A stretch of 64,000 nucleotides of DNA, taken from the NCBI GenBank assembly GCA_964404545.1, contig CAYOKN010000001.1, forward strand, positions 9,669 through 73,668, read 5' to 3'. This document shows, in pieces, positions 1 through 64,000 of this stretch. A program made the position numbers and the translations under genes. How positions within the stretch are numbered: position 1 is the first letter of the stretch; the number at the start of each line of letters is the position of its first letter. This DNA is from an uncultured Rhodospirillaceae bacterium (GTDB lineage: Bacteria; Pseudomonadota; Alphaproteobacteria; Rhodospirillales; Magnetospirillaceae). Under the pieces are notes generated by a model. It saw nothing but the letters and a program-made list of their open reading frames with translations, was not told the origin of the DNA and searched no databases.

Positions 1-317
1 TCCGCCTGGAAGGTGAGTTCCACCCACAGGCCGGGCGGCACCAGCAGGCCCTGGCCGGGGTCGTCCAGGACCATCTCGCGCCGCGCCCCGCCGTCGGTCA
101 CCATCACCGCCACCCGGCCGGTCAGGGCCACCAGCAATTGGGTGCACTGCTTATGGGCATGACGGCCGCGCTCCCCGCCCTGGGGCACCCCGGTAATGGC
201 AAAGGTGCGCACGCACTCAAACGGCACGCCGGTGTGGTTTTCATAGACCGTCAGCACCCCGTCCTCGCGCTGGTTGCGCGGGAACTGCACAAGGCGCAGG
301 CCGTCCAGGCGGCTCAT
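1..317 (-). CDS. Sugar 3,4-ketoisomerase of the FdtA/QdtA (WxcM-like cupin) type; partial, C-terminus runs off the window
   Basis: My own reverse-strand translation from ATG at 315-317 gives MSRLDGLRLVQFPRNQREDGVLTVYENHTGVPFECVRTFAITGVPQGGERGRHAHKQCTQLLVAL... The 'RG.HAHK' cupin signature fits this family. The start overlaps the stop of the downstream DegT gene by ATGA (314-317). Confidence 0.7.
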   Translation of the reverse strand, partial: MSRLDGLRLVQFPRNQREDGVLTVYENHTGVPFECVRTFAITGVPQGGERGRHAHKQCTQLLVALTGRVAVMVTDGGARREMVLDDPGQGLLVPPGLWVELTFQA

Positions 318-1411
318 GCAAAAAAGCTCCGCACGCCATCGATCACCCGCTGCACATCCCCATCGGTCATGGCCGGATAGAGCGGCAGCGACAGGATGCG
401 CGCCGCCAGCCCTTCGGTCACCGGCAGCGGCCCCTGGCGCAGGCGGCCGGCATAGGCGGGCTGCAGATGCACCGGCTGGGGGTAGTGGATGCCGGCCATG
501 ATGCCCAGGCCCTTCAGATGGGCCATCAGGGCGTCGCGGGCGTCGGTGCGGATCACAAATAGATGATAGACCGGCTCGCAGCCGGGACGGCGCACCGGCA
601 ATTCCACCAGCCCGCCCAACGCTTGGTCATAGGCGGCGGCGATGGCGCGGCGACGGGCGGTGTCGGCATCCAGATGGTGGAGCTTGACCCTAAGGACCGC
701 CGCCTGCAACTCGTCCAGGCGGGTGTTCCAGGCCGGCAGCACCGAATGCTGTGGCCGGTCCCAGCCATATTGCCGGATCAGCCGGGCTGTCTCGGCCGCC
801 TTGGGCTCGTGCAGCAGCGTCAGGCCGCCATCGCCCAAGGCGCCCAGATTCTTGGTGGGATAGAAGCTGAAGCTGGCGGCGTCGCCGAAGCCGCCCACCC
901 GCTTGCCGTCCAGAGTGGCGCCATGGGCCTGGGCGCAATCCTCGATCACCTTCAGATCATGGCGGCGGGCGATGTCCAGGATGGCCGGCAGGTCGGCGGG
1001 ATGGCCATAGAGGTGGACCGCCAGCACCGCCCGGGTGCGCGGGCCAATCACGGCTTCCAGCGCCTGGGGGTCCAGGCAGCATGTCTCCGGACAGACATCG
1101 GCCAGCACCGGCACGGCCCCTGCCTGCTCGATGGCGGACACGCTGGCCACCGCCGTATGGGACACGGTGACCACCTCGTCGCCCGGCTCGATACCCAGGG
1201 CGCGCAGGGCCACGGCAATGGCGTCGGTGCCGTTGTTCACCCCCACGCCCGTGCCGGCGCCGATCCAGGCGGCGAACTCGGCCTCGAAGGCGGCCACATG
1301 CTCGCCCAGCACATAGGACGGCCCATCCAGCACGGTGCGGATGGCGGCATCGATCTCGGCCGCGCGGGCCTGGTAGTCGGCGCGGGGATTGGCGGTATAG
1401 AGGGGGGTCAT
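314..1411 (-). CDS. DegT/DnrJ/EryC1/StrS-family PLP sugar aminotransferase, probably making a dTDP-3-amino-3,6-dideoxyhexose
   Basis: 365-aa ORF with typical family strings: 'VNNGTDAIAVALRALGIEPGDEVV', 'FSFYPTKNLGALGDGG', 'NTRLDELQAAVL'. It sits next to an FdtA-like isomerase and RmlA/RmlB. Confidence 0.9.
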   Translation of the reverse strand: MTPLYTANPRADYQARAAEIDAAIRTVLDGPSYVLGEHVAAFEAEFAAWIGAGTGVGVNNGTDAIAVALRALGIEPGDEVVTVSHTAVASVSAIEQAGAVPVLADVCPETCCLDPQALEAVIGPRTRAVLAVHLYGHPADLPAILDIARRHDLKVIEDCAQAHGATLDGKRVGGFGDAASFSFYPTKNLGALGDGGLTLLHEPKAAETARLIRQYGWDRPQHSVLPAWNTRLDELQAAVLRVKLHHLDADTARRRAIAAAYDQALGGLVELPVRRPGCEPVYHLFVIRTDARDALMAHLKGLGIMAGIHYPQPVHLQPAYAGRLRQGPLPVTEGLAARILSLPLYPAMTDGDVQRVIDGVRSFFA

Positions 1412-2316
1412 GCGCTCTCCAGCAGCTTCAGGAGCGAACGGCCATAGCTGCTCTTGGCCACCGTGGCGCAGGCGGCGCGGAACTGCTCGCGGTCGATGAA
1501 CCCCATGCGCAGGGCGATCTCTTCCGGACAGCAGATCTTCAGGCCGGTGCGCTTCTCGATCACCTTGACGAATTCCGAAGCTTCGAGCAGCGCATCGGCG
1601 GTCCCCGAATCCAGCCAGGCCGTGCCGCGGCCCAGCAGCGACACGTTCAGTCGCCCCTGCTGCAGATAGACCCGGTTCACGTCGGTGATTTCCAGTTCGC
1701 CCCGCGCGGAAGGGGTAATGGTCTTGGCGATCTGCACCACGTCGGCGTCATAGAAATAGAGGCCGGGGACCGCCCAGTGGCTTTTCGGGTCCTGCGGCTT
1801 CTCCACCAGGTCGGTGACCTGGCCGTCGGCGTCCATCTCCAGGATGCCGAAGGCCGAGGGATCGTCCACCCAATAGCCGAACAGGGTGGCCTTGCCGGTG
1901 GTGGCCGAGGCCTCGCGCAAGAGCTGGGTCAGCTCGCTGGAATGAAAGATGTTGTCGCCCAGCACCAGGGCCACCGGATCCTCGCCGATGAACTCCTCGC
2001 CCAACAGGAAGGCCTGGGCGATGCCGTCGGGGCTGGGCTGGACGCAATAGGACAGCCGGATGCCCCACTGGCTGCCGTCGCCCAGCAGGCGCTCGAACTG
2101 GGGCAGCTGGTCGGGGCTCGAGATCAGCAGGATGTCCCGGATACCCGCCAGCATCAGGGTGGACAGCGGATAATAGACCATGGGCTTGTCATAGACCGGC
2201 AGCAACTGCTTGCAGACCACGCTGGTCATGGGGGCCAGCCGGGTGCCCGAGCCGCCCGCCAGGATGATGCCCTTGCGGCGCACGGCCGCCGGCCTTGCCT
2301 TGCCCTGAATGCGCAT
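1408..2316 (-). CDS. rmlA: Glucose-1-phosphate thymidylyltransferase
   Basis: 'KGIILAGGSGTRLAPMTSVVCKQLLPVYDKPMVYYPLSTLMLAGIRDILLIS' is the canonical RmlA N-terminus. The ATG at 2316 is preceded by AAGGGGGA. The stop overlaps the DegT start by ATGA (1408-1411). Confidence 0.95.
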   Translation of the reverse strand: MRIQGKARPAAVRRKGIILAGGSGTRLAPMTSVVCKQLLPVYDKPMVYYPLSTLMLAGIRDILLISSPDQLPQFERLLGDGSQWGIRLSYCVQPSPDGIAQAFLLGEEFIGEDPVALVLGDNIFHSSELTQLLREASATTGKATLFGYWVDDPSAFGILEMDADGQVTDLVEKPQDPKSHWAVPGLYFYDADVVQIAKTITPSARGELEITDVNRVYLQQGRLNVSLLGRGTAWLDSGTADALLEASEFVKVIEKRTGLKICCPEEIALRMGFIDREQFRAACATVAKSSYGRSLLKLLESA

Positions 2317-2331
2317 TCGGTCCCCCTTCGA

Positions 2332-3401
<1,070 letters not shown>

Positions 3402-3405
<4 letters not shown>

Positions 3406-4658
3406 GCGGGCCTCTCCTGAAGACGGAGCCACATACCGACGCCAAGTCCGAGAATTAGCCAGAGCTGGCGCTGATAAAGCAATTCGGTTCCAATGGAGCC
3501 CAGTCCGAATGCTCCAATCAAGCCGAGAGCCGCAAGCACGTAGGGGTCCGAGGCAGAGCTCGCGAACCTGCGCACCAAGACTGCAAAAAAGGCCGCAAAA
3601 ACTAAAAACCCAACCACGCCTGTCTCGACCAGAAGCCACAGTCCTGTCGCATGAAGGGTGGTGACTTCGGCATGGCCAAGGGCCATTTCTGCATCCAGCC
3701 AGGACCCGAGACCAAGGCCCAAGACCGGATTATCAAACCAAAGCGCCAAAGCCCTCCGCGCCGTCTCGATTCGCACCTCGACGCCGGCCGTGCTGACCAG
3801 TTGTGTGCTAATGGCCTGGTTCGTGATTCCTGTCGGGCTGTATTCGCCGGTCGGGCGCAGCAGGCTCTCGGCGAACAACAGGCCCTGCCAAAGAAGCAAG
3901 AGCCCGCCGAATACCAGAACCGGCAGGCGCAGGCGCGAAACAAGGTCCCGCCGACAGGGCCAGGCAACGATGGCCAGACCCGCCGCAGCCGCCAGATAGC
4001 TGCTTCGAGACGCAGCAAGAAACAGGGCGAACAGGCCGAGGCCGAAACCGAACCCGTGAAGCAAGGGTGAAAAGATGTCCCGTCGCTTCAGCAGAGGGAA
4101 CTGCAGCACCAGCAGTGTGGCGATCAGGAAGCCATAGGCGTTGGGGTTGTCGCTCAACCCAATCAATCGGGTATAGAACCAATTGGGCCGCCCGAACAAT
4201 TGCATCTCGGAGAACACGATCTGAGTCACGAACGACAGAGCAGCAATGACCCAGGCCGCGACCAGGGCCGACCGCACGAAACAGACTTCCTGGCGGGTCC
4301 TGGCGATCCAGGCGCCCGCCAGGAAATACAGGATCAGAACCGGAAATCCGACAATCTTGGAAAGCCCCCAAAGGCTCAACGTTCCCCTGCCATGCCAATT
4401 GACCCCAAGCGCAAGCACCAGGACCAGGACCAGGGCAACGAGCCAGGCCAAGATCGCCCTATCCACCAGCCGGTCCCTGAGGCCAACGGCCAGAATCGGC
4501 AGGAATGCCAGCAGAACGAGGTCGGACAACGCCACGCGTAAGCCTGCCGGAATCACCGGCAAGGTCGTCAGAATCTGGACGCCCGCCGCCATGGCGATCA
4601 CCAGGGCCGTGGTCAATCCGGTCGTCTGACCCATTGCCGGGCGACAGGGCTGCGTCAT
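3402..4658 (-). CDS. O-antigen polymerase/ligase-family (Wzy/WaaL-like) polytopic membrane protein
   Basis: Very hydrophobic multi-helix protein with a periplasmic-loop-like stretch ('RLIGLSDNPNAYGFLIATLLVL'). I set the start at the ATG at 4658 (MTQPCRP..), which overlaps the upstream stop by ATGA. An alternative ATG lies at 4634. Confidence 0.65.
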
Positions 4659-5935
4659 CCGCGCCAGGCCCCCGAGATCACCCCCTCGAAGATGGGCTCC
4701 AGTTTGCAGAATTGCCGATCCCGCGACAATTCCGCCTGCACCAACTCGGACAGGCCAGGAACGCCGCCGGCGTCCTTCTGAGCGATCCACTCGCGCACCT
4801 GTCGGGCAATGGACTCCTCGCTGTCCAGGACCACCCCCAGCCCCTTGTCCCGGATCAACTGGGCGGCCACGCCATCGGTGTAGCCGCTGGCGAGGATCGG
4901 GCGGCCCGCACCGACATATTCGAAAAGCTTTCCGGGAAGGACGCCGTATTCCACCGGATCGTTCCACATCAGCAACAGCAGGACGTCAGCCGCCATTTGG
5001 ACCCCGTTGGACTCCTGGAACGACACGGCCCCGTGGACCTTTACCAGATCCCCGACACCGACCTGATCCGCCAGGACCTTGACCTCCGGCAGCAACCGCC
5101 CGAAGAAATGCACCCGGACCCGACGCGCATCGGCGCCCATCTGGGACAACGCGCGGAAAAGGACAGAGGGATCGCGCCGGCGATAATAGATCAGTCCGGT
5201 ATAGACGATGTTTAAACATTGAGGGTCCATCACACCCTCGACCGGTCTCGCCGATTGGTAGTCTTCCGGATCGAAGCCGTTGCGGATGACGAAGGTTGGG
5301 CGCTGGTGCGCCTCACGCAGGCTGTCCGCCAAGGGCTCGGAGACGGTGACCACGGCGGCCGCAGATCGCAGCACCCAAGCTTCCAGCTTCTGCTCGATGC
5401 GACGCCGCCATGAGGGATGATCGTAGTACGGATTTTCGGTCCATAGATCGCGAAGCTCGGCCACCCAGGGAATGCCGAGTTTTGCGGCCAGCCGCTTGGC
5501 AACAATCAGCGAGGTAAAGGGCAGTGCCGACGCATAAATGACATCGGGGCGCCATTCCGAAAGGATACGCTTGCCGGTCGAGAGCGCCACCGGCAGCCAG
5601 CCGATCTGGCCGTCGGGAACATTGAACAGTGTCCGATACAGGCCGCCCATGCCAAGAAGCGTGGGCGACAAAGTGGTGGTGCCGCGTTGGAACTCGCGCC
5701 GCCTGCGGCCAAGAATTGCCTTGGGCAAGAAATTGATCTGGAATGCACCCGTGCGCACGATCTGGCTGTGAGGAATCTCGACCGCGAGATCATGGGGCAG
5801 GTCCGGATCGTCGGCGCACAGCACGCGCACGTCATGGCCCTGGCGGGTCAGGTACTTGGCCAGCTTGCCCATGCGCACGGAGCCGATCGCATTGTTGGGC
5901 GGGAACAGATAAGAGACCAGCAAGATACGCATCAT
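4655..5935 (-). CDS. Glycosyltransferase, GT-B fold (GT4-like)
   Basis: Trimmed to 'MMRILLVSYLFPPNNAIGSVRMGKLAKYL'. The C-terminal 'GVLPGKLFEYVGAGRPILA' resembles the EX7E-type donor-binding region. ATGA overlap with the AsnB-1 stop at 5932-5935. Confidence 0.8.
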   Translation of the reverse strand: MMRILLVSYLFPPNNAIGSVRMGKLAKYLTRQGHDVRVLCADDPDLPHDLAVEIPHSQIVRTGAFQINFLPKAILGRRRREFQRGTTTLSPTLLGMGGLYRTLFNVPDGQIGWLPVALSTGKRILSEWRPDVIYASALPFTSLIVAKRLAAKLGIPWVAELRDLWTENPYYDHPSWRRRIEQKLEAWVLRSAAAVVTVSEPLADSLREAHQRPTFVIRNGFDPEDYQSARPVEGVMDPQCLNIVYTGLIYYRRRDPSVLFRALSQMGADARRVRVHFFGRLLPEVKVLADQVGVGDLVKVHGAVSFQESNGVQMAADVLLLLMWNDPVEYGVLPGKLFEYVGAGRPILASGYTDGVAAQLIRDKGLGVVLDSEESIARQVREWIAQKDAGGVPGLSELVQAELSRDRQFCKLEPIFEGVISGAWRG

Positions 5936-7869
5936 GCGGCCTCCCCACAGTCCATCTCGAAGAGCCGGCTCCAGGCGGCCAGATTGACCATCCGCCATGC
6001 CACAGCCTGGGCCCCGGCGGACCCGGCGCGGGCAGACCGCCATAGTTTCAGAGCCTCTTCCGGCCGAATCATCGACACGGCTGCCCGGCCCTTGGGGAAC
6101 AGCCGATCCTCCAGTTGCTCCCCGGCCTGAGCCAACCAAGTCGCCTGGGGGGTCACGAATCCGATCTTGTCACGCCGGTCGAGCACGGGATCCGGCACGA
6201 GCCCACGCATGGCGGCTCGGAACACGGCTTTGGTCAGACCCGTGTCGTCGATGATGAAACGGTCAGGCAATCTGAACACGAACTCAACCATCTCCTTGGC
6301 AAGAAAAGGGACCCGGCTTTCCACAGAAAAACGCATCGAGTTCCGGTCGGCATAGCGCAGGAGAGCGGGAAGACTGGTTCGCGTCAAGCTGTCGAGAAGC
6401 TGGCTCCGCAGGGGCGATGCCTCGGCCGCCGGCAGTGGGACCGACGGTTCGACCCCCCTGGCCTTGAACCAGCCACGATCCAGCCATCCCGGCATAGCGC
6501 CGCGCCCGGCCATGGACCGGAGCCCGCATGCAAGCGGTCCGGGCAGGATGAACTGGGCGCCCCGCAGGACCATCCCGGCGAGGCCATGCCGGCCTCGCTC
6601 CGTTGCCTCCCAGGCGAACCCCAGTCCGGGCAGAACTCCGGACTGCCGCAGTATCCCGGCCCATCTGGCCGCCAGGAACACCGGGTAGCCCGCAAGAAAC
6701 TCATCCGCTCCCTGGCCATCCAGAGTCACCTTGATACCAGCCTCCTGGACGGTACGGAACACGCGAAACTGGGCGAAGATGCTGGTGGACCCGAATGGCT
6801 GATCCTGGGTCCGGATCAGATCGTCCATGTCGGTGATCAAATCGCCGGGCGCGACCTTTATCTTGTGGATGGCGGCACCCGACGCCCCAACCACCATGTC
6901 GCTCCACCTTTCCTCGGATAGCCGCGCATCCGACGCCACATAGGTGAAGCCATGCAGCTGCAGGTCCGGCCCCTGCAACTTCCGCATGGCCATCACGACG
7001 GCACTGGAATCGATTCCTCCGGACAAGGCCGCGCCCACGGGCACGTCACTGCGCAGATGCCGCTCCACCGAGCGCAGAAAAATACCCCGCAAGGCTTCGG
7101 CGGCCTCGGCGAAATCAAGCGGGCTGGCGGCCGCCAGATCGGGGGCCCAGTACCGGACCGGCCGGATGGCATCCGGACTGGCCAGGTCGATCACCGCATA
7201 GTGGGCCGCCGGAAGGGCCTTGGCATCGGCGAAGAACGTGTTGTCCGCATGGTCGTTCCGTCCATGGGCCAGATAGTCATAGACGGCATTGCCATCGGCC
7301 ACCCTGCGGATCAACCCGGTCTCCGCAAGGACCTTCAATTCGGATGCAAAGCAAAGACGGCCATCGCGGGTGGAATAGTAAAGGGGCTTGATGCCAAAGG
7401 GATCCCGCGCCAAAAGCAGGGTGCCCGCCACGCTGTCCAGCAGAGCAAACGCGAACATGCCGTCCAGGCGCTTCAGTCCCTCGGCACCCCATCGCTGCAT
7501 CACCGCAAGCAGGACCTCGGTATCCGACCGGGTGTGGAACCGATGGCCATCCGCCTCCAGTTCCTGGCGCAGTTCGACAAAGTTATAGATTTCGCCATTG
7601 AACACGACGGCGTGCCGGCCATCGCTGGAGAGCATGGGCTGCGCCCCGGCCTCGCTGGCGTCCAGAATGGCGAGCCGGCGATGCACCAACCCCAGGGGCC
7701 GCCCGGAGGCCGGGCCCGGATCTCGGTCGATCGTCGGCGCCTGTCCAGGGGCCCACCCCAGGAACCCGCGCCCATCGGGGCCCCGGTGGGCGAGGCCCTC
7801 GGACAATCGGGCCAGCACGGAAGCCGCCACGGCTCCACCAGGATGGAAATAGCCCGCGATCCCGCACAT
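5932..7869 (-). CDS. Glutamine-hydrolysing asparagine-synthetase-family amidotransferase (AsnB paralogue 1, WbpS-like context)
   Basis: Trimmed to 'MCGIAGYFHPGG', which gives the Ntn-glutaminase Cys2. PP-loop 'LSGGIDSSAVV' is present. The track's 96-aa N-terminal extension is Gly/Pro/Arg junk that overlaps the wzx-like gene. Confidence 0.9.
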   Translation of the reverse strand: MCGIAGYFHPGGAVAASVLARLSEGLAHRGPDGRGFLGWAPGQAPTIDRDPGPASGRPLGLVHRRLAILDASEAGAQPMLSSDGRHAVVFNGEIYNFVELRQELEADGHRFHTRSDTEVLLAVMQRWGAEGLKRLDGMFAFALLDSVAGTLLLARDPFGIKPLYYSTRDGRLCFASELKVLAETGLIRRVADGNAVYDYLAHGRNDHADNTFFADAKALPAAHYAVIDLASPDAIRPVRYWAPDLAAASPLDFAEAAEALRGIFLRSVERHLRSDVPVGAALSGGIDSSAVVMAMRKLQGPDLQLHGFTYVASDARLSEERWSDMVVGASGAAIHKIKVAPGDLITDMDDLIRTQDQPFGSTSIFAQFRVFRTVQEAGIKVTLDGQGADEFLAGYPVFLAARWAGILRQSGVLPGLGFAWEATERGRHGLAGMVLRGAQFILPGPLACGLRSMAGRGAMPGWLDRGWFKARGVEPSVPLPAAEASPLRSQLLDSLTRTSLPALLRYADRNSMRFSVESRVPFLAKEMVEFVFRLPDRFIIDDTGLTKAVFRAAMRGLVPDPVLDRRDKIGFVTPQATWLAQAGEQLEDRLFPKGRAAVSMIRPEEALKLWRSARAGSAGAQAVAWRMVNLAAWSRLFEMDCGEAA

Positions 7870-9275
7870 CAGGCATTCCTCCCTTTGGCGAACCCGGGCC
7901 ACTTCACGTCGGCTTCCAAGGCGTGGTGCCGGACAAGGAGGGTCAGCGGAATCAGCATCAGGATCGAGCCGCCGATCAACAGAGGCCAGGATTGCCAGAC
8001 CGCGCCGAACGCAACCACGATCACCAGGCCGCCCAAGGCCGCCGAGACCCGGGCGACCTGCATCAGGCAGGCCCAAGAAACCGCACCGGCAAAGCCCAGG
8101 ACAGCCACCATGAAACCCAGGCCCAGGGCCAGGGCCAGCCCAACCAACCCCAGCCACGGCAGCAAGACCGCCGCAGCAAGACCGTTGGTCAGCGCCATTG
8201 CAATCAAGATGGCGCCGCCCCTGCGCACCTTATCGGGGCGCCCCATGAGAGCGGGCTCGAACAGGGCGATCCCCAACTGAAAGGGCATCACCGCCATCAG
8301 GATCAACAAGGGAGCCAGCCCGTCCGTATAAGCGCCCAGCCCCGTCTGCGCCAAAACCACGGCGGTCGCCGGCACCAGAACACCGCAGATGCACCCGGCC
8401 GCTGCTAGCACCAGCACGACCTTGCGCCAAAAGGCAGCCATATCCCCGCCCGCAGATTCCCTGTCGAGCAATCTTGGCAAGAGCATCGCCGACAGGGGGG
8501 AAAACAGGGCCGTCGCCAAAAGGCTGACATTCACCACCCAGGCAAAATGACCGGCGGCCTCGACACCTGAAATCCGCCCTGCAATCCAGACCCCGACCCA
8601 AGGCATGGCAGCGGCCGCAAAGCTGGCCGGGATCAAGGACCATCCATGGCCGACCATGCGCACGAGCGTGGGCAGGGATGGACACTGGACAACAAGCCGT
8701 GCCCGGCCGACCTGGCCAAGCGCCAACCCGGCGCTGGCCAGGTATCCCGTCACCGTACCCGCCAGCAAGGCCTGCACCGGATCGAGCATCTGATTTGCTG
8801 CGGCCAGGAGGCCGGCCAGCTGCCCCAGCCGCACCAGGACCATCCCGAGGCCCAGTGCCGCGAAGCGTTCGACCACCTGTCCGGCGGCCATCGCCATCTC
8901 CGCGTTGCCGACCGCGAACAGCAGCACCGCCAGCGCCATCCAGGACTGGTCCACCAAGGAAAGATGCGTGGAAACCGCATAGGCAATGCCCAATGCCAGA
9001 GGAAAACTGGCAACCAGCAAGGCGATCCGGCCGCCAAAGGCATCGGAAAATCTGCCGACCACCCGCAACTGTTCGCGCGCCTGCCGCACGAAGGCAATAT
9101 TGGGCCAGGACAACAACGCAGCACTGAACACCTGGACGACCGAAAGCGTCATGGCGAAGCGACCATAAGCATCCGGCTCAACAGCCATGGGAATCGCCAA
9201 CACGAACCCGCCGCCGAGGGCGAACGCAAGCAAGCGAGCAGCGGTGGCCGAAGCGTAGGCGGCAGCCAGACTCAT
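7869..9275 (-). CDS. Wzx-like oligosaccharide flippase (MOP/polysaccharide-biosynthesis membrane protein)
   Basis: 468 aa and strongly hydrophobic throughout, with about 12 or more predicted helices by eye. The size and position in the locus fit Wzx. ATGA overlap with the downstream GT at 9272-9275. Confidence 0.7.
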   Translation of the reverse strand: MSLAAAYASATAARLLAFALGGGFVLAIPMAVEPDAYGRFAMTLSVVQVFSAALLSWPNIAFVRQAREQLRVVGRFSDAFGGRIALLVASFPLALGIAYAVSTHLSLVDQSWMALAVLLFAVGNAEMAMAAGQVVERFAALGLGMVLVRLGQLAGLLAAANQMLDPVQALLAGTVTGYLASAGLALGQVGRARLVVQCPSLPTLVRMVGHGWSLIPASFAAAAMPWVGVWIAGRISGVEAAGHFAWVVNVSLLATALFSPLSAMLLPRLLDRESAGGDMAAFWRKVVLVLAAAGCICGVLVPATAVVLAQTGLGAYTDGLAPLLILMAVMPFQLGIALFEPALMGRPDKVRRGGAILIAMALTNGLAAAVLLPWLGLVGLALALGLGFMVAVLGFAGAVSWACLMQVARVSAALGGLVIVVAFGAVWQSWPLLIGGSILMLIPLTLLVRHHALEADVKWPGFAKGRNA

Positions 9276-10381
9276 AAGCCTGACCTCACCCTGGCACGGG
9301 CACGGGCGATGACGCGCGCCGTCTGCCGGGCACGGGACAGCCAGGAATGATTGGCCTGAATCACCTCCACTCCGCGACGCCCCATGCCAGCCACTGCATC
9401 GGGATCTGCCGCCAAGGCCGCCACGGCTGCGGCCAAGGCGCGGGGGTTTTCAGGCGGGACCACCAGGCCCACCTGGTTGTCGCGCACCAGGTCCGCCTGA
9501 CCGGGAAAATCCGTCACCACAGCCGGTACGCCGCAGGCCAGGGTTTCAAACACCTTCAACGGAAACAGGCCGGTCTTTTCCCGGTCGCCTTGGTTGTTCT
9601 TGGGGACAAGACCGCACAGGGACCGACTGACCACCCCCGGAACGACATCATAGGGCTGCCGACCCAGCCACAGCACGCGCGGATTGCGGGCCGCAGCCTG
9701 CCTGACCAGCTCCCGTTCCTGGCCATCCCCGACAATGACCAACGAAACCCCCTCGGGCCATTCCGGCGCCGCGACGGCGTCCAGCATGGTGGTCAATCCC
9801 TGCCAGCGGGCAAATCCCCCGAAAAAGACCGCGAACCGCTCCGGAAGATCCAGAGCACAGGGCGCACCGGGGCGGAACAGGTCGGTGTTGGCGCCGTTGG
9901 GAACCACCTCGACATCCATCCCATCCAACTGCGCCTCGACCCAATGCTTCAACTGCTCGGTGACCACGATCAGGGCACTGGCCATCTGGAACTGGCTCCG
10001 CTGCAACCAGCTCAGTTGCGCGGAAAATGGCTGGGTCCAGGGATAGGAAATGAACAGGTCCTCGTAGGGTCCATTGATTTCCTGAATGACAGTCAGGCCC
10101 TTTCGGGCCGCCAGACGCGCGATCGGCCAGGCCAGAAAATGCGAGCGGACATAAATGACGTCGTCCTCGGTCACAGATTGCCAGAGACGCCACTGCACCC
10201 GGGCATATTCCGTCAGCCGGCCAATCAGGCCGGGGCGCTCCCAACCCTTTGAGTAGGACGGGCAGAACAGCTCCACCTCCCACCCTTCCTGGCGCAGGCC
10301 ATTGATGATCTCAAACACATGGGCGTAGGAGGCCTGACCTTCCCGCGGAGATTCCAGGCTGAGATAGAGAATGCGCGACAT
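9272..10381 (-). CDS. Glycosyltransferase family 4-like
   Basis: 'MSRILYLSLESPREGQASYAHVFEIINGL...' followed by 'FPLKVFETLACGVPAVVTDFPGQADLV', a GT4 C-terminal motif. Confidence 0.85.
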   Translation of the reverse strand: MSRILYLSLESPREGQASYAHVFEIINGLRQEGWEVELFCPSYSKGWERPGLIGRLTEYARVQWRLWQSVTEDDVIYVRSHFLAWPIARLAARKGLTVIQEINGPYEDLFISYPWTQPFSAQLSWLQRSQFQMASALIVVTEQLKHWVEAQLDGMDVEVVPNGANTDLFRPGAPCALDLPERFAVFFGGFARWQGLTTMLDAVAAPEWPEGVSLVIVGDGQERELVRQAAARNPRVLWLGRQPYDVVPGVVSRSLCGLVPKNNQGDREKTGLFPLKVFETLACGVPAVVTDFPGQADLVRDNQVGLVVPPENPRALAAAVAALAADPDAVAGMGRRGVEVIQANHSWLSRARQTARVIARARARVRSGL

Positions 10382-11434
10382 TCAGTGCGCCCCGCCGTCA
10401 AAATAGGCCGCCACGGCCTCTGCGATGCGGTCGGCTGCCCGCCCATCGCCGTAATCTGCGATCTCCTGGCGGGGCGACACAAAATCGGGGCCCTTCCAAA
10501 GCCGGTTCCAGCCTGCGGACACCGTCTCGGTCCACTCGGTTTCGTCGCGCAGGGTCACACACGGAACCCGGTGGAAATAGGCTTCCTTCTGCAATCCGCC
10601 GGAGTCCGTCAGGACCAGGGACGCGTTTCGGATTAGGTGGGTCATCTCCAGATATCCGACGGGCGCGATGATGGTCAGGCCCTCAAGGCCGAGGCCGAAC
10701 CGCTCGCATGCGGCGCGGGTCCGGGGATGGAGGGGCAGGACCACCGGGTGGTTTTTCGCCTGCACCCGCAAATAGTCGATCACCGCCGCCAGTTGTCCGG
10801 GGTCATCGGTATTCTCGGCGCGGTGCACGGTTGCCACCGCATAACTGCCGGCGGTCAGGGTCAGACGGCCCAGGATCGCCTCTCCGGACGGCACGGCAGC
10901 GGCCATCAGCGAGGCGTCATGCATGACATCCCCGACCATGAGCACACCCTTGGTTATTCCCTCCTGCCGCAGATGCGCGATCGCCGCCTGGGTGGGACAG
11001 AACAGCAAGGTCGCGAGATGGTCGGTCATCACCCGATTGACTTCCTCGGGCATGGTCCGCCGAAAGGACCGCAGGCCGGCCTCCACATGCAAGACCGGGA
11101 TATGGAGCTTGGCCGCCGCCAGCGCGCCAGCCAGGGTGGAATTGGTGTCACCATAAACCAGGACGGCGTCCGGCCGGTCCGCCAGAAGCACCTCTTCGAT
11201 CCGCTCCAGCATGCGGCCGGTCATGGCACCATGCCCGCCACCGGAGACGCCCAGATGATAGGCGGGTTCGGGGATCTGCAATTCCTGGAAGAAAATGGCC
11301 GACATTCCTTCATCGAAATGCTGGCCAGTATGCAGCAATGTCTCGCCGACCCCCGCCGCGCGAAGGGCCCTGCTGACCGGCGCGGCCTTGATGAACTGAG
11401 GCCGGGCACCGACGACGGTAAGCAGACGAGTCAT
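10382..11434 (-). CDS. wecB: UDP-N-acetylglucosamine 2-epimerase (non-hydrolysing)
   Basis: Trimmed to 'MTRLLTVVGARPQFIKAAPVSRAL'. Also 'VYGDTNSTLAGALAAAKLHIPVLHVEAGLRSF' and 'TDSGGLQKEAYF', both classic WecB/MnaA strings. Confidence 0.93.
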   Translation of the reverse strand: MTRLLTVVGARPQFIKAAPVSRALRAAGVGETLLHTGQHFDEGMSAIFFQELQIPEPAYHLGVSGGGHGAMTGRMLERIEEVLLADRPDAVLVYGDTNSTLAGALAAAKLHIPVLHVEAGLRSFRRTMPEEVNRVMTDHLATLLFCPTQAAIAHLRQEGITKGVLMVGDVMHDASLMAAAVPSGEAILGRLTLTAGSYAVATVHRAENTDDPGQLAAVIDYLRVQAKNHPVVLPLHPRTRAACERFGLGLEGLTIIAPVGYLEMTHLIRNASLVLTDSGGLQKEAYFHRVPCVTLRDETEWTETVSAGWNRLWKGPDFVSPRQEIADYGDGRAADRIAEAVAAYFDGGAH

Positions 11435-11540
11435 GACCTTGGGGTCCCCCTGGATACGCGGCATAACCCTTAATACCGCGCTCTTTTCCTGCACTTTGCC
11501 AAAGGCCAGCCCGACGAGCCACCCTTTTTCCGGCCAGATG

Positions 11541-13478
11541 TCACAGTTCAGCGACCGATGATCGCGAATGCCCGCGGCGCACCCATTCCTGAAGCATCAG
11601 CACAGCCCATAGCCCCTGCTCCAGGCCACCTTGCCCCTGGAGATGGGCCTGCCAGGCAGACCGGATGGGCGCGGCCTGCAACAGCCCCGTGGCGGCAAGA
11701 GACTGCGGACTGAGCAGGTCCTCGGCCCACGCGCGGAGCGGGCCGCGCAGCCAAGCCGCGATCGGAACCGCGAAGCCCATCTTGGGCCGGTCGATCAGGG
11801 CCATGGGAACATGGCGGGCCAGCACGTTGCGCACCAGCCACTTGCCCTGACCGTCGCGCAGCCGGAAAGATCGGGGCAGCCGCCAGGCGAACTCCGCCAC
11901 CCGATGGTCCAGGAACGGTACCCGGACCTCGAGGCTGGCCGCCATGCTCGCCCGATCAACCTTCACCAGGACGTCGTCCGGCAGGTAAAGCAGGCCGTCG
12001 CGCAGCTGCATCTGCTCGACGCCCCGCAATCCGGCGCCGATCTGCGGCATGGCAAAGGGCTGGGCGCCCTGGACCAGACGGTGGCCCTCGGGCCAGACAC
12101 TCAGGAGCCGGCGGTAAAGAGCGCCCCCGTCGCCGGCCTCGAGCAAGCCGGCCAGCTTATGGATCTTATTCCCCGCCATGCGGGGACCGTGGGCCAGATC
12201 CGCCATCCAGTCCCAAGCAGGCTCGGGCACGGCCCTCAGGAACCGGGCACCCAATCGGCGCAGCGGTGCCGGCACAGGCCCAAGGGCTCGCGAGATGCGC
12301 TCGCCCCACACATGGCGATTATACCCGGCGAACAATTCATCGCCGCCATCGCCCGACAAAGCCACGGTGACATGGGCCCGGGTCAGCCGTGACACCAGCA
12401 AGGTGGGGATCTGGGAGCTGTCCGCGAAGGGCTCGTCATAGATGCCGGCCAGGTCTGGCACCACCGCCAGGGCGTCCTGCGCAGTGACGATCAGTTCCGT
12501 GTGGTCGGTTCCGAGGTGCCGAGCCACCGCCGCCGCATGAACGGATTCGTCGAATCCGCGCTCGCGGTATCCGATGGTGAAGGTCTTGACCGGCCGGCTC
12601 GACCGGGCCTGCATCAAGGCCACCACGGTCGAGGAGTCGACGCCGCCGGACAGGAAGGCCCCCAACGGCACGTCGGAGACCATCTGGGCCGCGACACTGT
12701 CACCCAGCACGGTTTCGAGCGCATCCACCGCCGCCTGGTCGCCAAGAGCCAACGGAGCCGCCTGACCCTCGAGCGCTCGTTGCTCCAGGGACCAATGGGC
12801 CGACAGCACCGGCGCGCATCCGGCCCGTGCCGTCATCGAATGGCCGGGCGGCAGCTTCCTGGCATGGGCATACACCGTCCGCGGTGCCGGAATGAAACCC
12901 AAGGTCAAAAGGTCGCCGACGGCCTGCGGATCCAAAGCCGGCTGCCAGGACGGATGCACCCGCAGGCTTTTCAGCTCGGACCCGAACAGCAGACAGCCAT
13001 CCGCCATCACCCCATAGTAAAGCGGCTTGATTCCCAAGGGATCGCGCGCAAGGGTCAGGGTGCGCCCGGCCCGGTCCCAAACCGCCAGCGCATACATCCC
13101 TGCAAGCCTGGGCAGCACCGCGTCCACCCCGAACCGGGCGATCGCCTCGAGCACCACTTCCGTATCGCTATGGCCGCGCCAGGTGACCGGGCCCCGGCTC
13201 TCGACCCAGGACCGCACCTCGGCGAAATTATAGACCTCGCCGTTATAGGCCAGAATCCAGCGACCATCGGCCGAGGTCATGGGCTGGTGGCCGGCCGGCG
13301 ACAAATCCAGGATCGACAGACGGCGATGGGCCAGGGCCAAGCCGGCGTCCGGATCGGTCCACACGCCGCCGTCATCAGGCCCCCGATGACGAATGGTGGC
13401 GGCCATGCGGGCCGCCAGGCGCGGCATGTCGATCGGACAGCCTGCGGTCGGGGCCAGGAAGCCGGTCAGTCCGCACAT
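11541..13478 (-). CDS. Asparagine-synthetase-family amidotransferase (AsnB paralogue 2)
   Basis: Trimmed to 'MCGLTGFLAPTAG'. PP-loop 'LSGGVDSSTVV' is present. Same length (645 aa) as paralogue 1. Confidence 0.9.
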   Translation of the reverse strand: MCGLTGFLAPTAGCPIDMPRLAARMAATIRHRGPDDGGVWTDPDAGLALAHRRLSILDLSPAGHQPMTSADGRWILAYNGEVYNFAEVRSWVESRGPVTWRGHSDTEVVLEAIARFGVDAVLPRLAGMYALAVWDRAGRTLTLARDPLGIKPLYYGVMADGCLLFGSELKSLRVHPSWQPALDPQAVGDLLTLGFIPAPRTVYAHARKLPPGHSMTARAGCAPVLSAHWSLEQRALEGQAAPLALGDQAAVDALETVLGDSVAAQMVSDVPLGAFLSGGVDSSTVVALMQARSSRPVKTFTIGYRERGFDESVHAAAVARHLGTDHTELIVTAQDALAVVPDLAGIYDEPFADSSQIPTLLVSRLTRAHVTVALSGDGGDELFAGYNRHVWGERISRALGPVPAPLRRLGARFLRAVPEPAWDWMADLAHGPRMAGNKIHKLAGLLEAGDGGALYRRLLSVWPEGHRLVQGAQPFAMPQIGAGLRGVEQMQLRDGLLYLPDDVLVKVDRASMAASLEVRVPFLDHRVAEFAWRLPRSFRLRDGQGKWLVRNVLARHVPMALIDRPKMGFAVPIAAWLRGPLRAWAEDLLSPQSLAATGLLQAAPIRSAWQAHLQGQGGLEQGLWAVLMLQEWVRRGHSRSSVAEL

Positions 13479-14584
13479 GGCGGCCCTCCGGCGGCAATCT
13501 GCCACAGCCGCTCCTGGACGAGGCACACCTGGCGAGGAAAATTGGCAGCCTCCTGGACGGCCTTGCGCGCCTCGGCCCCCACCGCCGAACGGCGCTGCGG
13601 GTCAGCCAGCAAACCATCCAGTACCGGCGCCAGTCCATCGACCTCGGGCGCCACCATGACCGCATTCTCGCCATGCTTAAGAAGGGGCCGGAATTCCGGC
13701 AAGTCCGTTACCACGCACGCCACCCCGCAGGCCATGGCTTCAAGCACCGCCTGAGGAAAGCCGTCCGAGGCGGGCAGGCTTACCACCAGGTCACACGCAG
13801 CGAACAGCCGGGCCATGCCGGCCTGGGGCACGGGGGCGGTCCACCGCAGGCGGTCGGCGATACCCAAGTCAGCCGCCCGATCCAGGAGTTGCCGGCGATA
13901 GCCGGGCGCCGCGCCGAAGGTGGTGAAGACCAGATAGGCCGCGGGGTGGCGGGCGATGACCCGACCAAACGCTTCCAGGATCACATGCTGGCGGTAGAAC
14001 GGGGCAAGGATGCGTGGACTGAACACCACCACGCCGTCGGCCGGAAGGTCCCAGTCCGCCCGCTGCGCCAGACGGGCTTCGGGGTCCGGCCGGAACCGGT
14101 CAGGGTCCACGCCCCAGATGACCTCCACCACCCGCCCGGCCGGGACCCCCATGTCCAGCACCCGCTGCCGCAGCCTTGCATTCTTCACCGTCACCAGCTT
14201 GGCCCGGCGCACGGCCACACGGGTCAGGAACCGGCCGACCGGCCCCAGGCTTCCCTGCTCTTCGAACAGGATGTCTCCGCCCATGACGCTGATGGCCAAA
14301 GGCCGGCGCCCCAGAAGGGCAGCCACCCAGGTTCCGATCTCTGCAGCGTAATGGGCATGAACGGCGTCATGGCGCAGCGTCCACAGGCGCCAGGCGGTCC
14401 GCAAGGCCAAGGCCAGACGTCCGCCCCGCAACACCTCCACCGTCAGCCCATCGGCGGGCCCGAACGGCGGCGTCGGGGACAGAAGCGTCACCCCATGGCC
14501 CAAATCGGCCAAGGCCTTGGCCCGCGCCAGCACATGCGGGCTGGCCGCCGAGCCCAGGACAAGCAGGCGCATGACCGCATCCAT
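13466..14584 (-). CDS. Glycosyltransferase family 4-like
   Basis: 'MRLLVLGSAASPHVLARAKALADLGHGV' at the N-terminus, and 'SDGFPQAVLEAMACGVACVVTDLPEF' as the GT4 motif. Confidence 0.8.
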   Translation of the reverse strand: MDAVMRLLVLGSAASPHVLARAKALADLGHGVTLLSPTPPFGPADGLTVEVLRGGRLALALRTAWRLWTLRHDAVHAHYAAEIGTWVAALLGRRPLAISVMGGDILFEEQGSLGPVGRFLTRVAVRRAKLVTVKNARLRQRVLDMGVPAGRVVEVIWGVDPDRFRPDPEARLAQRADWDLPADGVVVFSPRILAPFYRQHVILEAFGRVIARHPAAYLVFTTFGAAPGYRRQLLDRAADLGIADRLRWTAPVPQAGMARLFAACDLVVSLPASDGFPQAVLEAMACGVACVVTDLPEFRPLLKHGENAVMVAPEVDGLAPVLDGLLADPQRRSAVGAEARKAVQEAANFPRQVCLVQERLWQIAAGGPPCAD

Positions 14585-14587
14585 GGG

Positions 14588-15358
14588 TCAGTCCACCTTG
14601 CGATACAGGGCGATGTGGGAATAACCCAGCCGATCCTCGATCCAGCGGTTCCCGGTCAGGCGGAAGACACTCTCCAGGAGACCATTGACCATCAGGTTCA
14701 AGGGGCTGAACGGCAAGGGCACCGCCGGCAAGGCGAAGCTGTGCCCCCGACCGGCCTGTCGCGAAAAGCCCAGTTCGGCCAGCACCGCCTCGATGTCGCC
14801 CCGGCTATGGTCGTTCTGGGTCTGGCTCACATTGTACAAGCGATAATGAGCCCGACGGAACAGGCTGTCCCGGTTCGGCCAGGACAGGATCAGATGCCCC
14901 CCGGGCCTGACGCACCGGGAAAGGGCCGCCAGAAACGGCCGCGCATCATCCACATATTGAACGACGCCCAGACAAAGGACCAGATCGAAGGGTTGCCCGG
15001 GAGTGAAATCCCGCAGATCCTGGACCTGGAAGGAAATGCCTGGATGCAGGCGCGCCGCCTGGTCAATCATACCCGGCGAGACGTCAATGCCCCACCGCTC
15101 GTCGGCGGCGATGGCAGCAATATTGTCGCCGGTCCCGCAGCCGACCTCGATCGCCCGACCCAAGCCGCCCAATCCGCTGGCCAGCCGCACGGCGATCCTG
15201 TGGCGCTTGGCGATGTCATAGACATCCATGGTGAGCGGCAGGCGAGCGCCATAATATTTCCGGCTCCACCAGCGGCTCATGGTGTCGTGCTTGCGCAGCG
15301 AAGCTCCCTCGACGGCGTCGCTTCCGGCCCCGCCGGTCTGGTCAGATCGCCCAGACAT
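14588..15358 (-). CDS. Class I SAM-dependent methyltransferase
   Basis: SAM motif I 'IEVGCGTGDNI' followed by 'FDLVLCLGVVQYVDD'. The start is uncertain: ATG at 15358 or ATG at 15280. Confidence 0.8.
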   Translation of the reverse strand: MSGRSDQTGGAGSDAVEGASLRKHDTMSRWWSRKYYGARLPLTMDVYDIAKRHRIAVRLASGLGGLGRAIEVGCGTGDNIAAIAADERWGIDVSPGMIDQAARLHPGISFQVQDLRDFTPGQPFDLVLCLGVVQYVDDARPFLAALSRCVRPGGHLILSWPNRDSLFRRAHYRLYNVSQTQNDHSRGDIEAVLAELGFSRQAGRGHSFALPAVPLPFSPLNLMVNGLLESVFRLTGNRWIEDRLGYSHIALYRKVD

Positions 15359-15779
15359 AGGGGATCGCCGGATCGGAGGGATCGAGGCGATCGGCCTCGC
15401 TGGGATCGTGGGGGATCGAGGCGCAGTTCGCCAGCAGCGCCGGCCGGCCATTCACGGCAGTGAAACCACTCCAGATCATGGGGGGCACGGTGACAAGCCG
15501 GTGGTCCGAGCCGATGCGGATTTCCTGGATCATCCCCTGCGACGGACTGGCCGGGCGATCGTCATAAAGGACCACCAGGGCATCCCCCTGCGGACAGGCG
15601 AGATTCAAGGTCATCCGGTGATGCCGCTTCCAGGCCTTGATCTGCCCCGGATTGACCGACGAGAAATAGATCTCCCCGAATCCGACAAAATGGGCTTCGG
15701 CACTACTGAGCATGGACTTTACCCAGCCGCGTTCATCGGCGATGACCCGCAAGGGCGTGATGAGAACATCCTTGATCAC
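15342..15779 (-). CDS. Short RmlC-like cupin, putative NDP-4-keto-6-deoxyhexose epimerase
   Basis: 145 aa. 'ITPLRVIADERGWVKSML...FGEIYFSSVNPGQIKAWKRHHRMT' resembles the RmlC/WbuC cupin core. It lies directly downstream of the rfbF-rfbG-SDR genes. Confidence 0.6.
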   Translation of the reverse strand: MIKDVLITPLRVIADERGWVKSMLSSAEAHFVGFGEIYFSSVNPGQIKAWKRHHRMTLNLACPQGDALVVLYDDRPASPSQGMIQEIRIGSDHRLVTVPPMIWSGFTAVNGRPALLANCASIPHDPSEADRLDPSDPAIPYVWAI

Positions 15780-15833
15780 GGCAAACTCCGATCCCCGTAC
15801 CAGACGGGATAAGAGGGCCGCAGCCCGGTTCTG

Positions 15834-16790
15834 TCAAGCATCGCCCGGCCGTGCCTGGCCCAGCAAATCCGTCCGGATCGCCTCGTCCAGGGGCCGGGGG
15901 CAAAACCCCAGCATGGTGGCGGCCTTGCCCATGGAACCATAAGCCACCGCCGGCTCCCCCGGGCGCATGGGCAGGGCGCCAAAATGGAGCAGGTCCTGGC
16001 TCGCCCCCATTTCCCGGGCAACCTGGATCAGCAACTCGCGCAGAGCGACCGCCTGCCCCGAACAGAGATTGAAGATGTCGAAAGTGGCGCGCGGCAGATC
16101 GTCGGCAAGCGCGAGATAACCGGCGCAGAGATCGGCGATTCCGAGGAAATCCCGCCGCTGCTGGCCAGAAGAAAGATCAACCGGCTGGCCCACCCGCAAG
16201 CGGGCGACCACCTGTGACAGCAGCTTGGCGGGATTGTCCAGCGACCCGAACGGGATGAACAGGCGGGCCACGCGCGTGGGCACCTCGGTCTCCAGCGCAA
16301 GCTGCCGTGCCCGCAAGCTTTCCGCAAGCTTGGACAAGCCATAGGGGGTGTCGGGCACACAGGCATCGTCCTCGCGGCACGCGGCATCGGAAGCGGAATA
16401 TTCCATTCCCGAGCCGGTGACGATGACACCGCAGCCGGTCCCGCGCAGCGCCGCGAAAAGCGGATCCAATGGCATCACATTGACGGCCAGCGAGCCAGCA
16501 AGGTCATAGCCGGGCGACGCATAGTCGGTGGCATGGCCCGCATGATGGACCCAGAGGGCCGGGGCGGTCTGCCCCACCAGTGCGGCCACCGAACGGGGCT
16601 GACGCAGGTCCAGGCGCGCCAGCGTCACCCCCCCGGACAGGGAGTCCAGACGATCGGCGGCAATTCCGGCATAGTCCGCCAACGGCCGGCTATGGGTCGC
16701 GGTCACCCGCCAGCCTGCGGCTGCGAATGCCCGGGCCAGGTGGCACCCCACGAAACTGGTGGCCCCGGTGACCACCACCGCCCTTGCCAT
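15834..16790 (-). CDS. NAD-dependent epimerase/dehydratase (extended SDR), probable NDP-4-ketohexose reductase/epimerase
   Basis: Trimmed to 'MARAVVVTGATSFVGCHLARAF' (Rossmann motif). 'YGLSKLAES' provides YxxxK. 1-nt overlap with the rfbG stop at 16790. Confidence 0.85.
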   Translation of the reverse strand: MARAVVVTGATSFVGCHLARAFAAAGWRVTATHSRPLADYAGIAADRLDSLSGGVTLARLDLRQPRSVAALVGQTAPALWVHHAGHATDYASPGYDLAGSLAVNVMPLDPLFAALRGTGCGVIVTGSGMEYSASDAACREDDACVPDTPYGLSKLAESLRARQLALETEVPTRVARLFIPFGSLDNPAKLLSQVVARLRVGQPVDLSSGQQRRDFLGIADLCAGYLALADDLPRATFDIFNLCSGQAVALRELLIQVAREMGASQDLLHFGALPMRPGEPAVAYGSMGKAATMLGFCPRPLDEAIRTDLLGQARPGDA

Positions 16791-17857
16791 CAGGACCCCA
16801 CGTAATCGGCGATCTGCTCGGACGTCACCGCCATGGGGCACTCGCCGTCCGACACCCGCTTGTACCAGAGCACGGTCTTGGCCACCGCGTGGTCGAAGTC
16901 CCAGCGGGCCCCCCATCCCAACAGCGTCTTGGCCTTGTCATTGTTCAGCATGAGGAGGCGGGCCTCATGGGGTGCATTGGGATCGCGCTCGACCTCCAGG
17001 CTGCCGCTCCCCCAGACCTCCAGCGCCCGCTCGGCCAACTCTTGGACCGTCCTGACATTTTCCGGATCAGGCCCGAAATTCCAAGCAGACCGGACCTCGG
17101 GGTCACCGCCCAGCAGGCGCGCGGCCAAGGTCAGATACCCGGACAAAGGCTCGAGCACATGCTGCCACGGCCGGGTCGAATCCGGGCTGCGCAGGTGGAG
17201 CGGCCGGCCCGCCTGCAGGGAGCGGATGCAATCAGGAACGATACGATCGGCGGAAAAATCTCCGCCGCCGATCACATTGCCGGCACGGGTACTGGCCGCC
17301 CCGAAGCCAGGGCGGCGCAGCAGGAACGAGTCCTGATAGGCGGCGAACACCAGCTCGGCTCCCGCCTTGGAGGCGGAATAGGGATCGGCGCCGCCCAGCT
17401 CGTCGTTCTCGCGATAGCCCCAGGCCCATTCCTTGTTGCGATAGCATTTGTCGGACGTGATGAACACCAGGGCCCGCACCTGAGGCTGTTCGCGCACCGC
17501 TTCCAGCAGATTGACCGCGCCGCCGATATTGGTGTCGAACGTGGTCTTGGGATCGGCATAGGAACGGCGCACCAGGGCCTGGGCCGCCAGATGGATGATC
17601 AGGTCCGGCGCGGACGCCGTCACGGCGGCCCGCATGCTGTCCAGGTCCCGAATGTCGCCATCATGCTGGACAATGCGATCGCGCAGCCGCAACTGATCGA
17701 ACAGAGGCGCGTCCTCGGCCGGTGGCAGGGCGAAACCGTGGACGGTCGCGCCCAGGTCCGTCAGCCAATGACACAGCCAACTCCCCTTGAACCCCGTTGA
17801 GCCGGTGACCAGGATGCGCCGGCCCCGCAACTCGGCGAGGGCTTTCTGAAAGCTCAT
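16790..17857 (-). CDS. rfbG: CDP-glucose 4,6-dehydratase
   Basis: 'GRRILVTGSTGFKGSWLCHWLTDLGATVHGFAL' and 'YSASKAGAELVFAAY' are hallmark RfbG strings. Confidence 0.92.
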   Translation of the reverse strand: MSFQKALAELRGRRILVTGSTGFKGSWLCHWLTDLGATVHGFALPPAEDAPLFDQLRLRDRIVQHDGDIRDLDSMRAAVTASAPDLIIHLAAQALVRRSYADPKTTFDTNIGGAVNLLEAVREQPQVRALVFITSDKCYRNKEWAWGYRENDELGGADPYSASKAGAELVFAAYQDSFLLRRPGFGAASTRAGNVIGGGDFSADRIVPDCIRSLQAGRPLHLRSPDSTRPWQHVLEPLSGYLTLAARLLGGDPEVRSAWNFGPDPENVRTVQELAERALEVWGSGSLEVERDPNAPHEARLLMLNNDKAKTLLGWGARWDFDHAVAKTVLWYKRVSDGECPMAVTSEQIADYVGS

Positions 17858-17870
17858 GACCGGTGGTTCC

Positions 17871-18659
17871 TCAACTGCTCGGCGCCCACGGCGCCCGATT
17901 CTGAGCCCACAAGTCGTTCAGCAGGGCATAGTCCCGATAGGTGTCCATGCATTGCCAGAATCCATCATGGGGATACATCATCATGCGCCCTTCGGCGGCA
18001 ATCCGCCGCATGGGCTCGGTTTCCAAAGTCACATCGTCCCGATTGCCGGGAAGATAGTCGAACAGAGCCCGGTCACAGATAAAGTAGCCGCCACTGATGC
18101 GGCCACCCGTGGCATTGGGCTTTTCGTTGAATTCGGTGATGCGGCCATCACCCCTGCAATCCAGTTCGCCAAAGCGTCCCGGCGGGCGGACTCCGCTGAC
18201 GGTCATGACCGGCCTGTGCGTGCCATGGAACGTCTCGAGCGCCGCAAGGTCAATGTCGGCCACGCCGTCGCCATAGGTCAGCATGAAGCTGTCGTCATCG
18301 CCGACATAAGGCTCGATCCGCTTGACCCGGGAGCCGGTCAAGGCCTCCTCGCCGGTCTCCACGAGGGTGACGCGCCAGTCGATCTCGCGGTCCATCCCGT
18401 GGAAGGTCAATTCCCTACCCTTGGCGAAATCGATGGTGAAGTCCGCGACCCGGGTCCGATAGTTCAAGAAGAACGACTTGATGACGTCGCTCTTGTACCC
18501 CAGGCAAAGAATGAAGTCCTTGTGCCCGGCTGCGGCATAGGTCCGCATGATGTGCCAGAGGATGGGATAGGGACCGATCGGAATCATGGGCTTCGGCAGG
18601 TCGTCCGCCACCCCGCGGATGCGGGTGCCCTTGCCGCCGCATAGGATCACTACTTTCAT
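17871..18659 (-). CDS. rfbF: Glucose-1-phosphate cytidylyltransferase
   Basis: 'MKVVILCGGKGTRIRGVADDLPKPMIPIGPYPILWHIMRTYAAAGHKDFILCLGYK' is the canonical RfbF N-terminus. Confidence 0.93.
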   Translation of the reverse strand: MKVVILCGGKGTRIRGVADDLPKPMIPIGPYPILWHIMRTYAAAGHKDFILCLGYKSDVIKSFFLNYRTRVADFTIDFAKGRELTFHGMDREIDWRVTLVETGEEALTGSRVKRIEPYVGDDDSFMLTYGDGVADIDLAALETFHGTHRPVMTVSGVRPPGRFGELDCRGDGRITEFNEKPNATGGRISGGYFICDRALFDYLPGNRDDVTLETEPMRRIAAEGRMMMYPHDGFWQCMDTYRDYALLNDLWAQNRAPWAPSS

Positions 18660-18679
18660 GCTTTCCCCCTGGCCCGGCC

Positions 18680-20125
18680 CTAGCCGGCAAGCTTTCTGGC
18701 GACCAGCGTTTCCAGCCCGGAATACTGGCGGGTGGCCTCAATCTCGGTGCTGGTGAACGAAATGCCCAGCTCCTGCTCGACCTCGAGAATCACCTTGATA
18801 TGCCGCAGACTGTCCCACCCGGCCGTCGAGCCGAGCCCGGCAGAGGCAAGATCCTGTGGCGGGACCGGCCCGATGACCCGGCGCACGGCATCCGCAAGGC
18901 GGCTGCGCCAGGCCTCCGCCGGATCGGCAGCGAACGACGGGGCGGCACCGGAGCCGGCCTGTGGCGCGGCGGGCGCAGCCTCGGGCCGGGATCGGGATAT
19001 CCCATGGAAGCCGAACCGCATTTTTTCCGGCGCCCGCCCGGCCTCCACCATCACCACGCCGCCCTCGTCCAGATGCAGGTCCGCCAGTTCGGCCACTTCC
19101 TCGGGCAGCAGGCACCCCTGACCGGCCGGCCGCACTTCCCGAGAAAAGGCTGTTTCCACGAAACCGGGCGCGATCGTCAGCCCATGGATGCCATGGCCGG
19201 CATGGGCCCGGTCGAGACCGGCCACCAGATTAGTGGCGGCTGCCTTGACGGCCACATAGTCCGCCCAGCCCTCGGGCTGGCTGTCCACCGCCGTGGAACC
19301 GATCAGAATGATACTGCCTTGCTGGCGGGCCAACATCCCGGGCATCGCGGCCTTCACCATCTGGCCGAGCGCCTGGTAAGCCACAGCCATCTGCACGCCA
19401 AGCGGCGCACCAAGCGGCGCGGCGGCGGCATGCACCAGGATGTCGGGCCGCCGCTCGACGATGGCCCGCGTCACGGCCTCGCGGCCGGAGTCCTCGGCCA
19501 GATCAGCGGCGACCAGATCCCCTCCGGCGTCCCGGACCAGGTCGGCCAGCGGCTGCGGCGCCACCCCGCGATGCGGCAGGATGAGGCTGATCCCCTTGCG
19601 GGCGAGACGGCGCGCAATGGCGCCGCCGATGGCGCCGGTCGCCCCGGTGACCAGGGCGACCCGCCGATCCGTGCGCCGGATGGGAAAGGTCTCCGGCTGG
19701 GCCGGCCATTCGGCATCGCGGGCCTGAACCGTCATCCGCGCCTCGACCACCACTTCGGCCCCGCGAAGGACCAGAACGGACAGGGTCAGGACGCGGTTCG
19801 CCGCACTGATGGCCGAGATGCGTGCGGAATAGACCAGCGTCTCGCCGAAAAACACCGGCCGCACGGCGGTCAGCTCGTGCCCCAGATACAGCGATGGCAA
19901 GCCCGGCAGCATCATGCCGGCGATGGCCGAAAATGGCGCGACCGTCATATGCAGGGGCACGATCGGCTGACCGAAGGGCGTGTCGGCGGCATAGGCCGGA
20001 TCGTGATGCAACCGGTTGGAATCGCCACTGAGAGCCCGGAAGCCCTCGAAATCCGACTGGGCGAAGGTCCGCTCGAAGACCACGTGGTCCCCAAGCCGGA
20101 AATCGGAGAAACGAACGATGGTCAT
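18680..20125 (-). CDS. Tri-domain protein: MaoC-like (R)-hydratase/dehydratase hotdog + short-chain dehydrogenase/reductase + acyl carrier protein
   Basis: Trimmed to 'MTIVRFSDFRLGDHVVFERTF' (hotdog N-terminus). 'VALVTGATGAIGGAIARRL' is the SDR Rossmann motif. The C-terminal 'GSTAGWDSLRHIKVILEVEQELGISF' carries the carrier-protein DSL serine (codon 18809-18811). ATGA overlap with the upstream gene at 20122-20125. Confidence 0.8.
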   Translation of the reverse strand: MTIVRFSDFRLGDHVVFERTFAQSDFEGFRALSGDSNRLHHDPAYAADTPFGQPIVPLHMTVAPFSAIAGMMLPGLPSLYLGHELTAVRPVFFGETLVYSARISAISAANRVLTLSVLVLRGAEVVVEARMTVQARDAEWPAQPETFPIRRTDRRVALVTGATGAIGGAIARRLARKGISLILPHRGVAPQPLADLVRDAGGDLVAADLAEDSGREAVTRAIVERRPDILVHAAAAPLGAPLGVQMAVAYQALGQMVKAAMPGMLARQQGSIILIGSTAVDSQPEGWADYVAVKAAATNLVAGLDRAHAGHGIHGLTIAPGFVETAFSREVRPAGQGCLLPEEVAELADLHLDEGGVVMVEAGRAPEKMRFGFHGISRSRPEAAPAAPQAGSGAAPSFAADPAEAWRSRLADAVRRVIGPVPPQDLASAGLGSTAGWDSLRHIKVILEVEQELGISFTSTEIEATRQYSGLETLVARKLAG

Positions 20126-22608
20126 GCGTACTCCCCAGGAGCATCGGCAAATGTGACCGTCAGCCATGACGGCAGGGTAGGCAGCTGCCCCGACAGATCC
20201 AGGACCCATTGGCCGGGCCGGTCGCCGGGCTGGAAACCCGCCTCCGCATAAACGGCGCGCACCGGCGTATTCCGCTCGGTGTCCACGATCTCGCCCAGCA
20301 ACAGGGTGCAGCCCCGCCGCTTCGCCTCGCCCGCCAGCCAACGCGGCAGCATAGGCTCAAATCCGCGCCCCAGGACCCGGCAGGACAAGAGATAACTGTC
20401 GATCATGGCAACCCCGGGACGGGGCTCGTTCCATCGCACGATCAGAACACCGACTATTTCAGGGGCGCTGAAGCGGTCCTGCAGGCCAATGGTGAGGACG
20501 CTATGGCCCGCGGCCAGGAAAGACTGGAGATCCGCCTGCGCATGGCGCCGCGTGGTGGCGTTGAACTGATTGGTCTTGGACAGCAGCTGCACCGTCCGCA
20601 CCATGGTTCCGGCGGTAACGGGAGCAAGGGTCAAGCGGCTCTCCAGAGAAGCATAGAAGCTTTCCAGGTCGCCGGCGGCGCTGCGGGCGGCACGCACCCG
20701 CCCCTGCGCTTGATAAGCAGCGGTCCTTTTGCGGTCCTCGTCGGTGACCGACAGGAAGTCGAGCCAAAGGCAGTTCCGCAGGGCTTCGGCATAACCGGCC
20801 GGGTCCTGCGGCAGGTCCAGGATCTTCACCCCCGGCAGTTCCCGCGCCATCTTCGCCCGCTCCACGGGATTGTCGTCGATGAACAGGACATGGTCGACAC
20901 CCAGTTGTAGGTCTTGGCATATGGCCTTGAGATTTTCCGGCTTTTCCCGCCAATCGATGGCATGGGCGGCCAGATCGGCGCGGCGGAGAACCATGCCGGG
21001 ATGGCGATCTATCACGTCGAGAGCCTGCGCCTCGTCGTTCTTGCTCAGGACGGCCAGGGCCACGCCATGATCCGCCAGAACCTTGAGTTGGCGCTGGAAT
21101 TGGCCGAATGCATTGCCAGGGAAATCCCCCCCAAGCTGCAATCCGTCCATGCCGTCCTCGCCCAGCACACCGCCCCAGAGGGTGTTGTCCAAGTCGATAG
21201 CCAACAGCCGTACCGAACGGCCAAGAGCGGCAATGGAGAACCGGGCGATGCGATGCGCCACCTTGGCCGAGAAGGGATCGGAGTAGGGAAACCGCCCCAT
21301 CAGCCACAGACGGTCATCCGTCATTGCTGCCATGCTGTCCCCGCCCAGACCAGCCGGGTCGAACACGACAATCTGCGGCAGGGAACGGGTCAGGGATAGC
21401 AGGCGCCGGTTCATGGCTTCGAGCCGGTCCCGGACGCCCCCCTCGGCGCTCGTCCCCGCCGCCCCGGTCAGACCGGAACCGGAGAGCGGGAACAGGGAAA
21501 CCATCATCCATCCGCCCACCCGACCGCGATAGGCCGACAAGGCCTCCATATATTGCTCGAAGCGCGCTTCAGCCTGGGTCCAGTCAACCCCGTCCAGGTC
21601 CATGACGCCCAGCAGATCCTCGAGCCGGTCCAGGAACACGGCCATGTCCGGAGGCGCACGGTACAGGTCCGACCCGGCATCCAGCATCTGGCGGATCGCC
21701 TGCCCAAAGGCGGGCTGGAACAGTTCCAGCCGGCGATCTGGCAAAGCTTCGCCCAGGATCCTTCCGGTCTGGTCGGCCACCAATTGCAGATTGGCGCTGC
21801 CCATCAGCGCCAGGCGCACCGGGGCCTGCCCGGCGGCCATCTGCTTGCGCTCCAGCAGCCAGGCGGACCGGTGGCCCTGCTCGACCATGCCCCAGGGGTC
21901 CGCCAGCACTTGGCGACAGGCCGCGGCCACGGCGGAACAGGCGGCCGACTCCACCACGCCCCCCCACAAGGGGCGGCTTACAACGGCTCGGGCCTGATGC
22001 ATCAGTCGGATTACAGGCTCGAAATCATTGCGGCAGGGGACATCCAGAGTCCGGACCAGCATGGTGGCCTTGGCCTCGGCCATGCCCTCTCCAAAGTCGG
22101 CTTGTGCCCCGAAGGTCTTGAAATAGCGATAGGGAACCGCCGCCTCTTCCTCATAGCGGTGGAACTGGGTGCAATAGCTCCAGTCACAGCCCATCATGAG
22201 GATCCGGGCATCAAGGGCCTCGAACAGAGCCAATTGGGAGTCGGCGCCGAAGGTGGTGCTGTTGCGGCAGGCCAATACCTGATCCGCCAACGGGCCCGCG
22301 ACCGCATAGGAATAAATGGGATGGCGGGTACGCCGGAACTCAGGCAGATCCAGCGCCCAATCCCCAAGCAGCCCTGTTTCCGACGGGCTGGCCTTCAGGT
22401 CAAAGGGCTTGCCGCGACAGAAACTGAAGGTGAAGGCAGGAATGGCTATGCTGTGACCGCCAGCCAGAAGCTGGCGAAGCGCCCAAAGAAAATCCCACTT
22501 CCCCACCTGAGCCGGAGGCTTCAGATGGGGCAAGGAGGAATGGATGACAAGCAGCCGGTCGTCAGGATGAACACAGGCTTGCAGGCAGTCCAGGATCGCT
22601 TGTCGCAT
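20122..22608 (-). CDS. Tri-domain protein: AAC(3)/Antibiotic_NAT-like N-terminus + FkbH-type HAD-IIIC domain + GNAT-like C-terminus
   Basis: The N-terminus 'LLVIHSSLPHLKPP...IAIPAFTF' looks AAC(3)-like. The core 'LLAIDLDNTLWGGVLGEDG...VLSKNDE...VLFIDDNPVERA' carries the DxDxT HAD-IIIC/FkbH signature. I prefer the ATG at 22608; a GTG at 22632 is also possible. Confidence 0.8.
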   Translation of the reverse strand: MRQAILDCLQACVHPDDRLLVIHSSLPHLKPPAQVGKWDFLWALRQLLAGGHSIAIPAFTFSFCRGKPFDLKASPSETGLLGDWALDLPEFRRTRHPIYSYAVAGPLADQVLACRNSTTFGADSQLALFEALDARILMMGCDWSYCTQFHRYEEEAAVPYRYFKTFGAQADFGEGMAEAKATMLVRTLDVPCRNDFEPVIRLMHQARAVVSRPLWGGVVESAACSAVAAACRQVLADPWGMVEQGHRSAWLLERKQMAAGQAPVRLALMGSANLQLVADQTGRILGEALPDRRLELFQPAFGQAIRQMLDAGSDLYRAPPDMAVFLDRLEDLLGVMDLDGVDWTQAEARFEQYMEALSAYRGRVGGWMMVSLFPLSGSGLTGAAGTSAEGGVRDRLEAMNRRLLSLTRSLPQIVVFDPAGLGGDSMAAMTDDRLWLMGRFPYSDPFSAKVAHRIARFSIAALGRSVRLLAIDLDNTLWGGVLGEDGMDGLQLGGDFPGNAFGQFQRQLKVLADHGVALAVLSKNDEAQALDVIDRHPGMVLRRADLAAHAIDWREKPENLKAICQDLQLGVDHVLFIDDNPVERAKMARELPGVKILDLPQDPAGYAEALRNCLWLDFLSVTDEDRKRTAAYQAQGRVRAARSAAGDLESFYASLESRLTLAPVTAGTMVRTVQLLSKTNQFNATTRRHAQADLQSFLAAGHSVLTIGLQDRFSAPEIVGVLIVRWNEPRPGVAMIDSYLLSCRVLGRGFEPMLPRWLAGEAKRRGCTLLLGEIVDTERNTPVRAVYAEAGFQPGDRPGQWVLDLSGQLPTLPSWLTVTFADAPGEYA

Positions 22609-22632
22609 GAAATGGCCGTCCCTGGACCGCAC

Positions 22633-23706
22633 CTAGCTCATGGACGCCTTCACCCGGTTCCAGCGGTCGATATACCACTCGCAATATTTGCGATATCCGG
22701 TCTCAAGCGGCCACTGCGGTTCGAACCCCAGCACGTTGCGGGCCCGCTCCACCGAGAGAGTGCCGCGGACGGGCTTGTGTTCGGCCCGCGGACGGTCCTC
22801 GAGGATCGCGCTCGGCACCAGATCCTTCACGATGGCCGCCAATTCCGCAATGGTGCGGGCATTGCCGAAGGTCAGGTTGAAGGTGGTGGAGTCCGGCCGG
22901 CCCGCATGCACGGCCATGGCACGAACCATGCCGTCCACCAGATCGCCGATATAGGTGAAGTCCAACCGGCCATCGCCGCCGCCTTCCAGCAGCAGGGGCT
23001 TGCCCATCAGGGCGTTCTCGATGAACGCCTGGCTGACACGCCGGCTGACGCAGCGCTCGCCATAAAGGGCGCTGGGACGAATGATGGTGGTGCCCACATT
23101 GTACTGGTCCCGATAGGTGCGCATCAGGCGCTCGGCCATGTACTTGGTGTTGGCGTAAATGCCCTTGGGCTTCGGCCGGGTGAACTCGTCCACCACCGGC
23201 GTTTCGAAATCGCCATAGACCGTGGACGAGGACAGCAGCATCACCTGATTGATCTGCGACTGAGAATTGCGGGCCAGTTCGAGGATATGACGCAGCGGGA
23301 TCAGCTGCAGGTCGAACATCAGGGCCGGATTCTTGTTGGCGTCCACCGCGCTGGCGATGGCCGCCAGATGCACCACCTTGGTGGGCTGGAACTCGTCGAA
23401 CAGACGCATGAGGTCGCCGAGCTGGCGGGCGTCACCGTTGCGAAGATGCACGCCCGCTTCATTCATCAGCTGGAACCGCTCCAGCAGGAAGGCACGATTG
23501 AGCTGCAGCCGCACGGGATTGGGCTCGGTATAAAAGGCATTGTCCACCAGGCTGTTGACGCCCAGATTGTCCAACACCATCACCTCGGCGCCGACCGTGC
23601 GCAGTTCCAGAGCAAGATTATGGCCGATGAACCCCGCGCCACCCACCAGGATGATGCGCTGATCCTTCAGTTGCGCACGGATGGTCTCTTTACTCAAAAC
23701 AGCCAT
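22633..23706 (-). CDS. NAD-dependent sugar epimerase/dehydratase (extended SDR)
   Basis: 'RIILVGGAGFIGHNLALEL' and 'YANTKYMAERL' (YxxxK). Tandem ATGs lie at 23709 and 23706; GAGGA sits 5 nt before the second. Confidence 0.85.
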   Translation of the reverse strand: MAVLSKETIRAQLKDQRIILVGGAGFIGHNLALELRTVGAEVMVLDNLGVNSLVDNAFYTEPNPVRLQLNRAFLLERFQLMNEAGVHLRNGDARQLGDLMRLFDEFQPTKVVHLAAIASAVDANKNPALMFDLQLIPLRHILELARNSQSQINQVMLLSSSTVYGDFETPVVDEFTRPKPKGIYANTKYMAERLMRTYRDQYNVGTTIIRPSALYGERCVSRRVSQAFIENALMGKPLLLEGGGDGRLDFTYIGDLVDGMVRAMAVHAGRPDSTTFNLTFGNARTIAELAAIVKDLVPSAILEDRPRAEHKPVRGTLSVERARNVLGFEPQWPLETGYRKYCEWYIDRWNRVKASMS

Positions 23707-23805
23707 CATGATCCTCAAAACGGTAGAATTCTTGGCGGGCCCCGGGGCGACACCCACGATGATGACATACCACACGGCGGTACCATCTCAAATGGGTTAG
23801 TCCCG

Positions 23806-24684
23806 TCATGTTAAGTGAACGCCATGCGACAAACGGATGCCTGGATCCGAGGCGTAGTCCAAGATGCGAATGGCCCGGTCTGCACACACCACCAAGATCC
23901 CCTGCCCGCCAATATGGCACACTCGCCCCGGAACTCCTTTCAAATGGAATTCCGGAATACTGGTCGCAAACACACGAATTCGCTGTCCGTCCAGAAATGT
24001 AAAAGCACCAGGATAGGGCCGCGTCAGGCCGCGGACCAGATCATGAACCTGCCGGGCGGTCATACGGTGCCAGTCGATCCGGCCATCCGCATCGTTTCTC
24101 TGGTGCCAATAGACTGCGTCGTCGGGATTTTGCACCCTTTCCTGCAAGTTTCCCTGCGCCAGACGCGCCAACACGTCAAGGACGAGGTCGGGAAATACCT
24201 GGTTCGCCGCGTCATGCAAATCTGCGATTGTCATTTGGGCTGTAATCGGGATCAGGGCCTCAGCCAGAACATTTCCGGTGTCGATCCCGTCGTCGACCCG
24301 GATCACGCTGACTCCGGCCATCCGTTCGCCAGCAATGATTTGCCAGTTCAGGGGAGAACCACCCCGATATTGCGGCAGGCGACCGCCGTGCAGGTTGATT
24401 GTCCCGAACTTGGGCAAGTCAATCAGTGGACGGCGAAATATCTGCGAATAGCCGCCGATGATCGAAAGGCTATGCTCCCTTGCCTCGAAAGCTGCCAGAA
24501 AACTTGAAGCATTCACATCGGGCGCGGCGATCAGGGAGATTCCCAGCCGCTCGCCGACCGGGGCCAGTTGAGTCAGTGCGGTCGGGGGCGCATAGACCGC
24601 AGAGACCATGTGGCCGTGGTCAACAATGGCTTGCAGCACTGACAAGCCGCGCTGTCCATTCAAGAAGAAGGCGATGTCACGCAT
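23806..24684 (-). CDS. Sugar N-formyltransferase (Fmt/ArnA-N-like, N10-formyl-THF dependent)
   Basis: 'INLHGGRLPQYRGGSPLNWQIIAGE' carries the formyltransferase catalytic HxSLLPxxRG-type motif, and 'IRVDDGIDTGNVL' is present. ATG at 24684; the track start at 24696 is TTG. Confidence 0.85.
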   Translation of the reverse strand: MRDIAFFLNGQRGLSVLQAIVDHGHMVSAVYAPPTALTQLAPVGERLGISLIAAPDVNASSFLAAFEAREHSLSIIGGYSQIFRRPLIDLPKFGTINLHGGRLPQYRGGSPLNWQIIAGERMAGVSVIRVDDGIDTGNVLAEALIPITAQMTIADLHDAANQVFPDLVLDVLARLAQGNLQERVQNPDDAVYWHQRNDADGRIDWHRMTARQVHDLVRGLTRPYPGAFTFLDGQRIRVFATSIPEFHLKGVPGRVCHIGGQGILVVCADRAIRILDYASDPGIRLSHGVHLT

Positions 24685-25480
24685 CGGACCGATCAACCTT
24701 CCGTGCCAGCCCCCGCAGGGTCAGCTTGCCGGACGGTTCGACGACTCGCTCCAACGTCGCAAGGCGCAACCCCGCTTTGGCTACCAGAAGGCAAAAGGAT
24801 GCGGCGCTGAACGCGTGATAATGGTCCACATAGAACTCTTCACGGTCAGGGCCGATCCGGATCGCCTCCTCGCCATCTGGCAGTTCCACATAGATCGCCC
24901 CGTCGGGTGCAAGCAGGGCGGTTGCCTTGTCCAGGGGGGCGACAGGGTCCTCCAAATGCTCGAGCACCTTGTTGAAGGTAATCAGATCAAACGAACCGCC
25001 AATGTCCATGGTCCGGAAATCGCCGACCAGCGCCGAGACTCCGGCCGCCTCAATGGCGTGCTGAACATTCTGGGGGTCAGGATCAATCGCGGTGACAGAC
25101 CAGCCGTTTTCCTGCATGCATGCGCCAAACACCGCCGTCCCGGAACCCACATCGAGAACCTTCCGCCCCGACCCGGTCGCGGAAATCCGGTCGGCCAACC
25201 ACTTGACCCGCTGACGGTTGTCGGACTGATCCTTTGGCAGGGCCATGATCCTATCGAACCGCTCTCGCAGCACGCCATAGGAGGTCGCGCGGTAGTCGGC
25301 TGCATACAGCGTCGAAAGATCCATCCGATGGCGGTTGCTCAGATGCCCACACCCCCGACACCGCACTACCGTGCGCGAATACCCCGCCAACCTGAAATCG
25401 GGTTCCCCTGCCGGCGGAGCATCGAACCGACCAACGTTGTCCTCATCGGCACTGCCGCAAAAGAGGCAGACGCTCACCAT
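24677..25480 (-). CDS. Class I SAM-dependent methyltransferase with N-terminal Cys4 zinc-ribbon
   Basis: 'CLFCGS...CRGCGH' forms two CxxC pairs. SAM motif 'VLDVGSGTAVFG' is present. Confidence 0.8.
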   Translation of the reverse strand: MVSVCLFCGSADEDNVGRFDAPPAGEPDFRLAGYSRTVVRCRGCGHLSNRHRMDLSTLYAADYRATSYGVLRERFDRIMALPKDQSDNRQRVKWLADRISATGSGRKVLDVGSGTAVFGACMQENGWSVTAIDPDPQNVQHAIEAAGVSALVGDFRTMDIGGSFDLITFNKVLEHLEDPVAPLDKATALLAPDGAIYVELPDGEEAIRIGPDREEFYVDHYHAFSAASFCLLVAKAGLRLATLERVVEPSGKLTLRGLARKVDRSDA

Positions 25481-26592
25481 TGCCAGTCCTCAACCAAGAA
25501 ATCCTTGATCGTCCAAACGTCACCCGCCTTGGACCAAACCGATTCATTACGGAAGCTTTCCGCCACCTCCCAGAACCAGGACACCGGCTCGCCAACAAAT
25601 CGGCAAAAAGCCTCGATGTCCGCATCCGGAGCCTGAAGTTTTCCTCCGCGCATCTGATCGATTGCTTCCTCGCGGCTAATCATGCCATAGCGGACCTGGA
25701 CGGACAGATTATCGAAGTCTCGAGTGATGCCGAACTTGTACCACTTCAACAAGTGGTGGAGCGAAATGAACTCGCAATCGATGTCCGCGAAAGTCCACCG
25801 TCCCGTCCGGGGCTGCTCGGCCTGGTTAAAGCCGTACTTTGCCGCAATCGCGGCATTCTCGAACGAGTTCCATTTGAAATAGGACCCAAGGAAGATCGAG
25901 CGTGTCTTCTTGGTAAACCTATCTTCGGAGGGCAACCGATAGGCCACCAGGTCTTCAGACGTGAGACCTTCCTTGCCAACCCAATCATCGATTGCCGTGT
26001 TGTTCGAAACGCCGTAGCGACGAATCCAGTCAAGGTTCAAATCCGTCGCCAATCGGTCGGCCTCCGGGCCGCCGAATTCCAATTGCGGATTTTCACCCCA
26101 GACCACCAGCGGAATTCCAAAATCGACGGCCAGACGCGTGGAAATGGCGAACATCGCCATATGCATCGGAATCGCCGTTGCCCCCTTATGAACAAAGGCG
26201 GCCTTTGTGAATTTCCGCTCGACTTCAGGGCTGATGCTGTAATCGATATGGTCAATTCCCAACTGCTTGACCATGTTGTCAAGATTTCGCTGACCGATGG
26301 CGGTCCGCGCTGGTGTGCGCCAGGTCACACCCAACACCTTCAAACCATACTCCTGACAGCGGATCACTTGATACCAGCTGTCCTTTCCACCGCTCACCGG
26401 GACAATGCAGTCATAACCACCGGACAAAGCCTTGGCCTCGTCGACCACTGCTTGAAAGGCTTTCGCCCGATCGGCCCAATCGATTTTCGTTTCTTTGTCG
26501 TCGTGTCCGCGGCACGCGGAGCAGACGCCCTCCTCGTCCAGGACGATTCCAGGCCGAGAATCCGGGAGAATACATCTGGTGCAATAGCGCAT
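25474..26592 (-). CDS. N-acetyl sugar amidotransferase (PP-loop ATP-pyrophosphatase; WbpG/PseA/WbuX-type)
   Basis: 'MRYCTRCILPDSRPGIVLDEEGVCSACRGH' is a zinc-ribbon N-terminus, followed by the PP-loop 'VPVSGGKDSWYQV'. Confidence 0.85.
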   Translation of the reverse strand: MRYCTRCILPDSRPGIVLDEEGVCSACRGHDDKETKIDWADRAKAFQAVVDEAKALSGGYDCIVPVSGGKDSWYQVIRCQEYGLKVLGVTWRTPARTAIGQRNLDNMVKQLGIDHIDYSISPEVERKFTKAAFVHKGATAIPMHMAMFAISTRLAVDFGIPLVVWGENPQLEFGGPEADRLATDLNLDWIRRYGVSNNTAIDDWVGKEGLTSEDLVAYRLPSEDRFTKKTRSIFLGSYFKWNSFENAAIAAKYGFNQAEQPRTGRWTFADIDCEFISLHHLLKWYKFGITRDFDNLSVQVRYGMISREEAIDQMRGGKLQAPDADIEAFCRFVGEPVSWFWEVAESFRNESVWSKAGDVWTIKDFLVEDWQW

Positions 26593-26595
26593 TTG

Positions 26596-26985
26596 TTACC
26601 CCGCATCCTTATTCTGAATCAACCTGACCAAGGACTGAACGGCATGATCGCTGTCTAGCCAATGAAGCACAGCCAAGTTCTCATCCCGCAGGTAAGCCTC
26701 GAACTCCAGCTCGCGCCCCGCTTCGACCAGCATAACGAAGACTCGCCCGACATCGTTGATTACCAGAACGCCCCGCAGTGAAAATTGGCTCAGGCGGCCG
26801 TTCAACGAAGGCGTCGCATAGAAACCCCAGGACTTCCGAGCCACATCATACTCGGCCCCCGCAGGCGTGATGAAAGTGATCTGCTCATCAGGCTCCAATT
26901 CGAGACGCCCGCAGTCGCTGATCGTAATCGGTGAATGCCGACCCGCCTGGTACTGGCGGGGTGGGTTCTTTTGACTAAATTTCAT
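26596..26985 (-). CDS. Hypothetical protein (129 aa), no family recognised
   Basis: Trimmed to the ATG at 26985 (MKFSQKNPPRQYQ...). It is packed tightly between AsnB-3 and the amidotransferase, overlapping by 11 nt upstream and leaving a 3-nt gap downstream. Composition looks protein-like. Confidence 0.5.
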   Translation of the reverse strand: MKFSQKNPPRQYQAGRHSPITISDCGRLELEPDEQITFITPAGAEYDVARKSWGFYATPSLNGRLSQFSLRGVLVINDVGRVFVMLVEAGRELEFEAYLRDENLAVLHWLDSDHAVQSLVRLIQNKDAG

Positions 26986-28828
26986 TAAACGATTCCAAAT
27001 TACTTGGACTGTCAAACAAATCGACAAAGATCTTGCTCGACACAAACGAGAACAAGAATTTGTTGAAGCTGTTCCGGTCGTCACGGAAAGATAGAAAATT
27101 CTTCACCGCATCGCGGCGGACTATATCGAAGATCGGACTGTCCGCCATCAAGAAATCCTGGACTGCCGGGTCGCTTGTATCGAGCAAGGAATCGATCGAA
27201 GCATTAAAACCCCGCTTCCTTTTGTCCAAGCGGACCTCGTCAACAAGCAGGCCGTTGGCAGCTTCCCGAAGAAGGTATTTGGGAAAGCCATTGGAGACCA
27301 GATTCTCACTGGGGACCGAAAAGGCATATTCGGCCAAGGCGCGATCCAGAAACGGGGCCCTGTTCTCAACAGAGAAGGTCATGGCATTGTAATCGTCCTC
27401 TCGCAATAGGATCGGGACGGTTTCATGCCAGATTTCATTTAGCATCCTGTTTCTTAATGTCTCGCCACAGTAATCTTCTTCAGCGAAATCTTCAGACAAC
27501 GGATTTACTAAAAAACTATCAAACTCTTTATTGTTCAGGTAGATATGCCGCCTATCTTTTGGATCCCGAGCAAAAGCAATCGGGTCCTGCAGAAACGGAT
27601 TTCTCACAAAACTCCCATAGCTTTCCGACCAATCAGAAAGCAATTTTTTGAAGTCTGCAGACCCATATCGCCCAGCAAGCCAAAATCCATAATGATCATA
27701 GTAGCCGGTGAACAGCTCGTCTGCCGCGACTCCAGTCAAGGCAACCTTGAATCCTTGACATGATATTTCTTCCATCAGGAACGACTGAATGTAAGAACTG
27801 ATTGTAACAACAGGAGCCGCCCTGCTTGCGACTAGCTTCGCCAGACGGGGAAGAAAATTTTCTGTCGTAGTGGGAATAACGTGATGCGGGCAGCCAATAT
27901 CATTAACCACGGCGCGGATATTATCTATCTCGTTATAGCGCGGGTCAGTATCAACGATAGAGAAGCAATGAAGATCGGCCCCTAAGGACTTGACTGCGAG
28001 AGATGCCAAGGCGCCCGAATCGATTCCGCCACTCAGACAAAGAGCCACCGGCACATCGGCGCGCAATCGCAGGGAAACCGCAACTTCAAGGCGTTCCCGC
28101 ACACCGGCCACGGCCTCTTCGAGAGACATGGGCTGCGGCGCATGGTGCAGCATCCAATAGGACTCGGCCACAGGTTTGCCCGGCTCGGCCAAGATGGCGG
28201 AACAGGCCGGCGGCAACATTCGGACATCCTTGAACCAGGTCAGGTCCGACTTGTGCAGCGACTTGTAGCCATTCACCAGGAAGCGGCGGATCTGCAAATG
28301 ATCCACACTCGGGCGGCGACCGATCAAGGCGATAAGGGCCGATACCTCGGACGCAAAAAACAGCGCGCCATCCTGAAAACACCAGAACAACGGCTTCTCA
28401 CCAAACCGATCACGAGACAGCCAGAGAGTGCCCCGGCCCTCGTCCGCCAAGGCCAAGGCCCACATGCCCTCCATCCGCTCGGTACAGGCTGGCCCCCAGC
28501 GTCGATAGGCCTCGATGACCACCTCAGTATCAGAGTGGGTCTCGAACTGATGGCCTAGCTCCTCCAATTCCCGGCGCAACTCGATGAAGTTATAGATCTC
28601 TCCGTTGAAGACCAGGACCATCCCATCCTTTTGGAATGGTTGGTTCGATCGCGGGTCGAGATCGATAATGCTTAACCGGGTATGCAGCAAAGTGGCCTTA
28701 AAAGGCCCAATACTGGCCTCAGCTACGCCCGAGGCATCGGGGCCACGATGCCTCAGAGCCTCAAAGGTAGCCGCAATGCGGTCCTGCGAAAGGGGTAACC
28801 GCGCGAAGAAACCGGCAATGCCACACAT
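26975..28828 (-). CDS. Asparagine-synthetase-family amidotransferase (AsnB paralogue 3)
   Basis: 'MCGIAGFFARLP' (Cys2) and PP-loop 'LSGGIDSGALA'. The 3' two-thirds is markedly AT-richer than the rest of the window. Confidence 0.9.
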   Translation of the reverse strand: MCGIAGFFARLPLSQDRIAATFEALRHRGPDASGVAEASIGPFKATLLHTRLSIIDLDPRSNQPFQKDGMVLVFNGEIYNFIELRRELEELGHQFETHSDTEVVIEAYRRWGPACTERMEGMWALALADEGRGTLWLSRDRFGEKPLFWCFQDGALFFASEVSALIALIGRRPSVDHLQIRRFLVNGYKSLHKSDLTWFKDVRMLPPACSAILAEPGKPVAESYWMLHHAPQPMSLEEAVAGVRERLEVAVSLRLRADVPVALCLSGGIDSGALASLAVKSLGADLHCFSIVDTDPRYNEIDNIRAVVNDIGCPHHVIPTTTENFLPRLAKLVASRAAPVVTISSYIQSFLMEEISCQGFKVALTGVAADELFTGYYDHYGFWLAGRYGSADFKKLLSDWSESYGSFVRNPFLQDPIAFARDPKDRRHIYLNNKEFDSFLVNPLSEDFAEEDYCGETLRNRMLNEIWHETVPILLREDDYNAMTFSVENRAPFLDRALAEYAFSVPSENLVSNGFPKYLLREAANGLLVDEVRLDKRKRGFNASIDSLLDTSDPAVQDFLMADSPIFDIVRRDAVKNFLSFRDDRNSFNKFLFSFVSSKIFVDLFDSPSNLESFNEI

Positions 28829-28837
28829 GGCCCGAAT

Positions 28838-29854
28838 TCAATCCGAAAGCATCGCGCGCCGCAACTGCATCCCGCGCTTCAGATCATGAACCAGGGTTTT
28901 GCCGAGCACGCGGCATTCATCATTCCAGGAAAACTCTGTGGCGGGCCTGGCGAACATGAGGTCACCCTTGGCGATCACTGCGCCGGCAGGCAGGTCACGA
29001 GCTGCCACAAGACCTTTCCGGAACGCCTCGGCCATTCCTTCTTCGACGGCTTGTCGTTCCTTGCCGAACCGCCCCACCGCCGCCTTCAATTTCGGCGCCA
29101 TATCGACCAGGCGCCTCATATCATCGGCATCCACGGAAAGCTGGTGGTCGCGAAACTCCCGCCCCGTCTTGCAATCCGTAAAATGCACTTCGACGACACT
29201 GGCGCCCAGAGCAATCGCACCAAAAACCGCATCAAGTCCGATGACGTGGTTGGAATAACCCACCGCCACGCCATAGCGCTGGGCAAGAAACGGAATGCTC
29301 GCCAGATTTGCCTGCTCCAAAGGAACCGGGTACGCCGCCACGCAATGCAACAGCACCAAGCGCTCAGCGAGCGATACGTCGTCCGGCAGTTCTTCAAGGA
29401 CCCACTGCACTGCCCGATCAATCTCGACCGGTGTCCCGAGCCCCGTAGAGAGGATCACCGGCAGTCCGGTGGCAGCCGCAGCCCGAACCACGGGCTCGAA
29501 GGTCAAGTCTCCACTGGCGATCTTCATGGCCGACCCGAGGGTGGCCAACAAGGGCACCCAATCTTCGCTCACGGGGGTGGACAAGAACCGAACCCCCAGC
29601 TCCGCCGCTTCGGCAGCCAAGCGACGATGGGCCTCCTCATCCAACTGAAACCGGCTTACGCGGCTGAATCGGACCGGGTCGTCGCCAGCGATGAAACGCT
29701 CGGGCGTATAGCTCTGAAACTTGACCGCATCGGCGCCGGACTCCGCCGCCAATCTCAGAAGTTCGCTCGCCTTTTCGACGTCTCCCTCGTGGTTCACGCC
29801 GATCTCGGCAATGATCACGACATCGGTGCCCAGGTTCTTGCCAAACAGCCGCAT
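28838..29854 (-). CDS. NeuB-family nonulosonic-acid synthase (PseI/LegI/NeuB-like) with C-terminal SAF domain
   Basis: 'VVIIAEIGVNHEGDVEKASELLRLAAESGADAVKFQSY' and 'KIASGDLT' are NeuB core strings. The C-terminal 'GLVAARDLPAGAVIAKGDL' looks SAF-like. Confidence 0.88.
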   Translation of the reverse strand: MRLFGKNLGTDVVIIAEIGVNHEGDVEKASELLRLAAESGADAVKFQSYTPERFIAGDDPVRFSRVSRFQLDEEAHRRLAAEAAELGVRFLSTPVSEDWVPLLATLGSAMKIASGDLTFEPVVRAAAATGLPVILSTGLGTPVEIDRAVQWVLEELPDDVSLAERLVLLHCVAAYPVPLEQANLASIPFLAQRYGVAVGYSNHVIGLDAVFGAIALGASVVEVHFTDCKTGREFRDHQLSVDADDMRRLVDMAPKLKAAVGRFGKERQAVEEGMAEAFRKGLVAARDLPAGAVIAKGDLMFARPATEFSWNDECRVLGKTLVHDLKRGMQLRRAMLSD

Positions 29855-29868
29855 TTTCGATCCTAAGG

Positions 29869-30567
29869 TCAGGCCGCAGTTACAACCAAGAAATGATGCT
29901 CGACCAATATGTTGGCGCCGGTCGCCACCAGCCGTCTGCCATCCACGGTATTGATGGTGAACGTCTCGGTTGGTCGGCTTGGGGGCGGCAAATCAATCGG
30001 CAGCAGGAATTTTTCGAAGTCAGCCTTGTAGCCCCTGGCATCCAAGTGTTCACGCACGGTCCGCACGGAAAACGAGGTGAAGCCGCCATCCCAGTCCCCA
30101 CCTGGCACCTTGTATTGGATTTTGGTATCCACATCGGCGGAATTGAAACGACCGAACAGAAACAGGGTCCCGCCAGGCACCATCCAATTGAGCCAGATAT
30201 CGAGGACCCGGCAGGGATCGTCGAAAATGCTGAGAATGCCCGAGGCCACAAGGGCATCAAAGCGCTCTGCTGGCTGGTAGGTCAAGGAGTCGGCAACCTC
30301 GAACGTCATGCGCAAATGTTCGTTTGAAGATTTGGCAAGCTCAATCAATTCGGAGTTCAGGTCGATGCCGTGCAGGCTGATACCAGGAAAACGTTCGGCC
30401 AAAAGCCGCATCCCGAATCCTTGCGCGCAGCCGATGTCCAGAAAGCGTCCCGTCGGCTCGCCCAGCCGTTCCTCAATAATCTCCGCCAGCCGCAGTTCGT
30501 GAAACTTCGGCGGCCGTGCCGGCACAAACAGCTTGGCGTTTACATCCCTCCATCCGAACTGATTCAT
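29869..30567 (-). CDS. Class I SAM-dependent methyltransferase
   Basis: 'RFLDIGCAQGFGMRLL' is SAM motif I, and 'FDALVASGILSIFDD' is present. Confidence 0.8.
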   Translation of the reverse strand: MNQFGWRDVNAKLFVPARPPKFHELRLAEIIEERLGEPTGRFLDIGCAQGFGMRLLAERFPGISLHGIDLNSELIELAKSSNEHLRMTFEVADSLTYQPAERFDALVASGILSIFDDPCRVLDIWLNWMVPGGTLFLFGRFNSADVDTKIQYKVPGGDWDGGFTSFSVRTVREHLDARGYKADFEKFLLPIDLPPPSRPTETFTINTVDGRRLVATGANILVEHHFLVVTAA

Positions 30568-32214
30568 TCAGTTGCTTTCCTTTGACTTTGCGCAGTTTTC
30601 CGCGATGACGCCTCGCAACCAGGCAACCAGTGCCGGTCGATCGACGATCAACGGCACACCCGAGGCGAACTCGCGAAAACCGGCCAGGGTGCCGGTTGGA
30701 TCGTAGTAGACCGATGGCCTGTCACAGGCAACACCTATTGCGCCGGTTGTCGTGAAGGGCATGGAAATCACCGCGGCGCTTCCCAGACAGAGGCGATGAG
30801 CCGGCGCGTTCGGCCCGACCAACATGCAGTCGAACTGGTCGATCAGCACCTCGTAGAGCCCCCCCTTGTGCCGTGCGGGCGTGCGCCCGCCACGCCCTTT
30901 GACTAGTCCGCCTTTCGGCTTATAGAGCGGCACAGCTCCAGCCTCTCGGATGGCCGAGAAGACATCATTGAGAAACCTCAGGACGATGTCGTCGGTTTGA
31001 TAGGGCCGGGGAGCCCCCACGCGTCCGGAAACCGATGGACGACGCGGCGGAATATCGAACACCGCCACCATCGGACCATCAACCACCGGCAGCGGCAATC
31101 CATCATCTGTCAGCGAAACATCGTCAGCCAGCAGAAACTCTCCGACGATGTTCTGTTGGCGATAGGCCTCGGCCTGAAACGCGTGAAAAACCGTGTACCG
31201 AGACCACGACCAAAACAAAAAGTGAGGATTGATCTGGCGTTGATCCGGCAAACCTTTTTGAAACTCATTAACACTGTGGGAATACGAGACCAAAGTGACT
31301 TTTGATCCCTGGCGCTCGACATAATATGTCCAAAGCGGCCTTTCCAAGGCAAAGCCCATGTGAAAGAGATAATCAACGGCAAGCCGGTCCGAAGGCAAAC
31401 GTCGGACATAGGAATAGTCAATAATCTGGCGTAATAGCAGTGCCGCCCACCAACGACCCACGAGCGTCAGAAGCGCCGCTCCCACACAAAGGCGCAAGGC
31501 ATCGCCCAAAAAGGCTAGACGCCGGCCACGTCCCTCAAGAGCGGGAAAAGGATCTCCCGTTACGATTTCCAGCCAAGGCGGCGCCTCGCCACGTCCGCCG
31601 CCATGACTTTGGGCCCAAACCCGCTGCACGGAAGCCGGACGAATTGTCGACTGCCAATACCAATTACACGCGTCGAAATATCGACCATCGGGAGTTTGCG
31701 GCGCCGGTGTCTGTGTCGGGGCAAGGCCCAGCAACACAGCATAGGGTGCATCGACCCGCCCCCCGGCCCTCGCGCCCTTCACGTAATGGCCGAACCGTCG
31801 GAAGCCATCCCTCAGATGTCTGACCAGCACCAATGCAAATCGCAGGCGGCTCCACAGCGGATGAGAAGCCTGTCCGTTTTCCGCGAAAATCGAACGCCAC
31901 TGAGTTGGAAGGGGAAGGACAAACGGACCGGTCTCACCACACAGAACCCGAGCCGCATCGGCAAATGCGCCCGCCTCCCATGCAATATAGAACAGCCGTT
32001 GACGCAAATAATTCTTGGCGGGTTCGGCCATCCCGGCAGGCAGTAAGCCGAAGAATGCAGTGGCCGGAAGATCGAGGTCGGCGCTCAACCGCGGGACAAC
32101 GCGGAGATTGTCAAAATCACGCTGTTGCCGTGCCAGCACCCGACAGGCTTGAAGGCGCCGCCGGAGGGTTCGGCGAGCCGCCGCGCCACTGATCAACTGG
32201 CAAATCGACCTCAA
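30568..32214 (-). CDS. Large orphan protein; possibly the 'polysaccharide biosynthesis PFTS-motif protein' family (from memory only)
   Basis: 548-aa ORF and first gene of the 32-kb minus-strand train. 'ISMPFTTTGAIGVACDRPSVYYDP' lies near the C-terminus. The start is uncertain: TTG at 32214 or ATG at 32031. Confidence 0.55.
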   Translation of the reverse strand: MRSICQLISGAAARRTLRRRLQACRVLARQQRDFDNLRVVPRLSADLDLPATAFFGLLPAGMAEPAKNYLRQRLFYIAWEAGAFADAARVLCGETGPFVLPLPTQWRSIFAENGQASHPLWSRLRFALVLVRHLRDGFRRFGHYVKGARAGGRVDAPYAVLLGLAPTQTPAPQTPDGRYFDACNWYWQSTIRPASVQRVWAQSHGGGRGEAPPWLEIVTGDPFPALEGRGRRLAFLGDALRLCVGAALLTLVGRWWAALLLRQIIDYSYVRRLPSDRLAVDYLFHMGFALERPLWTYYVERQGSKVTLVSYSHSVNEFQKGLPDQRQINPHFLFWSWSRYTVFHAFQAEAYRQQNIVGEFLLADDVSLTDDGLPLPVVDGPMVAVFDIPPRRPSVSGRVGAPRPYQTDDIVLRFLNDVFSAIREAGAVPLYKPKGGLVKGRGGRTPARHKGGLYEVLIDQFDCMLVGPNAPAHRLCLGSAAVISMPFTTTGAIGVACDRPSVYYDPTGTLAGFREFASGVPLIVDRPALVAWLRGVIAENCAKSKESN

Positions 32215-32458
32215 AAAATGCAGCTTTCCAAGCAGGAAGGACGCACCCGAATAGCGATTCAGCCGTACCTACGTCAAGCTTGTTTTGAAAAGCATGCTTC
32301 AGATAAGATGCCGTTGACCTGAGTGAGGCTATGCAAGCCGCCTTATATCATACTATTCTAGTTTGGTATTGGCGCTAGCGCTTAGTGCGCAGCCCCCGGT
32401 CGGGCCCCCACTCGGGCTCGTCCGCAGCACTGCCTCGGAATTCGCTGGAGCAAGACAA
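32215..32458. promoter_or_regulatory. Divergent promoter/leader region between the 32-kb minus-strand train and the plus-strand radical-SAM operon
   Basis: This 244-bp gap is the longest non-coding one in the window and is locally AT-rich. It contains the 10-nt palindromes AAGCATGCTT (32290-32299) and GCGCTAGCGC (32372-32381). GGAG lies 9 nt before the ATG at 32459. I could not assign -35/-10 boxes confidently. Confidence 0.5.
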
Positions 32459-34006
32459 ATGAAAGTCCTCTTCGTCAATCCGAGCCTTCGGCCCGAGATC
32501 GACCACAGGTATCTACCCGTGGGTCTGGGTTATGTGGTGACGGCCGTCAAAGAGGCAGGGATCGCGTTCGATCTTCTGGACATCGATATTGGAAATTATT
32601 CCAATTCCTACGTTGAGCAATATCTGGAAAAGAACCGATACGACGTCATTTGCTTCGGCTGCATCGTTACTCACTATCGGTGGAGCAAGTGGTTCATCCA
32701 CACCATCAAGAAATATCAGCCTGATTGTAAAGTGGTGGTTGGTAACTCCGTCGGCTCCTCCATTCCCGAGGTGCTGTTTGCCCACACGCCGGTGGATGTG
32801 GTGGTCCTCGGCGAAGGCGATGTGACCATCGTCGAACTGCTTGAAGCCTTGGAAGCTGGCACGTCTCTGGGCGAAATGGTCGAGCCGCCGACCCCGGTGC
32901 CGCACAAGAACGGCACCCTCCCGGCGACGTTGAAAGGTGATGGCATCGCGGGCATCGTGTTCCGTGACAAGCTGGGCCGGATCATCAACAACGGCCGCCG
33001 CAAGGCCATGCGGTTGATTGACGATTTCCCTTATCCGGACTGGGACATCTTCAACGTCGAGGACTACATCGTCCGCAGCAAGGGGCGTGCCTACGAAACC
33101 ACATTCTTCGCCCCGGAGGACGTGGTCATTTTTCCGGTCAACACGGCGCGCGGGTGCGTTTTCAAATGCACATTCTGCAATCACCAGTTTTGGCACGACC
33201 CCTATCGTCACCGCTCCCCCGAAAACATCATCGGCGAGATCAAGCGCAACAAGGAAAAATACGGCGCAAACTACATTAACTTCTGGGATGAACTAAGCTT
33301 CCATAAGGTACAGCCGGCCGAAAAGTTCGTGGACGCCATGCTTGCGGCCGACCTCGGGGTTCACTGGACTGCGGCCGTACGATCTGATCTTTTTGGACGC
33401 CCCGACGTGCCGTACGAAGACCGGCTGAGATTGGGTCAGAAGTTCAAGAAGGCGGGCTGCCTGTCCTTGGGCTTCTCGCTCGAGTCGGGCAACGACCAGA
33501 TCCTGGAAGCCATGAACAAGCGAGTCAAATCGGACTATTTCCGGGAACAGGTCTTGCTGCTCAAGAAGGTTGGTGTTGCGACCGCCACCAGCGTCGTGCT
33601 GGGCTATCCACAAGAAACGGTCGAAACCATCGGTGAAACCATGCGCATGTGTGAAGACCTGCGCGTTTATCCCAGCGTCGGCTTTCTGCTTCCGCTACCC
33701 GAAACCGGCATGTGGGCCCACGCCATCGACAACAGGTTCATTACCGACATCGACGATTTCCTCGAGAACCGCATGACCGAGCGGCAGGATATCGTTCTCA
33801 ACATGACAGAGATGAGCAACGACACCATCCTCGACGAAGTTCAAAAATGGCTCGACCAGATCAACACGGCGCTCGGCCGCAAGGTGGAGGGCGACCTGAT
33901 CCGCACGAAGGGTCATGAACGCCACAACAAGCACCAGAATGAAGAAGTCATCAAGGCAGAAGGCAGCAGCGTGCTGAATTTCGCCACGGTGACCGGCAAG
34001 TTTTAG
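32459..34006 (+). CDS. B12-binding-domain radical SAM enzyme (class B-like)
   Basis: Trimmed to 'MKVLFVNPSLRPEIDHRYLPVGLGYVVTAVKEAG', a cobalamin-binding-type N-terminus. The radical SAM cluster motif 'CVFKCTFC' (CxxxCxxC) is present. Confidence 0.88.
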   Translation: MKVLFVNPSLRPEIDHRYLPVGLGYVVTAVKEAGIAFDLLDIDIGNYSNSYVEQYLEKNRYDVICFGCIVTHYRWSKWFIHTIKKYQPDCKVVVGNSVGSSIPEVLFAHTPVDVVVLGEGDVTIVELLEALEAGTSLGEMVEPPTPVPHKNGTLPATLKGDGIAGIVFRDKLGRIINNGRRKAMRLIDDFPYPDWDIFNVEDYIVRSKGRAYETTFFAPEDVVIFPVNTARGCVFKCTFCNHQFWHDPYRHRSPENIIGEIKRNKEKYGANYINFWDELSFHKVQPAEKFVDAMLAADLGVHWTAAVRSDLFGRPDVPYEDRLRLGQKFKKAGCLSLGFSLESGNDQILEAMNKRVKSDYFREQVLLLKKVGVATATSVVLGYPQETVETIGETMRMCEDLRVYPSVGFLLPLPETGMWAHAIDNRFITDIDDFLENRMTERQDIVLNMTEMSNDTILDEVQKWLDQINTALGRKVEGDLIRTKGHERHNKHQNEEVIKAEGSSVLNFATVTGKF

Positions 34007-34023
34007 TCCAAAAGGGAACGAGG

Positions 34024-35319
34024 ATGACCATCCAGTCGCCGGAGATCGGCGATCTCATGCATTCCTGGGCGCGGGATCTTTATCCCATCCCGCGCAGCCT
34101 GACCGGCAACGGGGTCCGCCAGTCGCTGGCCTATCTGCAAAAGCTCATCCCCGAGATGACCATCCATGAAGTTCCGTCGGGCACGGCCTGCTTCGATTGG
34201 GCGGTGCCGGACGAATGGAACATCCGCGATGCCTACATTGCCGACGAGGCGGGCAACCGGGTGGTGGACTTCAAGCAGCATACGCTGCATGTGATGGGCT
34301 ATTCCGAGCCGGTCGATGCCTGGATGACTCTCGACGACCTGCAACCGCATCTCTATTCACTTCCCGAGATGCCGGACGCCATTCCCTATATCACCTCATT
34401 CTACAAGCGCCGCTGGGGCTTCTGCCTGCAGCACGAGAAGCGCGAGGCTCTAAAGCCCGGACGTTACCACGTGGTGATTGACAGCACCCTGGAGCCCGGC
34501 AGCCTGACCTATGGTGAAGTGATCCTGCCGGGTCGGGAACAGAAGGAAATTCTTCTTTCCACCTATATCTGCCACCCGTCCATGGGCAACAACGAGCTAT
34601 CCGGCCCTGTGGTGACCACAGCCCTGGCCCGCTGGGTGGCCGGCCTCAAGGATCGCCGCCATACCTACCGCATCGTGTTCTGCCCGGAGACCATCGGCAC
34701 GATCCTCTATATCAGCCGCAATCTCGAGGCCCTGAAAAAGAACACCATCGCCGCCTTTGTGATCACCTGCATCGGCGATGAGCGCAATTACTCCCTCATG
34801 CGCTCGCGCCTGGGCGACACCCTGGCGGACCGGGTGGCGACCCATGTGTTCAAGCACTATGCCGGCAATTACCGGGAGTATGCCTTTCTGGAAGGCGGCG
34901 GCAGTGACGAACGGCAATATGGCAGCCCGGGAGTGGACCTGCCCGTGGTGTCGCCCATGCGCACCAAGCACGGCGACTTCCCGGAATACCACACCTCCAA
35001 GGACGATCTTTCGGTGATCACCCCGGCCGGCCTGTTTGGCGGCTATGAGGTGGTGCGCCGCTGCCTCGAGGCCTTGGAGGGCAATTACCGCTACCGCACC
35101 AAGGTTCTGTGCGAACCCCAATTGGGCAAGCGGGGCCTGTATCCCACCCTCAGCACCGGCAAGACATCGCGGGATATCAGCGTCATGCGCCGCGTCCTTT
35201 CCTACAGCGACGGCAACCACGACCTGTTGCAGGTGGCCGAGCGCATCCAGGTACCTGTCTGGGAATGCATGGAGCAGGCTGAGAAACTGTTCGCCGGCGG
35301 TGTGCTGGAGCGGATCTGA
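34024..35319 (+). CDS. Aminopeptidase-like (M28-fold) DUF4910/DUF2172-type protein with C-terminal winged-helix
   Basis: 431 aa. 'LMHSWARDLYPIPRSLTGNGVRQSLAYLQKLIPEMTIHEVPSGTACFDWAVPDEWN' is how I remember this family starting. A good RBS (GGGAACGAGG) precedes the ATG at 34024. Confidence 0.7.
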   Translation: MTIQSPEIGDLMHSWARDLYPIPRSLTGNGVRQSLAYLQKLIPEMTIHEVPSGTACFDWAVPDEWNIRDAYIADEAGNRVVDFKQHTLHVMGYSEPVDAWMTLDDLQPHLYSLPEMPDAIPYITSFYKRRWGFCLQHEKREALKPGRYHVVIDSTLEPGSLTYGEVILPGREQKEILLSTYICHPSMGNNELSGPVVTTALARWVAGLKDRRHTYRIVFCPETIGTILYISRNLEALKKNTIAAFVITCIGDERNYSLMRSRLGDTLADRVATHVFKHYAGNYREYAFLEGGGSDERQYGSPGVDLPVVSPMRTKHGDFPEYHTSKDDLSVITPAGLFGGYEVVRRCLEALEGNYRYRTKVLCEPQLGKRGLYPTLSTGKTSRDISVMRRVLSYSDGNHDLLQVAERIQVPVWECMEQAEKLFAGGVLERI

Positions 35320-35333
35320 GCCCTCGACTTGAC

Positions 35334-35361
35334 GGGCCGCACGACATCGGTCATGCGGCCC
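35334..35361. terminator. GC-rich hairpin between convergent genes, possibly a bidirectional terminator
   Basis: GGGCCGCA (35334-35341) pairs perfectly with TGCGGCCC (35354-35361), leaving a 12-nt loop. There is no flanking U-tract, so this is not a canonical intrinsic terminator. Confidence 0.35.
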
Positions 35362-35367
35362 GATCCA

Positions 35368-36081
35368 TTACAGCTTACGCAGTACCAGAGACGGCTGGCG
35401 CGCGTTCCGAACGTTCTCGGGACGGTAGCGTCCGCCCACGCGCTCCATGAACTCGCGCACCGCCAGGGTCTCTCCCGGGTAGCGCTCATAGTTCCATTCG
35501 TCAAAGACGAACACACCGCCCGGAGCCAGACGGGAATCGAGTTCCTCCAACATGATCTTGCTGGGCTCGTACAGGTCCAGGTCGCAATAGACCATCGAGA
35601 AACTGAGTTCGGGACGATCCTTCATCAGGGGGATGAGAGTGTTCTGAACCAGCCCCTTGTGGATCACGATGTCGTCCTGCAGTCCCAGGACATCGATCAT
35701 GTCCAGCATCTCCTCCAGCGACCCCTTGTAATCACCACGCCCTTCGGAGGCATTGCCATCCTCGGGGACAAAAGTGGTCAGGCCCTCGAAGCTGTCGAAG
35801 CAATGAACCAGCTTCTGGCCCATGGGATCATGGATGCGCAGAAGCTTGGCCAAAAAAAGCAGGTTCGCCCCGCGCCAGGACCCGAACTCGGCAATATGGC
35901 CGGGAACGTCCAGGGTGCTGCGGAAGATGTCCAGGATCGCCAGGCTGCGGGCCAGGTTCGACGTGCCGCAATAGAGCTGCCAATGGTCCATCACCGACCA
36001 GATTTCGCGCGCTCCATATTTGGCTGAGAATTCTTTGCGCTTGGCCAGATAGCGGCTGTCTTCGGCGGCGAACTTCGGCAC
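35368..36081 (-). CDS. TylF/MycF-family (macrocin-type) SAM-dependent O-methyltransferase
   Basis: 'VPGHIAEFGSWRGANLLFLAKLL...VHCFDSFEGL...MVYCDLDLYEP' fits the TylF fold. I trimmed the 427-aa track ORF to the in-frame GTG at 36081, which is preceded by GGGGAG plus 7 nt. The longer form would overlap the GNAT gene. Confidence 0.75.
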   Translation of the reverse strand: MPKFAAEDSRYLAKRKEFSAKYGAREIWSVMDHWQLYCGTSNLARSLAILDIFRSTLDVPGHIAEFGSWRGANLLFLAKLLRIHDPMGQKLVHCFDSFEGLTTFVPEDGNASEGRGDYKGSLEEMLDMIDVLGLQDDIVIHKGLVQNTLIPLMKDRPELSFSMVYCDLDLYEPSKIMLEELDSRLAPGGVFVFDEWNYERYPGETLAVREFMERVGGRYRPENVRNARQPSLVLRKL

Positions 36082-36165
36082 TTTGGCACTCCCCGTTTTC
36101 ACCTTGATCGGTCGAGCATCTTCCTTAGCACGGAAATCGGACTCGTGATATATCTGGCACCGATC

Positions 36166-36723
36166 ATGACCGCCCCGTTGACGCCCCCTTGCCTGCCTGG
36201 ACAGTCCATCTTCCTGCGCCCCTTGTCCGACGCAGACGTGAGCGACAGCTATATCGGCTGGCTGAATGACCCGGAGGTCGGCCGGTTTCTGGAAACCCGA
36301 TACAGCCACCATGACCGCGCCAGTGTTTTGAACTTCGTGCGGGCCATGAATACCAGCGGCGTGGAGTTCCTGTTCGGCATCTTCCTGGCCGCCGACGGCC
36401 GGCATGTGGGCAATATCAAAGTCGGTCCCATCAAATGGCCGCACCCGGTGGCGGACGTGTCCCTGCTGATCGGCGACAGATCCGTCTGGGGAAGGGGTGT
36501 GGCGACAGAGGCCATCGGCCTGATCAGCCGGTGGGCCTTCAAGGACCTGGCCGTACGCAAACTGAGCGCCGGGCTGTATGCCCCCAATGAAGGCAGCCGC
36601 CGCGCCTTCCTGAAGGCAGGCTACCAGCAAGAGGGGCTGCGTCGGCGCCACTATCTCCTGGATGGGACCATGTGCGACCTGGTGGAGATGGGTCTCTGCC
36701 CTGAAGATCTTTCAGTGGAATGA
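36166..36723 (+). CDS. GNAT-family N-acetyltransferase (RimL/PseH-like)
   Basis: 'IFLRPLSDADVSDSYIGWLNDPEVGRFL' and 'VWGRGVATEAIGLISRWAF' match the acetyl-CoA-binding R/Q-x-x-G-x-G/A-type motif. The start is the ATG at 36166 or the GTG at 36145. Confidence 0.8.
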   Translation: MTAPLTPPCLPGQSIFLRPLSDADVSDSYIGWLNDPEVGRFLETRYSHHDRASVLNFVRAMNTSGVEFLFGIFLAADGRHVGNIKVGPIKWPHPVADVSLLIGDRSVWGRGVATEAIGLISRWAFKDLAVRKLSAGLYAPNEGSRRAFLKAGYQQEGLRRRHYLLDGTMCDLVEMGLCPEDLSVE

Positions 36724-38450
36724 CCTTACGCCTCATTCTGACATCCCTTGACCCCCAGATCGAGGCCTGCTCGCTGGTTCCCGGCCCATGGATCCATCTG
36801 GGCGACGAGAACCTCGAATCCCGCCTTGCCGCTGCTGACTATGCCGATCCCTTCACTGACGCTGAATCGGTGTTCCAGGATGCCCGGCAGATCCGGCAAC
36901 TGTCCGAGGTCCTGCTGGTCGAGGTGGCCGACCAGTTGAACCGACGGCATGGATGCAGCCATACCCGCACATTCTGGCGGATCCTGGCCATGCCGTGGAT
37001 CATCGTCATCGCCCAGGCCGCATGGGTACGGTGGCGGCAGATTCTGGCCTTGTCCCAGCGCCATCCCGACCTGACCGTCCGCATCCTGGCCGAGGATCCG
37101 GTCTGGGACTTCCCCTCCCATCGTCAAGTATGGCTGGACGGCCTGCATACCGAACTTTTCGATTTCTGGCTCAGCAGCCGGGTCATTCGGGCGGTGCGAC
37201 CGGCTGGCTGGCGGCTCGAGGAGATCGCCGTTCCGGCAAGCCCGGCCACCACCCCCGTCCCGCCGCCGACGGAACCCAATTTCCCCAACCGGCTGCTGAC
37301 CCGACTGACGGGCCGGTGCCTGTTCCGAAATGTGGAGGCCCAAGGCCGCCTCCCGGCCTTTCTGTGGACCTGGTATTTGCGGACCATCGGCCTGGCCGCC
37401 CGGCGCAGGGTTCCCGCGCCCGAACCCGTTCCGGACTGGCCGGACCGGCTCGATCCCGGCTTCATCGCGCTGCTCCGCCAGTTGCTGCAGGCCACCCTCC
37501 CCCGGACGCTGCGGGACGATTTTGCGGGCTTGGCGGCCAAGGCCCGAGCCCAATCCTTTCGCCCCGGCCGCCCCTTCGTGGTCGGCAGCGGTCTATATTT
37601 CGACGAGCCCACCAAATTCGAGGCAGCTTTTGCCTCCGAGACCGGGGAAGTGGTGGTACCGGTCCAGCATGGTGGCCAATATGGCCTGATCCGCTCCCAC
37701 ACGGACCCTGCGGCGGTGGAATTCCCGCATGTGATGATCACCTGGGGATGGACTCGGCAGGAGCACCATCCGGTCAAGGCGGTTCCCTTACCGCCGCCGG
37801 CCCTTTCCAGGCTTGTGGCAGGCCGGGCGCAGCGATCGAACGGCAGCCTGATCCTTGTGGGGACATCCATGCGGGTGGCGCAACGCCGGTTGATGGGAAC
37901 GCCCCGGCCCGGCCAGATGCTGGCCTATCGCGATGCCAAGATTCGCTTCGTGAATGATCTGGACGCCGCGCCTCGGTCGGCCCTGCGCTATCGCCCCTAT
38001 CCCTTCGAGGCCGGCGCGCTGCTGGACCAGCCCTTTTTCCTGCGGCATTTCCCGGACACCCCGATCGTGCGCGGCCCCCTGTCAGAGCAGATGCTGGCCT
38101 GTCGCCTGCTGGTGCTGGATCATCCAGGCACCACGGTCAATCTGGCCCTGGCGGCCGACGTCCCCCTGATCGCGTACTGGGACCAGGATGCCTGGCCCAT
38201 CTCCCGCGATGGCAGCCCGGTGATCGCCAGGCTGCGAGCCGCCGGTGTCGTGCATGACCAGCCCGAAGCGGCCGCCGCTCAGATCAACCGGGTCTGGGGG
38301 GACTTGGATGCCTGGTGGGCGAGCCCAGAGGTGCGCACCGCCCGACAGGAGTTCCTGGCGCTCTATGGGCGGGTGGACCGGCAGTGGTGGCTGCGCTGGG
38401 CGGCTGCCTTATGGCGGCTCAACCGCGGCTGGCGCCCGACCGAGGGCTGA
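36720..38450 (+). CDS. Large orphan protein (576 aa); possibly the LIC12162-type putative transferase family (from memory only)
   Basis: ATGA overlap with the GNAT stop at 36720-36723. Composition is coding-like throughout. I recognise no catalytic motif. Confidence 0.55.
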   Translation: MTLRLILTSLDPQIEACSLVPGPWIHLGDENLESRLAAADYADPFTDAESVFQDARQIRQLSEVLLVEVADQLNRRHGCSHTRTFWRILAMPWIIVIAQAAWVRWRQILALSQRHPDLTVRILAEDPVWDFPSHRQVWLDGLHTELFDFWLSSRVIRAVRPAGWRLEEIAVPASPATTPVPPPTEPNFPNRLLTRLTGRCLFRNVEAQGRLPAFLWTWYLRTIGLAARRRVPAPEPVPDWPDRLDPGFIALLRQLLQATLPRTLRDDFAGLAAKARAQSFRPGRPFVVGSGLYFDEPTKFEAAFASETGEVVVPVQHGGQYGLIRSHTDPAAVEFPHVMITWGWTRQEHHPVKAVPLPPPALSRLVAGRAQRSNGSLILVGTSMRVAQRRLMGTPRPGQMLAYRDAKIRFVNDLDAAPRSALRYRPYPFEAGALLDQPFFLRHFPDTPIVRGPLSEQMLACRLLVLDHPGTTVNLALAADVPLIAYWDQDAWPISRDGSPVIARLRAAGVVHDQPEAAAAQINRVWGDLDAWWASPEVRTARQEFLALYGRVDRQWWLRWAAALWRLNRGWRPTEG

Positions 38451-39393
38451 CCAAGCCCAGCTGCAGCGTCAGCACCGCCATGGCCTGCACGATGGGCGTC
38501 TTGGGGGCTTCGCGGCCCTCGACGCCCGCGATGACGTGCCGGGCCTGGTCCATATACATGGCATTCACATCATCCAGCGGACAATCGATCACGCGGTCGG
38601 ATTTCGAGCCGGCGTCATAGCACCAGACCTGACCGCGCCGCACATCCCATTCGATGGTGCCCCGCTCGCCGGTGATGTGGTAGCGCCGGCGATAATCCCG
38701 CTGCAGATAGTCGAGCTGCAGGCTGCACAGGGCCCCGCTGGCAAGCCGCAGAACCACCGAGGCCACGTCATCGGTCTCGATCTCCAGCGTTCCGCTGTGA
38801 CCCACGAACCCAAAGGCCTCGTCCACCGGGCCCAGCAACCAGGTCAGATAGTCGAACTCGTGGGTATCGAACACCACGCCGCCACCCAGGGCTTTACGGG
38901 CGGAATACATCTGCCGGTAATCTTCCCAGGGATGCCAGTCGGGTAGATACTGGCCCGCCAGGACCTGGGCGCCGACCACTCGGCCGATGGCCTCTTGCTC
39001 CAGCAAGCCCTTCATGGCCTGGAACGAGGCATGGAACTTCCAATTGGACCCCACATGGGCGAACAGCCCCCTGTCCGCCACAAGGTCGGCCAGGGCCTGC
39101 ACACCCTCCAGGGACACCGCCAGCGGCTTCTCGATGAACAGGTGGCTGCCCGCCTGGGCAAAGGCCAGCGCCTGTGGAACATGGAAGACGTTGGGGCTGG
39201 CAATGACCGCAAGGTCCGGAGCCGAGGCGACAGCCGCCTCCAAAGTGGGCACGGTGGGAAAGCCGGTTGCCTCGGTATAGGCGGCCCGCCGCTCCGGATG
39301 CGGATCGAAGCCGGTCACGTCCAGGCCCAGCGCCCTGAAATTGCGGGAATGGCGGGTGCCGATGGACCCCAGGCCGGCAATCATCACCCGCAT
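38419..39393 (-). CDS. Gfo/Idh/MocA-family NAD(P) oxidoreductase
   Basis: 'MRVMIAGLGSIGTRHSRNF' (Rossmann motif) and 'LFIEKPLA' (family EKP motif). Confidence 0.85.
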   Translation of the reverse strand: MRVMIAGLGSIGTRHSRNFRALGLDVTGFDPHPERRAAYTEATGFPTVPTLEAAVASAPDLAVIASPNVFHVPQALAFAQAGSHLFIEKPLAVSLEGVQALADLVADRGLFAHVGSNWKFHASFQAMKGLLEQEAIGRVVGAQVLAGQYLPDWHPWEDYRQMYSARKALGGGVVFDTHEFDYLTWLLGPVDEAFGFVGHSGTLEIETDDVASVVLRLASGALCSLQLDYLQRDYRRRYHITGERGTIEWDVRRGQVWCYDAGSKSDRVIDCPLDDVNAMYMDQARHVIAGVEGREAPKTPIVQAMAVLTLQLGLVSPRSGASRG

Positions 39394-40562
39394 GCCAAGA
39401 TCCCGCTGAGCGCCTCGATCACCCGGGTCTGGTCACTGTCCGACAGCCCCGGATGGAGGGGCAGGGACAGGCAACGCCGATAATAGTCCTCGGCCGCCGG
39501 AAAGGCCTCGGGGCCGGGATGCCAGGGTGCGTGGAAGGGCTGATGGTGGACCGGAATGTAATGGACCTGGCTTCCCACCCCCTTGGCCCGCAAGGCCGCC
39601 ATCACCTGGGCACGCGACACGCCCAGCGCCACGAAGTCCACCTCCACCAGATAAAGGTGATGGCCGGAAATCGCCCTTTGCGCCGGCAGGCTTTGGGGCA
39701 GCCGCACATGCGGCAAGGGCGCGAACGCCTGATCATAACGCTGGGCCAGGGCGCGCCTGCGGCCGATGAAGCCGTCAAGCTTGGCCATCTGGGTCATCCC
39801 CAGGGCTGCCTGGATATCGCAAAGACGATAATTGAAGCCCAGCTCTTGCTGTTCGTAATACCACGGAGCGGTGCCCAACCGGCCTTCCTCGGTCACCAGC
39901 GTCTCGCGCTCGATGCCGTGCGTGCGCAACCGGCGCAAATGACGCGCCAGATCGTCGTCATCGGTCAGGATGGCCCCACCCTCTCCGGTGGTGATTGGCT
40001 TGACCGGATGAAAGGAGAACACGGTCATGTCCGCCAAGCCGCCACACCCCACGGGCCGGCCATCGGGGTGCCGGGCTCCAAGGGCGTGGCTGGCATCCAG
40101 GATGACCCGCCGGTCGCCGGCCAGGGCCCGGATTTCGTCCAGATCCGTGGACAGGCCGCCCATCAGCACGGGAATCACCGCCTTGGCCTCGGGGTGACGC
40201 TCGAGGACGGGCGCCAATGTGGCCGGCGACATGCACAGAGTCTGCGGATCAATGTCCGTGAGGGCGGCCCGCCCGCCCGCATAATGCAGGCAGTTTGCGC
40301 TGGCGACGAAAGTGATGGCCGAGGTGATCCCCACATCGCCCGGGCCGACGCCGGCCGCCAGGGCGGCCAGATGCAAGGCCGCCGTCCCGCTGGAGACGGC
40401 GACGGCATGCCGGGCCCCGGAATAGGACGCCAGCGCCGCCTCGAACCGCTCGACCGCAGGACCCTGGGTCAGGAAATCCCCCCGCAGGACCTCGACCACT
40501 GCGGCGATGTCCGCCTCATCAATGGTCTGCCGGCCATAGCCGAGGAACGGGCGATCGGTCAC
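39384..40562 (-). CDS. pseC: UDP-4-amino-4,6-dideoxy-N-acetyl-beta-L-altrosamine transaminase-like (DegT family)
   Basis: 'LGYGRQTIDEADIAAVVEVLRGDFLTQGPAVERFE' is the PseC-type N-terminus. 'FSFHPVKPITTGEGG' carries the PLP lysine. It sits directly downstream of pseB. Confidence 0.85.
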   Translation of the reverse strand: MTDRPFLGYGRQTIDEADIAAVVEVLRGDFLTQGPAVERFEAALASYSGARHAVAVSSGTAALHLAALAAGVGPGDVGITSAITFVASANCLHYAGGRAALTDIDPQTLCMSPATLAPVLERHPEAKAVIPVLMGGLSTDLDEIRALAGDRRVILDASHALGARHPDGRPVGCGGLADMTVFSFHPVKPITTGEGGAILTDDDDLARHLRRLRTHGIERETLVTEEGRLGTAPWYYEQQELGFNYRLCDIQAALGMTQMAKLDGFIGRRRALAQRYDQAFAPLPHVRLPQSLPAQRAISGHHLYLVEVDFVALGVSRAQVMAALRAKGVGSQVHYIPVHHQPFHAPWHPGPEAFPAAEDYYRRCLSLPLHPGLSDSDQTRVIEALSGILACG

Positions 40563-40567
40563 GGACG

Positions 40568-41608
<1,041 letters not shown>

Positions 41609-42895
41609 CTAACGCACCTTGAACAAAGGTTCCAGGGTCTTGCACCGCAGGAGGTCCGCCACCCCGTTTTCGGCAGCCTCAGCCAACATCGGAAACACCT
41701 GGTCATAGACGCCAAGAAGCGTCGCCGCATCCTCGGGCCCATGGGCGTAGCTCATATTGTGCGAGGTAAGCGTCAGGACGCCACGGGCGAAGCATTCCTG
41801 CAGGAACAGGGTCTTCAGCTCCCAGGCCGTGGCCTTCGGCGCATCCTTCAGCAGCAGGAAGCTCCAGGCGGGATGACCGGCGGCCTCGGCAAAGGCGCCC
41901 AGGCCATGGCGCTCGATCCGCTCGGCGGTCCCCTGGAGCACCAGGGTGCCAACGTCAGACAGGGACTGGACCACCGGTTCGCGGGTCAATTTGTTCAATA
42001 CCGCCTTGGCCGCGGCGAGCGACAGCGCCTCGCTGCCCATGGTGAAGGAGAAGAAGATATCCTCCATCACCCGCATCACCTCGGCCCGGCCGACGATGGC
42101 GGCCAGCGGGTAACCATTGGCCAGGCCCTTGCCCAAGGTGGTCAGGTCGGGCGTCACGCCAAACAATTCCTGCGCACCGCCATTGGCATAGCGGAAGCCG
42201 GTGATCATCTCGTCGAAAACCAGAACCGCCCCATGCTTGCGGGTCAGCTCCGCCACCCCCTCGAGAAAGCCGGGCGCCGGCCAGGTGGTATTCATCGGTT
42301 CCAGGACCACCGCGGCGAATTCGCCCGGATGTTGGTTCAGGACGGCCTGCAGAGAGTCCAGATCATTATAGGCGAAGACATGGGTCAGACCGCGCACCGC
42401 TTCGGGAACGCCCCGATGGCGAGCGGTGGTCCCGATATACCAGTCCTGCCAGCCGTGATAGCCGCAGACGGCAATACGCTCACGGCCGGTGAAGGCCCGG
42501 GCGATACGGGCGGCACCCGCCGTTGCATCGGATCCATTCTTGCCGAACCGAACCATCTCGGCGCTGGGCACCAGTTGGCAGATCAGCTCGGCGACCTCGA
42601 TCTCGACGGTGTGGGGAAGCGAAAAGGTCACCCCGTCGGCAAGCTGGGCCGTCACCGCCGCCGTCACATCGGGGTCGTCATACCCCAGCGACACGGACAG
42701 CAGCCCGTTGACGAAATCGAGATATTCATTGCCGTCCACGTCCCAAAGCCGCGCCCCCTTGCCCCGGGCGGCATAAAACGGCGACACGCCGTGCGGAAGC
42801 TGGGTCTTGCTTTTCGAGAAGGTTTGCGTGCCCAGCGGGATCACCCGCTCGGCGCGGGCCAGCAATTCTTCCGACCGCGAATACCGCTCAGACAT
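41609..42895 (-). CDS. Class III PLP aminotransferase (glutamate-1-semialdehyde aminomutase-like)
   Basis: 'RLWDVDGNEYLDFVNGLLSVSLGYDDP', 'FGKNGSDATAGAARIARAFTGR' and 'VLVFDEMITGFR' are class III strings. The glycan-locus context argues against a HemL role. Confidence 0.85.
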   Translation of the reverse strand: MSERYSRSEELLARAERVIPLGTQTFSKSKTQLPHGVSPFYAARGKGARLWDVDGNEYLDFVNGLLSVSLGYDDPDVTAAVTAQLADGVTFSLPHTVEIEVAELICQLVPSAEMVRFGKNGSDATAGAARIARAFTGRERIAVCGYHGWQDWYIGTTARHRGVPEAVRGLTHVFAYNDLDSLQAVLNQHPGEFAAVVLEPMNTTWPAPGFLEGVAELTRKHGAVLVFDEMITGFRYANGGAQELFGVTPDLTTLGKGLANGYPLAAIVGRAEVMRVMEDIFFSFTMGSEALSLAAAKAVLNKLTREPVVQSLSDVGTLVLQGTAERIERHGLGAFAEAAGHPAWSFLLLKDAPKATAWELKTLFLQECFARGVLTLTSHNMSYAHGPEDAATLLGVYDQVFPMLAEAAENGVADLLRCKTLEPLFKVR

Positions 42896-42981
42896 TGGCG
42901 AAAACCTTCAATGAACTTGCCTGGACGCCGCACATGAAATACCAAGTTCTCAGCCTTTGACAGCAGAAATTACGGCCCGCC
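42896..42981. promoter_or_regulatory. Divergent promoter region
   Basis: 86-bp gap between a minus-strand start at 42895 and a plus-strand start at 42982. No motif assigned. Confidence 0.4.
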
Positions 42982-43746
42982 ATGATCGTCGCCCTCCTCC
43001 AGGCCCGCTATTCCTCGACCCGGCTTCCCGGCAAGGTGCTGAAGCCCATCCTGGGGCAGCCCATGCTGGCTCGGCAGATCGAACGGCTGCGGCGCGCCCG
43101 TGCCTGCCAGACCCTTGTGGTCGCCACCAGCGACCACCCCGAGGACTCGGCCATCGCCGAGCTGTGCCGCAGCCTGGGCGTGGCCTGCCACCGAGGATCG
43201 CTGACCGACGTGCTGGACCGCATGTACCAGGCAGCCCTGCCCTATTCGCCGAGCCATGTGGTCCGGCTGACCGGCGACTGCCCGCTGGCGGACTGGACGG
43301 TAATCGACCGGGTGGTGGACCTGGCCATGGAGGGCGACTACGACTATGCCAGCAACACCATCCCGCCCACCTTCCCCGACGGCCTGGACGTGGAGGTAAT
43401 GCGGTTCCAGTCCATGCAGACCGCCTGGCGCGAGGCAACCCTGCCCAGCGAGCGCGAGCATGTCTGCCCCTTCCTGCATACGCGCCCCGAACGCTTCAGG
43501 CTGGGCAATCTGAGCAACCCGCAGGACCTTTCGGGCCTGCGCTGGACCGTGGATGAACCCGCCGACTTCGACTTCGTGAGTGCGGTCTATGAGGCCTTGT
43601 ACCCCGGCAATTCCGCCTTCACCACCGCCGACATCCTGGACCTGACGCGCAGGGCCCCCGAGCTGTCCGGCATCAATCAGGGCTATCTGCGCAATGAAGG
43701 CTATCTGAAGTCCCTGGCCGAGGACCAGTCCAAGAAAAACTCCTAG
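42982..43746 (+). CDS. SpsF/FlmC-type cytidylyltransferase (CTP_transf_3-like), candidate CMP-nonulosonate synthetase
   Basis: 'MIVALLQARYSSTRLPGKVLKPILGQPML' and 'RLTGDCPL' are typical of the SpsF/acylneuraminate cytidylyltransferase group. Confidence 0.8.
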   Translation: MIVALLQARYSSTRLPGKVLKPILGQPMLARQIERLRRARACQTLVVATSDHPEDSAIAELCRSLGVACHRGSLTDVLDRMYQAALPYSPSHVVRLTGDCPLADWTVIDRVVDLAMEGDYDYASNTIPPTFPDGLDVEVMRFQSMQTAWREATLPSEREHVCPFLHTRPERFRLGNLSNPQDLSGLRWTVDEPADFDFVSAVYEALYPGNSAFTTADILDLTRRAPELSGINQGYLRNEGYLKSLAEDQSKKNS

Positions 43747-44420
43747 CCGCGGACCTGCCGCAGCACGGCAAACCCTTCGGCGGCGGCCAGTCCATTCTGG
43801 GCCCCACGCAGCCGCGCCAAGGCCTCCACCGCCTGCAGCGACCGGGCGTGGGGAAAGGGCCGCATCTCGCCGGAATAGCACTCCAGCGCCCGCAGCTTGC
43901 GTTCCAGAGTCGTCTCGATGCCGACGAACCGCACTGGCTCGAAGCTCTCGCCCCACTCGGTCGAGGACAGCGTTTCAAACGCATACAGATTGGCGACGGC
44001 CTGCCCCGGCAATGGCCGGCAGGCGGTGCGGACGGCCAGCGCCGTGACCCGATGATCGATGTTCAAGTCGGCCCCATGGTGGGTATAGACCGCGGCGGGC
44101 CGCACCTCGTCCACCACCGCCTCGACCACCTTGACCACATCCAAGAGGTCCAGCGAATCCATGCGATTGTCGGGCAGCCCGCCGAAGCGGGGCGGCAAGG
44201 TGCCGAGGATGGCGGCTGCGGCATTGGCCGCCTTGCGCAGCCGGTCGATCTCGGCGCCATGGACGCCCACATCGCGCTGCGTGCCCCGCGCCGTGGCGCC
44301 TTCGGCCAGGATCAGCACATGCACCTCGTCACCCGCATCGGCATGACGAGCGGCTGCCCCGCCCACTCCCAGCACCTCATCATCCGGATGGGCGGCAACG
44401 ATCAGAATCCTATCCCCCAT
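43743..44420 (-). CDS. PIG-L/LmbE-family N-deacetylase
   Basis: Trimmed to 'MGDRILIVAAHPDDEVLGVGG', which carries the AHPDDE zinc motif. 'HHGADLNIDH' is present. Confidence 0.85.
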   Translation of the reverse strand: MGDRILIVAAHPDDEVLGVGGAAARHADAGDEVHVLILAEGATARGTQRDVGVHGAEIDRLRKAANAAAAILGTLPPRFGGLPDNRMDSLDLLDVVKVVEAVVDEVRPAAVYTHHGADLNIDHRVTALAVRTACRPLPGQAVANLYAFETLSSTEWGESFEPVRFVGIETTLERKLRALECYSGEMRPFPHARSLQAVEALARLRGAQNGLAAAEGFAVLRQVRG

Positions 44421-45189
44421 GGGCCTTCTCCCTAAGCCTTTGCCCGAGCCATTGTGCCGCCTCGTCAGCCAGACCGCGGCTATTCGCGGCAACCAGGCCG
44501 ATCTTCTCCCATCCCCCCTGGAAGCTCCAAGGATGTCCGTCACCGGCGAGCATCAGGCCGCCGGCCGCTTCGAGAACCACCAGGGGCGCGGCGACGTCCC
44601 AGTCGCGGATTTCCACATCCTTCAGGAACAGGTCCGCCGTGCCGTCGGCCACCCGCAGGATCTTCAGCGCAATACTGCCGCTTTCCACATATCCGGTGCA
44701 TCCCAGGGCATCATGAGCCAGCCGTGCGGCTCCCCTCGGCTGCGGATAATTGTCGATCAGGACCCGCCGACCCGGATCGGCCGCCACCCGGATCTCCCGG
44801 CCGTTGCAAATGGCCGGCCCACCCCGGCGGGCGGAAAATGTCAGATCCAGGGCCGGCGCATGCACCACGCCCAGAACCGGCACCCCGGCCTCCATCAGGG
44901 CCGCCTGGGTGACGAACCCGGAGAAGCCGCCCGCATAGCTGGCGGTGCCGTCGATGGGGTCAATCAGCCAATAGCGATCCGGCCGCTGCGCGCCGTGACG
45001 CTCATCCTCCTCGCTCAGAACCGGCAGCCCGCCACCGAGCTGCTGGTTGAGAAACTCATGGGCCCAGCGATCGGCCTGGGTCTTCAGCTGCGCCCCCTGC
45101 CATTCGCCGGACAAGCCCTGAGCCTGGCGGCGCCAGTCCAGCATCCGGGCACCCAATTGCCGAAGACAGTCCTGAGCCTGCTCAAGCAT
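44410..45189 (-). CDS. Inositol-monophosphatase-family phosphatase (IMPase/CysQ-like)
   Basis: Trimmed to 'MLEQAQDCLRQ'. 'YWLIDPIDGTASY' and 'IRDWDVAAPLVVLEAAGG' are the two IMPase family motifs. Confidence 0.85.
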   Translation of the reverse strand: MLEQAQDCLRQLGARMLDWRRQAQGLSGEWQGAQLKTQADRWAHEFLNQQLGGGLPVLSEEDERHGAQRPDRYWLIDPIDGTASYAGGFSGFVTQAALMEAGVPVLGVVHAPALDLTFSARRGGPAICNGREIRVAADPGRRVLIDNYPQPRGAARLAHDALGCTGYVESGSIALKILRVADGTADLFLKDVEIRDWDVAAPLVVLEAAGGLMLAGDGHPWSFQGGWEKIGLVAANSRGLADEAAQWLGQRLREKAHGG

Positions 45190-46120
45190 GGTGCAGCTCC
45201 CTGATGCAGGCCAGTTCGGCAGCCCGCATCCGCGCATCCGGGGGCGGGCAGGGGTCGCCCGTGACCCGGGCAAGCCAGTCCAGGCGGGGCGTCGGCGCGT
45301 GGCCCACGGCATCGAAGATATTGGCCGCAGAGAGCGGAAGAGCCGACTCGCGCCAAAGGGGTTCGGCCTCCAGATAGGCGGGCAGGACTGCCTCCAGCCG
45401 GTGGCGGGCAACGGGCACAAGATGGACAGGCCGTCCCTCGGCCTGGGCGATGTCCTGAAGAATCCGCGAGACCGGCGCCCCCCCGTCCGGGAGCCCTTCC
45501 CACACGGGGCGGCTCGCCGCCTTGGGCAAGAGCCGGACCAACGCCTCGGCCACATCCTCGCTCCAGACCACCTGGGCGGGATTGTCGCCCCCATCCACGG
45601 CAAGGAGCCCTCCCCCTGCCCGGATCCTGCTGCGGTAAAAATCCAGCCGGCCCGTATGGTCCCGGGCGCCCCAGATGACCGGCAGGCGCACCACGACGCC
45701 GCCGGCGGCCAATGTGGCCGCCTCGGCCTGGGCCTTGCCGTCCAGATAGCGGCACGTCAGGTCCATCATGGTGGGGGGCTGGGTCGCCGGCCCCTGGACC
45801 GGCCCATCCACCGGAGTATCGGGATAACGCCGGCTGATCCAGGCCGATGACACCAGGATCAACAGCCCGGTCCGGACGGAGGCGGCGGCGAGCTGGCCCA
45901 CCGCCTTGCCATCATAGGCGATGAAATCCAGAACCACGTCGAACTGCCGGCCTGACAAACGGGCCAGTGCCTCGATACGCTCACCCGTCACCGCCTCGAC
46001 ACCGGCCGGCGCGCTGCCGGCCCGGCGCGAGGCGACGGTCACGGCCGCCCCGGCGCGAACCAGGGCCCGGACCACCGCCAACCCGGCGAAGCGCGTACCG
46101 CCAAGGACCAGGACCTTCAT
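45182..46120 (-). CDS. NAD(P)-dependent oxidoreductase (atypical/extended SDR)
   Basis: 'MKVLVLGGTRFAGLAVVRALVRAG' is a Rossmann motif. ATGA overlap with the NeuB-2 stop at 46117-46120. Confidence 0.75.
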   Translation of the reverse strand: MKVLVLGGTRFAGLAVVRALVRAGAAVTVASRRAGSAPAGVEAVTGERIEALARLSGRQFDVVLDFIAYDGKAVGQLAAASVRTGLLILVSSAWISRRYPDTPVDGPVQGPATQPPTMMDLTCRYLDGKAQAEAATLAAGGVVVRLPVIWGARDHTGRLDFYRSRIRAGGGLLAVDGGDNPAQVVWSEDVAEALVRLLPKAASRPVWEGLPDGGAPVSRILQDIAQAEGRPVHLVPVARHRLEAVLPAYLEAEPLWRESALPLSAANIFDAVGHAPTPRLDWLARVTGDPCPPPDARMRAAELACIRELHHA

Positions 46121-47187
46121 CGGCCGCCCAGATCCTCCCAGCTCAGGGGCGTCTCGGCCGCCACCGGACGAACCAGGGTCCGCCCCAGGACGGCGGCCAG
46201 ATGGCGCGGCTCGATGCCGGTGCCGGGGCGGGCCAGATACAAATCGTCGGCCGTCAGGGCATGGCCCGCGGGCAGACCGCTTCGGGCAATGATGCTCTTC
46301 ACATAATTCGACCGGTTCACCGTCTCACGCGGGCTGGGCGGCGTGAAGCCCGGCTGTCCCAGCGCCAGGGCGGCGGATTTCAGGTTGGCGACATAATCCC
46401 GCACCATCTCGGGCTCCAGCGCGAACGGATGGTCAGGGCCGTTCTGGGTGCGATCCAGCGTCACATGCTTTTCAAACATCACCGCACCCAGGGCCAGGGC
46501 CGCCACGGCAGTGGTCACGTCGGTGGTGTGATCGGAAAATCCGATGGAGACACCGGACCGGTCGGTCAGGAAGGGGATGGTGCGCAGCCGCATCTCGGCA
46601 GGTTCGGGCGGATAGACGGCGATGCAGTGAAAGGCGCCGACCCCGGGCTTGTGCGGCTTCAGGACGGACAAAGCGGCATCGATGTCCTCGAGACCGGCCA
46701 TGCCGAAGGAGATCAGGATCGGCGCCTCCACCTGATTCACCAGCGCCGCGAGAAACGGCAGATTGGTATGGTCCATGGAGGCAATCTTGACCAGATCCAG
46801 CTCGATCTCGCGGGCCCAGGCCAGGCCGTTCCAACCATGGATGGTGGCGCCGAAATCCAGGCCGAGAGAGTGGCAGAGCTCCTTCAGCTCTGGCATCCAG
46901 GCCTTGGGGGTCTGCAGATGGCGGGCGAACATCTCCTGGGCGGAGATGTCGCCATAGAGGCCGTCGAGGCCATAGTCCCGTGCCCGGATGCTGCCGCAGA
47001 CGATCTCGTCCGGCTCATAGATCTGGAACTTCGCGCAATGGCAGCCGGCCTCGGCCACCATGCGCACCAGAGCCTTGGCGGTCTCGATATCGCGATTATG
47101 GTTGGTGCCGATCTCGGCGATGACATAGGGCTCCAGGCCAGCGCCGATGCGCGGGCGGCCACGGACGGAAAGGGGAGCGACGGTCAT
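46117..47187 (-). CDS. Second NeuB-family (ulosonic/nonulosonic acid) synthase with SAF-like C-terminus
   Basis: Trimmed to 'MTVAPLSVRG...PYVIAEIGTNHNRDIETAKALVRMVAEAGCHCAKFQIY'. 'KIASMDHTN' and 'GFSDHT' are present. It is clearly divergent from the copy at 28838-29854. Confidence 0.85.
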   Translation of the reverse strand: MTVAPLSVRGRPRIGAGLEPYVIAEIGTNHNRDIETAKALVRMVAEAGCHCAKFQIYEPDEIVCGSIRARDYGLDGLYGDISAQEMFARHLQTPKAWMPELKELCHSLGLDFGATIHGWNGLAWAREIELDLVKIASMDHTNLPFLAALVNQVEAPILISFGMAGLEDIDAALSVLKPHKPGVGAFHCIAVYPPEPAEMRLRTIPFLTDRSGVSIGFSDHTTDVTTAVAALALGAVMFEKHVTLDRTQNGPDHPFALEPEMVRDYVANLKSAALALGQPGFTPPSPRETVNRSNYVKSIIARSGLPAGHALTADDLYLARPGTGIEPRHLAAVLGRTLVRPVAAETPLSWEDLGGR

Positions 47188-47204
47188 TGGCGCGATGACT
47201 CCGG

Positions 47205-48362
47205 TCAGAGGTCGGACAGCACGGTCAGACGGATGGAATGGGGAACCCCCAGCTCTCCCCGCAGCCGGGCCTCGATGGCGGGAAAATGATGGGCAGAACA
47301 GACGGCCAGAACGTCCACCGGATCCTCGGCCAACCCGGCCGGATCGCGAATGGGCGAAAGCCCCGGCAACCAGCATTGCCCGTGCTTGTAGGGGTCGCCA
47401 TCATAGAACCGGACCTGGCCAGCCACCCCGGCCAGAACCGCGAGTCCATAGCCGCCGGCATAGAGCCCAAGGCTCTGGCCCGCCTCGACCACCCGGCGCA
47501 GGGCCGCTGTCTGGGCGGCCAGCCGGGCCCGGGCGCGCAAGGCAAAATCGGCCAGCGCGGCCTCTTCGGCAGCCACCGCCTGGCCATCGGCCGCGGTGAC
47601 CGGGGCGCCGGGCTGGTGCCGTCCCCACAGGAACAGCTCGTTGCCCGCCGAGGTGGGCGCCGCGTCCACGGCGGCGAAACCCTGGTTCCGCAGGAACCGG
47701 GTGCCATTCAGCGCCGTGAAATAGTTCACATGCTCGTGGCACAGGCCGTCGATCAGGCCGCCATCGAAATAGAGCTGGCTGTTGGGCACGCTATGGAAAA
47801 ACAATCCGCCGGGCACGAGACAGGACCGGCAGGCCGCCAGGAAGCCCGGCAGGTCGACGATATGTTCCAGGCAGCCATAGGAGAAGATGCAGTCGAACGG
47901 AGCGTCGAACAGCCCCGGAGCCAAAGGTTGGCGCACCACCCGGATGCCGTAGGTCCGCTCGGCCTCGTCCGCCTGCGGCCCGATCTCGCATCCCACGACC
48001 TCGGCGCCCAGTTGCCGGACGGCGTCCAGCAGCGCTCCGCTGCCGCATCCCACCTCCAGGAAGCGGCGCCCGGCAAGGTCGGCGCCGAATACGGCCACCA
48101 GCTTGGTCAGCATCTCGGTCAAACGCTGCGCCGCCAAGGGACTGCGCCCCAACGGGGTCGACAGCATGCTGCCGGCGCCATACGCCTTGTCCAAGGCCGC
48201 GCTGATGACATCGGTGACTTCAAGCCGAGGCAGAGCCAGGCCATGGTCCACGGCCAGGACCAGGGGCAGATCGGCCGGCAAGCCCTTGTCGGACCCGGGC
48301 GGAATGACGCCGGTGAAGAAGGGAAAACGGTCGAACGACAGCCGCGCCGGCTCAGTCCCCAT
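47205..48362 (-). CDS. SAM-dependent methyltransferase with C-terminal sugar C-methyltransferase-type domain (TylC3-like architecture)
   Basis: 'FLEVGCGSGALLDAV' is SAM motif I. The C-terminal 'LGLYAGGYGLAVLAG...FYDGDPYKHGQCWLPGLSPIRDP' resembles the C-methyltransferase accessory domain. Confidence 0.7.
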   Translation of the reverse strand: MGTEPARLSFDRFPFFTGVIPPGSDKGLPADLPLVLAVDHGLALPRLEVTDVISAALDKAYGAGSMLSTPLGRSPLAAQRLTEMLTKLVAVFGADLAGRRFLEVGCGSGALLDAVRQLGAEVVGCEIGPQADEAERTYGIRVVRQPLAPGLFDAPFDCIFSYGCLEHIVDLPGFLAACRSCLVPGGLFFHSVPNSQLYFDGGLIDGLCHEHVNYFTALNGTRFLRNQGFAAVDAAPTSAGNELFLWGRHQPGAPVTAADGQAVAAEEAALADFALRARARLAAQTAALRRVVEAGQSLGLYAGGYGLAVLAGVAGQVRFYDGDPYKHGQCWLPGLSPIRDPAGLAEDPVDVLAVCSAHHFPAIEARLRGELGVPHSIRLTVLSDL

Positions 48363-49299
48363 GGTCGACGACCTCCAGATGATTGACCCAGCGGCGGGTC
48401 AGGCTGACCTGCCGGAAAGGCAGAAAGCCTTGGGCTGGCGCCGTGGACCGGCCCAGAAAGACGGCGATGGGATCAATACCCGCCGCCACGCCGACACAAA
48501 AGGTCGTGGAAATACGGGGATTGATCTCGAACGGCACGCACACGCCGCTTTCGGTGCGGATGAGCTGGATATTATAGCATCCGGCCGCCGGAACCGCGGC
48601 ATGGATCGCTGCGCAGGCGTCGATCACCCGTTGGTCTTGGTCCGTTCGGGCCTTCACCGTGATCCCGCGCTTCTGTCCGACCTTCACCGGCACCACGGCC
48701 TGCAGCCGGCTCGAGGCATCGGCGGCCATCATGACCGTGTATTCCTGGCCAACCAGCAGATCCTGCACCAGGATGCGGTCCGCCGCCTCGCCCTGCATCA
48801 GGCGATAGCCGTCCATTTGCGCCGCCGACTCCAGGACCAGAATGCCGCGCGAGCCTCGGCCCGAGCGAGGCTTCGAGAAACAGGGAGGCACCACCGCACC
48901 GGGATCGGCCAGGGTTCCGCTCCGGGGAGCCGGCAAACCCGTCTCGGCCAGCAGCCGCGCCATGCGCAGCTTGTCGAGCATCATGGCCACATAGTCTGCG
49001 TGGGGCAGCATGAGTCGGGTCGGCGCCAAGGCCTCCACCGAGGCCGCGAGGAGCGGCAATTCCTCGTCCACGGACGGGATCAGCACATCCACCTGCAGCC
49101 GTCGGCACAAGCCGCCTACCGCCTCGGCAAAGCCCGGGGCGAGGGCCATGGGGATGGCATGCCGGCGATCGGCAGGCACCAGCGGATCGATCGCGGCGGG
49201 GTCGGCGTCCGCGAAATGAATGTCGTACCGATCCCCCAGAAGACGCCAGATTGCCTCGGTCCCTGCGCCGCCTCCGCCCGTGAAAAGCAGCCGGTCCAT
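48352..49299 (-). CDS. ATP-grasp-fold ligase
   Basis: 315 aa. 'CFSKPRSGRGSRGILVL' and 'LVQDLLVGQEYTVMM...CYNIQLI...PFEINPR' fit the ATP-grasp B/C-domain pattern. Confidence 0.75.
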   Translation of the reverse strand: MDRLLFTGGGGAGTEAIWRLLGDRYDIHFADADPAAIDPLVPADRRHAIPMALAPGFAEAVGGLCRRLQVDVLIPSVDEELPLLAASVEALAPTRLMLPHADYVAMMLDKLRMARLLAETGLPAPRSGTLADPGAVVPPCFSKPRSGRGSRGILVLESAAQMDGYRLMQGEAADRILVQDLLVGQEYTVMMAADASSRLQAVVPVKVGQKRGITVKARTDQDQRVIDACAAIHAAVPAAGCYNIQLIRTESGVCVPFEINPRISTTFCVGVAAGIDPIAVFLGRSTAPAQGFLPFRQVSLTRRWVNHLEVVDHGD

Positions 49300-49302
49300 G
49301 CT

Positions 49303-51039
49303 CTAGCGCGCCGCCAGACGATAGCCGCCGATATACAGAACCTCGATATTGCCGCGCAGCAGGCTGCCGATGGCATCCGCCGGCGAGCAGACGATGGGTT
49401 CCTCGTGCTGGTTGAAGGAGGTGTTGATGAGGGCCTTGTCGCCCGAGCGGTCGCAATAGCGCCGCACCACGCGGTAATAATCGCCGTTCCGCTCTTCCGT
49501 CACGGTCTGCGGCCGGGCCGTGCCGTCGATATGCACCACGGCCGGGTGCCGCTCGGCGAAAGCGGGGGTGCAGGCATAGGTCCGGGTCATGAACGGCGAA
49601 CACAAGTCACCGGCCTGCCAACCGATGAAGCTTTCGGCCGCGAACTCCTCGGGAACCACGGGGGCGAAGGGCATGAACTCGGTGCGATGCAGCTTCTTGT
49701 TCAGCCAGTCATTCATGCTGGCGTCGCGGGTATGCACCAGGATCGAGCGGGCGCCCAGTGCCCGCGGGCCGAATTCCATGCGACCGTCGAAGAAGCCGAC
49801 AATGCGCTGTTCCACCAGATCTTCCACCGCGGCCCCCACCCAATCGGCGGGCCGGTGCACGTCCAGAGCGTCGCCCGCGCGCACGACCTCGGCGGCCACC
49901 TCGTCCACTTCGAAGGACGGCCCCAGATAGATCCCGGGGAACTGAACCTTGGTGCGCCCCTCGGACTCCGCCATGTGACAGCAGGCCGCACCCACGGCCA
50001 AGCCGCCATCGCCCATATGCGGGAACACGAAGACCCGGCGCACGCCGGGGATCTCGGCCACCAGCTGATTAACCCGCACATTGGCGCAAACGCCGCCGGC
50101 CAGGCAGACATCAACCGGCCCACCGCCCCGCTTGCCCACCCAATGCGCCACATAGGCCGTCACCAGGCGTTCGGTATGGGCCTGTACGCCGGCCGCGATG
50201 TCCTCGCGGCTGAACCGCGACAGCTCGGCTCGCAGGTCGTCGCCCTGATTGGTATAGAAGGGCTTGTAGAAGCCCAGATTGGCAACGAACCGGCCCTCTT
50301 CCCATTTGATCATGCGCTCGAACAGGGAACGGGTGGCCTCGGGGTCGCCATGGGCGGCCAAGCCGGTGACCTTGCCCTCGTGGCGGTGCGGCGTGAAGCC
50401 CAGAAAATGGGTAATCTGCCCATAGAGAAAGCCCAGGCTGTCGAAGGACAACATGTAGTCGAGCTCGGTCAGGCCACCATCGATCGACGCGTGAGAAACC
50501 GTGGAAGATTTCAGGTCGCCACGCCCGTCGAAGGTGAATACCAACGCTTGGTCGAAGGGAGAGCAGGCAAAGGCTCCCCAGGCATGGGAGGCATGATGAT
50601 CGAGAAAGAAGATCCGCTCGGACGGCATGCCCAGGGCGGCCATTTCCGCCTCGAACTGAGCCCGGGTTTCACTGTCACGATCGAACTCGGTGCTGACGCG
50701 CTGGCGAATGATCTCACCACAGCCAGGGTCCCGTGCCATGGCCAGGGTGACGCGCTCGGTCAGGCGCTTGGCATAGTCGGCATAGTCGGTCCGCCGGCCG
50801 TACCAGCCATAGGCGACAGCCCCGACATCCTGGAGCGTCAAGCCATGACGATCCAGCACATGGGCCAAGGCCTTGTGCGGGAATCCCTTCTGCATCTTGA
50901 CCCGTGACAGCCGCTCTTCATTGATCGCATCCAGCAGCTGGCCGTCGCGGAACAGGCAGACCCCGCTATCCTCGTCGTTGTGGATGCCGATGATGTACAT
51001 AAAGGGGCTGTCCTCGAAGTTCCGGATCGGATGATCCAT
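49303..51039 (-). CDS. NodU/CmcH-family carbamoyltransferase
   Basis: 'MYIIGIHNDEDSGVCLFRDGQLLDAINEERLSRVK' is a NodU-type N-terminus, and 'NTSFNQHEEPIVCSPADA' a NodU-type C-terminus. The start is the ATG at 51039 (1-nt overlap with the pseG stop) or the ATG at 51000. Confidence 0.88.
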   Translation of the reverse strand: MDHPIRNFEDSPFMYIIGIHNDEDSGVCLFRDGQLLDAINEERLSRVKMQKGFPHKALAHVLDRHGLTLQDVGAVAYGWYGRRTDYADYAKRLTERVTLAMARDPGCGEIIRQRVSTEFDRDSETRAQFEAEMAALGMPSERIFFLDHHASHAWGAFACSPFDQALVFTFDGRGDLKSSTVSHASIDGGLTELDYMLSFDSLGFLYGQITHFLGFTPHRHEGKVTGLAAHGDPEATRSLFERMIKWEEGRFVANLGFYKPFYTNQGDDLRAELSRFSREDIAAGVQAHTERLVTAYVAHWVGKRGGGPVDVCLAGGVCANVRVNQLVAEIPGVRRVFVFPHMGDGGLAVGAACCHMAESEGRTKVQFPGIYLGPSFEVDEVAAEVVRAGDALDVHRPADWVGAAVEDLVEQRIVGFFDGRMEFGPRALGARSILVHTRDASMNDWLNKKLHRTEFMPFAPVVPEEFAAESFIGWQAGDLCSPFMTRTYACTPAFAERHPAVVHIDGTARPQTVTEERNGDYYRVVRRYCDRSGDKALINTSFNQHEEPIVCSPADAIGSLLRGNIEVLYIGGYRLAAR

Positions 51040-52076
51040 CAGAAAAGGCCAAGGCGGCCGATTGCCGCCAGGACGCGGTGGACGCCGCGCCCGTCACACA
51101 GGTCCGACGCGGCCTGCGCCATGGCATACCGCCATTTGGGGTCCTGGGCAAGCGTCGACAGGCCTTGGGCCACGGCCTCGACCGACAGCTCGTCATGGCG
51201 GCCCAGGACCAAGGCCGCGCCGGCCTGGTCCAGGCACCGGATCCCGCCAAGCTGGTTATCCGCAACGCTGATCACGGCGGTCGGCAGTCCCAGGCAGCAG
51301 CGCTCCCACGAGGTCGATCCGCCTGCGCCCACGGCCAGGTCCGCCTCGGCCATGCGCTCGGCCACCCGGCCATCATCGAGATGAAGGTCGACCGGCAGGT
51401 CGAGACCCGGCAGCATGGCCCGAACCCGTTCGAGATGCGGCGCCCCCGACCCCAGAAGAACCGCCACCCTCTGCAGATCCGGCCAGCGGCAGTGCTCCAG
51501 CGCGCGCAGCACCTTTTCCGTCTGGTTGCTGGGATCGGTCAATCCCATGCTGACCAGGACCTGTCGCGCCGCGCCAGGGGTCCGGCGCCGCAGGGTGGCC
51601 TCGCGCAGGTCCCGGAAGTCTCGCCGCAAGAGGGCGTGAGACGGTCCCGAGAGGACCGTGGCGGTCTTGGGCACCAGCCCGGCATAGGCCTGCGCGCCAT
51701 CCAGCCGGTTCTGGTCCAACAGCAGGTCGCAATGGTGGGGGCGGTCGGCAAGGTCATCCACCACCAGGATGGTCCCCGCCCAAGGAGCGCAAGCCCTTTC
51801 AAAGGCCGCGTCCAGGCCATAATGATCGACCACCAGCAGGTCGCATCCGCCCGCGCCCAGATCGCGCATGTGGTCGGGCCGGATGGCGTCCAGTTCCACC
51901 ACGCGGTGCCGCCCCAGCGCAGGAACCACGGCCAGGGCGCCCGGAGCGGAAATGAAAATGCAGGACCAGCCGTCCGCCGCAAGCTGGTCGGCCAGCACAA
52001 GGCAGCGCATGGCGTGGCCGCCGCCGATGGCCGGAGTGGCATCCAGGCGAAAGATTGCCTGCTTGCGGTCGGTCAT
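51039..52076 (-). CDS. pseG: UDP-2,4-diacetamido-2,4,6-trideoxy-beta-L-altropyranose hydrolase
   Basis: 'AIFRLDATPAIGGGHAMRCLVLADQL' and 'ADLAVGAGGSTSWERCCLGLPT' fit the PseG (GT28-like hydrolase) pattern. Confidence 0.85.
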   Translation of the reverse strand: MTDRKQAIFRLDATPAIGGGHAMRCLVLADQLAADGWSCIFISAPGALAVVPALGRHRVVELDAIRPDHMRDLGAGGCDLLVVDHYGLDAAFERACAPWAGTILVVDDLADRPHHCDLLLDQNRLDGAQAYAGLVPKTATVLSGPSHALLRRDFRDLREATLRRRTPGAARQVLVSMGLTDPSNQTEKVLRALEHCRWPDLQRVAVLLGSGAPHLERVRAMLPGLDLPVDLHLDDGRVAERMAEADLAVGAGGSTSWERCCLGLPTAVISVADNQLGGIRCLDQAGAALVLGRHDELSVEAVAQGLSTLAQDPKWRYAMAQAASDLCDGRGVHRVLAAIGRLGLF

Positions 52077-52114
52077 GGTTACCTGCCGTGACTGCCCATT
52101 GATGGAGTCGCCCC

Positions 52115-52378
52115 ATGCCGCCTGGCTGGATCACCCTGGCCGATGCCCAAGCCCGCCATCCGAACCTGCTCGCCGACCTGGCCGCCGGACAATGCGAAGC
52201 AGCCTTGCTGCTGGAAAACGGCGCCCTGGAACCCCTGCCACCCCGCTTCTGGAGTGGCCCGAAGGCGGCAGCGGCCCTGCACAGCGGGCGGGCCTCCACC
52301 CTGGCCCGCTTTGCCGTCTCGGCACTCGACCTGCGGCTGGTGGAAGGTCCGGTGCTGGTTCGCGATCACCCGGAATAA
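52115..52378 (+). CDS. Small hypothetical protein (87 aa)
   Basis: It exactly fills an otherwise unexplained 290-bp gap. Reading the codons by eye, most third positions are G/C. GGAG lies 7 nt before the ATG. The composition is Ala/Leu-rich, unlike the Arg/Gly-rich shadow frames. No family recognised. Confidence 0.45.
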   Translation: MPPGWITLADAQARHPNLLADLAAGQCEAALLLENGALEPLPPRFWSGPKAAAALHSGRASTLARFAVSALDLRLVEGPVLVRDHPE

Positions 52379-54516
52379 TGCCAGTTTGAGCCGGTGAACT
52401 GATAGAACCGCGGGAGGCGACCGGCTGCCCGCATCGCAGTGTCGTCGAACGACTCACCCCGCACCGGGGCACGCCACAAGGTATTGATGTTGATCCGGTT
52501 CAAGGCCTTGCCCATGCCCAGATCGTTGTGGCCGAAATGGTCGAGGGCGTCCTCGACCAGGCGGAATTGTTCGCCCGTCAGCATGAACCGGAACCGCTGC
52601 TTTTCCGGCAGCCGGAAGCCCTCGAGCGGCCCTTCCGCAGGATCACCGATCCATCCGGCGAAATCATAGCTGAGATCGGCCTCGGGGATTTCCTCGAGGC
52701 GGCTCTTGCCCAACAGGTTATGAATCCGCCCGCGGCAGAACACTTCAACCTCGCGCAGCAGAGCCGCCGTCGGTTCGTCGAGACGCTCGTCCAGCATGGC
52801 ATGCACGTGATGGAAAACGAAGCGCGCCAGGTCGTCGAAACAATGCGCATAGACGCGCGCCCGATAGGTCTGGATCAGGTTCGCGCCGAAACGGCCATCC
52901 AGCAGCCCGGCGAAATTGTCTTCGTCCTGGAAGAAGGCCTGAAGGTCCTCGGGGTTGTCCCACAGTTCGTCGCGAGTTTCGCGCACGAATTCGCGCACGG
53001 TCTTGACCACGCTGACCGGCGCCTGGGGCCCGTCCTCGCCGTCCCCCGCCTCATTGATGGCATCCACCAGCCGCAGCAGCAGATCCACCACCTTGAAGTC
53101 ATTGCGGATCAGGAACTTGAGCAGAGCCCGGAAGCCGATATTGTTCACCACCGACACCATCAGGGCGACCTTGCGGCATTCCATGTAGTCATCGAAGGAC
53201 AGGGTATTGCTGCCAACGACCACTTCTTCGACCTCGACCACGGTTTCGCCGTTCCGCAACCGGGTGAAGTCCCGGGGAAGCACGCGGAACTTGGTCTGGT
53301 AGCCCCATTTGGCCCGCTGCTCGGGCGTGGCAAGCTCGGAACCGTTCAGAAGCATCAGGGTGTAGGGCACCACGATGTCCATCTCGGCATTGATCAGATT
53401 GCTCAGGCTCTCCAGGTGGGACTGCTTGGTCTCGCCCGGCAGGCCCAGGATAATCTCGGAGACGGTGGGGAGCTTGGCCTGCTTGATGGCGGGCTTCAAA
53501 TCCAGGAAGTCGGCCAGCTTGATGTTGTCGCGCTTGATGTTGCTCAAGACCTCGGGGGTCATGGACTGGACCGACATGGTCAGGCCCAAGGTGCCTTCGA
53601 GCTGCTTCACCGCGCGGATCACGCGCTCCTTCGAATTCTTGCCGGTGGTGGAGTCGACGAACTGCGGAAAACCGCTGGCGGCGCGGCACTGCGCCAAGGT
53701 TGCGGCAATCACCTCGTCACGCTTGTACATGCCGAAATTCAGGTCGCTGATGAACAGGGAATGCACGTTCTTCGGCACCCGGCCGGCGATGTAGCGGATC
53801 TCCTCCAGCACCCGGTCCAGCGAAAACTCGGTCACCTTGCTGACCAGCTTGGTTCCGTCCGCGCAGAAGGTGCACTGGAACGGGCAGCCGCGATTGGTCT
53901 GGATCATCGGGCTGAGGCGGCCATCGAAGAACGGTTCGAGCAGGCCCATCTGGTAGGGTGACGGGATTTCATCCAGATCACGCAAACGCGCGGCCACGGG
54001 CGGCGCCAGCAGCCCGCCGGCATGGCTCTGCTGGGCGACGCCATCCAGGGGCCGGGTCCGCAGGACTTCCCGAGCCTCGTTCAGGTCAGCCGCATCCAGG
54101 GCGACCTGGATGATGTTGGCAAACCCCAGCTCGCCATCCAGATAGACATGGGCATCCACCAGGGGGCGCTCGCGCAGGAAACGGTCCTGGCTGGGATTGT
54201 CATGGGGGAAGTTGGGGCCGCCAAGGATGCGCAGGGCGTCGGGACGGACCTTTTCCAGCATGCGGAACATGGCCAGGTCCACATTGTGGCACCAGGGGTA
54301 ATTGCTGAGACCCAGCAGATCGGGCGGCGACTGCTCGATGGCCTTTTCCAGGTCATCGATGTATTTGAAGAGCGTCAGCTCGATCCGGTCGCCGAAAATC
54401 TTTTTGCTGTAGGCCCCGACCAGGCCGATGTTGAGCGGGAAGACCTCGGTGGCGAGACCGATGGTTGCGTGGGTCAGATCGCCCAAAAAAACTCGCAGCA
54501 CTTCACACTCCTGCAT
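52366..54516 (-). CDS. Large B12-binding-domain radical SAM enzyme (716 aa)
   Basis: 'RNRGCPFQCTFCADG' carries CxxxCxxC. The N-terminal 'LLGLSNYPWCHNVDLAMFRMLEKVRPDALRILGGPN' looks like a cobalamin-binding domain. I prefer the ATG at 54516 over the TTG at 54579. Confidence 0.85.
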   Translation of the reverse strand: MQECEVLRVFLGDLTHATIGLATEVFPLNIGLVGAYSKKIFGDRIELTLFKYIDDLEKAIEQSPPDLLGLSNYPWCHNVDLAMFRMLEKVRPDALRILGGPNFPHDNPSQDRFLRERPLVDAHVYLDGELGFANIIQVALDAADLNEAREVLRTRPLDGVAQQSHAGGLLAPPVAARLRDLDEIPSPYQMGLLEPFFDGRLSPMIQTNRGCPFQCTFCADGTKLVSKVTEFSLDRVLEEIRYIAGRVPKNVHSLFISDLNFGMYKRDEVIAATLAQCRAASGFPQFVDSTTGKNSKERVIRAVKQLEGTLGLTMSVQSMTPEVLSNIKRDNIKLADFLDLKPAIKQAKLPTVSEIILGLPGETKQSHLESLSNLINAEMDIVVPYTLMLLNGSELATPEQRAKWGYQTKFRVLPRDFTRLRNGETVVEVEEVVVGSNTLSFDDYMECRKVALMVSVVNNIGFRALLKFLIRNDFKVVDLLLRLVDAINEAGDGEDGPQAPVSVVKTVREFVRETRDELWDNPEDLQAFFQDEDNFAGLLDGRFGANLIQTYRARVYAHCFDDLARFVFHHVHAMLDERLDEPTAALLREVEVFCRGRIHNLLGKSRLEEIPEADLSYDFAGWIGDPAEGPLEGFRLPEKQRFRFMLTGEQFRLVEDALDHFGHNDLGMGKALNRININTLWRAPVRGESFDDTAMRAAGRLPRFYQFTGSNWHYSG

Positions 54517-54614
54517 CACCCTTCCCACCTCGCCCGGCGGGTCAGCGACAAAGTATTGCGTTTGGATCGACAAACGCAAGAATGATGCTCCCTTCTCGGC
54601 TTTCGGAGGTTAGC
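54517..54614. promoter_or_regulatory. Divergent promoter region (radical SAM gene leftward, FkbM methyltransferase rightward)
   Basis: 98-bp gap. A strong RBS (GGAGG plus 5 nt) precedes the GTG at 54615. Confidence 0.45.
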
Positions 54615-55616
54615 GTGCCGGTAGACAAGATAACGCGGCTGATGAATGGTCGGGCCGTCTTCGTGGATGTGGGAGCACGAGGCGGCCTGCCCGGACATTG
54701 GACGCAGGCCGGCTCCGCCCTGCAGGTGGTGGCGTTCGAGGCAGACCCGACGGCCGCCCAGGCCCTGCGCGCCCTTTACGAACAGGCGGGCGCTCGGGCC
54801 GACGTGGTCGACGATGCCGTGTGGAACCAGGAAGGGGCCTTGCAGTTCCATATCACCCGCAAGGGCGGCTGTTCATCGGTGCTTGAACCCAACCGTGACG
54901 TGCTGGACCATTTTCCCGATGCCGCACGTTTCGACGTGATGTCGGTTCTGGACTGCCGCTGCACCACCATGGACGCCGTCATGGCTCGACTGGGCGCCAG
55001 ACCCGACATCCTGAAGATCGATGCCCAGGGCGGGGCATTGCCGGTCCTGCAAGGGGCGCATGCCTGCCTGCAGTCAGCCGTCTGCGCCGAGATCGAATGC
55101 GAGTTCACGCCCCTGTACAAAGGCCAGGCCCTGTTCGGCGAGGTCTGCGCGCACATGGCGGAACGCGGTTTCGACCTGATCGACATCAACCCCTTTCACT
55201 GGCGCCGGGCCGAGGGCAAGGCGGTGGCCGGGGCCAAAGGTCAGCTGATGTTCTGCGACGCCCTGTTCCTGCTGTCGCCCGAGTCGCTGGCTGATCGCCT
55301 TACCGCCCTGGACGAGGCGGATCGCCATCACACCATCCTGACGGCCCTGCTCGCCTGTGCGGTCCATGGGCTGGACGACCTGTTCCTGGCCTATTGCGGC
55401 AAGGCCGGCACCGGGCCCTGGGGGGAAGTCGCGGAGTCTTTGCGGATCGGTGGCCGCGTGGCATCGCTGCCGGACTTTCCCGGACGCAGCAGCCTGGGAA
55501 CCATCCTCAAGGACCTGGGCGACCAGTTGCTGCGCAGCAAGGGCGGATGGGGCTATTCCGAGAGCACTCTTGGGGGCCGAGTGAGGCATCCGCGCTCGCG
55601 GCTGTTCCAGCGTTAG
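54615..55616 (+). CDS. FkbM-family SAM-dependent methyltransferase
   Basis: 'VFVDVGARGGLPGHW' and 'ILKIDAQGGALPVLQGA...AEIECEF' are Methyltransf_21/FkbM signatures. The start is set at the in-frame GTG at 54615; ATGs at 54582 and 54642 are alternatives. Confidence 0.8.
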   Translation: MPVDKITRLMNGRAVFVDVGARGGLPGHWTQAGSALQVVAFEADPTAAQALRALYEQAGARADVVDDAVWNQEGALQFHITRKGGCSSVLEPNRDVLDHFPDAARFDVMSVLDCRCTTMDAVMARLGARPDILKIDAQGGALPVLQGAHACLQSAVCAEIECEFTPLYKGQALFGEVCAHMAERGFDLIDINPFHWRRAEGKAVAGAKGQLMFCDALFLLSPESLADRLTALDEADRHHTILTALLACAVHGLDDLFLAYCGKAGTGPWGEVAESLRIGGRVASLPDFPGRSSLGTILKDLGDQLLRSKGGWGYSESTLGGRVRHPRSRLFQR

Positions 55617-56509
55617 CGTCCCCGGCGACCCACCAGACTGGCCGCCAGGGCCAAGGGACGCCGCGTAAGCTGCTCAGCCAACAGGCGGGCGGCCGCGGCA
55701 ACCCGGCCGGCGCGCCACAGATTGAGGGCATGGCGCAGGGCTGACCGACAGAGCGCCCTGGCCCCGGACCGGGCTGCGGCGGGGGAAAGACCGGGCAGCG
55801 ATTGCGCCTTCAGCGCCAAGGCCAGGGTCTCGCCGCTGCGGGCCAGGGCGACGGAAGGCTGCACCGAGGTCTGGCCACCATGCTGGCGAATGGCCATCAA
55901 GGGCAGGTCGATCATGGCCAGGCGCCATCCGGCCGAGATCAGCGCCAACTGCAGGGCGAAATCACAGCCATAGGTGAAGCGGGTATCGTATCCGCCCACC
56001 GCCTCGGCAGCGGCCCGGCGCACCATGAGGGTGGAATGGGCGACCGGATTGCCCGAGGCGAAGGCGTCCACCAGGCCTTGATGCGTCACCGGCGGACGGC
56101 CGGCGCCGATCACCCGTCCATCCGCATCGATCAGGTCGAACCAACTCCCGACGGCGCCAAGGTCGTCCTGCCGATCCAGCAGGTCTGCCAGACGCTCCAG
56201 GCGGTCAGGTGCCGGGACGTCATCTCCGTCATTGACGGCGAAATACTTGCCGGTGGCAGCCTCATAGGCCCTGCGGATCCCACTGGCAAAGGTGCCGTGG
56301 GACGCCGGATCCACATCCACCAGACGGAAGTTGGGATGCCGGATTGCCCGCAGCATCTCCCCGGTACCGTCGGTGGAGCCGTTATTGACGATCACCAACT
56401 CGTAATCGCCGAGGCTCTGCGCCAGCAGCGCATCCAGGGTCGGTTGCAGAAACCTTTCGCCGTTGTAAACGGTCATGATCACGCTGACCCGAGGCCGGCA
56501 CTCCGTCAC
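55613..56509 (-). CDS. Glycosyltransferase family 2
   Basis: 'VSVIMTVYNGERFLQPTLDALLAQSL' and 'NDGDDVPAPDRLERL' (DxD) are present. The GTG start overlaps the upstream stop (GTGA, 56506-56509). Confidence 0.88.
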   Translation of the reverse strand: MTECRPRVSVIMTVYNGERFLQPTLDALLAQSLGDYELVIVNNGSTDGTGEMLRAIRHPNFRLVDVDPASHGTFASGIRRAYEAATGKYFAVNDGDDVPAPDRLERLADLLDRQDDLGAVGSWFDLIDADGRVIGAGRPPVTHQGLVDAFASGNPVAHSTLMVRRAAAEAVGGYDTRFTYGCDFALQLALISAGWRLAMIDLPLMAIRQHGGQTSVQPSVALARSGETLALALKAQSLPGLSPAAARSGARALCRSALRHALNLWRAGRVAAAARLLAEQLTRRPLALAASLVGRRGR

Positions 56510-58284
56510 GATGGTTCTCCCAGAGAGTGGAGGATGGCCGCGCTGTCCACGGGCGCCAGATACGGAACCAGGGCGTCCTGGCCGGATGGCGCGGCCAGGC
56601 CGCGCGCCAGCTGGTCCGCCAGCGCCTGCGGGCCGCGACAGCGATGCACCAGATTCTCGGGCGCCTTGTCGTAATCGATGCGCAGACTGCTGCCCATGAA
56701 GATGGCCGGACGCCCCATGGCCAGGGCGTCAAATACCGCCGCCGAACTGTTGTATAGCAGGATGCTGGGACGCCGCAGCCACTGGCTCAAGCCGTCCGCC
56801 GCATAGGTCAGCCCGTCATGTCCCAGAGCCTCGAGCCGGGCCTTAAGCCTTTCGCGAAAGCTGGCGCTGGTGACCGGGTGGAAGACGACGACCAGGGGCT
56901 GCAGCCCTCCGGCCAACCGTCGCGCCTCGGCAGCACAGTGGGCCAACTCCAGACTCTCCTCGTACTCGATCGAGGTCGCGCATACCAGGGTCACCTCAGC
57001 GCCGGCCTGGGCATTCGCCGCCTCGGGCAGGGAATCGAAACGCAGGGCGCCAGCCACAGCCAGCCGCCGGGCCGGCCAGCCCGCTGCCTGGTACAGGCGT
57101 TCAAAGGCCACACCGCTGACCCAAAGGCGATCGGGCAAGCACCAGTCCGGCAGGTCCGTCCGCCGCAGGAAGTTGAGCGAGGATTCGGCGAAGGGAATAT
57201 GCTGCAGGCCGATCACCCTCACCTGCGGCAAGGCAACCCGCAATCCGTGGGTCAGGCACCGCTCCCAGGACTGGCCTTCATAGGGATGGATCACCACCCG
57301 CGGGTGAATGCCCCGCCTGGCCAGCACGGCACCCACCCGACCATAGAGCCGGGCGCTGCACGGGCGCCAGCTGGCAGCTTCACGGCGCGCTTCCAGCGTA
57401 AGCGCCGCCGCCAGCCACCGAGGGGCTTGGGCAAGCCGGAACCGGGGCCCCCGCCGAACTCCCTCCCGCAGCACATCCCAAGGCGTCAGGCAGTCATCCA
57501 GGAGCAAGGACGGGTCGGCGGCCCGCAGCACGGAGTCGGCCACTTGCGGAAACGGGGCCAGCCAATCCAGTGGCGAAGCAAGGACTCCCACATGGCAGCC
57601 ACCATCCCGCAGAAGGCCCGGCAAGGCTCCGAGATAGGCGTCGCGGCGAACGGGCTCGCGGCCGAAATCCGGACGGGCCCAGAGGGCCAGAAGCACATCG
57701 ACGCCGGCCAGCGCCCCGGGAACCGGCCGGCCCGCCCGCAGGCGCCGCAACTGGCCGAGGCGCCGCAACTGCCTGGCCATCCCACCCAGGCGGGCGCGGA
57801 CCACCTGGCAACCATGATCCCATGCCCGGGCGACGCGCAGCCGCCAAGGGGCCCGGTGCCCGGCCCAGCGGGCCTGGTCATGGGCCCCGAGCAGGGCAAG
57901 CGCCACATCCGGGTCGTCAACCACCAGCCAATGCTCTTCCGCACCGGCTGCCAACTGCTCGGCCAGCCGAAAGCGGGCGGCGTTGGTCATCAGGGTGGAA
58001 TTATAGGGGCTGCGCTCACCCACATCGCTGCCAAGCCATGCCGGGTCGTCGAGCGCCGTGACCAGCCAGGGACCGAGGTTCTGCAGAACCGGCGCCAGCT
58101 CGGCAACCAGCCCGGTCAGCGCCGCCCCCGCATCGGCCCATCGGGCGTCAGCGGCAAAGCCGCTCCGCAGATCGAGCCAATGCTCGTAGCACTCGCCCAA
58201 ATACCACACCACGGCGCCATTCCGGGGCCGTCCCCGGGCGCGGCCGGCCAAAGCATCCGAAGCGGGGACAACGACCAGCGGCAT
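56506..58284 (-). CDS. Large orphan protein (592 aa) with GT-B-like C-terminal half; candidate novel glycosyltransferase
   Basis: I recognise no motif in the N-terminal half. The C-terminal 'LVVVFHPVTS...ILLYNSSAAVFDALAMGRPAIFMG' looks like the donor-binding Rossmann domain of a GT-B enzyme. Confidence 0.55.
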   Translation of the reverse strand: MPLVVVPASDALAGRARGRPRNGAVVWYLGECYEHWLDLRSGFAADARWADAGAALTGLVAELAPVLQNLGPWLVTALDDPAWLGSDVGERSPYNSTLMTNAARFRLAEQLAAGAEEHWLVVDDPDVALALLGAHDQARWAGHRAPWRLRVARAWDHGCQVVRARLGGMARQLRRLGQLRRLRAGRPVPGALAGVDVLLALWARPDFGREPVRRDAYLGALPGLLRDGGCHVGVLASPLDWLAPFPQVADSVLRAADPSLLLDDCLTPWDVLREGVRRGPRFRLAQAPRWLAAALTLEARREAASWRPCSARLYGRVGAVLARRGIHPRVVIHPYEGQSWERCLTHGLRVALPQVRVIGLQHIPFAESSLNFLRRTDLPDWCLPDRLWVSGVAFERLYQAAGWPARRLAVAGALRFDSLPEAANAQAGAEVTLVCATSIEYEESLELAHCAAEARRLAGGLQPLVVVFHPVTSASFRERLKARLEALGHDGLTYAADGLSQWLRRPSILLYNSSAAVFDALAMGRPAIFMGSSLRIDYDKAPENLVHRCRGPQALADQLARGLAAPSGQDALVPYLAPVDSAAILHSLGEPS

Positions 58285-58287
58285 GGG

Positions 58288-59022
58288 CTAGGTCAGGGCG
58301 GCGAGATCCAGGGCCGCCTCCACCTTGGCCACATCCTCCGGAAGGTCGACGGCCACCGAGGCCCCGGAAACGGCAACCATCTGCACCGGAATACCCTGCT
58401 CGAGGAATCGCAGGATCTCGATATCCTCGACCTCCTCCAGGGGCGTCTTGGCCGTTGCCGCCGCAAAGCGGGCCAAAGCCTGGGGCGGGAACCCATAGAT
58501 GCAGACCTGCCGCCACGCCCATTCGAACCGCTGCGTTTTCCCCACCGGGATGCCCGCGCGGGACATGTACAGCAAGCGGCCATCCGGCGCCGCCACCACC
58601 TTAGGCACGTGGGGGCTGCGAAAATCGGCCTCGTCCATGATGGGACACATGGCATTGATGACGGTCCCGGGCTGCCGTTTCGATGCCTCTATGACGGCCT
58701 GGATGTCCCCCGGGGCGATCATGGGTTCATCCCCCTGCACATTCACATAAAGATCGGCCTCAATCTGCAGCGACGCCTCATAGACGCGGTCCGTGCCCGT
58801 CAAGCAGTCGGAGCCGGTGATCACCACCTGCATGCCCTGAGCATGGCAATGGTCGGCGATCCGCTCGTCATCGGTGGCCACATGCACCTGCTCGGGCGGC
58901 AGGGCGGCCACGCACCGCTCCCAGGTCCGCTGCAGCAGGCTCTTGCCCCGGATCATGGCCAGCGGCTTGCCGGGAAAGCGCGAAGACTTGTAGCGGGCCG
59001 GAATGATGATGACGGTCCGCAT
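58288..59022 (-). CDS. KdsB-like CMP-ulosonic-acid synthetase (3-deoxy-manno-octulosonate cytidylyltransferase family)
   Basis: 'MRTVIIIPARYKSSRFPGKPLAMIRGKSLLQRTWE' and 'YVNVQGDEPMI' are canonical KdsB-type strings. Confidence 0.85.
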   Translation of the reverse strand: MRTVIIIPARYKSSRFPGKPLAMIRGKSLLQRTWERCVAALPPEQVHVATDDERIADHCHAQGMQVVITGSDCLTGTDRVYEASLQIEADLYVNVQGDEPMIAPGDIQAVIEASKRQPGTVINAMCPIMDEADFRSPHVPKVVAAPDGRLLYMSRAGIPVGKTQRFEWAWRQVCIYGFPPQALARFAAATAKTPLEEVEDIEILRFLEQGIPVQMVAVSGASVAVDLPEDVAKVEAALDLAALT

Positions 59023-60645
59023 TCAGACCACCGGGGCGTAGAGGGAGGCCTGCGGCACAGGATAGGTGGTCGGCGTCACCGCCACCATGGGAGGCGCGTC
59101 CGGCAAGCCGGCAAAGGCGTTCAGCACCGACACCATCTCCTCCTGCCGTGGATCGCCGGCGCCATATCCATCCACCCCGGCCAGCAGGATCCGCCGCGCC
59201 CCGGCCGCCGTCGCCAAAGCCAGCGCATAGGCAATGGACAGGCCGGCGGGAAGGACGCAGTCACGGGCTCCGACGGCAAACCGGGCCGGCTCGACCCGGA
59301 CGCCGTAATCCAGGACCTGGATGCCCGCCAGACGGTCCCGGACCGACACATCCAGGCTGGCCTGTGGCACCACCAAGGGGGTCCCGAGGCGAGCGAGCCG
59401 CCCGACTTCAAGCAGGATGCGGGTCGGGTTGCAGGCCACATGAGCCAGAACCAGATCCTCGGGAACCGCCTCCACGGTATTGACGGTCAGGACCGCCAGG
59501 CCCTGGCGTCGCACAAGGGCGCAAAGGGCTTCCCTGTGGCGGGAACTGCTGGGGCCCGAGCCGACGATCAGCACGTCCCGCCCCGCCAGCCAGCCGGTGG
59601 CATCCCAGCTGCCGCCGCCCTGATACCCTGCCGCCGTCAAGGCCTGGTCCAGGGTCTTGGCATTGTACGAATGCCCCTTGGCATCCTTCAGGACACGCAT
59701 GGCCGCCAGCATGTCCGGCAGGTCATAGCGTCCCTCGCCGAGCATGGTCTGCACATAGGTCGGATGGATGTTGTGCAAGGCCGCCATGTAATAAAGCGGA
59801 TTGGGGCCCCAGCCATGCTCGACGCGGAGGCGGTCGAACGGCCCCATGGCGAGCGGCAGCAACGGCCCTGCGTCATACCGGCCGAACCCTTGGGCCGCGA
59901 GATTGAGCAGCATCAGCTCCATGCGGGCATTGCCTGCCCCACGGCCCATGCCCTGCAGCGTGGCATCCAACCAGACGGCGCCGGCGGCCAGGGCAGCCGT
60001 CGTGTTCTGCAAGGCCAGCCCCATATTGTCGTGGGCATGAATCCCCAGCGGACCAGTCCAGCCGCCAGCCAGTCCCCGCAGGCACCGCTCCACATCGCCA
60101 GGCGTCATGCTGCCCAGGGAATCCGCGAAATACAACACTTCCACGGCCTGCCAGCCGGCCACGTCCGCGGCGGCCTTGGCCAGGGCCTCGGTGGTCTGGC
60201 GGCTGGCCTGCATCAGATTCAGGCCGACCCGATAGCCCAGCGCCCGCAGACAGTCCACCAACTCGCGGCAGCGGGGCAACTCCTCGAAATGGGTGGCGAT
60301 GCGCACCAGGTCCACGCGCGACTGCGCCTTGGGCCGGAATAGGAGCGTCATCACCGAGGGGATGCCGTCCGGATGACGCAGCACATCAGCCGCATTGATC
60401 ATCACCCCCAGGGTCAGGCCATCGGGGACCGCCAGCCCGTCTATATAGGCATCGGTGGTGAAGGCCAGGGGACCCAGGAACTCATCCTTGGGCGGAAAGC
60501 GGAATCCAAGTTCCACCACGTCCACGCCGGCTTGCCGGCATGCCGTCAGATAGTCCTCGACGAGGTCCTTGGAAAAATCCCAATTGTTGTAGTAACCGCC
60601 GTCCCGAAGGGTGCAGTCCAGAACGCAAATCTCGCGATCGGTCAC
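59023..60645 (-). CDS. Fusion protein: HMGL-like (DRE-TIM) pyruvate aldolase domain + C-terminal sialyltransferase(GT42)/MptE(DUF115)-like domain
   Basis: 'CVLDCTLRDGGY' and 'HAHDNMGLALQNTTAALAAGAVWLDATLQGMGRGAGNA' indicate an HMGL-like aldolase. The C-terminal 'VLIVGSGPSS' and 'LSIAYALALATAAGARRILLAGVDGYG' form the second domain. The start is the in-frame GTG at 60645, preceded by GGGAGA plus 6 nt. Confidence 0.75.
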   Translation of the reverse strand: MTDREICVLDCTLRDGGYYNNWDFSKDLVEDYLTACRQAGVDVVELGFRFPPKDEFLGPLAFTTDAYIDGLAVPDGLTLGVMINAADVLRHPDGIPSVMTLLFRPKAQSRVDLVRIATHFEELPRCRELVDCLRALGYRVGLNLMQASRQTTEALAKAAADVAGWQAVEVLYFADSLGSMTPGDVERCLRGLAGGWTGPLGIHAHDNMGLALQNTTAALAAGAVWLDATLQGMGRGAGNARMELMLLNLAAQGFGRYDAGPLLPLAMGPFDRLRVEHGWGPNPLYYMAALHNIHPTYVQTMLGEGRYDLPDMLAAMRVLKDAKGHSYNAKTLDQALTAAGYQGGGSWDATGWLAGRDVLIVGSGPSSSRHREALCALVRRQGLAVLTVNTVEAVPEDLVLAHVACNPTRILLEVGRLARLGTPLVVPQASLDVSVRDRLAGIQVLDYGVRVEPARFAVGARDCVLPAGLSIAYALALATAAGARRILLAGVDGYGAGDPRQEEMVSVLNAFAGLPDAPPMVAVTPTTYPVPQASLYAPVV

Positions 60646-60671
60646 ACAGTTTCTCCCGTGCTCGCGCCAGG

Positions 60672-62462
60672 CTAATGCAGACCCAGCGCCTGCTGGTCCA
60701 ACATTGTGGCGTACAAGCCTCCGCTGGCAACCAGTTCTTCGTGCGTCCCCTGCTCCACCAACCGACCCTCGCACATAACCAGGATGCGATCCGCCCGACG
60801 CACGGTGGAAAGCCGGTGCGCGACCACCAGAAGGGTATGGTCATGGCGCAGCGATTCAATGGCATCCTGCACCACCCGTTCCGTGACCGTGTCCAGCTGG
60901 CTTGTGGCCTCGTCCAGAATCAGCAGGTCGGGCTGTGCCAGGATCGCCCGGGCAATGGCGATACGCTGCTGCTGGCCACCGGACAGCCGCATTCCCTTCT
61001 CGCCGAGCAGGGTGTCATACCCGTCCGGCATGCCTTCGATGATCTCGTCCACGGCGGCAATGCGGGCCGCCCGCCGCACGGCCTCCATGTCCGCATCCTC
61101 GCGCCCGAAGCGGATGTTGTTGGCGGCTGTGTCATTGAAGATGACGATGTCCTGGCTGACCATGCTGATCCGGCGCCGCCACTCCACGATGTTCAGATCG
61201 CGCAGGTCTTGGCCATCCACCAGGATGCGGCCGGACTGTGGATCGTAGAGACGGGTCAGCAAGGCCATCAGAGTGGACTTTCCGGCCCCCGACGGGCCGA
61301 CCACAGCCACCATGGACCCCTTGGGAATGGTCAGCGAAAGAGACCGGACAGACGGACGGTCGGCGCCCGGATAAGCAAAGTCCACCTCTTCAAGCCGCAA
61401 CTCGCGAGCGAGCCCCGGCACCGCCAGGGCTCCGGTGGGCTGGCGGTGTCGTTCCGCATCGGCCAGAAACTCGTTCAGCAGGCGAAAGGCGTCCAGGTGG
61501 CCGTGGATGGCATTGCGGGCGGCATTGATGCTGGTCACCGGCCCCAGCAGCCGGAACAGCAGAAACAGGAACAGCAGCAGACTGGGCAGCCAGTCGCGCG
61601 ACGGATCACGGCTGGCGTTGGCAATGATCAACAGGCAGATCAGCACGCCGGCCGAGGTGGCCATAAGGGGGCTGGGCAGCACGCCCAGCGACTGGTACCG
61701 CCATTCCGCCTGTGCGAGCCGGTCATAAACGCGACGGAACAAGCGCTCCATAGGGCGCTCGGCCACCGACAGGCGGATCAGCTTCATGCCGTTCATGGTT
61801 TCAAACGACACCTGGTTCAAGGCTTGCTCGGCCGCGCTCCATTCCTGGCCCGACCGCTGCAACGGCCCGCTGGCCAGGCGCCGAACTAGAAGCGACACTC
61901 CCATCAGGAAAATCCCGGCCAGGATGGTCATGGGCACCGACAGCATGGCCATCAAGACACCGTAGATCAGCACCACCAGCCCATTCCAGATGATGTCGCT
62001 GAAGCTCTTAAGCAAAGCACCGACCCGGATGGGCAGGCTGGTGACGGTGCTCATGAACTGGCCGGATTGACCATTGATCACATAGCCCATCTCCAGCCCC
62101 ATCAGGGCGGAGTAACACCGGTTCGCCAGGCGCCGCTTGATCCGGAGCGGCATCAACGCCGCCAACAGCATGGCGCTGTACTGGATCCCCCCGCGCAGGA
62201 TCAGCGCCACCATCAGGGCCGCAGCCGCCCATTGCAGCCGCTGATCCGCCGGCAAACCATCCAGAAGCCCGGCAATCTGGCCGACCACCGGCACATTGGA
62301 CAGGTTCGAGTCGCCACCATCCAGGATGGGCACCAGCAAGGTCACGCTGAGACCCTCGGTCAGCGCCCCCAGCAACGACAGGCACAGGAACCCAATGAAC
62401 AGCGGCCGCTCCTCGCCCAGATAGCGAAGGCATTGCCGGACGAAGAGCGAAAGACTGGTCAA
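60672..62462 (-). CDS. MsbA-like ABC exporter (fused transmembrane and ATPase domains)
   Basis: Six-helix hydrophobic N-terminal half. Walker A 'GPSGAGKST', signature 'LSGGQQQRIAIARA' and Walker B 'LLILDEATS' are present. Confidence 0.92.
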   Translation of the reverse strand: MTSLSLFVRQCLRYLGEERPLFIGFLCLSLLGALTEGLSVTLLVPILDGGDSNLSNVPVVGQIAGLLDGLPADQRLQWAAAALMVALILRGGIQYSAMLLAALMPLRIKRRLANRCYSALMGLEMGYVINGQSGQFMSTVTSLPIRVGALLKSFSDIIWNGLVVLIYGVLMAMLSVPMTILAGIFLMGVSLLVRRLASGPLQRSGQEWSAAEQALNQVSFETMNGMKLIRLSVAERPMERLFRRVYDRLAQAEWRYQSLGVLPSPLMATSAGVLICLLIIANASRDPSRDWLPSLLLFLFLLFRLLGPVTSINAARNAIHGHLDAFRLLNEFLADAERHRQPTGALAVPGLARELRLEEVDFAYPGADRPSVRSLSLTIPKGSMVAVVGPSGAGKSTLMALLTRLYDPQSGRILVDGQDLRDLNIVEWRRRISMVSQDIVIFNDTAANNIRFGREDADMEAVRRAARIAAVDEIIEGMPDGYDTLLGEKGMRLSGGQQQRIAIARAILAQPDLLILDEATSQLDTVTERVVQDAIESLRHDHTLLVVAHRLSTVRRADRILVMCEGRLVEQGTHEELVASGGLYATMLDQQALGLH

Positions 62463-62470
62463 GCCCGCCC

Positions 62471-63616
62471 TCAGCCTTTGGCCGAACAGGCTGACTTCAG
62501 GACCTCGGCCACCCGCGATACCTGCTGCTCGCTCAGGTGGGGGCCGACGGGCAGGGCGATGGAGGTGTCGCTGATCCGGGCCGCATTGGCGAACCGCGCC
62601 GGATCATAGCCGTATTTCTCGCTGTAATAGGTCATGCGGGGCACCGGGGCGGGATAATACACACTGGTTCCCACGCCTTGCTCGGACATGGCCGCCACGA
62701 TTTCCCGACGGCGGGGCGCCAGGTCTTCGGCCAACACGGCCGACAGGCAGTAGTTGCTGTGAACGAAGCGGCCGGTGCCATCGGGCAGCAGGCGCACCGC
62801 GCCGAAGCCCTCGAGAGCGGCGCGCAGCACATCCGCATTGCGGCGCCGCACCGCCAGAAAGTCATCCATGCGCTTGATCTGCACCCGCCCCAGGGCGGCC
62901 TGCAACTCGTTCATGCGATAGTTCAGGCCCAGGGCCACCACGTCATAGGTGCCGGGCACATTGCGCTGGGCGTGGGTCCGGTCCACGCCGAAGGCCTTCA
63001 GCAATTTCAGCTTCTTGGCCAGCTCGGCATCGCGGGTGATGATCATGCCGCCTTCGGCGGTGGTCATGTGCTTGACGGGATAGAAGGAGAAGACACCCAC
63101 ATCGCCCATCAGCCCCGCATGCACGCCGTCGAGCCGGGTGCCCATGGCCAGGGCACAATCCTCGAGCACGAACAGCCCATGGCGCCGGGCGATCTCGTTG
63201 ACTTTCACCATATCCACGGGCAAGCCCAGATAATGCACCACGGCGATGGCGCGGGTCCGCGGGGTGATGGCCGCCTCGATGGCACCGATGTCGATATTGC
63301 CGGTTTCGCCCTCGGCATCCACGAACACGGCCCTGGCGCCGGTCAGTTCGATCGCATGCGCCGTGGCGGTATGGGTTTGCGCCGGGCAGATCACCTCGTC
63401 GCCGGGTCCGAAGCCCAAGGCAAAGTAAACGAGATGCATGCCCGCGGTGCAGGACGACACGGTCACCGCATGCGGTGCGCCGGTCCAGGCGGCGAACTCG
63501 GCCTCGAACAGTTCGGCCTGGGGTCCATGGACCAGGATCGGTCCCGCCAAGACCTCGAGAACCGCGTTGCGCTCTTCGTCACCAATCAGCGGGGCCGCAA
63601 AAGGAATCTTGCTCAT
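62471..63616 (-). CDS. DegT/DnrJ/EryC1/StrS-family PLP sugar aminotransferase
   Basis: 'IPFAAPLIGDEERNAVLEVLAGPILVHGPQAELFE' and 'FSFYPVKHMTTAEGG' (PLP lysine) are present. Confidence 0.9.
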   Translation of the reverse strand: MSKIPFAAPLIGDEERNAVLEVLAGPILVHGPQAELFEAEFAAWTGAPHAVTVSSCTAGMHLVYFALGFGPGDEVICPAQTHTATAHAIELTGARAVFVDAEGETGNIDIGAIEAAITPRTRAIAVVHYLGLPVDMVKVNEIARRHGLFVLEDCALAMGTRLDGVHAGLMGDVGVFSFYPVKHMTTAEGGMIITRDAELAKKLKLLKAFGVDRTHAQRNVPGTYDVVALGLNYRMNELQAALGRVQIKRMDDFLAVRRRNADVLRAALEGFGAVRLLPDGTGRFVHSNYCLSAVLAEDLAPRRREIVAAMSEQGVGTSVYYPAPVPRMTYYSEKYGYDPARFANAARISDTSIALPVGPHLSEQQVSRVAEVLKSACSAKG

Positions 63617-63635
63617 TCAAAGAACCTCGTAAGCA

Positions 63636-64000
63636 TCAGGGCTGCTGCAGGACCGGATATGCGATGTCCACGGGCTGGCCGGTCTGCAAGGACCGCTCGA
63701 TGGCCAGCGACACGGACATGGCATCCACCACATCGCGGCGGCTGACCTCGGGGGTGCCCCCATCCAGGATGGCCCTCACAAAGGCCGGTATCATATCGCC
63801 CTTCGCCGTACCGGGATAGGCATCCTGGACCATCTCGGGCGGAGTTTGCGGATCCCGGGTCCGATAGATGGCCGCCCCCAGCTGGTTGTGGATGAAGCTG
63901 GCCTCGGTGCCGTAGAGGGACAGATTGTGCCAATGGGGAAAGACGCACCCGAAATTGGCCGTGACCTTGCCCACCATGCCGGTATCGAAGCGCAGCAGGG
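63636..64000 (-). CDS. Gfo/Idh/MocA-family oxidoreductase, C-terminal part only (N-terminus beyond window end)
   Basis: The open frame runs to the window edge. 'NLSLYGTEASFIHN...IPAFVRAILDGGTPEVSRRDVVDAMSVSLAIERS' is typical of the C-terminal dimerisation domain. It pairs with the adjacent DegT gene, as in WbpB/WbpE-type pairs. Confidence 0.65.
   Translation of the reverse strand, partial: LLRFDTGMVGKVTANFGCVFPHWHNLSLYGTEASFIHNQLGAAIYRTRDPQTPPEMVQDAYPGTAKGDMIPAFVRAILDGGTPEVSRRDVVDAMSVSLAIERSLQTGQPVDIAYPVLQQP

What the first reader, a model, noticed from the sequence alone, without database searches (positions are those of the whole stretch)
18680..22608. Polyketide-style acyl-arm factory inside a sugar locus: AAC(3)-like/FkbH/GNAT-like protein coupled to a MaoC-SDR-ACP protein
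Seen: two ATGA-coupled multidomain genes. ORF 20122-22608 has an aminoglycoside-N3-acetyltransferase-like N-terminus ('LLVIHSSLPHL'). Its core is FkbH/HAD-IIIC with the DxDxT nucleophile ('AIDLDNTLWGG', 'LSKNDE', 'FIDDNPVE'), and its tail is GNAT-like. ORF 18680-20125 fuses a MaoC hotdog dehydratase, an SDR ('VALVTGATGAIGG') and a carrier protein whose DSL serine is at codon 18809-18811. Established: FkbH enzymes load a glyceryl unit from 1,3-bisphosphoglycerate onto a dedicated ACP, as in the methoxymalonyl-ACP and tetronate pathways. Inference: a C3 unit is built on the in-cis ACP. The dehydratase and reductase may then process it to a glyceroyl, lactyl, pyruvoyl or hydroxyacyl form. The AAC(3)-like or GNAT-like domain would then N-acylate an amino sugar made by the neighbouring aminotransferases. 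Flanking methyltransferases at 14588, 24677 and 29869 could O-methylate it; compare the di-O-methylglyceroyl pseudaminic acids reported on Campylobacter flagellin. I know of no characterised enzyme with either domain architecture.
Basis: partly seen in the sequence, partly recalled or inferred. Interest (0 to 1): 0.8.

Follow-up and report, generated by a model that had tools for sequence, protein, structure and literature searches.

The report
Carrier-protein acyl arm for sugar amines
Two overlapping genes in a large surface-sugar locus look like a small assembly line that builds a three-carbon acid on a carrier protein and attaches it to an amino sugar; the line is widespread, has never been tested biochemically, and may explain the unusual glyceroyl-type groups on bacterial sialic-acid-like sugars.

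Summary
Both genes lie on the minus strand. ORF A (20122-22608, 828 aa) has four parts: an AAC(3)/Antibiotic_NAT fold, FkbH_N, a HAD-IIIC domain (DLDNT), and the FkbH C-terminal domain with an invariant Ser-Cys-Arg. ORF B (18680-20125, 481 aa) is a MaoC hotdog, an SDR and an ACP whose Ser439 codon is 18809-18811. The two genes overlap by ATGA.

The "GNAT-like tail" is FkbH's own C-terminal half, not an extra domain. Neither architecture is rare: 65 of the best 150 representatives of the AAC(3)-like clade carry the same fusion, and ORF B has about 110 full-length relatives on the same contigs.

It directly follows A and B in Inquilinus, Sinorhizobium and Stenotrophobium. It belongs to the family of Campylobacter Cj1295, which is required for di-O-methylglyceroyl-pseudaminic acid. 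The window also encodes PseB, PseC, two NeuB paralogues and several methyltransferases.

Related AAC(3)-like domains are fused to ACPs or to adenylation-carrier modules. This suggests the domain takes its acyl group from a carrier protein.

Best model: FkbH loads glyceryl onto the ACP, MaoC and the SDR probably convert it to lactyl, and the AAC(3)-like domain amidates a sugar amine. Nothing has been shown biochemically. I rate it a new variant of known logic, interest 0.6.

The parts
20122..22608 (-). ORF A, 828 aa: AAC(3)-like - FkbH_N - HAD-IIIC - FkbH C-terminal (GNAT-like) domain; stop codon 20122-20124
21859..22608 (-). AAC(3)/Antibiotic_NAT-fold domain (aa 1-250). Proposed N-acyltransferase that takes its acyl group from the carrier protein. 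Invariant H23, S25, H150, E153.
   Evidence: Pfam 72.6 bits. Foldseek AAC(3)-IVa, FrbF and YokD, TM-score (target-normalised) ~0.75. Catalytic His alignment. Fusions to ACP or adenylation-carrier modules elsewhere.
21229..21843 (-). FkbH_N domain (aa ~256-460)
   Evidence: 3slr BF1531 alignment, E=1e-46. Foldseek TM-score (target-normalised) 0.84. PF21211: 17.9 bits here, 27.9 bits (above the cut-off of 27) in homologue P0002.
20773..21213 (-). HAD-IIIC phosphatase domain (aa 466-612) with D472-L-D474-N-T476, S522/K523 and D578/D579
   Evidence: TIGR01681 61.4 bits against 35.75. These residues are invariant or near-invariant in 80 loci (K523 in 74/80); D472/D474/T476 lie inside a pattern used to find the loci.
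20125..20772 (-). FkbH C-terminal acyl-transfer domain (aa 613-828), GNAT-like, with invariant S742-C743-R744 (SCRVLGRG)
   Evidence: Covered by TIGR01686 to aa 793. Weak Acetyltransf_1 match, 18.4 bits. GNAT-like beta/alpha order in the model. SCR motif in 80/80 loci.
18680..20125 (-). ORF B, 481 aa: MaoC hotdog - SDR - linker - ACP; stop codon 18680-18682
19685..20125 (-). MaoC/(R)-hydratase-type hotdog dehydratase (aa 1-147), invariant D35 and H40
   Evidence: Pfam 38.4 bits against 27. PhaJ 1iq6, E=3e-16. Invariants.
19010..19669 (-). SDR ketoreductase-like domain (aa 153-372): TGxxGxxG motif, Y290 and K294
   Evidence: adh_short 80.2 bits. FabG and PhaB are the closest folds, TM-score (target-normalised) ~0.75. 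Invariants.
18683..18922 (-). Acyl carrier protein domain (aa 402-481). W437-D438-S439-L440 is invariant; the Ser439 codon is 18809-18811.
   Evidence: PP-binding 21.3 bits against 20.8 on the isolated tail. The tail profile hits 59 solved ACPs. Four-helix model with Ser439 at the start of helix 439-453. Sequence read.
34024..35319 (+). DUF4910/DUF2172/HTH_47 protein (Cj1295 / CA_C2195 family), the likely third component of the module
   Evidence: Pfam 325 and 132 bits. 3k9t, E=3e-107. It directly follows A and B in L082, L083 and L084. Found in 9 of 11 AAC(3)-positive loci and 0 of 72 AAC(3)-negative loci.
24677..25489 (-). SAM methyltransferase (candidate O-methylase of the acyl arm or the sugar); limits are stop-to-stop
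14588..15451 (-). SAM methyltransferase; limits are stop-to-stop
29869..30567 (-). SAM methyltransferase; limits are stop-to-stop
28838..29992 (-). NeuB-family nonulosonic acid synthase (first paralogue). It scores below the equivalog cut-offs of both NeuB and PseI.
39384..41608 (-). PseC aminotransferase (39384-40640) and PseB inverting 4,6-dehydratase (40568-41608). They supply the candidate acceptor amine.
   Evidence: TIGR03588 462 bits against 423.5; TIGR03589 523.9 bits against 407.75

Best explanation
ORF A, ORF B and the separately encoded DUF2172 protein (34024-35319) form a carrier-protein-dependent N-acylation module for a surface glycan. The proposed steps are below; all steps are inferred and only the domain identities are shown.

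1. The HAD-IIIC plus C-terminal halves of ORF A act as an FkbH enzyme. They take 1,3-bisphosphoglycerate, form a (phospho)glyceryl thioester on Cys743, dephosphorylate it using Asp472/Asp474, and pass glyceryl to the phosphopantetheine arm on Ser439 of the ACP at the end of ORF B.
2. The MaoC hotdog of ORF B removes the 3-OH. This gives enol-pyruvoyl and then pyruvoyl-S-ACP.
3. The SDR reduces the 2-oxo group to give lactyl-S-ACP (2-hydroxypropanoyl). This is the same logic proposed for lactate starter units in trans-AT polyketide loading modules.
4. The N-terminal AAC(3)-fold domain of ORF A uses the acyl-S-ACP, instead of acetyl-CoA, to amidate a free amine of an amino sugar. The most likely acceptor is N5 or N7 of the pseudaminic-acid-type nonulosonate made by the window's PseB, PseC and NeuB genes.
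5. The DUF2172 partner either exposes that amine, as a de-N-acetylase (the role proposed for Cj1295), or scaffolds the transfer.
6. The methyltransferases of the locus may O-methylate the arm.
For: Domain identity and catalytic residues.

Tight coupling: ATGA overlap.

The ACP is the partner of FkbH and AAC(3):
- AAC(3)-FkbH-ACP triple fusions exist in P0023 and P0095.
- An ACP is adjacent in L003, L006 and L008.

MaoC-SDR is an optional add-on to FkbH plus ACP. It is present in L002, L004, L005, L009, L019, L021, L037, L059, L080 and L082-84, and absent in L003, L006 and L008.

No ketosynthase was found in any ORF scanned in the window. FkbH is therefore the only visible source of an acyl unit.

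The AAC(3)-like clade works with carrier proteins. Relatives are fused directly after adenylation and PP-binding domains (P0338, P0333, P0351) or after a PP-binding domain (P0334).

The A-B-DUF2172 cassette is conserved in three genera, and DUF2172 tracks the AAC(3)-like domain strictly.

Link to nonulosonic acids:
- PseB, PseC, NeuB and a PseF-like gene are in the window.
- The cassette sits inside a Pse locus in Sinorhizobium sp. RAC02.
- NeuB, AsnB and WbuX are conserved next to A-B in L002.
- The C. acetobutylicum NeuB/Maf locus carries DUF2172, AAC(3), ACP and HAD genes.
- Cj1295 is required for Pse5(2,3-di-O-methylglyceroyl)7Ac.

An analogous acyltransferase-plus-deacetylase pair (GNAT plus Polysacc_deac_1) follows MaoC-SDR, FkbH and ACP in L037.

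Chemistry: FkbH plus ACP gives glyceryl-ACP. A pathway-reconstruction table lists an FkbH loading module as giving D-lactate-ACP.
Against: - No step has been tested for any member of this family.
- The identification of Cys743 with the catalytic cysteine of characterised FkbH enzymes rests on conservation only.
- MaoC enzymes normally act on 3-hydroxyacyl chains of C4 or longer. Alpha-keto reduction by a FabG-like SDR is assumed, not shown.
- An N-lactyl nonulosonic acid has not, to my knowledge, been described. Glyceroyl and di-O-methylglyceroyl forms have.
- In this window A and B sit in an operon with CDP-glucose pathway genes (17871-18659, 16790-17857), not next to the pse genes. DUF2172 orthologues are also often next to glucose-1-phosphate cytidylyltransferases. 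The acceptor could therefore be a CDP-linked amino-dideoxyhexose.
- In Inquilinus the three-gene cassette lies outside any sugar locus.
- Das et al. report that the DUF2172 family lacks the canonical metallopeptidase catalytic residues, which weakens the deacetylase idea.
Confidence: 0.55

Rival explanations
1. The machine is the same, but the arm stays a glyceroyl (2,3-dihydroxypropanoyl) group. It may be O-methylated by the flanking methyltransferases, as in Campylobacter Pse5(2,3-di-O-methylglyceroyl)7Ac or Tannerella Pse5Am7Gra. MaoC and the SDR would then do something other than net deoxygenation, for example inverting C2 or editing mis-loaded units.
For: The only N-acyl C3 groups documented on nonulosonic acids are glyceroyl and di-O-methylglyceroyl. 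Three or more methyltransferases lie in the locus. Loci with AAC(3)-FkbH plus ACP but no MaoC-SDR exist (L003, L006, L008), so glyceroyl transfer alone appears to be viable.
Against: MaoC-SDR is fused to the very ACP that FkbH must load. Both catalytic dyads are invariant across about 110 relatives. This argues for obligatory processing of the ACP-bound unit. The DH + KR + FkbH + ACP combination is the lactate logic.
Confidence: 0.2
2. The acceptor is not a sugar of this locus. The cassette would acylate some other amine (a small metabolite, a lipid head group or a protein), and its position in the sugar locus would be incidental or secondary.
For: In Inquilinus the A-B-DUF2172 cassette stands alone between housekeeping genes. 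Relatives occur in Streptomyces (L005). AAC(3)-like relatives fused to adenylation-carrier modules sit in non-sugar contexts (L085).
Against: In the window the genes lie inside a continuous operon of nucleotide-sugar genes, with gaps of 20-24 nt. The cassette is embedded in Pse or capsule loci in L083, L084, L002 and L004. The neighbourhood statistics of Das et al. tie DUF2172 to sugar-modifying genes. The Cj1295 phenotype affects a glycan.
Confidence: 0.1
3. ORF A is what its database name says: a HAD-IIIC phosphatase (for example acting on a sugar phosphate such as a nonulosonate 9-phosphate) fused to an ordinary acetyl-CoA-dependent N-acetyltransferase. ORF B would be an unrelated 3-hydroxyacyl-ACP processing enzyme.
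For: Source annotations read 'HAD-IIIC family phosphatase'. All characterised Antibiotic_NAT enzymes use acetyl-CoA (AAC(3) enzymes and FrbF).
Against: The full FkbH model is matched well above its cut-off, including the non-phosphatase C-terminal half. The Ser-Cys-Arg motif is invariant. ACPs are fused or adjacent to the protein. The two genes overlap by ATGA and co-occur strictly.
Confidence: 0.07
4. ORF B makes a 3-hydroxyacyl or enoyl arm (for example 3-hydroxybutanoyl, which is common on Pse/Leg and amino sugars) from fatty-acid-type intermediates. FkbH would be irrelevant to the arm.
For: The closest solved relatives of the two catalytic domains are PhaJ and FabG/PhaB, the enzymes of (R)-3-hydroxybutyryl chemistry.
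Against: No ketosynthase or thiolase was found in the window. MaoC-SDR-ACP relatives sit next to FkbH genes in 12 independent loci.
Confidence: 0.05

Closest known systems
FkbH / OzmB / Tmn16-type glyceryl-ACP loaders of polyketide pathways (methoxymalonyl-ACP and tetronate routes)
   Same: Same family by the curated model (TIGR01686, 264 bits). It shares the HAD DxDxT phosphatase core, the C-terminal transfer domain with a conserved Cys, and a dedicated ACP partner.
   Different: There is no polyketide synthase, no FabH-like tetronate-forming enzyme and no FkbK/FkbI/FkbG oxidation-methylation set. Here the enzyme is fused to an AAC(3)-fold domain and sits in a glycan locus. Its ACP is fused to a MaoC hotdog and an SDR.
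Lactate-starter loading modules of trans-AT polyketide synthases (DH-KR-FkbH-ACP, e.g. bryostatin BryA; recalled from my own knowledge, with only a table entry found)
   Same: The same four activities (dehydratase, ketoreductase, FkbH, ACP) are combined around one carrier. They are predicted to turn glyceryl into lactyl via pyruvoyl.
   Different: The dehydratase is a MaoC/PhaJ-type single hotdog, not a PKS double-hotdog DH. The activities are split over two proteins. No ketosynthase follows. The proposed release step is amide formation on a sugar.
Campylobacter jejuni NCTC 11168 flagellin-glycosylation sub-cluster Cj1295-Cj1304 (di-O-methylglyceroyl-pseudaminic acid)
   Same: The component set matches, going by annotation and published clustering: a DUF2172 protein (Cj1295), AAC(3)-like proteins (Cj1296/7, Cj1298), ACPs, a methyltransferase and an FkbH-domain protein (cj1302), next to pse genes.
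   Different: In Campylobacter the components are separate genes, and a FabH-like gene is present (my own knowledge of the annotation). No MaoC-SDR-ACP fusion has been reported there. I could not align the Campylobacter sequences directly. Only Cj1295 has a phenotype.
Clostridium acetobutylicum CA_C2195 neighbourhood (Das et al. 2014, PDB 3k9t)
   Same: DUF4910/DUF2172/wHTH protein, aminoglycoside-N3-acetyltransferase homologue, ACP and an 'N-acetyltransferase + HAD phosphatase' protein sit beside NeuB and Maf genes. That paper's neighbour cluster already lists 822- and 830-aa 'FkbH domain' proteins among the AAC(3) homologues.
   Different: The work was purely bioinformatic. It made no link to glyceryl loading, noted no MaoC-SDR-ACP partner and proposed no mechanism.
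Antibiotic_NAT family: AAC(3) resistance enzymes, FrbF, YokD
   Same: Same fold (TM-score, target-normalised, ~0.75). The HSS motif and the catalytic histidine are conserved.
   Different: It scores far below every NCBIfam AAC(3) equivalog cut-off (34.5 bits against 420). It is a domain of a multidomain protein. The donor is inferred to be acyl-ACP rather than acetyl-CoA, and the acceptor a nucleotide sugar or nonulosonate rather than an aminoglycoside.

Membership tests
FkbH (TIGR01686) | Match to the curated FkbH model above its cut-off, covering both the HAD half and the C-terminal half | tested here: met
   264.3 bits against 146.65, aa 466-793, model positions 3-320 of 323
FkbH (TIGR01686) | HAD catalytic motifs (DxDxT nucleophile/acid, S/T, K, DD) | tested here: met
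   D472, D474, T476, S522, D578 and D579 are present in 80/80 related loci and K523 in 74/80. D472/D474/T476 lie inside a search pattern used to find the loci; the others do not.
FkbH (TIGR01686) | Conserved cysteine in the C-terminal domain that carries the glyceryl intermediate | tested here: inconclusive
   S742-C743-R744 is invariant in 80/80 loci. I could not align it with an experimentally mapped FkbH or OzmB cysteine.
FkbH (TIGR01686) | Dedicated ACP partner | tested here: met
   An ACP is at the C-terminus of the overlapping gene. ACPs are fused to A-type proteins in P0023 and P0095 and are adjacent in L003, L006 and L008.
FkbH (TIGR01686) | Uses 1,3-bisphosphoglycerate to form glyceryl-S-ACP | not testable with these tools
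   Needs intact-protein MS.
Antibiotic_NAT (PF02522) | Pfam model above the gathering score, and the AAC(3) fold | tested here: met
   72.6 bits against 25. Foldseek 6mn3, 3sma and 2nyg at E~1e-12, TM-score (target-normalised) 0.72-0.78.
Antibiotic_NAT (PF02522) | Catalytic histidine (His154 of AAC(3)-IVa) | tested here: met
   It aligns with His150, which is invariant in 16/16 homologues and 9/9 loci.
AAC(3) aminoglycoside-resistance enzymes (NCBIfam NF033081/NF033082 and relatives) | Score above the equivalog cut-off | tested here: not met
   Best score is 34.5 bits against a cut-off of 420. This is not a resistance enzyme.
MaoC/(R)-specific enoyl hydratase | Pfam above the gathering score, plus the catalytic Asp/His of the hydratase motif | tested here: met
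   38.4 bits against 27. D35 and H40 are invariant in 17/17 sequences. PhaJ 1iq6, E=3e-16.
Classical SDR ketoreductase | Gly-rich NAD(P) motif and catalytic Tyr-x3-Lys | tested here: met
   T160-G161-x2-G164-x2-G167 and K294 are invariant; Y290 is conserved in at least 90%. FabG and PhaB are the top structural matches.
Acyl carrier protein (PF00550) | PP-binding model above the gathering score | tested here: inconclusive
   16.8 bits (below 20.8) on the whole protein; 21.3 bits (above 20.8) on the isolated tail.
Acyl carrier protein (PF00550) | Four-helix bundle with the D-S-L serine at the start of helix II | tested here: met
   Helices 402-418, 439-453, 459-464 and 468-480 with Ser439. W-D-S-L is invariant. 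The tail profile hits 59 solved ACPs, the best at 3.4e-10.
Acyl carrier protein (PF00550) | Phosphopantetheinylation of the serine | not testable with these tools
   No PPTase gene was sought or found in the window.
trans-AT PKS lactate loading module (DH-KR-FkbH-ACP) | Part of a polyketide synthase, with a downstream ketosynthase and a PKS-type DH | tested here: not met
   No ketosynthase in any scanned ORF. The dehydratase is MaoC-type. It works like this module but is not a member.
Cj1295-type glycan N-acyl module (DUF2172 + AAC(3)-like + ACP + FkbH) | A DUF4910/DUF2172/HTH_47 protein encoded with the AAC(3)-like protein | tested here: met
   In the window at 34024-35319. Adjacent in L082-84. 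Found in 9/11 against 0/72 loci.
Cj1295-type glycan N-acyl module (DUF2172 + AAC(3)-like + ACP + FkbH) | Direct sequence homology to Cj1295, Cj1296/7, Cj1298 and cj1302 | not tested
The link rests on published annotations and clustering.
Pseudaminic acid pathway (context) | PseB and PseC equivalogs present | tested here: met
   TIGR03589 523.9 bits against 407.75; TIGR03588 462 bits against 423.5.

The most novel reading that the evidence does not exclude
A general, previously unrecognised way of decorating bacterial glycans. An Antibiotic_NAT-fold domain acts as an off-loading amide synthase that takes acyl groups from carrier-protein thioesters and not from acyl-CoA. It works with a DUF2172 partner and accepts interchangeable loaders: FkbH for C3 units, adenylation domains for other acids. 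In this locus it would make an N-lactyl (2-hydroxypropanoyl, possibly O-methylated) pseudaminic-acid-type sugar, an N-acyl group not yet reported on nonulosonic acids.
Probability: 0.3. Interest if true: 0.75.

Novelty: new variant of a known kind. Interest (0 to 1): 0.6.

Why it matters
Pseudaminic and legionaminic acids on flagella, S-layers, capsules and O-antigens carry varied N-acyl groups that shape immune recognition and phage binding. The enzymes that install anything other than acetyl or acetimidoyl are largely unknown. A 2017 study called the genetic basis of the N-glyceroyl group 'a major challenge'. Papers from 2026 still list Cj1295 and Cj1296 as poorly understood.

This locus gathers the relevant activities into two fused proteins plus one partner, which gives a compact set for reconstitution:
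- test FkbH-type loading on the ACP;
- test MaoC/SDR tailoring of the bound unit;
- test whether an aminoglycoside-acetyltransferase fold can use acyl-ACP;
- test what DUF2172 proteins do.

If the model holds, it assigns a function to several hundred 'HAD-IIIC family phosphatase' and 'SDR family oxidoreductase' annotations. It also shows polyketide starter-unit chemistry being reused in glycan biosynthesis.

Tried and rejected
- Literature. Searches for FkbH together with pseudaminic, legionaminic, nonulosonic, flagellin or O-antigen terms found one sentence only, naming cj1302 as an FkbH-domain gene. I found no paper that proposes FkbH as the source of glyceroyl groups on sugars. Subscription journals are not covered.
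- Bryostatin precedent. I could not find the primary reference for the BryA DH-KR-FkbH-ACP lactate starter in the library. Only a table entry supports it, so that comparison is marked as my own knowledge.
- GNAT-like tail. Foldseek ranks whole-model hits, and the top 50 were all BF1531 and AAC(3) structures. Support is limited to a sub-threshold Pfam hit and the secondary-structure order.
- NeuB association of the wider FkbH-like family (without AAC(3)). It is weak: about 7 of 84 loci within 10 kb. I therefore did not claim that all FkbH-like glycan genes serve nonulosonic acids.
- Context of an adenylation-carrier-AAC(3) relative (L085). It is not a sugar locus. It supports carrier dependence but says nothing about a sugar acceptor.
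- Fatty-acid-type 3-hydroxyacyl arm. Rejected as the lead model because no ketosynthase is present and because MaoC-SDR is linked to FkbH.
- AAC(3)-like domain acetylating the glyceryl 3-OH for elimination (an Agg4/Agg5-like scheme). Rejected because AAC(3)-FkbH occurs without MaoC-SDR and tracks DUF2172 instead.
- Source organism. Not determined. The closest loci are from Alphaproteobacteria.

Full report
WHAT IS THERE

The stretch 18680-22608 holds two genes on the minus strand. ORF A runs from the ATG at 22608 to the stop at 20124-20122 (828 aa). An in-frame GTG at 22632 is possible, but homologues start at the position of the ATG, and AGGGA lies upstream of it. ORF B starts at the ATG 20125-20123, which overlaps A's TGA (GCATGACC, preceded by GGGGAG). 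It ends at 18680 (481 aa). The flanking genes are 24 and 20 nt away, so the pair sits inside a long operon.

DOMAINS OF ORF A

- Pfam Antibiotic_NAT covers aa 22-209 (72.6 bits; gathering score 25).
- NCBIfam TIGR01686 FkbH covers aa 466-793 (264.3 bits against 146.65).
- TIGR01681 HAD-IIIC covers aa 468-589.
- PDB chain 3slr, the 'N-terminal part of BF1531' from Bacteroides fragilis, aligns with aa 256-612 (E=1e-46). This shows a further domain, Pfam FkbH_N, between the AAC(3)-like part and the HAD core.
- An AlphaFold model built on 16 homologues has mean pLDDT 87.
- Foldseek returns 3slr (TM-score, target-normalised, 0.84). It then returns AAC(3)-IVa, FrbF, YokD and other Antibiotic_NAT structures (about 0.75) for the first 250 residues.
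- The catalytic His154 of AAC(3)-IVa aligns with His150, which is invariant.
- All AAC(3) resistance equivalog cut-offs are missed by a wide margin.
- The C-terminal 215 residues are part of the FkbH model. They give only a sub-threshold GNAT hit (18.4 bits against 20.7) and have a GNAT-like strand/helix order.
- Within them, Ser742-Cys743-Arg744 (SCRVLGRG) is invariant in all 80 related loci examined. So are the HAD residues S522, D578 and D579, which were not part of the search patterns.

DOMAINS OF ORF B

- MaoC_dehydratas scores 38.4 bits against 27. adh_short scores 80.2 bits against 26.6.
- The best solved relatives are PhaJ (1iq6, E=3e-16) and FabG. FabG and PhaB are also the top structural matches.
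- In 17 homologues the hydratase Asp35 and His40, the TGxxGxxG motif and K294 are invariant, and Y290 is conserved in at least 90%.
- The carrier domain scores below the Pfam cut-off in the whole protein (16.8 bits) and just above it as an isolated tail (21.3 bits against 20.8).
- A profile of 15 tails finds 59 solved ACPs (best E=3.4e-10).
- The model shows a disordered linker (373-401) followed by a four-helix bundle, with Ser439 at the start of helix II.
- W437-D438-S439-L440 is invariant.

HOW COMMON, AND WITH WHAT

Sources call them 'HAD-IIIC family phosphatase' or 'FkbH-like protein'. A search of 1.84 billion 50%-cluster representatives with the AAC(3)-like domain alone gives 96 hits at E<=1e-30 and 894 at E<=1e-10. 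Of the best 150, 65 are 780-920 aa with the domain at the N-terminus, which is the same fusion. ORF B has about 110 full-length relatives, many on contigs of the same lengths as ORF A relatives.

In genome loci, A and B are adjacent in an Alphaproteobacteria MAG (L002), Bradyrhizobium jicamae (L004), a Streptomyces (L005), Inquilinus (L082), Sinorhizobium sp. RAC02 (L083) and Stenotrophobium (L084).

Variants are informative:
- Some A-type proteins carry the ACP at their own C-terminus (P0023, P0095), or have only an ACP next door (L003, L006, L008).
- FkbH-like genes without the AAC(3) part are flanked by MaoC-SDR and a free-standing ACP in L019 and L037, among sugar-biosynthesis genes (PseB-like, PseC-like and NeuB-like tblastn hits).

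So the core is FkbH plus ACP. MaoC-SDR is an optional tailoring unit, and the AAC(3)-like domain is an optional but frequent fusion.

THE MISSED THIRD COMPONENT

In Inquilinus, Sinorhizobium and Stenotrophobium the gene directly after A and B encodes a DUF4910/DUF2172/HTH_47 protein. The window has one too, at 34024-35319 on the plus strand. It is homologous to PDB 3k9t (CA_C2195) at E=3e-107. By tblastn this protein is present in 9 of 11 loci that have the AAC(3)-like domain and in none of 72 FkbH-like loci that lack it. In L007 and L038 the three elements occur in other orders.

Published work fits this:
- Cj1295 of C. jejuni is a DUF2172 protein. It is required for the 5-(2,3-di-O-methylglyceroyl) derivative of pseudaminic acid on flagellin, and its authors proposed that it removes the N5-acetyl group.
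- Its neighbours Cj1296/7 are annotated as an aminoglycoside N3'-acetyltransferase.
- cj1302 is an FkbH-domain gene.
- Das et al. (2014) found that CA_C2195 orthologues are linked to aminoglycoside-N3-acetyltransferase homologues, ACPs and an 'N-acetyltransferase + HAD phosphatase' protein, next to NeuB and Maf genes.
- Their neighbour cluster 64 lists 822- and 830-aa 'FkbH domain' proteins together with Cj1296 and Cj1298.

The neighbourhood and the fusion have thus been seen before. No mechanism was attached to them, and no paper in the searchable library links FkbH to glyceroyl sugars.

THE LOCUS

The whole 64-kb window is glycan biosynthesis. It contains:
- PseB (40568-41608) and PseC (39384-40640), both above their equivalog cut-offs;
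- two NeuB paralogues (28838-29992, 46117-47400) and two CMP-transferase-type genes (42961-43746, 58288-59022);
- a WbuX amidotransferase (25474-26595) and three AsnB-like amidotransferases;
- a formyltransferase (23806-24696), a PIG-L de-N-acetylase (43743-44552) and a PseH-like GNAT (36145-36723);
- a LIC12162-family transferase, two B12-radical SAM enzymes, an ATP-grasp enzyme and a carbamoyltransferase;
- several methyltransferases and glycosyltransferases.

Immediately downstream of ORF B are a glucose-1-phosphate cytidylyltransferase-type nucleotidyltransferase and a CDP-glucose-4,6-dehydratase-like gene. No ketosynthase was found in any scanned ORF.

MECHANISM: WHAT IS SHOWN AND WHAT IS INFERRED

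Shown:
- domain identities and catalytic residues;
- translational coupling of A and B;
- conserved co-occurrence of A, B and the DUF2172 gene;
- fusions of ACPs to A-type proteins;
- fusions of related AAC(3)-like domains directly behind adenylation and PP-binding domains or behind a PP-binding domain (P0338, P0333, P0351, P0334).

Established elsewhere: FkbH enzymes turn 1,3-bisphosphoglycerate into glyceryl-S-ACP. FkbH loading modules are credited with lactate starters (plus my own recollection of BryA).

Inferred: FkbH loads glyceryl on Ser439. MaoC eliminates the 3-OH to give pyruvoyl-ACP, and the SDR reduces it to lactyl-ACP. The AAC(3)-like domain then transfers the arm to a sugar amine. 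The carrier fusions are the main argument that this clade takes its acyl group from a phosphopantetheine thioester. The DUF2172 protein would free or present the amine. An analogous GNAT plus polysaccharide-deacetylase pair follows MaoC-SDR, FkbH and ACP in L037, which fits a 'deacetylate, then re-acylate' scheme.

UNCERTAINTIES

- Product. Lactyl is favoured by the domain logic. Only glyceroyl-type arms are documented on nonulosonic acids.
- Acceptor. A Pse-type sugar is favoured by L083, L002, the Clostridium locus and the Cj1295 phenotype. However, in this window the operon neighbours are CDP-hexose genes, and DUF2172 orthologues are also often next to glucose-1-phosphate cytidylyltransferases.
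- The Inquilinus cassette stands outside any sugar locus.
- Das et al. report that the DUF2172 family lacks the canonical peptidase residues.

VERDICT

It is improved by adding the DUF2172 partner and the carrier-dependence argument, and corrected on the GNAT tail and on rarity.

This is not a categorically new system. It redeploys known FkbH/ACP (and probably DH/KR) starter-unit chemistry in glycan N-acylation, in a neighbourhood already noted in 2014 and genetically touched by Cj1295. No member has been characterised, and the proposed use of an aminoglycoside-acetyltransferase fold as an acyl-ACP-dependent amide synthase would be new.

Scores: interest 0.6; new variant of a known kind.

Noticed in passing
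window 34024-35319 (+): A DUF4910/DUF2172/HTH_47 protein, the family of Campylobacter Cj1295 and of PDB 3k9t. It lies 11 kb from the finding, but in other genomes it directly follows the A-B pair.
   Followed up: yes
P0338, P0332, P0343, P0333, P0351, P0334; L085 3627-6956: The same AAC(3)-like clade occurs fused behind adenylation + carrier domains, sometimes with an N-terminal formyltransferase or a C-terminal condensation domain. The one context I examined (L085) is not a sugar locus. This suggests a wider class of carrier-dependent Antibiotic_NAT off-loading domains.
   Followed up: partly
L082 10001-15275 (Inquilinus): The three-gene cassette (AAC(3)-FkbH, MaoC-SDR-ACP, DUF2172) stands alone between RNase PH, HrcA/GrpE and unrelated genes, with no sugar genes within 10 kb.
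   Followed up: no
L037 8659-14087 (Candidatus Solibacter): MaoC-SDR, FkbH (without AAC(3)), a free-standing ACP, a 376-aa GNAT and a Polysacc_deac_1 deacetylase sit in a row after DegT and a PglF-like dehydratase. The acyltransferase + deacetylase pair parallels AAC(3) + DUF2172.
   Followed up: partly
window 28838-29992 (-), 46117-47400 (-), 42961-43746 (+), 58288-59022 (-): Two NeuB-family synthases and two CMP-transferase-type genes in one window. The locus probably makes two different nonulosonic or ulosonic acids. The first NeuB scores below the equivalog cut-offs of both NeuB and PseI.
   Followed up: partly
window 32363-34006 (+) and 52366-54609 (-): Two B12-binding radical SAM enzymes (class-B methyltransferase type) inside the glycan locus, one directly upstream of the DUF2172 gene. 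They could C-methylate a sugar or the acyl arm.
   Followed up: no
window 5932-8229, 11541-13601, 26975-28837 (all -), 25474-26595 (-): Three asparagine-synthase-type amidotransferases plus a WbuX N-acetyl-sugar amidotransferase. This predicts amidated uronic acids and an acetamidino group in the product. AsnB, NeuB and WbuX are also conserved beside A-B in L002.
   Followed up: partly
window 23806-24696 (-): An ArnA/Fmt-like formyltransferase two genes upstream of ORF A, implying an N-formyl amino sugar in the same glycan. A formyltransferase domain is also fused to some adenylation-carrier-AAC(3) relatives (P0333, P0351).
   Followed up: no
window 26001-34000: G+C falls to 0.52-0.60, against 0.64-0.69 elsewhere. 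The dip covers the block with NeuB, AsnB, a methyltransferase and the radical SAM gene, which suggests that part of the locus was acquired horizontally.
   Followed up: no
window 48352-49302, 49303-51093, 59023-60840 (all -), 54435-55616 (+): An ATP-grasp ligase, a carbamoyltransferase, an HMGL-like aldolase-type protein and an FkbM-type methyltransferase. These are further tailoring genes of unknown target in the same locus.
   Followed up: no
window 36720-38450 (+), 7869-9449 (-), 56506-58287 (-): A LIC12162-family transferase (a Leptospira O-antigen-locus family) and two large ORFs with no Pfam match. These may be a polymerase or novel transferases.
   Followed up: no

What the first reader, a model, noticed from the sequence alone, without database searches (positions are those of the whole stretch)
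43743..52076. Eight-gene operon around a second NeuB-type synthase predicts a heavily decorated, non-canonical ulosonic acid
Seen: pseG, a NodU/CmcH carbamoyltransferase, an ATP-grasp ligase, a C-methyltransferase-type enzyme, a second NeuB-like synthase, an SDR, an IMPase-family phosphatase and a PIG-L deacetylase lie in order. All are on the minus strand with 1-11-nt overlaps or a 3-17-nt gap. Established: NeuB enzymes condense PEP with a hexosamine-type aldehyde. Synthases that use phosphorylated substrates (Kdo8P, Neu5Ac-9-P, Kdn-9-P) need a dedicated phosphatase. NodU-type enzymes O-carbamoylate sugars. ATP-grasp ligases form amide bonds from carboxylates. Inference: the IMPase-like gene next to NeuB-2 points to a phosphorylated intermediate. 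The product is predicted to be C-methylated, carbamoylated and amide-linked to an amine or amino acid. I have not seen this combination described for Pse, Leg or Neu derivatives.
Basis: partly seen in the sequence, partly recalled or inferred. Interest (0 to 1): 0.65.

Follow-up and report, generated by a model that had tools for sequence, protein, structure and literature searches.

The report
Pseudaminic-type sugar operon with uncharacterised tailoring cassette
The eight genes are real and tightly packed, and they most likely decorate a pseudaminic-acid-type nine-carbon surface sugar using a four-enzyme cassette (ATP-grasp ligase, reductase, phosphatase, deacetylase) that is common in environmental bacteria and that I found described nowhere.

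Summary
Observation confirmed: eight minus-strand genes (52076-43743) with the stated families and the stated 1-11-nt overlaps or 3- and 17-nt gaps. Interpretation partly supported.

NeuB-2 belongs to a populated, unnamed NeuB clade. It falls below the NCBIfam cut-offs for both PseI and NeuB, and in my tree it is sister to PseI. PseB, PseC, PseG and a cytidylyltransferase flank it, so the backbone is most likely a 9-deoxy, Pse-type nonulosonic acid.

The IMPase is not specific to NeuB-2. In 80 metagenome loci found with the IMPase, ATP-grasp, an SDR, IMPase and PIG-L travel together next to three different synthase clades, including canonical PseI. Fusion proteins join the ATP-grasp to PseG, to GNAT or formyltransferase domains, to the SDR and to the methyltransferase.

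My best reading is N-deacetylation followed by ATP-dependent re-acylation, with the SDR and the phosphatase finishing the new acyl group. A phosphorylated synthase substrate is less likely.

The carbamoyltransferase is absent from the cassette loci, but its orthologs recur in other NulO clusters. C-methylation by the class I methyltransferase is only weakly supported; the neighbouring B12-radical-SAM enzyme is a better candidate. I found no paper describing the cassette.

The parts
51039..52076 (-). PseG-type UDP-sugar hydrolase, 345 aa. It stands alone here. In other loci it is fused to a GNAT or formyltransferase domain.
   Evidence: TIGR03590 242.7 bits, above the 153.55 cut-off. Fused forms in L001, L005, L009, L012 and L014. 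Triple fusion PseG-Fmt-ATP-grasp in P0364.
49303..51039 (-). NodU/CmcH/TobZ-family carbamoyltransferase, 578 aa. This is an accessory gene, not part of the conserved cassette.
   Evidence: Carbam_trans_N 133 bits and Carbam_trans_C 182 bits. Full-length matches to GdmN, NovN and TobZ. Absent from all 38 long IMPase-anchored loci. Orthologs at 59-63% identity lie beside PIG-L and NeuB genes in other NulO clusters, once fused to a GNAT.
48352..49299 (-). ATP-grasp enzyme, 315 aa, related to PRK12767 and PDB 2pn1. It is the core of the cassette and a putative amide ligase.
   Evidence: Family hits. Invariant K...KPxxGRGSRG and E-x-N motifs. Found within 4.8 kb upstream of the IMPase in 40 of 41 loci. 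Fusions to PseG, Fmt, GNAT, SDR and the methyltransferase.
47205..48362 (-). Class I SAM methyltransferase with an extra C-terminal domain, 385 aa. Frequent accessory gene.
   Evidence: Methyltransf_23 70.9 bits. Best PDB matches are the sugar 3-C-methyltransferases TcaB9, KijD1 and TylC3, at only 35 bits. No Methyltransf_13 or Methyltransf_14 domain. Present in 7 of the first 14 loci and 5 of 38 long metagenome loci. Fused to the ATP-grasp in P0491.
46117..47187 (-). NeuB-2, 356 aa: a NeuB-family PEP-condensing synthase of an unnamed clade sister to PseI.
   Evidence: NeuB plus SAF domains. Below both equivalog cut-offs. 120 homologs at 54-66% identity, none with a specific name. NJ tree. Asp replaces NmNeuB Glu134 in the clade-invariant motif KIASMDH.
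45182..46120 (-). Divergent extended-SDR oxidoreductase (SDRx), 312 aa.
   Evidence: Weak Epimerase hit. Invariant GGTRFxG, Ser91 and Tyr125-x3-Lys129, a conserved SRR after strand 2, and a GDHTxR motif. An SDR of this lineage or the SDRy lineage lies directly upstream of the IMPase in 48 of 58 loci. ATP-grasp-SDRy fusions P0468 and P0482.
44410..45189 (-). IMPase/CysQ-superfamily phosphatase, 259 aa.
   Evidence: Inositol_P 122.7 bits. Nearest NCBIfam models are CysQ at 108 bits and HisN at 84 bits, both below cut-off. Catalytic motifs invariant. At least 539 relatives found in the metagenome scan.
43743..44420 (-). PIG-L/LmbE-family N-deacetylase, 225 aa.
   Evidence: PIG-L 84.5 bits. BshB1, BshB2 and MshB are the nearest named models. 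The AHPDDE motif is in the translation. Directly downstream of the IMPase in 33 of 59 loci and elsewhere in the locus in 14 more.
42982..43746 (+). CTP_transf_3 cytidylyltransferase, convergent and overlapping the 3' end of PIG-L by 4 nt. Likely the CMP-activating enzyme.
   Evidence: CTP_transf_3 106 bits. PseF model only 29 bits against a cut-off of 206. Homologs recur in the related loci.
41609..42895 (-). Class III (GSA-aminomutase-like) aminotransferase. Recurrent neighbour, fused to the cytidylyltransferase in other genomes.
   Evidence: NF004856 399.6 bits against a cut-off of 486. Fusions of 681-686 aa in L001 and L106.
40568..41560 (-). PseB, UDP-GlcNAc 4,6-dehydratase (inverting).
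   Evidence: TIGR03589 524.1 bits, above the 407.75 cut-off.
39384..40562 (-). PseC aminotransferase.
   Evidence: TIGR03588 462.3 bits, above the 423.5 cut-off.
38419..39393 (-). GFO/IDH/MocA oxidoreductase. Recurrent neighbour.
   Evidence: IolG-like, 88 bits. Homologs in L001, L007 and L014 and, by clustering with the L014 gene, in L009 and L010.
52366..54579 (-). B12-binding radical-SAM enzyme related to the KedN5 family of C-methyltransferases, directly upstream (289-nt gap). Possible source of any C-methylation.
   Evidence: NF033712 165.9 bits, far below its 700 cut-off, plus Radical_SAM and B12-binding domains. Homologs sit beside PseG or the ATP-grasp in L055, L058 and L077.

Best explanation
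The eight genes form one transcription unit inside a large O-antigen or capsule-type locus. With the adjacent PseB, PseC and cytidylyltransferase genes, the unit makes a CMP-activated nonulosonic acid of the pseudaminic type (5,7-diamino, 9-deoxy).

**Backbone.** PseB, PseC and PseG deliver a 2,4-diamino-2,4,6-trideoxy-hexose. NeuB-2 is a deep sister of PseI and condenses that sugar with PEP.

**Tailoring cassette.** ATP-grasp, SDR, IMPase and PIG-L form a portable cassette that works alongside different Pse-type synthases.
- PIG-L removes the N-acetyl group inherited from UDP-GlcNAc, which becomes N5 of the nonulosonic acid.
- The ATP-grasp ligates another carboxylic acid to the freed amine.
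- The SDR and the IMPase-type phosphatase then finish that acyl group. One possibility is that a phosphorylated three-carbon keto or hydroxy acid becomes a glyceroyl- or lactoyl-type amide.
- The logic resembles mycothiol and bacillithiol synthesis: phosphatase, LmbE-type deacetylase, ATP-dependent ligase.

**Lineage-specific extras.** The class I methyltransferase methylates the product. The carbamoyltransferase adds a carbamoyl group. It sits where other genomes carry a PseH-type domain fused to PseG, so its target could be a hydroxyl or, less conventionally, the 4-amino group.

**Shown:** gene families, packing, conserved synteny, gene fusions and clade placement.
**Inferred:** every substrate, the order of steps and the identity of the acyl group.
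For: - Families and tight packing.
- PseB, PseC and PseG score above their equivalog cut-offs.
- The NeuB-2 clade is monophyletic (bootstrap 83-96) and sister to PGAP-named PseI (96), apart from the NeuB/LegI type (100).
- The module ATP-grasp-(MT)-NeuB2-SDR-IMPase-(PIG-L), with PseG, PseB and PseC nearby, occurs in Verrucomicrobia, Hyphomicrobiales, Sulfuritalea, Cyanobacteria, Chromatiaceae, Rhodospirillaceae, an Osedax symbiont and Prochlorococcus.
- IMPase-anchored metagenome loci: ATP-grasp upstream in 40/41, SDR directly upstream in 48/58, a NeuB-family gene upstream in 42/49, PIG-L in the locus in 47/59.
- The same cassette sits next to canonical PseI, a third synthase class and the NeuB-2 clade.
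- Fusion proteins: PseG-Fmt-ATP-grasp, Fmt-ATP-grasp, GNAT-ATP-grasp, ATP-grasp-SDR and ATP-grasp-MT.
- PIG-L pairs with formyltransferase-like genes in other NulO clusters.
- A 2026 preprint links a deacetylase plus a formyltransferase in a Leg-type cluster to CMP-NulOs with a free or formylated amine (10.64898/2026.04.20.719630).
- Catalytic motifs of the IMPase, SDR and ATP-grasp are invariant.
Against: - No enzyme of the cassette has been characterised, and no product structure is known for any organism that carries it.
- The roles I give the SDR and the IMPase are conjecture. Nothing identifies the acyl donor.
- The ATP-grasp's nearest sequence relatives are the uncharacterised 2pn1 protein, carbamoyl-phosphate synthetase domains, PurK and biotin carboxylase. 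Those enzymes activate bicarbonate, not organic acids.
- ATP-grasp-SDR fusions would also fit reduction of a carboxylate through an acyl phosphate.
- No equivalog-level PseH, PseI or PseF is present, so the stereochemistry of the backbone is unproven.
- L007 and L002 carry the module with no PseB or PseG within 10 kb.
- The tree is neighbour-joining with few reference sequences.
Confidence: 0.45

Rival explanations
1. NeuB-2 condenses PEP with a phosphorylated aldose, and the IMPase-family enzyme removes the phosphate from the resulting ulosonate phosphate. This would parallel NANS/NANP, Kdn-9-P synthase with its phosphatase, and KdsA/KdsC. The SDR would act on the phosphorylated intermediate.
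For: - The order NeuB-SDR-IMPase, with overlapping stop and start codons, is conserved.
- L002 and L007 carry the module with no PseB or PseG within 10 kb.
- NeuB-2 has Asp at the NmNeuB Glu134 position. A published survey reports the same change in eukaryotic and archaeal synthases (PMC8208679, abstract). From my own knowledge, eukaryotic NanS uses ManNAc-6-P.
Against: - The cassette also accompanies a canonical PseI (455.8 bits against a cut-off of 340), and there the ATP-grasp lies between the synthase and SDR-IMPase.
- NeuB-2-clade genes occur without the IMPase (L004, L008, L016).
- PseB, PseC and PseG are syntenic in most loci, which implies a 6-deoxy aldose with no terminal hydroxyl to phosphorylate.
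- No sugar kinase is present in the operon.
- The Asp substitution also occurs in NeuB-2-clade genes that lack the cassette, and most cassette-linked PseI keep Glu.
Confidence: 0.12
2. The ATP-grasp and the SDR together reduce a carboxylate: the ATP-grasp makes an acyl phosphate and the SDR reduces it to an aldehyde or alcohol. The substrate would be a uronic-acid-type or other acid intermediate. The IMPase would hydrolyse a phosphate ester made along the way.
For: - ATP-grasp-SDR fusion proteins P0468 and P0482. P0468 also hits NAD_binding_4, the thioester-reductase type.
- SDRy proteins hit the thioester-reductase domain model weakly.
- L007 links the module to WbpB/WbpD/WbpE-like genes. From my own knowledge, those enzymes act on UDP-uronic acids.
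Against: - I know of no precedent for an ATP-grasp/SDR carboxylate reductase.
- The model gives PIG-L no role, yet PIG-L is almost always present.
- Fusions of the ATP-grasp to PseH-type GNAT or formyltransferase domains point to chemistry on the sugar amines.
Confidence: 0.1
3. The ATP-grasp does not acylate a sugar amine with an organic acid. Instead it either amidates the C1 carboxylate of the nonulosonic acid or N-carboxylates the amine freed by PIG-L. N-carboxylation would use bicarbonate chemistry like PurK or carbamoyl-phosphate synthetase, and the carbamate would then be methylated or cyclised.
For: - The closest PDB relatives after 2pn1 are carbamoyl-phosphate synthetase domains, PurK and biotin carboxylase.
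- AsnB-like amidotransferases, which also activate carboxylates, take the ATP-grasp's position in L004 and L016 and lie next to NeuB-1 in the window.
- ATP-grasp-methyltransferase fusion P0491.
Against: - The similarity is at the level of the shared fold (55 bits or less).
- From my own knowledge, neither C1-amidated nor N-carboxylated nonulosonic acids have been reported.
- The model does not explain the SDR or the IMPase.
Confidence: 0.1
4. The IMPase-family protein is a CysQ-like 3'(2'),5'-bisphosphate nucleotidase. It would clear pAp produced by a sulfotransferase or a phosphopantetheinyl transferase, and so would take no direct part in sugar chemistry.
For: - The best NCBIfam model is CysQ, at 108 bits.
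- The window holds an FkbH-domain gene. From my own knowledge, FkbH enzymes load a carrier protein, and that carrier would need phosphopantetheinylation.
Against: - The CysQ score is far below its cut-off of 228.8.
- No sulfotransferase or PAPS genes were seen in the window or in the cassette loci.
- Strict, translationally coupled linkage to an SDR, ATP-grasp and PIG-L in loci that lack FkbH or carrier-protein genes.
Confidence: 0.05

Closest known systems
Pseudaminic acid pathway (PseB, PseC, PseH, PseG, PseI, PseF) of Campylobacter and Helicobacter
   Same: PseB, PseC and PseG score above their equivalog cut-offs. A NeuB-family synthase sister to PseI and a CTP_transf_3 cytidylyltransferase are present.
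   Different: The synthase, the cytidylyltransferase and any N-acetyltransferase all fail the equivalog cut-offs. Five further enzymes are interleaved: carbamoyltransferase, ATP-grasp, methyltransferase, SDR and IMPase, with PIG-L at the end.
Mycothiol and bacillithiol biosynthesis (MshA2 phosphatase, MshB/BshB LmbE-type deacetylase, MshC/BshC ATP-dependent ligase)
   Same: The same combination of activities acts on a GlcNAc-derived N-acetyl group: a phosphatase, a PIG-L/LmbE deacetylase and an ATP-dependent amide ligase. The nearest named models for the window's PIG-L are BshB1, BshB2 and MshB.
   Different: The ligase here is an ATP-grasp, not a Cys-tRNA-synthetase-like enzyme. The substrate is a nucleotide sugar or a nonulosonate. 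The resemblance is one of logic only, drawn from established knowledge of those pathways, and was not tested.
Deacetylase plus formyltransferase tailoring of legionaminic-type NulOs (Ca. Kuenenia stuttgartiensis, SugarBase preprint 10.64898/2026.04.20.719630)
   Same: A deacetylase gene lies inside a NulO cluster and is tied to replacement of an N-acetyl group at or before the CMP-sugar level. The same pairing of PIG-L with a formyltransferase appears next to NeuB genes in Halorussus and in the contexts of the carbamoyltransferase orthologs.
   Different: Here the partner of PIG-L is an ATP-grasp with an SDR and a phosphatase, not a formyltransferase.
Sugar-phosphate-using NeuB homologs with a dedicated phosphatase (animal NANS/NANP; Bacteroides Kdn-9-P synthase and phosphatase)
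   Same: A NeuB-family synthase is genetically linked to a phosphatase. Asp sits at the Glu134-equivalent position, as reported for eukaryotic synthases (PMC8208679).
   Different: From my own knowledge, those phosphatases belong to the HAD superfamily; this one is IMPase-type. The upstream enzymes make a 6-deoxy sugar. The phosphatase also accompanies canonical PseI.
Shewanella oneidensis sfmABCDE flagellin-modification operon (PMC3765264)
   Same: It combines a NeuB-domain protein, a reductase, a roughly 390-aa SAM methyltransferase and an ATP-grasp, and it modifies a nonulosonic-acid glycan.
   Different: SfmA is a short, 290-aa NeuB-domain protein. The operon has a TPP enzyme and an ATP-grasp_4-type ligase, and no IMPase or PIG-L. 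Sequence relatedness to the window's genes was not tested.
TobZ/NovN/GdmN/NodU O-carbamoyltransferases
   Same: Same two-domain architecture, with full-length alignments at 190-232 bits.
   Different: The context is a NulO cluster. The gene occupies the place of the PseH-type domain fused to PseG elsewhere, and it is fused to a GNAT in P0129. The acceptor atom is unknown.

Membership tests
Pseudaminic acid biosynthesis pathway | PseB, inverting UDP-GlcNAc 4,6-dehydratase | tested here: met
   TIGR03589 524.1 bits, above the 407.75 cut-off, at 40568-41560.
Pseudaminic acid biosynthesis pathway | PseC aminotransferase | tested here: met
   TIGR03588 462.3 bits, above the 423.5 cut-off, at 39384-40562.
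Pseudaminic acid biosynthesis pathway | PseG UDP-sugar hydrolase | tested here: met
   TIGR03590 242.7 bits, above the 153.55 cut-off.
Pseudaminic acid biosynthesis pathway | PseH N-acetyltransferase | tested here: not met
   None in the operon. The window's PseG lacks the GNAT or Fmt domain fused to it in other loci. The GNAT at 36028-36723 matches no NCBIfam model at E<=1e-5 and hits only the generic Acetyltransf_3.
Pseudaminic acid biosynthesis pathway | PseI synthase at equivalog level | tested here: not met
   NeuB-2 scores 212.9 on TIGR03586 against a cut-off of 340.25. It is a sister clade at 32-35% identity.
Pseudaminic acid biosynthesis pathway | PseF cytidylyltransferase at equivalog level | tested here: not met
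   TIGR03584 29.3 bits against a cut-off of 205.7. The generic CTP_transf_3 domain is present at 106 bits.
Pseudaminic acid biosynthesis pathway | Product has L-glycero-L-manno stereochemistry | not testable with these tools
   Needs NMR, or comparison of DMB derivatives with standards.
NeuB family (PEP-condensing ulosonate synthases) | NeuB TIM-barrel domain plus SAF domain, with catalytic and metal-binding residues | tested here: met
   PF03102 192 bits and PF08666 44 bits. The equivalents of Glu25, Lys53, Gln55, the KIxS lysine and the SDH/EKH histidines are invariant in the clade. The Glu134 position is Asp.
Sugar-phosphate-using synthase with dedicated phosphatase (NANS/NANP, Kdn9PS, KdsA/KdsC) | The aldose substrate keeps a phosphorylatable terminal hydroxyl, so no 4,6-dehydratase acts upstream | tested here: not met
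   PseB and PseC are adjacent in the window and syntenic in many related loci.
Sugar-phosphate-using synthase with dedicated phosphatase (NANS/NANP, Kdn9PS, KdsA/KdsC) | The phosphatase is linked specifically to that synthase type | tested here: not met
   The IMPase lies beside three synthase clades, including canonical PseI. NeuB-2-clade genes occur without it.
Sugar-phosphate-using synthase with dedicated phosphatase (NANS/NANP, Kdn9PS, KdsA/KdsC) | Phylogenetic placement of NeuB-2 with NANS or Kdn-9-P synthases | not tested
NodU/CmcH/TobZ carbamoyltransferases | Kae1-like N-terminal domain plus YrdC-like C-terminal domain | tested here: met
   PF02543 133 bits and PF16861 182 bits. Full-length PDB matches. 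It is not NodU itself: 139.6 bits against a cut-off of 1000.
TcaB9/TylC3-type sugar C-methyltransferases | N-terminal zinc domain (PF08421) and C-terminal Methyltransf_14 domain (PF08484) | tested here: not met
   Neither domain was reported at E<=0.01. The first 90 residues contain no Cys. There is only a 35-bit similarity to TcaB9 over residues 101-357.
LmbE/PIG-L deacetylases | PIG-L domain with the metal-binding AHPDD motif | tested here: met
   PF02585 84.5 bits, above the 28.2 cut-off. AAHPDDE is in the translation.
IMPase/FIG superfamily phosphatases | Inositol_P domain with DPIDGT and WD(x)A motifs | tested here: met
   PF00459 122.7 bits. The motifs are invariant in 10 orthologs. It is not CysQ, HisN or SuhB at equivalog level.

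The most novel reading that the evidence does not exclude
ATP-grasp, SDR, IMPase and PIG-L form a previously undescribed, widespread enzymatic route. The route swaps the N5-acetyl group of pseudaminic-type sugars for an acyl group built from a phosphorylated metabolite. In this organism the route is combined with carbamoylation and (C- or O-) methylation. The carbamoyl group may go on the 4-amino/N7 position in place of acetylation. The result would be a nonulosonic acid class not yet seen in any glycan structure.
Probability: 0.3. Interest if true: 0.7.

Novelty: new variant of a known kind. Interest (0 to 1): 0.55.

Why it matters
Nonulosonic acids cap the surface glycans of many bacteria. 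Published work ties their N-acyl decorations to charge, immune recognition and, possibly, phage susceptibility. The enzymes that install anything other than acetyl, acetimidoyl or formyl groups are largely unknown (PMC5378307; 10.64898/2026.04.20.719630).

This locus points to a compact cassette that is abundant in the environment. At least 539 metagenome matches were found, and the ATP-grasp family has 143 representatives of 50%-identity clusters at E<=1e-30. The cassette could account for some of the unannotated CMP-sugars now being detected by mass spectrometry.

It also offers five small soluble enzymes that can be tested in vitro on commercially accessible Pse-pathway intermediates.

Finally, it corrects a tempting inference. 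A phosphatase next to a NeuB homolog does not by itself mean the synthase uses a phosphorylated substrate.

Tried and rejected
- **Literature.** Five searches combined nonulosonic, pseudaminic or legionaminic acid with ATP-grasp, inositol monophosphatase, carbamoyltransferase, or PIG-L/LmbE. None found a paper describing the cassette. A sixth search with generic terms was swamped by unrelated papers. The Iyer/Aravind amidoligase paper is not held.
- **Source organism.** The exact NeuB-2 protein is not on record. The RmlA in the window is at best 78% identical to a Rhodospirillaceae MAG, so this is not Magnetospirillum gryphiswaldense.
- **Plasmid collection.** It holds no ortholog of NeuB-2, the IMPase or the ATP-grasp; all hits are below 37% identity.
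- **'NeuB builds the acyl chain'.** I considered NeuB making a 3-deoxy acid that is reduced, dephosphorylated and then ligated. I rejected this because L069 and similar loci carry a canonical PseI as the only synthase, with ATP-grasp, SDR and IMPase contiguous beside it.
- **Asp-for-Glu134 as a marker of the cassette.** Rejected. NeuB-2-clade genes without the cassette have Asp, and most cassette-linked PseI keep Glu.
- **Promoter and terminator scan.** It gave nothing above chance.
- **Structure prediction.** Not run.
- **SDR-IMPase fusion in L056.** A possible fusion could not be separated from a frameshift, so I did not use it.

Full report
**1. The observation**

The window is about 66% G+C and is filled with surface-glycan genes. 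On the minus strand between 52076 and 43743 lie eight ORFs with these families:
- PseG: TIGR03590 242.7 bits against a cut-off of 153.6.
- A two-domain NodU/CmcH/TobZ-type carbamoyltransferase.
- An ATP-grasp enzyme.
- A class I SAM methyltransferase (Methyltransf_23).
- A NeuB+SAF synthase (NeuB-2).
- A divergent SDR.
- An IMPase-family phosphatase.
- A PIG-L deacetylase.

With the most plausible start codons, the junctions are a 1-nt overlap, a 3-nt gap, an 11-nt overlap, a 17-nt gap, then 4-, 8- and 11-nt overlaps. A simple promoter and terminator scan found nothing above chance inside the block. The single-operon reading therefore rests on the packing alone.

**2. Surroundings**

Directly downstream and convergent is a CTP_transf_3 cytidylyltransferase (42982-43746). 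Then come, on the minus strand:
- a class III aminotransferase,
- PseB (524 bits, cut-off 408),
- PseC (462 bits, cut-off 424),
- a GFO/IDH/MocA oxidoreductase.

Directly upstream is a B12-binding radical-SAM enzyme whose best NCBIfam match is the KedN5 family of C-methyltransferases, far below that model's cut-off.

The rest of the window holds:
- a second NeuB homolog (NeuB-1, 28838-29854), in a lower-GC stretch with AsnB-like, WbuX-amidotransferase, formyltransferase and Cj1295-like genes;
- an FkbH-domain gene and CDP-hexose genes;
- Wzy_C-type and GT4 genes, RmlA and RmlB;
- a KdsB-like gene with an HMGL-like pair, and an MsbA-like ABC exporter.

No flagellar or maf genes were seen. The locus therefore looks like an O-antigen or capsule region. 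The best named relative of its RmlA is a Rhodospirillaceae MAG at 78% identity.

**3. What NeuB-2 is**

NeuB-2 scores 235 bits on the NeuB/LegI equivalog model (cut-off 400) and 213 on the PseI model (cut-off 340). Against solved structures it is about equally distant from B. subtilis SpsE, a PseI and N. meningitidis NeuB.

It is not an orphan. More than 1300 homologs passed E<=1e-20, and the best 120 are 54-66% identical. Those that carry an organism name come from MAGs of Verrucomicrobia, Desulfobulbaceae, Syntrophaceae, Alphaproteobacteria, Acidobacteria and an Osedax symbiont. None has a specific name.

I built a neighbour-joining tree with PGAP-named PseI and NeuB references taken from plasmid records.
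- The NeuB-2 clade is monophyletic (bootstrap 83-96).
- It is sister to PseI (96).
- It is separate from the NeuB/LegI type (100).
- NeuB-1 joins the NeuB/LegI type weakly (62).

NeuB-2 does not cluster tightly with ordinary PseI (32-35% identity), but PseI is its nearest named relative. The catalytic set is intact except that Asp replaces NmNeuB Glu134, in the clade-invariant motif KIASMDH.

**4. The module is conserved**

I looked at contexts of NeuB-2 relatives and searched them with the window's proteins. They show ATP-grasp - (methyltransferase) - NeuB2 - SDR - IMPase - (PIG-L), usually preceded by PseG and with PseB and PseC nearby.

This arrangement occurs in Verrucomicrobia, Hyphomicrobiales, Sulfuritalea, a cyanobacterium, Chromatiaceae, Rhodospirillaceae, an Osedax symbiont and a Prochlorococcus single-cell genome. 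In those loci PseG is fused to a GNAT or to a formyltransferase domain, that is, to a PseH-type step. The window's PseG is not fused.

**5. The IMPase is tied to a cassette, not to NeuB-2**

A metagenome scan with an IMPase alignment found at least 539 relatives and returned 80 loci. Counting only loci with enough flanking sequence:

| Neighbour of the IMPase | Loci |
|---|---|
| SDR directly upstream | 48 of 58 |
| NeuB-family gene within 3.6 kb upstream | 42 of 49 |
| ATP-grasp within 4.8 kb upstream | 40 of 41 |
| PIG-L directly downstream | 33 of 59 |
| PIG-L elsewhere in the locus | 14 of 59 |

The SDR comes in two remotely related lineages: the window's type (SDRx) and a more canonical GalE/RmlD-like type (SDRy).

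The adjacent synthase falls into three classes:
- the NeuB-2 clade, in 9 loci;
- canonical-type PseI, in 13 loci, where L069 scores 455.8 on the PseI model against a cut-off of 340;
- a third class, in 33 loci.

In several PseI loci the order is PseI - ATP-grasp - SDR - IMPase - PIG-L. Conversely, NeuB-2-clade genes occur with an AsnB-like gene and no IMPase (L004, L016) or with neither (L008).

**6. Gene fusions**

An exhaustive search with the ATP-grasp found 143 representatives of 50%-identity clusters at E<=1e-30. Among the best hits are these fusion proteins:
- PseG-formyltransferase-ATP-grasp (P0364),
- formyltransferase-ATP-grasp (P0377),
- GNAT-ATP-grasp (P0378, P0381, P0488),
- ATP-grasp-SDRy (P0468, P0482),
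- ATP-grasp fused to a homolog of the window's methyltransferase (P0491, 43% identity).

So the ATP-grasp, the SDR, the methyltransferase, PseG and the N4-acylating domain belong to one pathway. They probably handle the same UDP-linked or closely related intermediates.

**7. Most likely mechanism**

In other NulO clusters PIG-L is paired with formyltransferase-like genes. A 2026 preprint ties a deacetylase plus a formyltransferase in a Leg-type cluster to CMP-NulOs carrying a free or formylated amine.

By analogy, I propose:
- PIG-L removes the N-acetyl group inherited from UDP-GlcNAc.
- The ATP-grasp installs another acyl group on the freed amine.
- The SDR and the phosphatase, both with intact catalytic motifs, process that acyl group.

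A phosphorylated C3 keto or hydroxy acid is my guess for the donor, and nothing more than a guess. The combination of activities parallels mycothiol and bacillithiol synthesis, based on established knowledge of those pathways.

The roles of the SDR and the IMPase are the weakest part. Section 5 gives the evidence against the last.

**8. The accessories**

*Carbamoyltransferase.* It aligns full length with O-carbamoyltransferases. It is absent from all 38 long cassette loci. Its orthologs (59-63% identity) nevertheless sit in other NulO clusters next to PIG-L, formyltransferase-like and NeuB genes, once fused to a GNAT. A carbamoylated NulO is therefore a recurrent prediction, not a quirk of this genome. 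In the window the gene starts within the PseG stop codon, at the place where other genomes carry the fused N-acyltransferase domain. N-carbamoylation of the 4-amino group therefore cannot be excluded.

*Methyltransferase.* Its best structural relatives are the sugar 3-C-methyltransferases TcaB9, KijD1 and TylC3, but only at 35 bits, and it lacks their zinc domain and their Methyltransf_14 domain. If the sugar is C-methylated, the B12-radical-SAM enzyme upstream is the likelier agent. Homologs of that enzyme recur beside PseG or the ATP-grasp. The same preprint reports unassigned CMP-linked ulosonic acids with an elongated backbone in Magnetospirillum. That shows such products exist, although the window does not come from that organism.

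**9. Novelty and verdict**

I found no paper describing the cassette or a carbamoylated NulO. One review-style statement says NulO-modifying enzymes are poorly known.

The backbone pathway is a known kind. The tailoring cassette and its combination with carbamoylation are undescribed variants. It is right that this is a non-canonical, decorated ulosonic acid. It is probably wrong about why the phosphatase is there, and it overstates the case for C-methylation.

Interest is moderate to good for glycobiology. The cassette is abundant and compact, and the predictions can be tested directly by mass spectrometry and with purified enzymes.

Noticed in passing
window 22000-36000: A stretch of lower G+C (0.52-0.61, against about 0.66 elsewhere) holds a second NulO sub-cluster. 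It contains NeuB-1 (28838-29854, below both the NeuB and PseI cut-offs), an AsnB-like amidotransferase, a WbuX N-acetyl-sugar amidotransferase, a formyltransferase, methyltransferases, a PFTS-motif protein and a B12-radical-SAM gene. It may have been acquired separately.
   Followed up: partly
window 5932-8157, 11541-13526, 26975-28828; L004 8244-10004; L016 1123-2883: The window has three AsnB-like amidotransferases. In L004 and L016 an AsnB-like gene lies between PseG(-GNAT) and a NeuB-2-clade gene, where other loci have the ATP-grasp. In the window one lies next to NeuB-1. This may be an alternative carboxylate-activating tailoring step.
   Followed up: no
window 38419-39393, 41609-42895, 42982-43746; L001 2987-5032; L106 19308-21368: A GFO/IDH/MocA oxidoreductase, a class III aminotransferase and a CTP_transf_3 cytidylyltransferase recur together. 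The last two are a single 681-686-aa fusion in L001 and L106. This hints at an extra oxidation and transamination at the free or CMP-linked ulosonate stage, which could give a third amino group.
   Followed up: partly
window 46117-47187 (NeuB-2) and 28838-29854 (NeuB-1): Both NeuB homologs carry Asp where N. meningitidis NeuB has the catalytic Glu134 (KIASMDH and KIASGDL). The PGAP-named PseI and NeuB references keep Glu. A published survey reports the same change in archaeal and eukaryotic synthases.
   Followed up: partly
window 34024-35319 and 20122-22632: A DUF4910/DUF2172/HTH_47 protein and an FkbH-domain protein are present. I recall C. jejuni Cj1295 as being of the same kind as the first, but did not check this with the tools. 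Together they suggest a separate glyceryl-carrier route to N-glyceroyl-type decorations in the same locus.
   Followed up: no
window 56506-60774: A KdsB-like cytidylyltransferase (above the PRK13368 cut-off), an HMGL-like aldolase/synthase of 583 aa and a LIC13510-family protein sit together. They may form a third acid-sugar pathway unrelated to the finding.
   Followed up: no
window 43743-43746: The 3' ends of the PIG-L gene (minus strand) and the cytidylyltransferase gene (plus strand) overlap convergently by 4 nt.
   Followed up: no
L007 4954-13690; L002 4108-10967: Two alphaproteobacterial loci carry ATP-grasp/NeuB2/SDR/IMPase with no PseB or PseG within 10 kb. L007 has WbpB/WbpD/WbpE-like genes instead, and L002 has an OafA-like acyltransferase. 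Both share a conserved protein of about 260 aa with no Pfam domain, located after the IMPase.
   Followed up: partly
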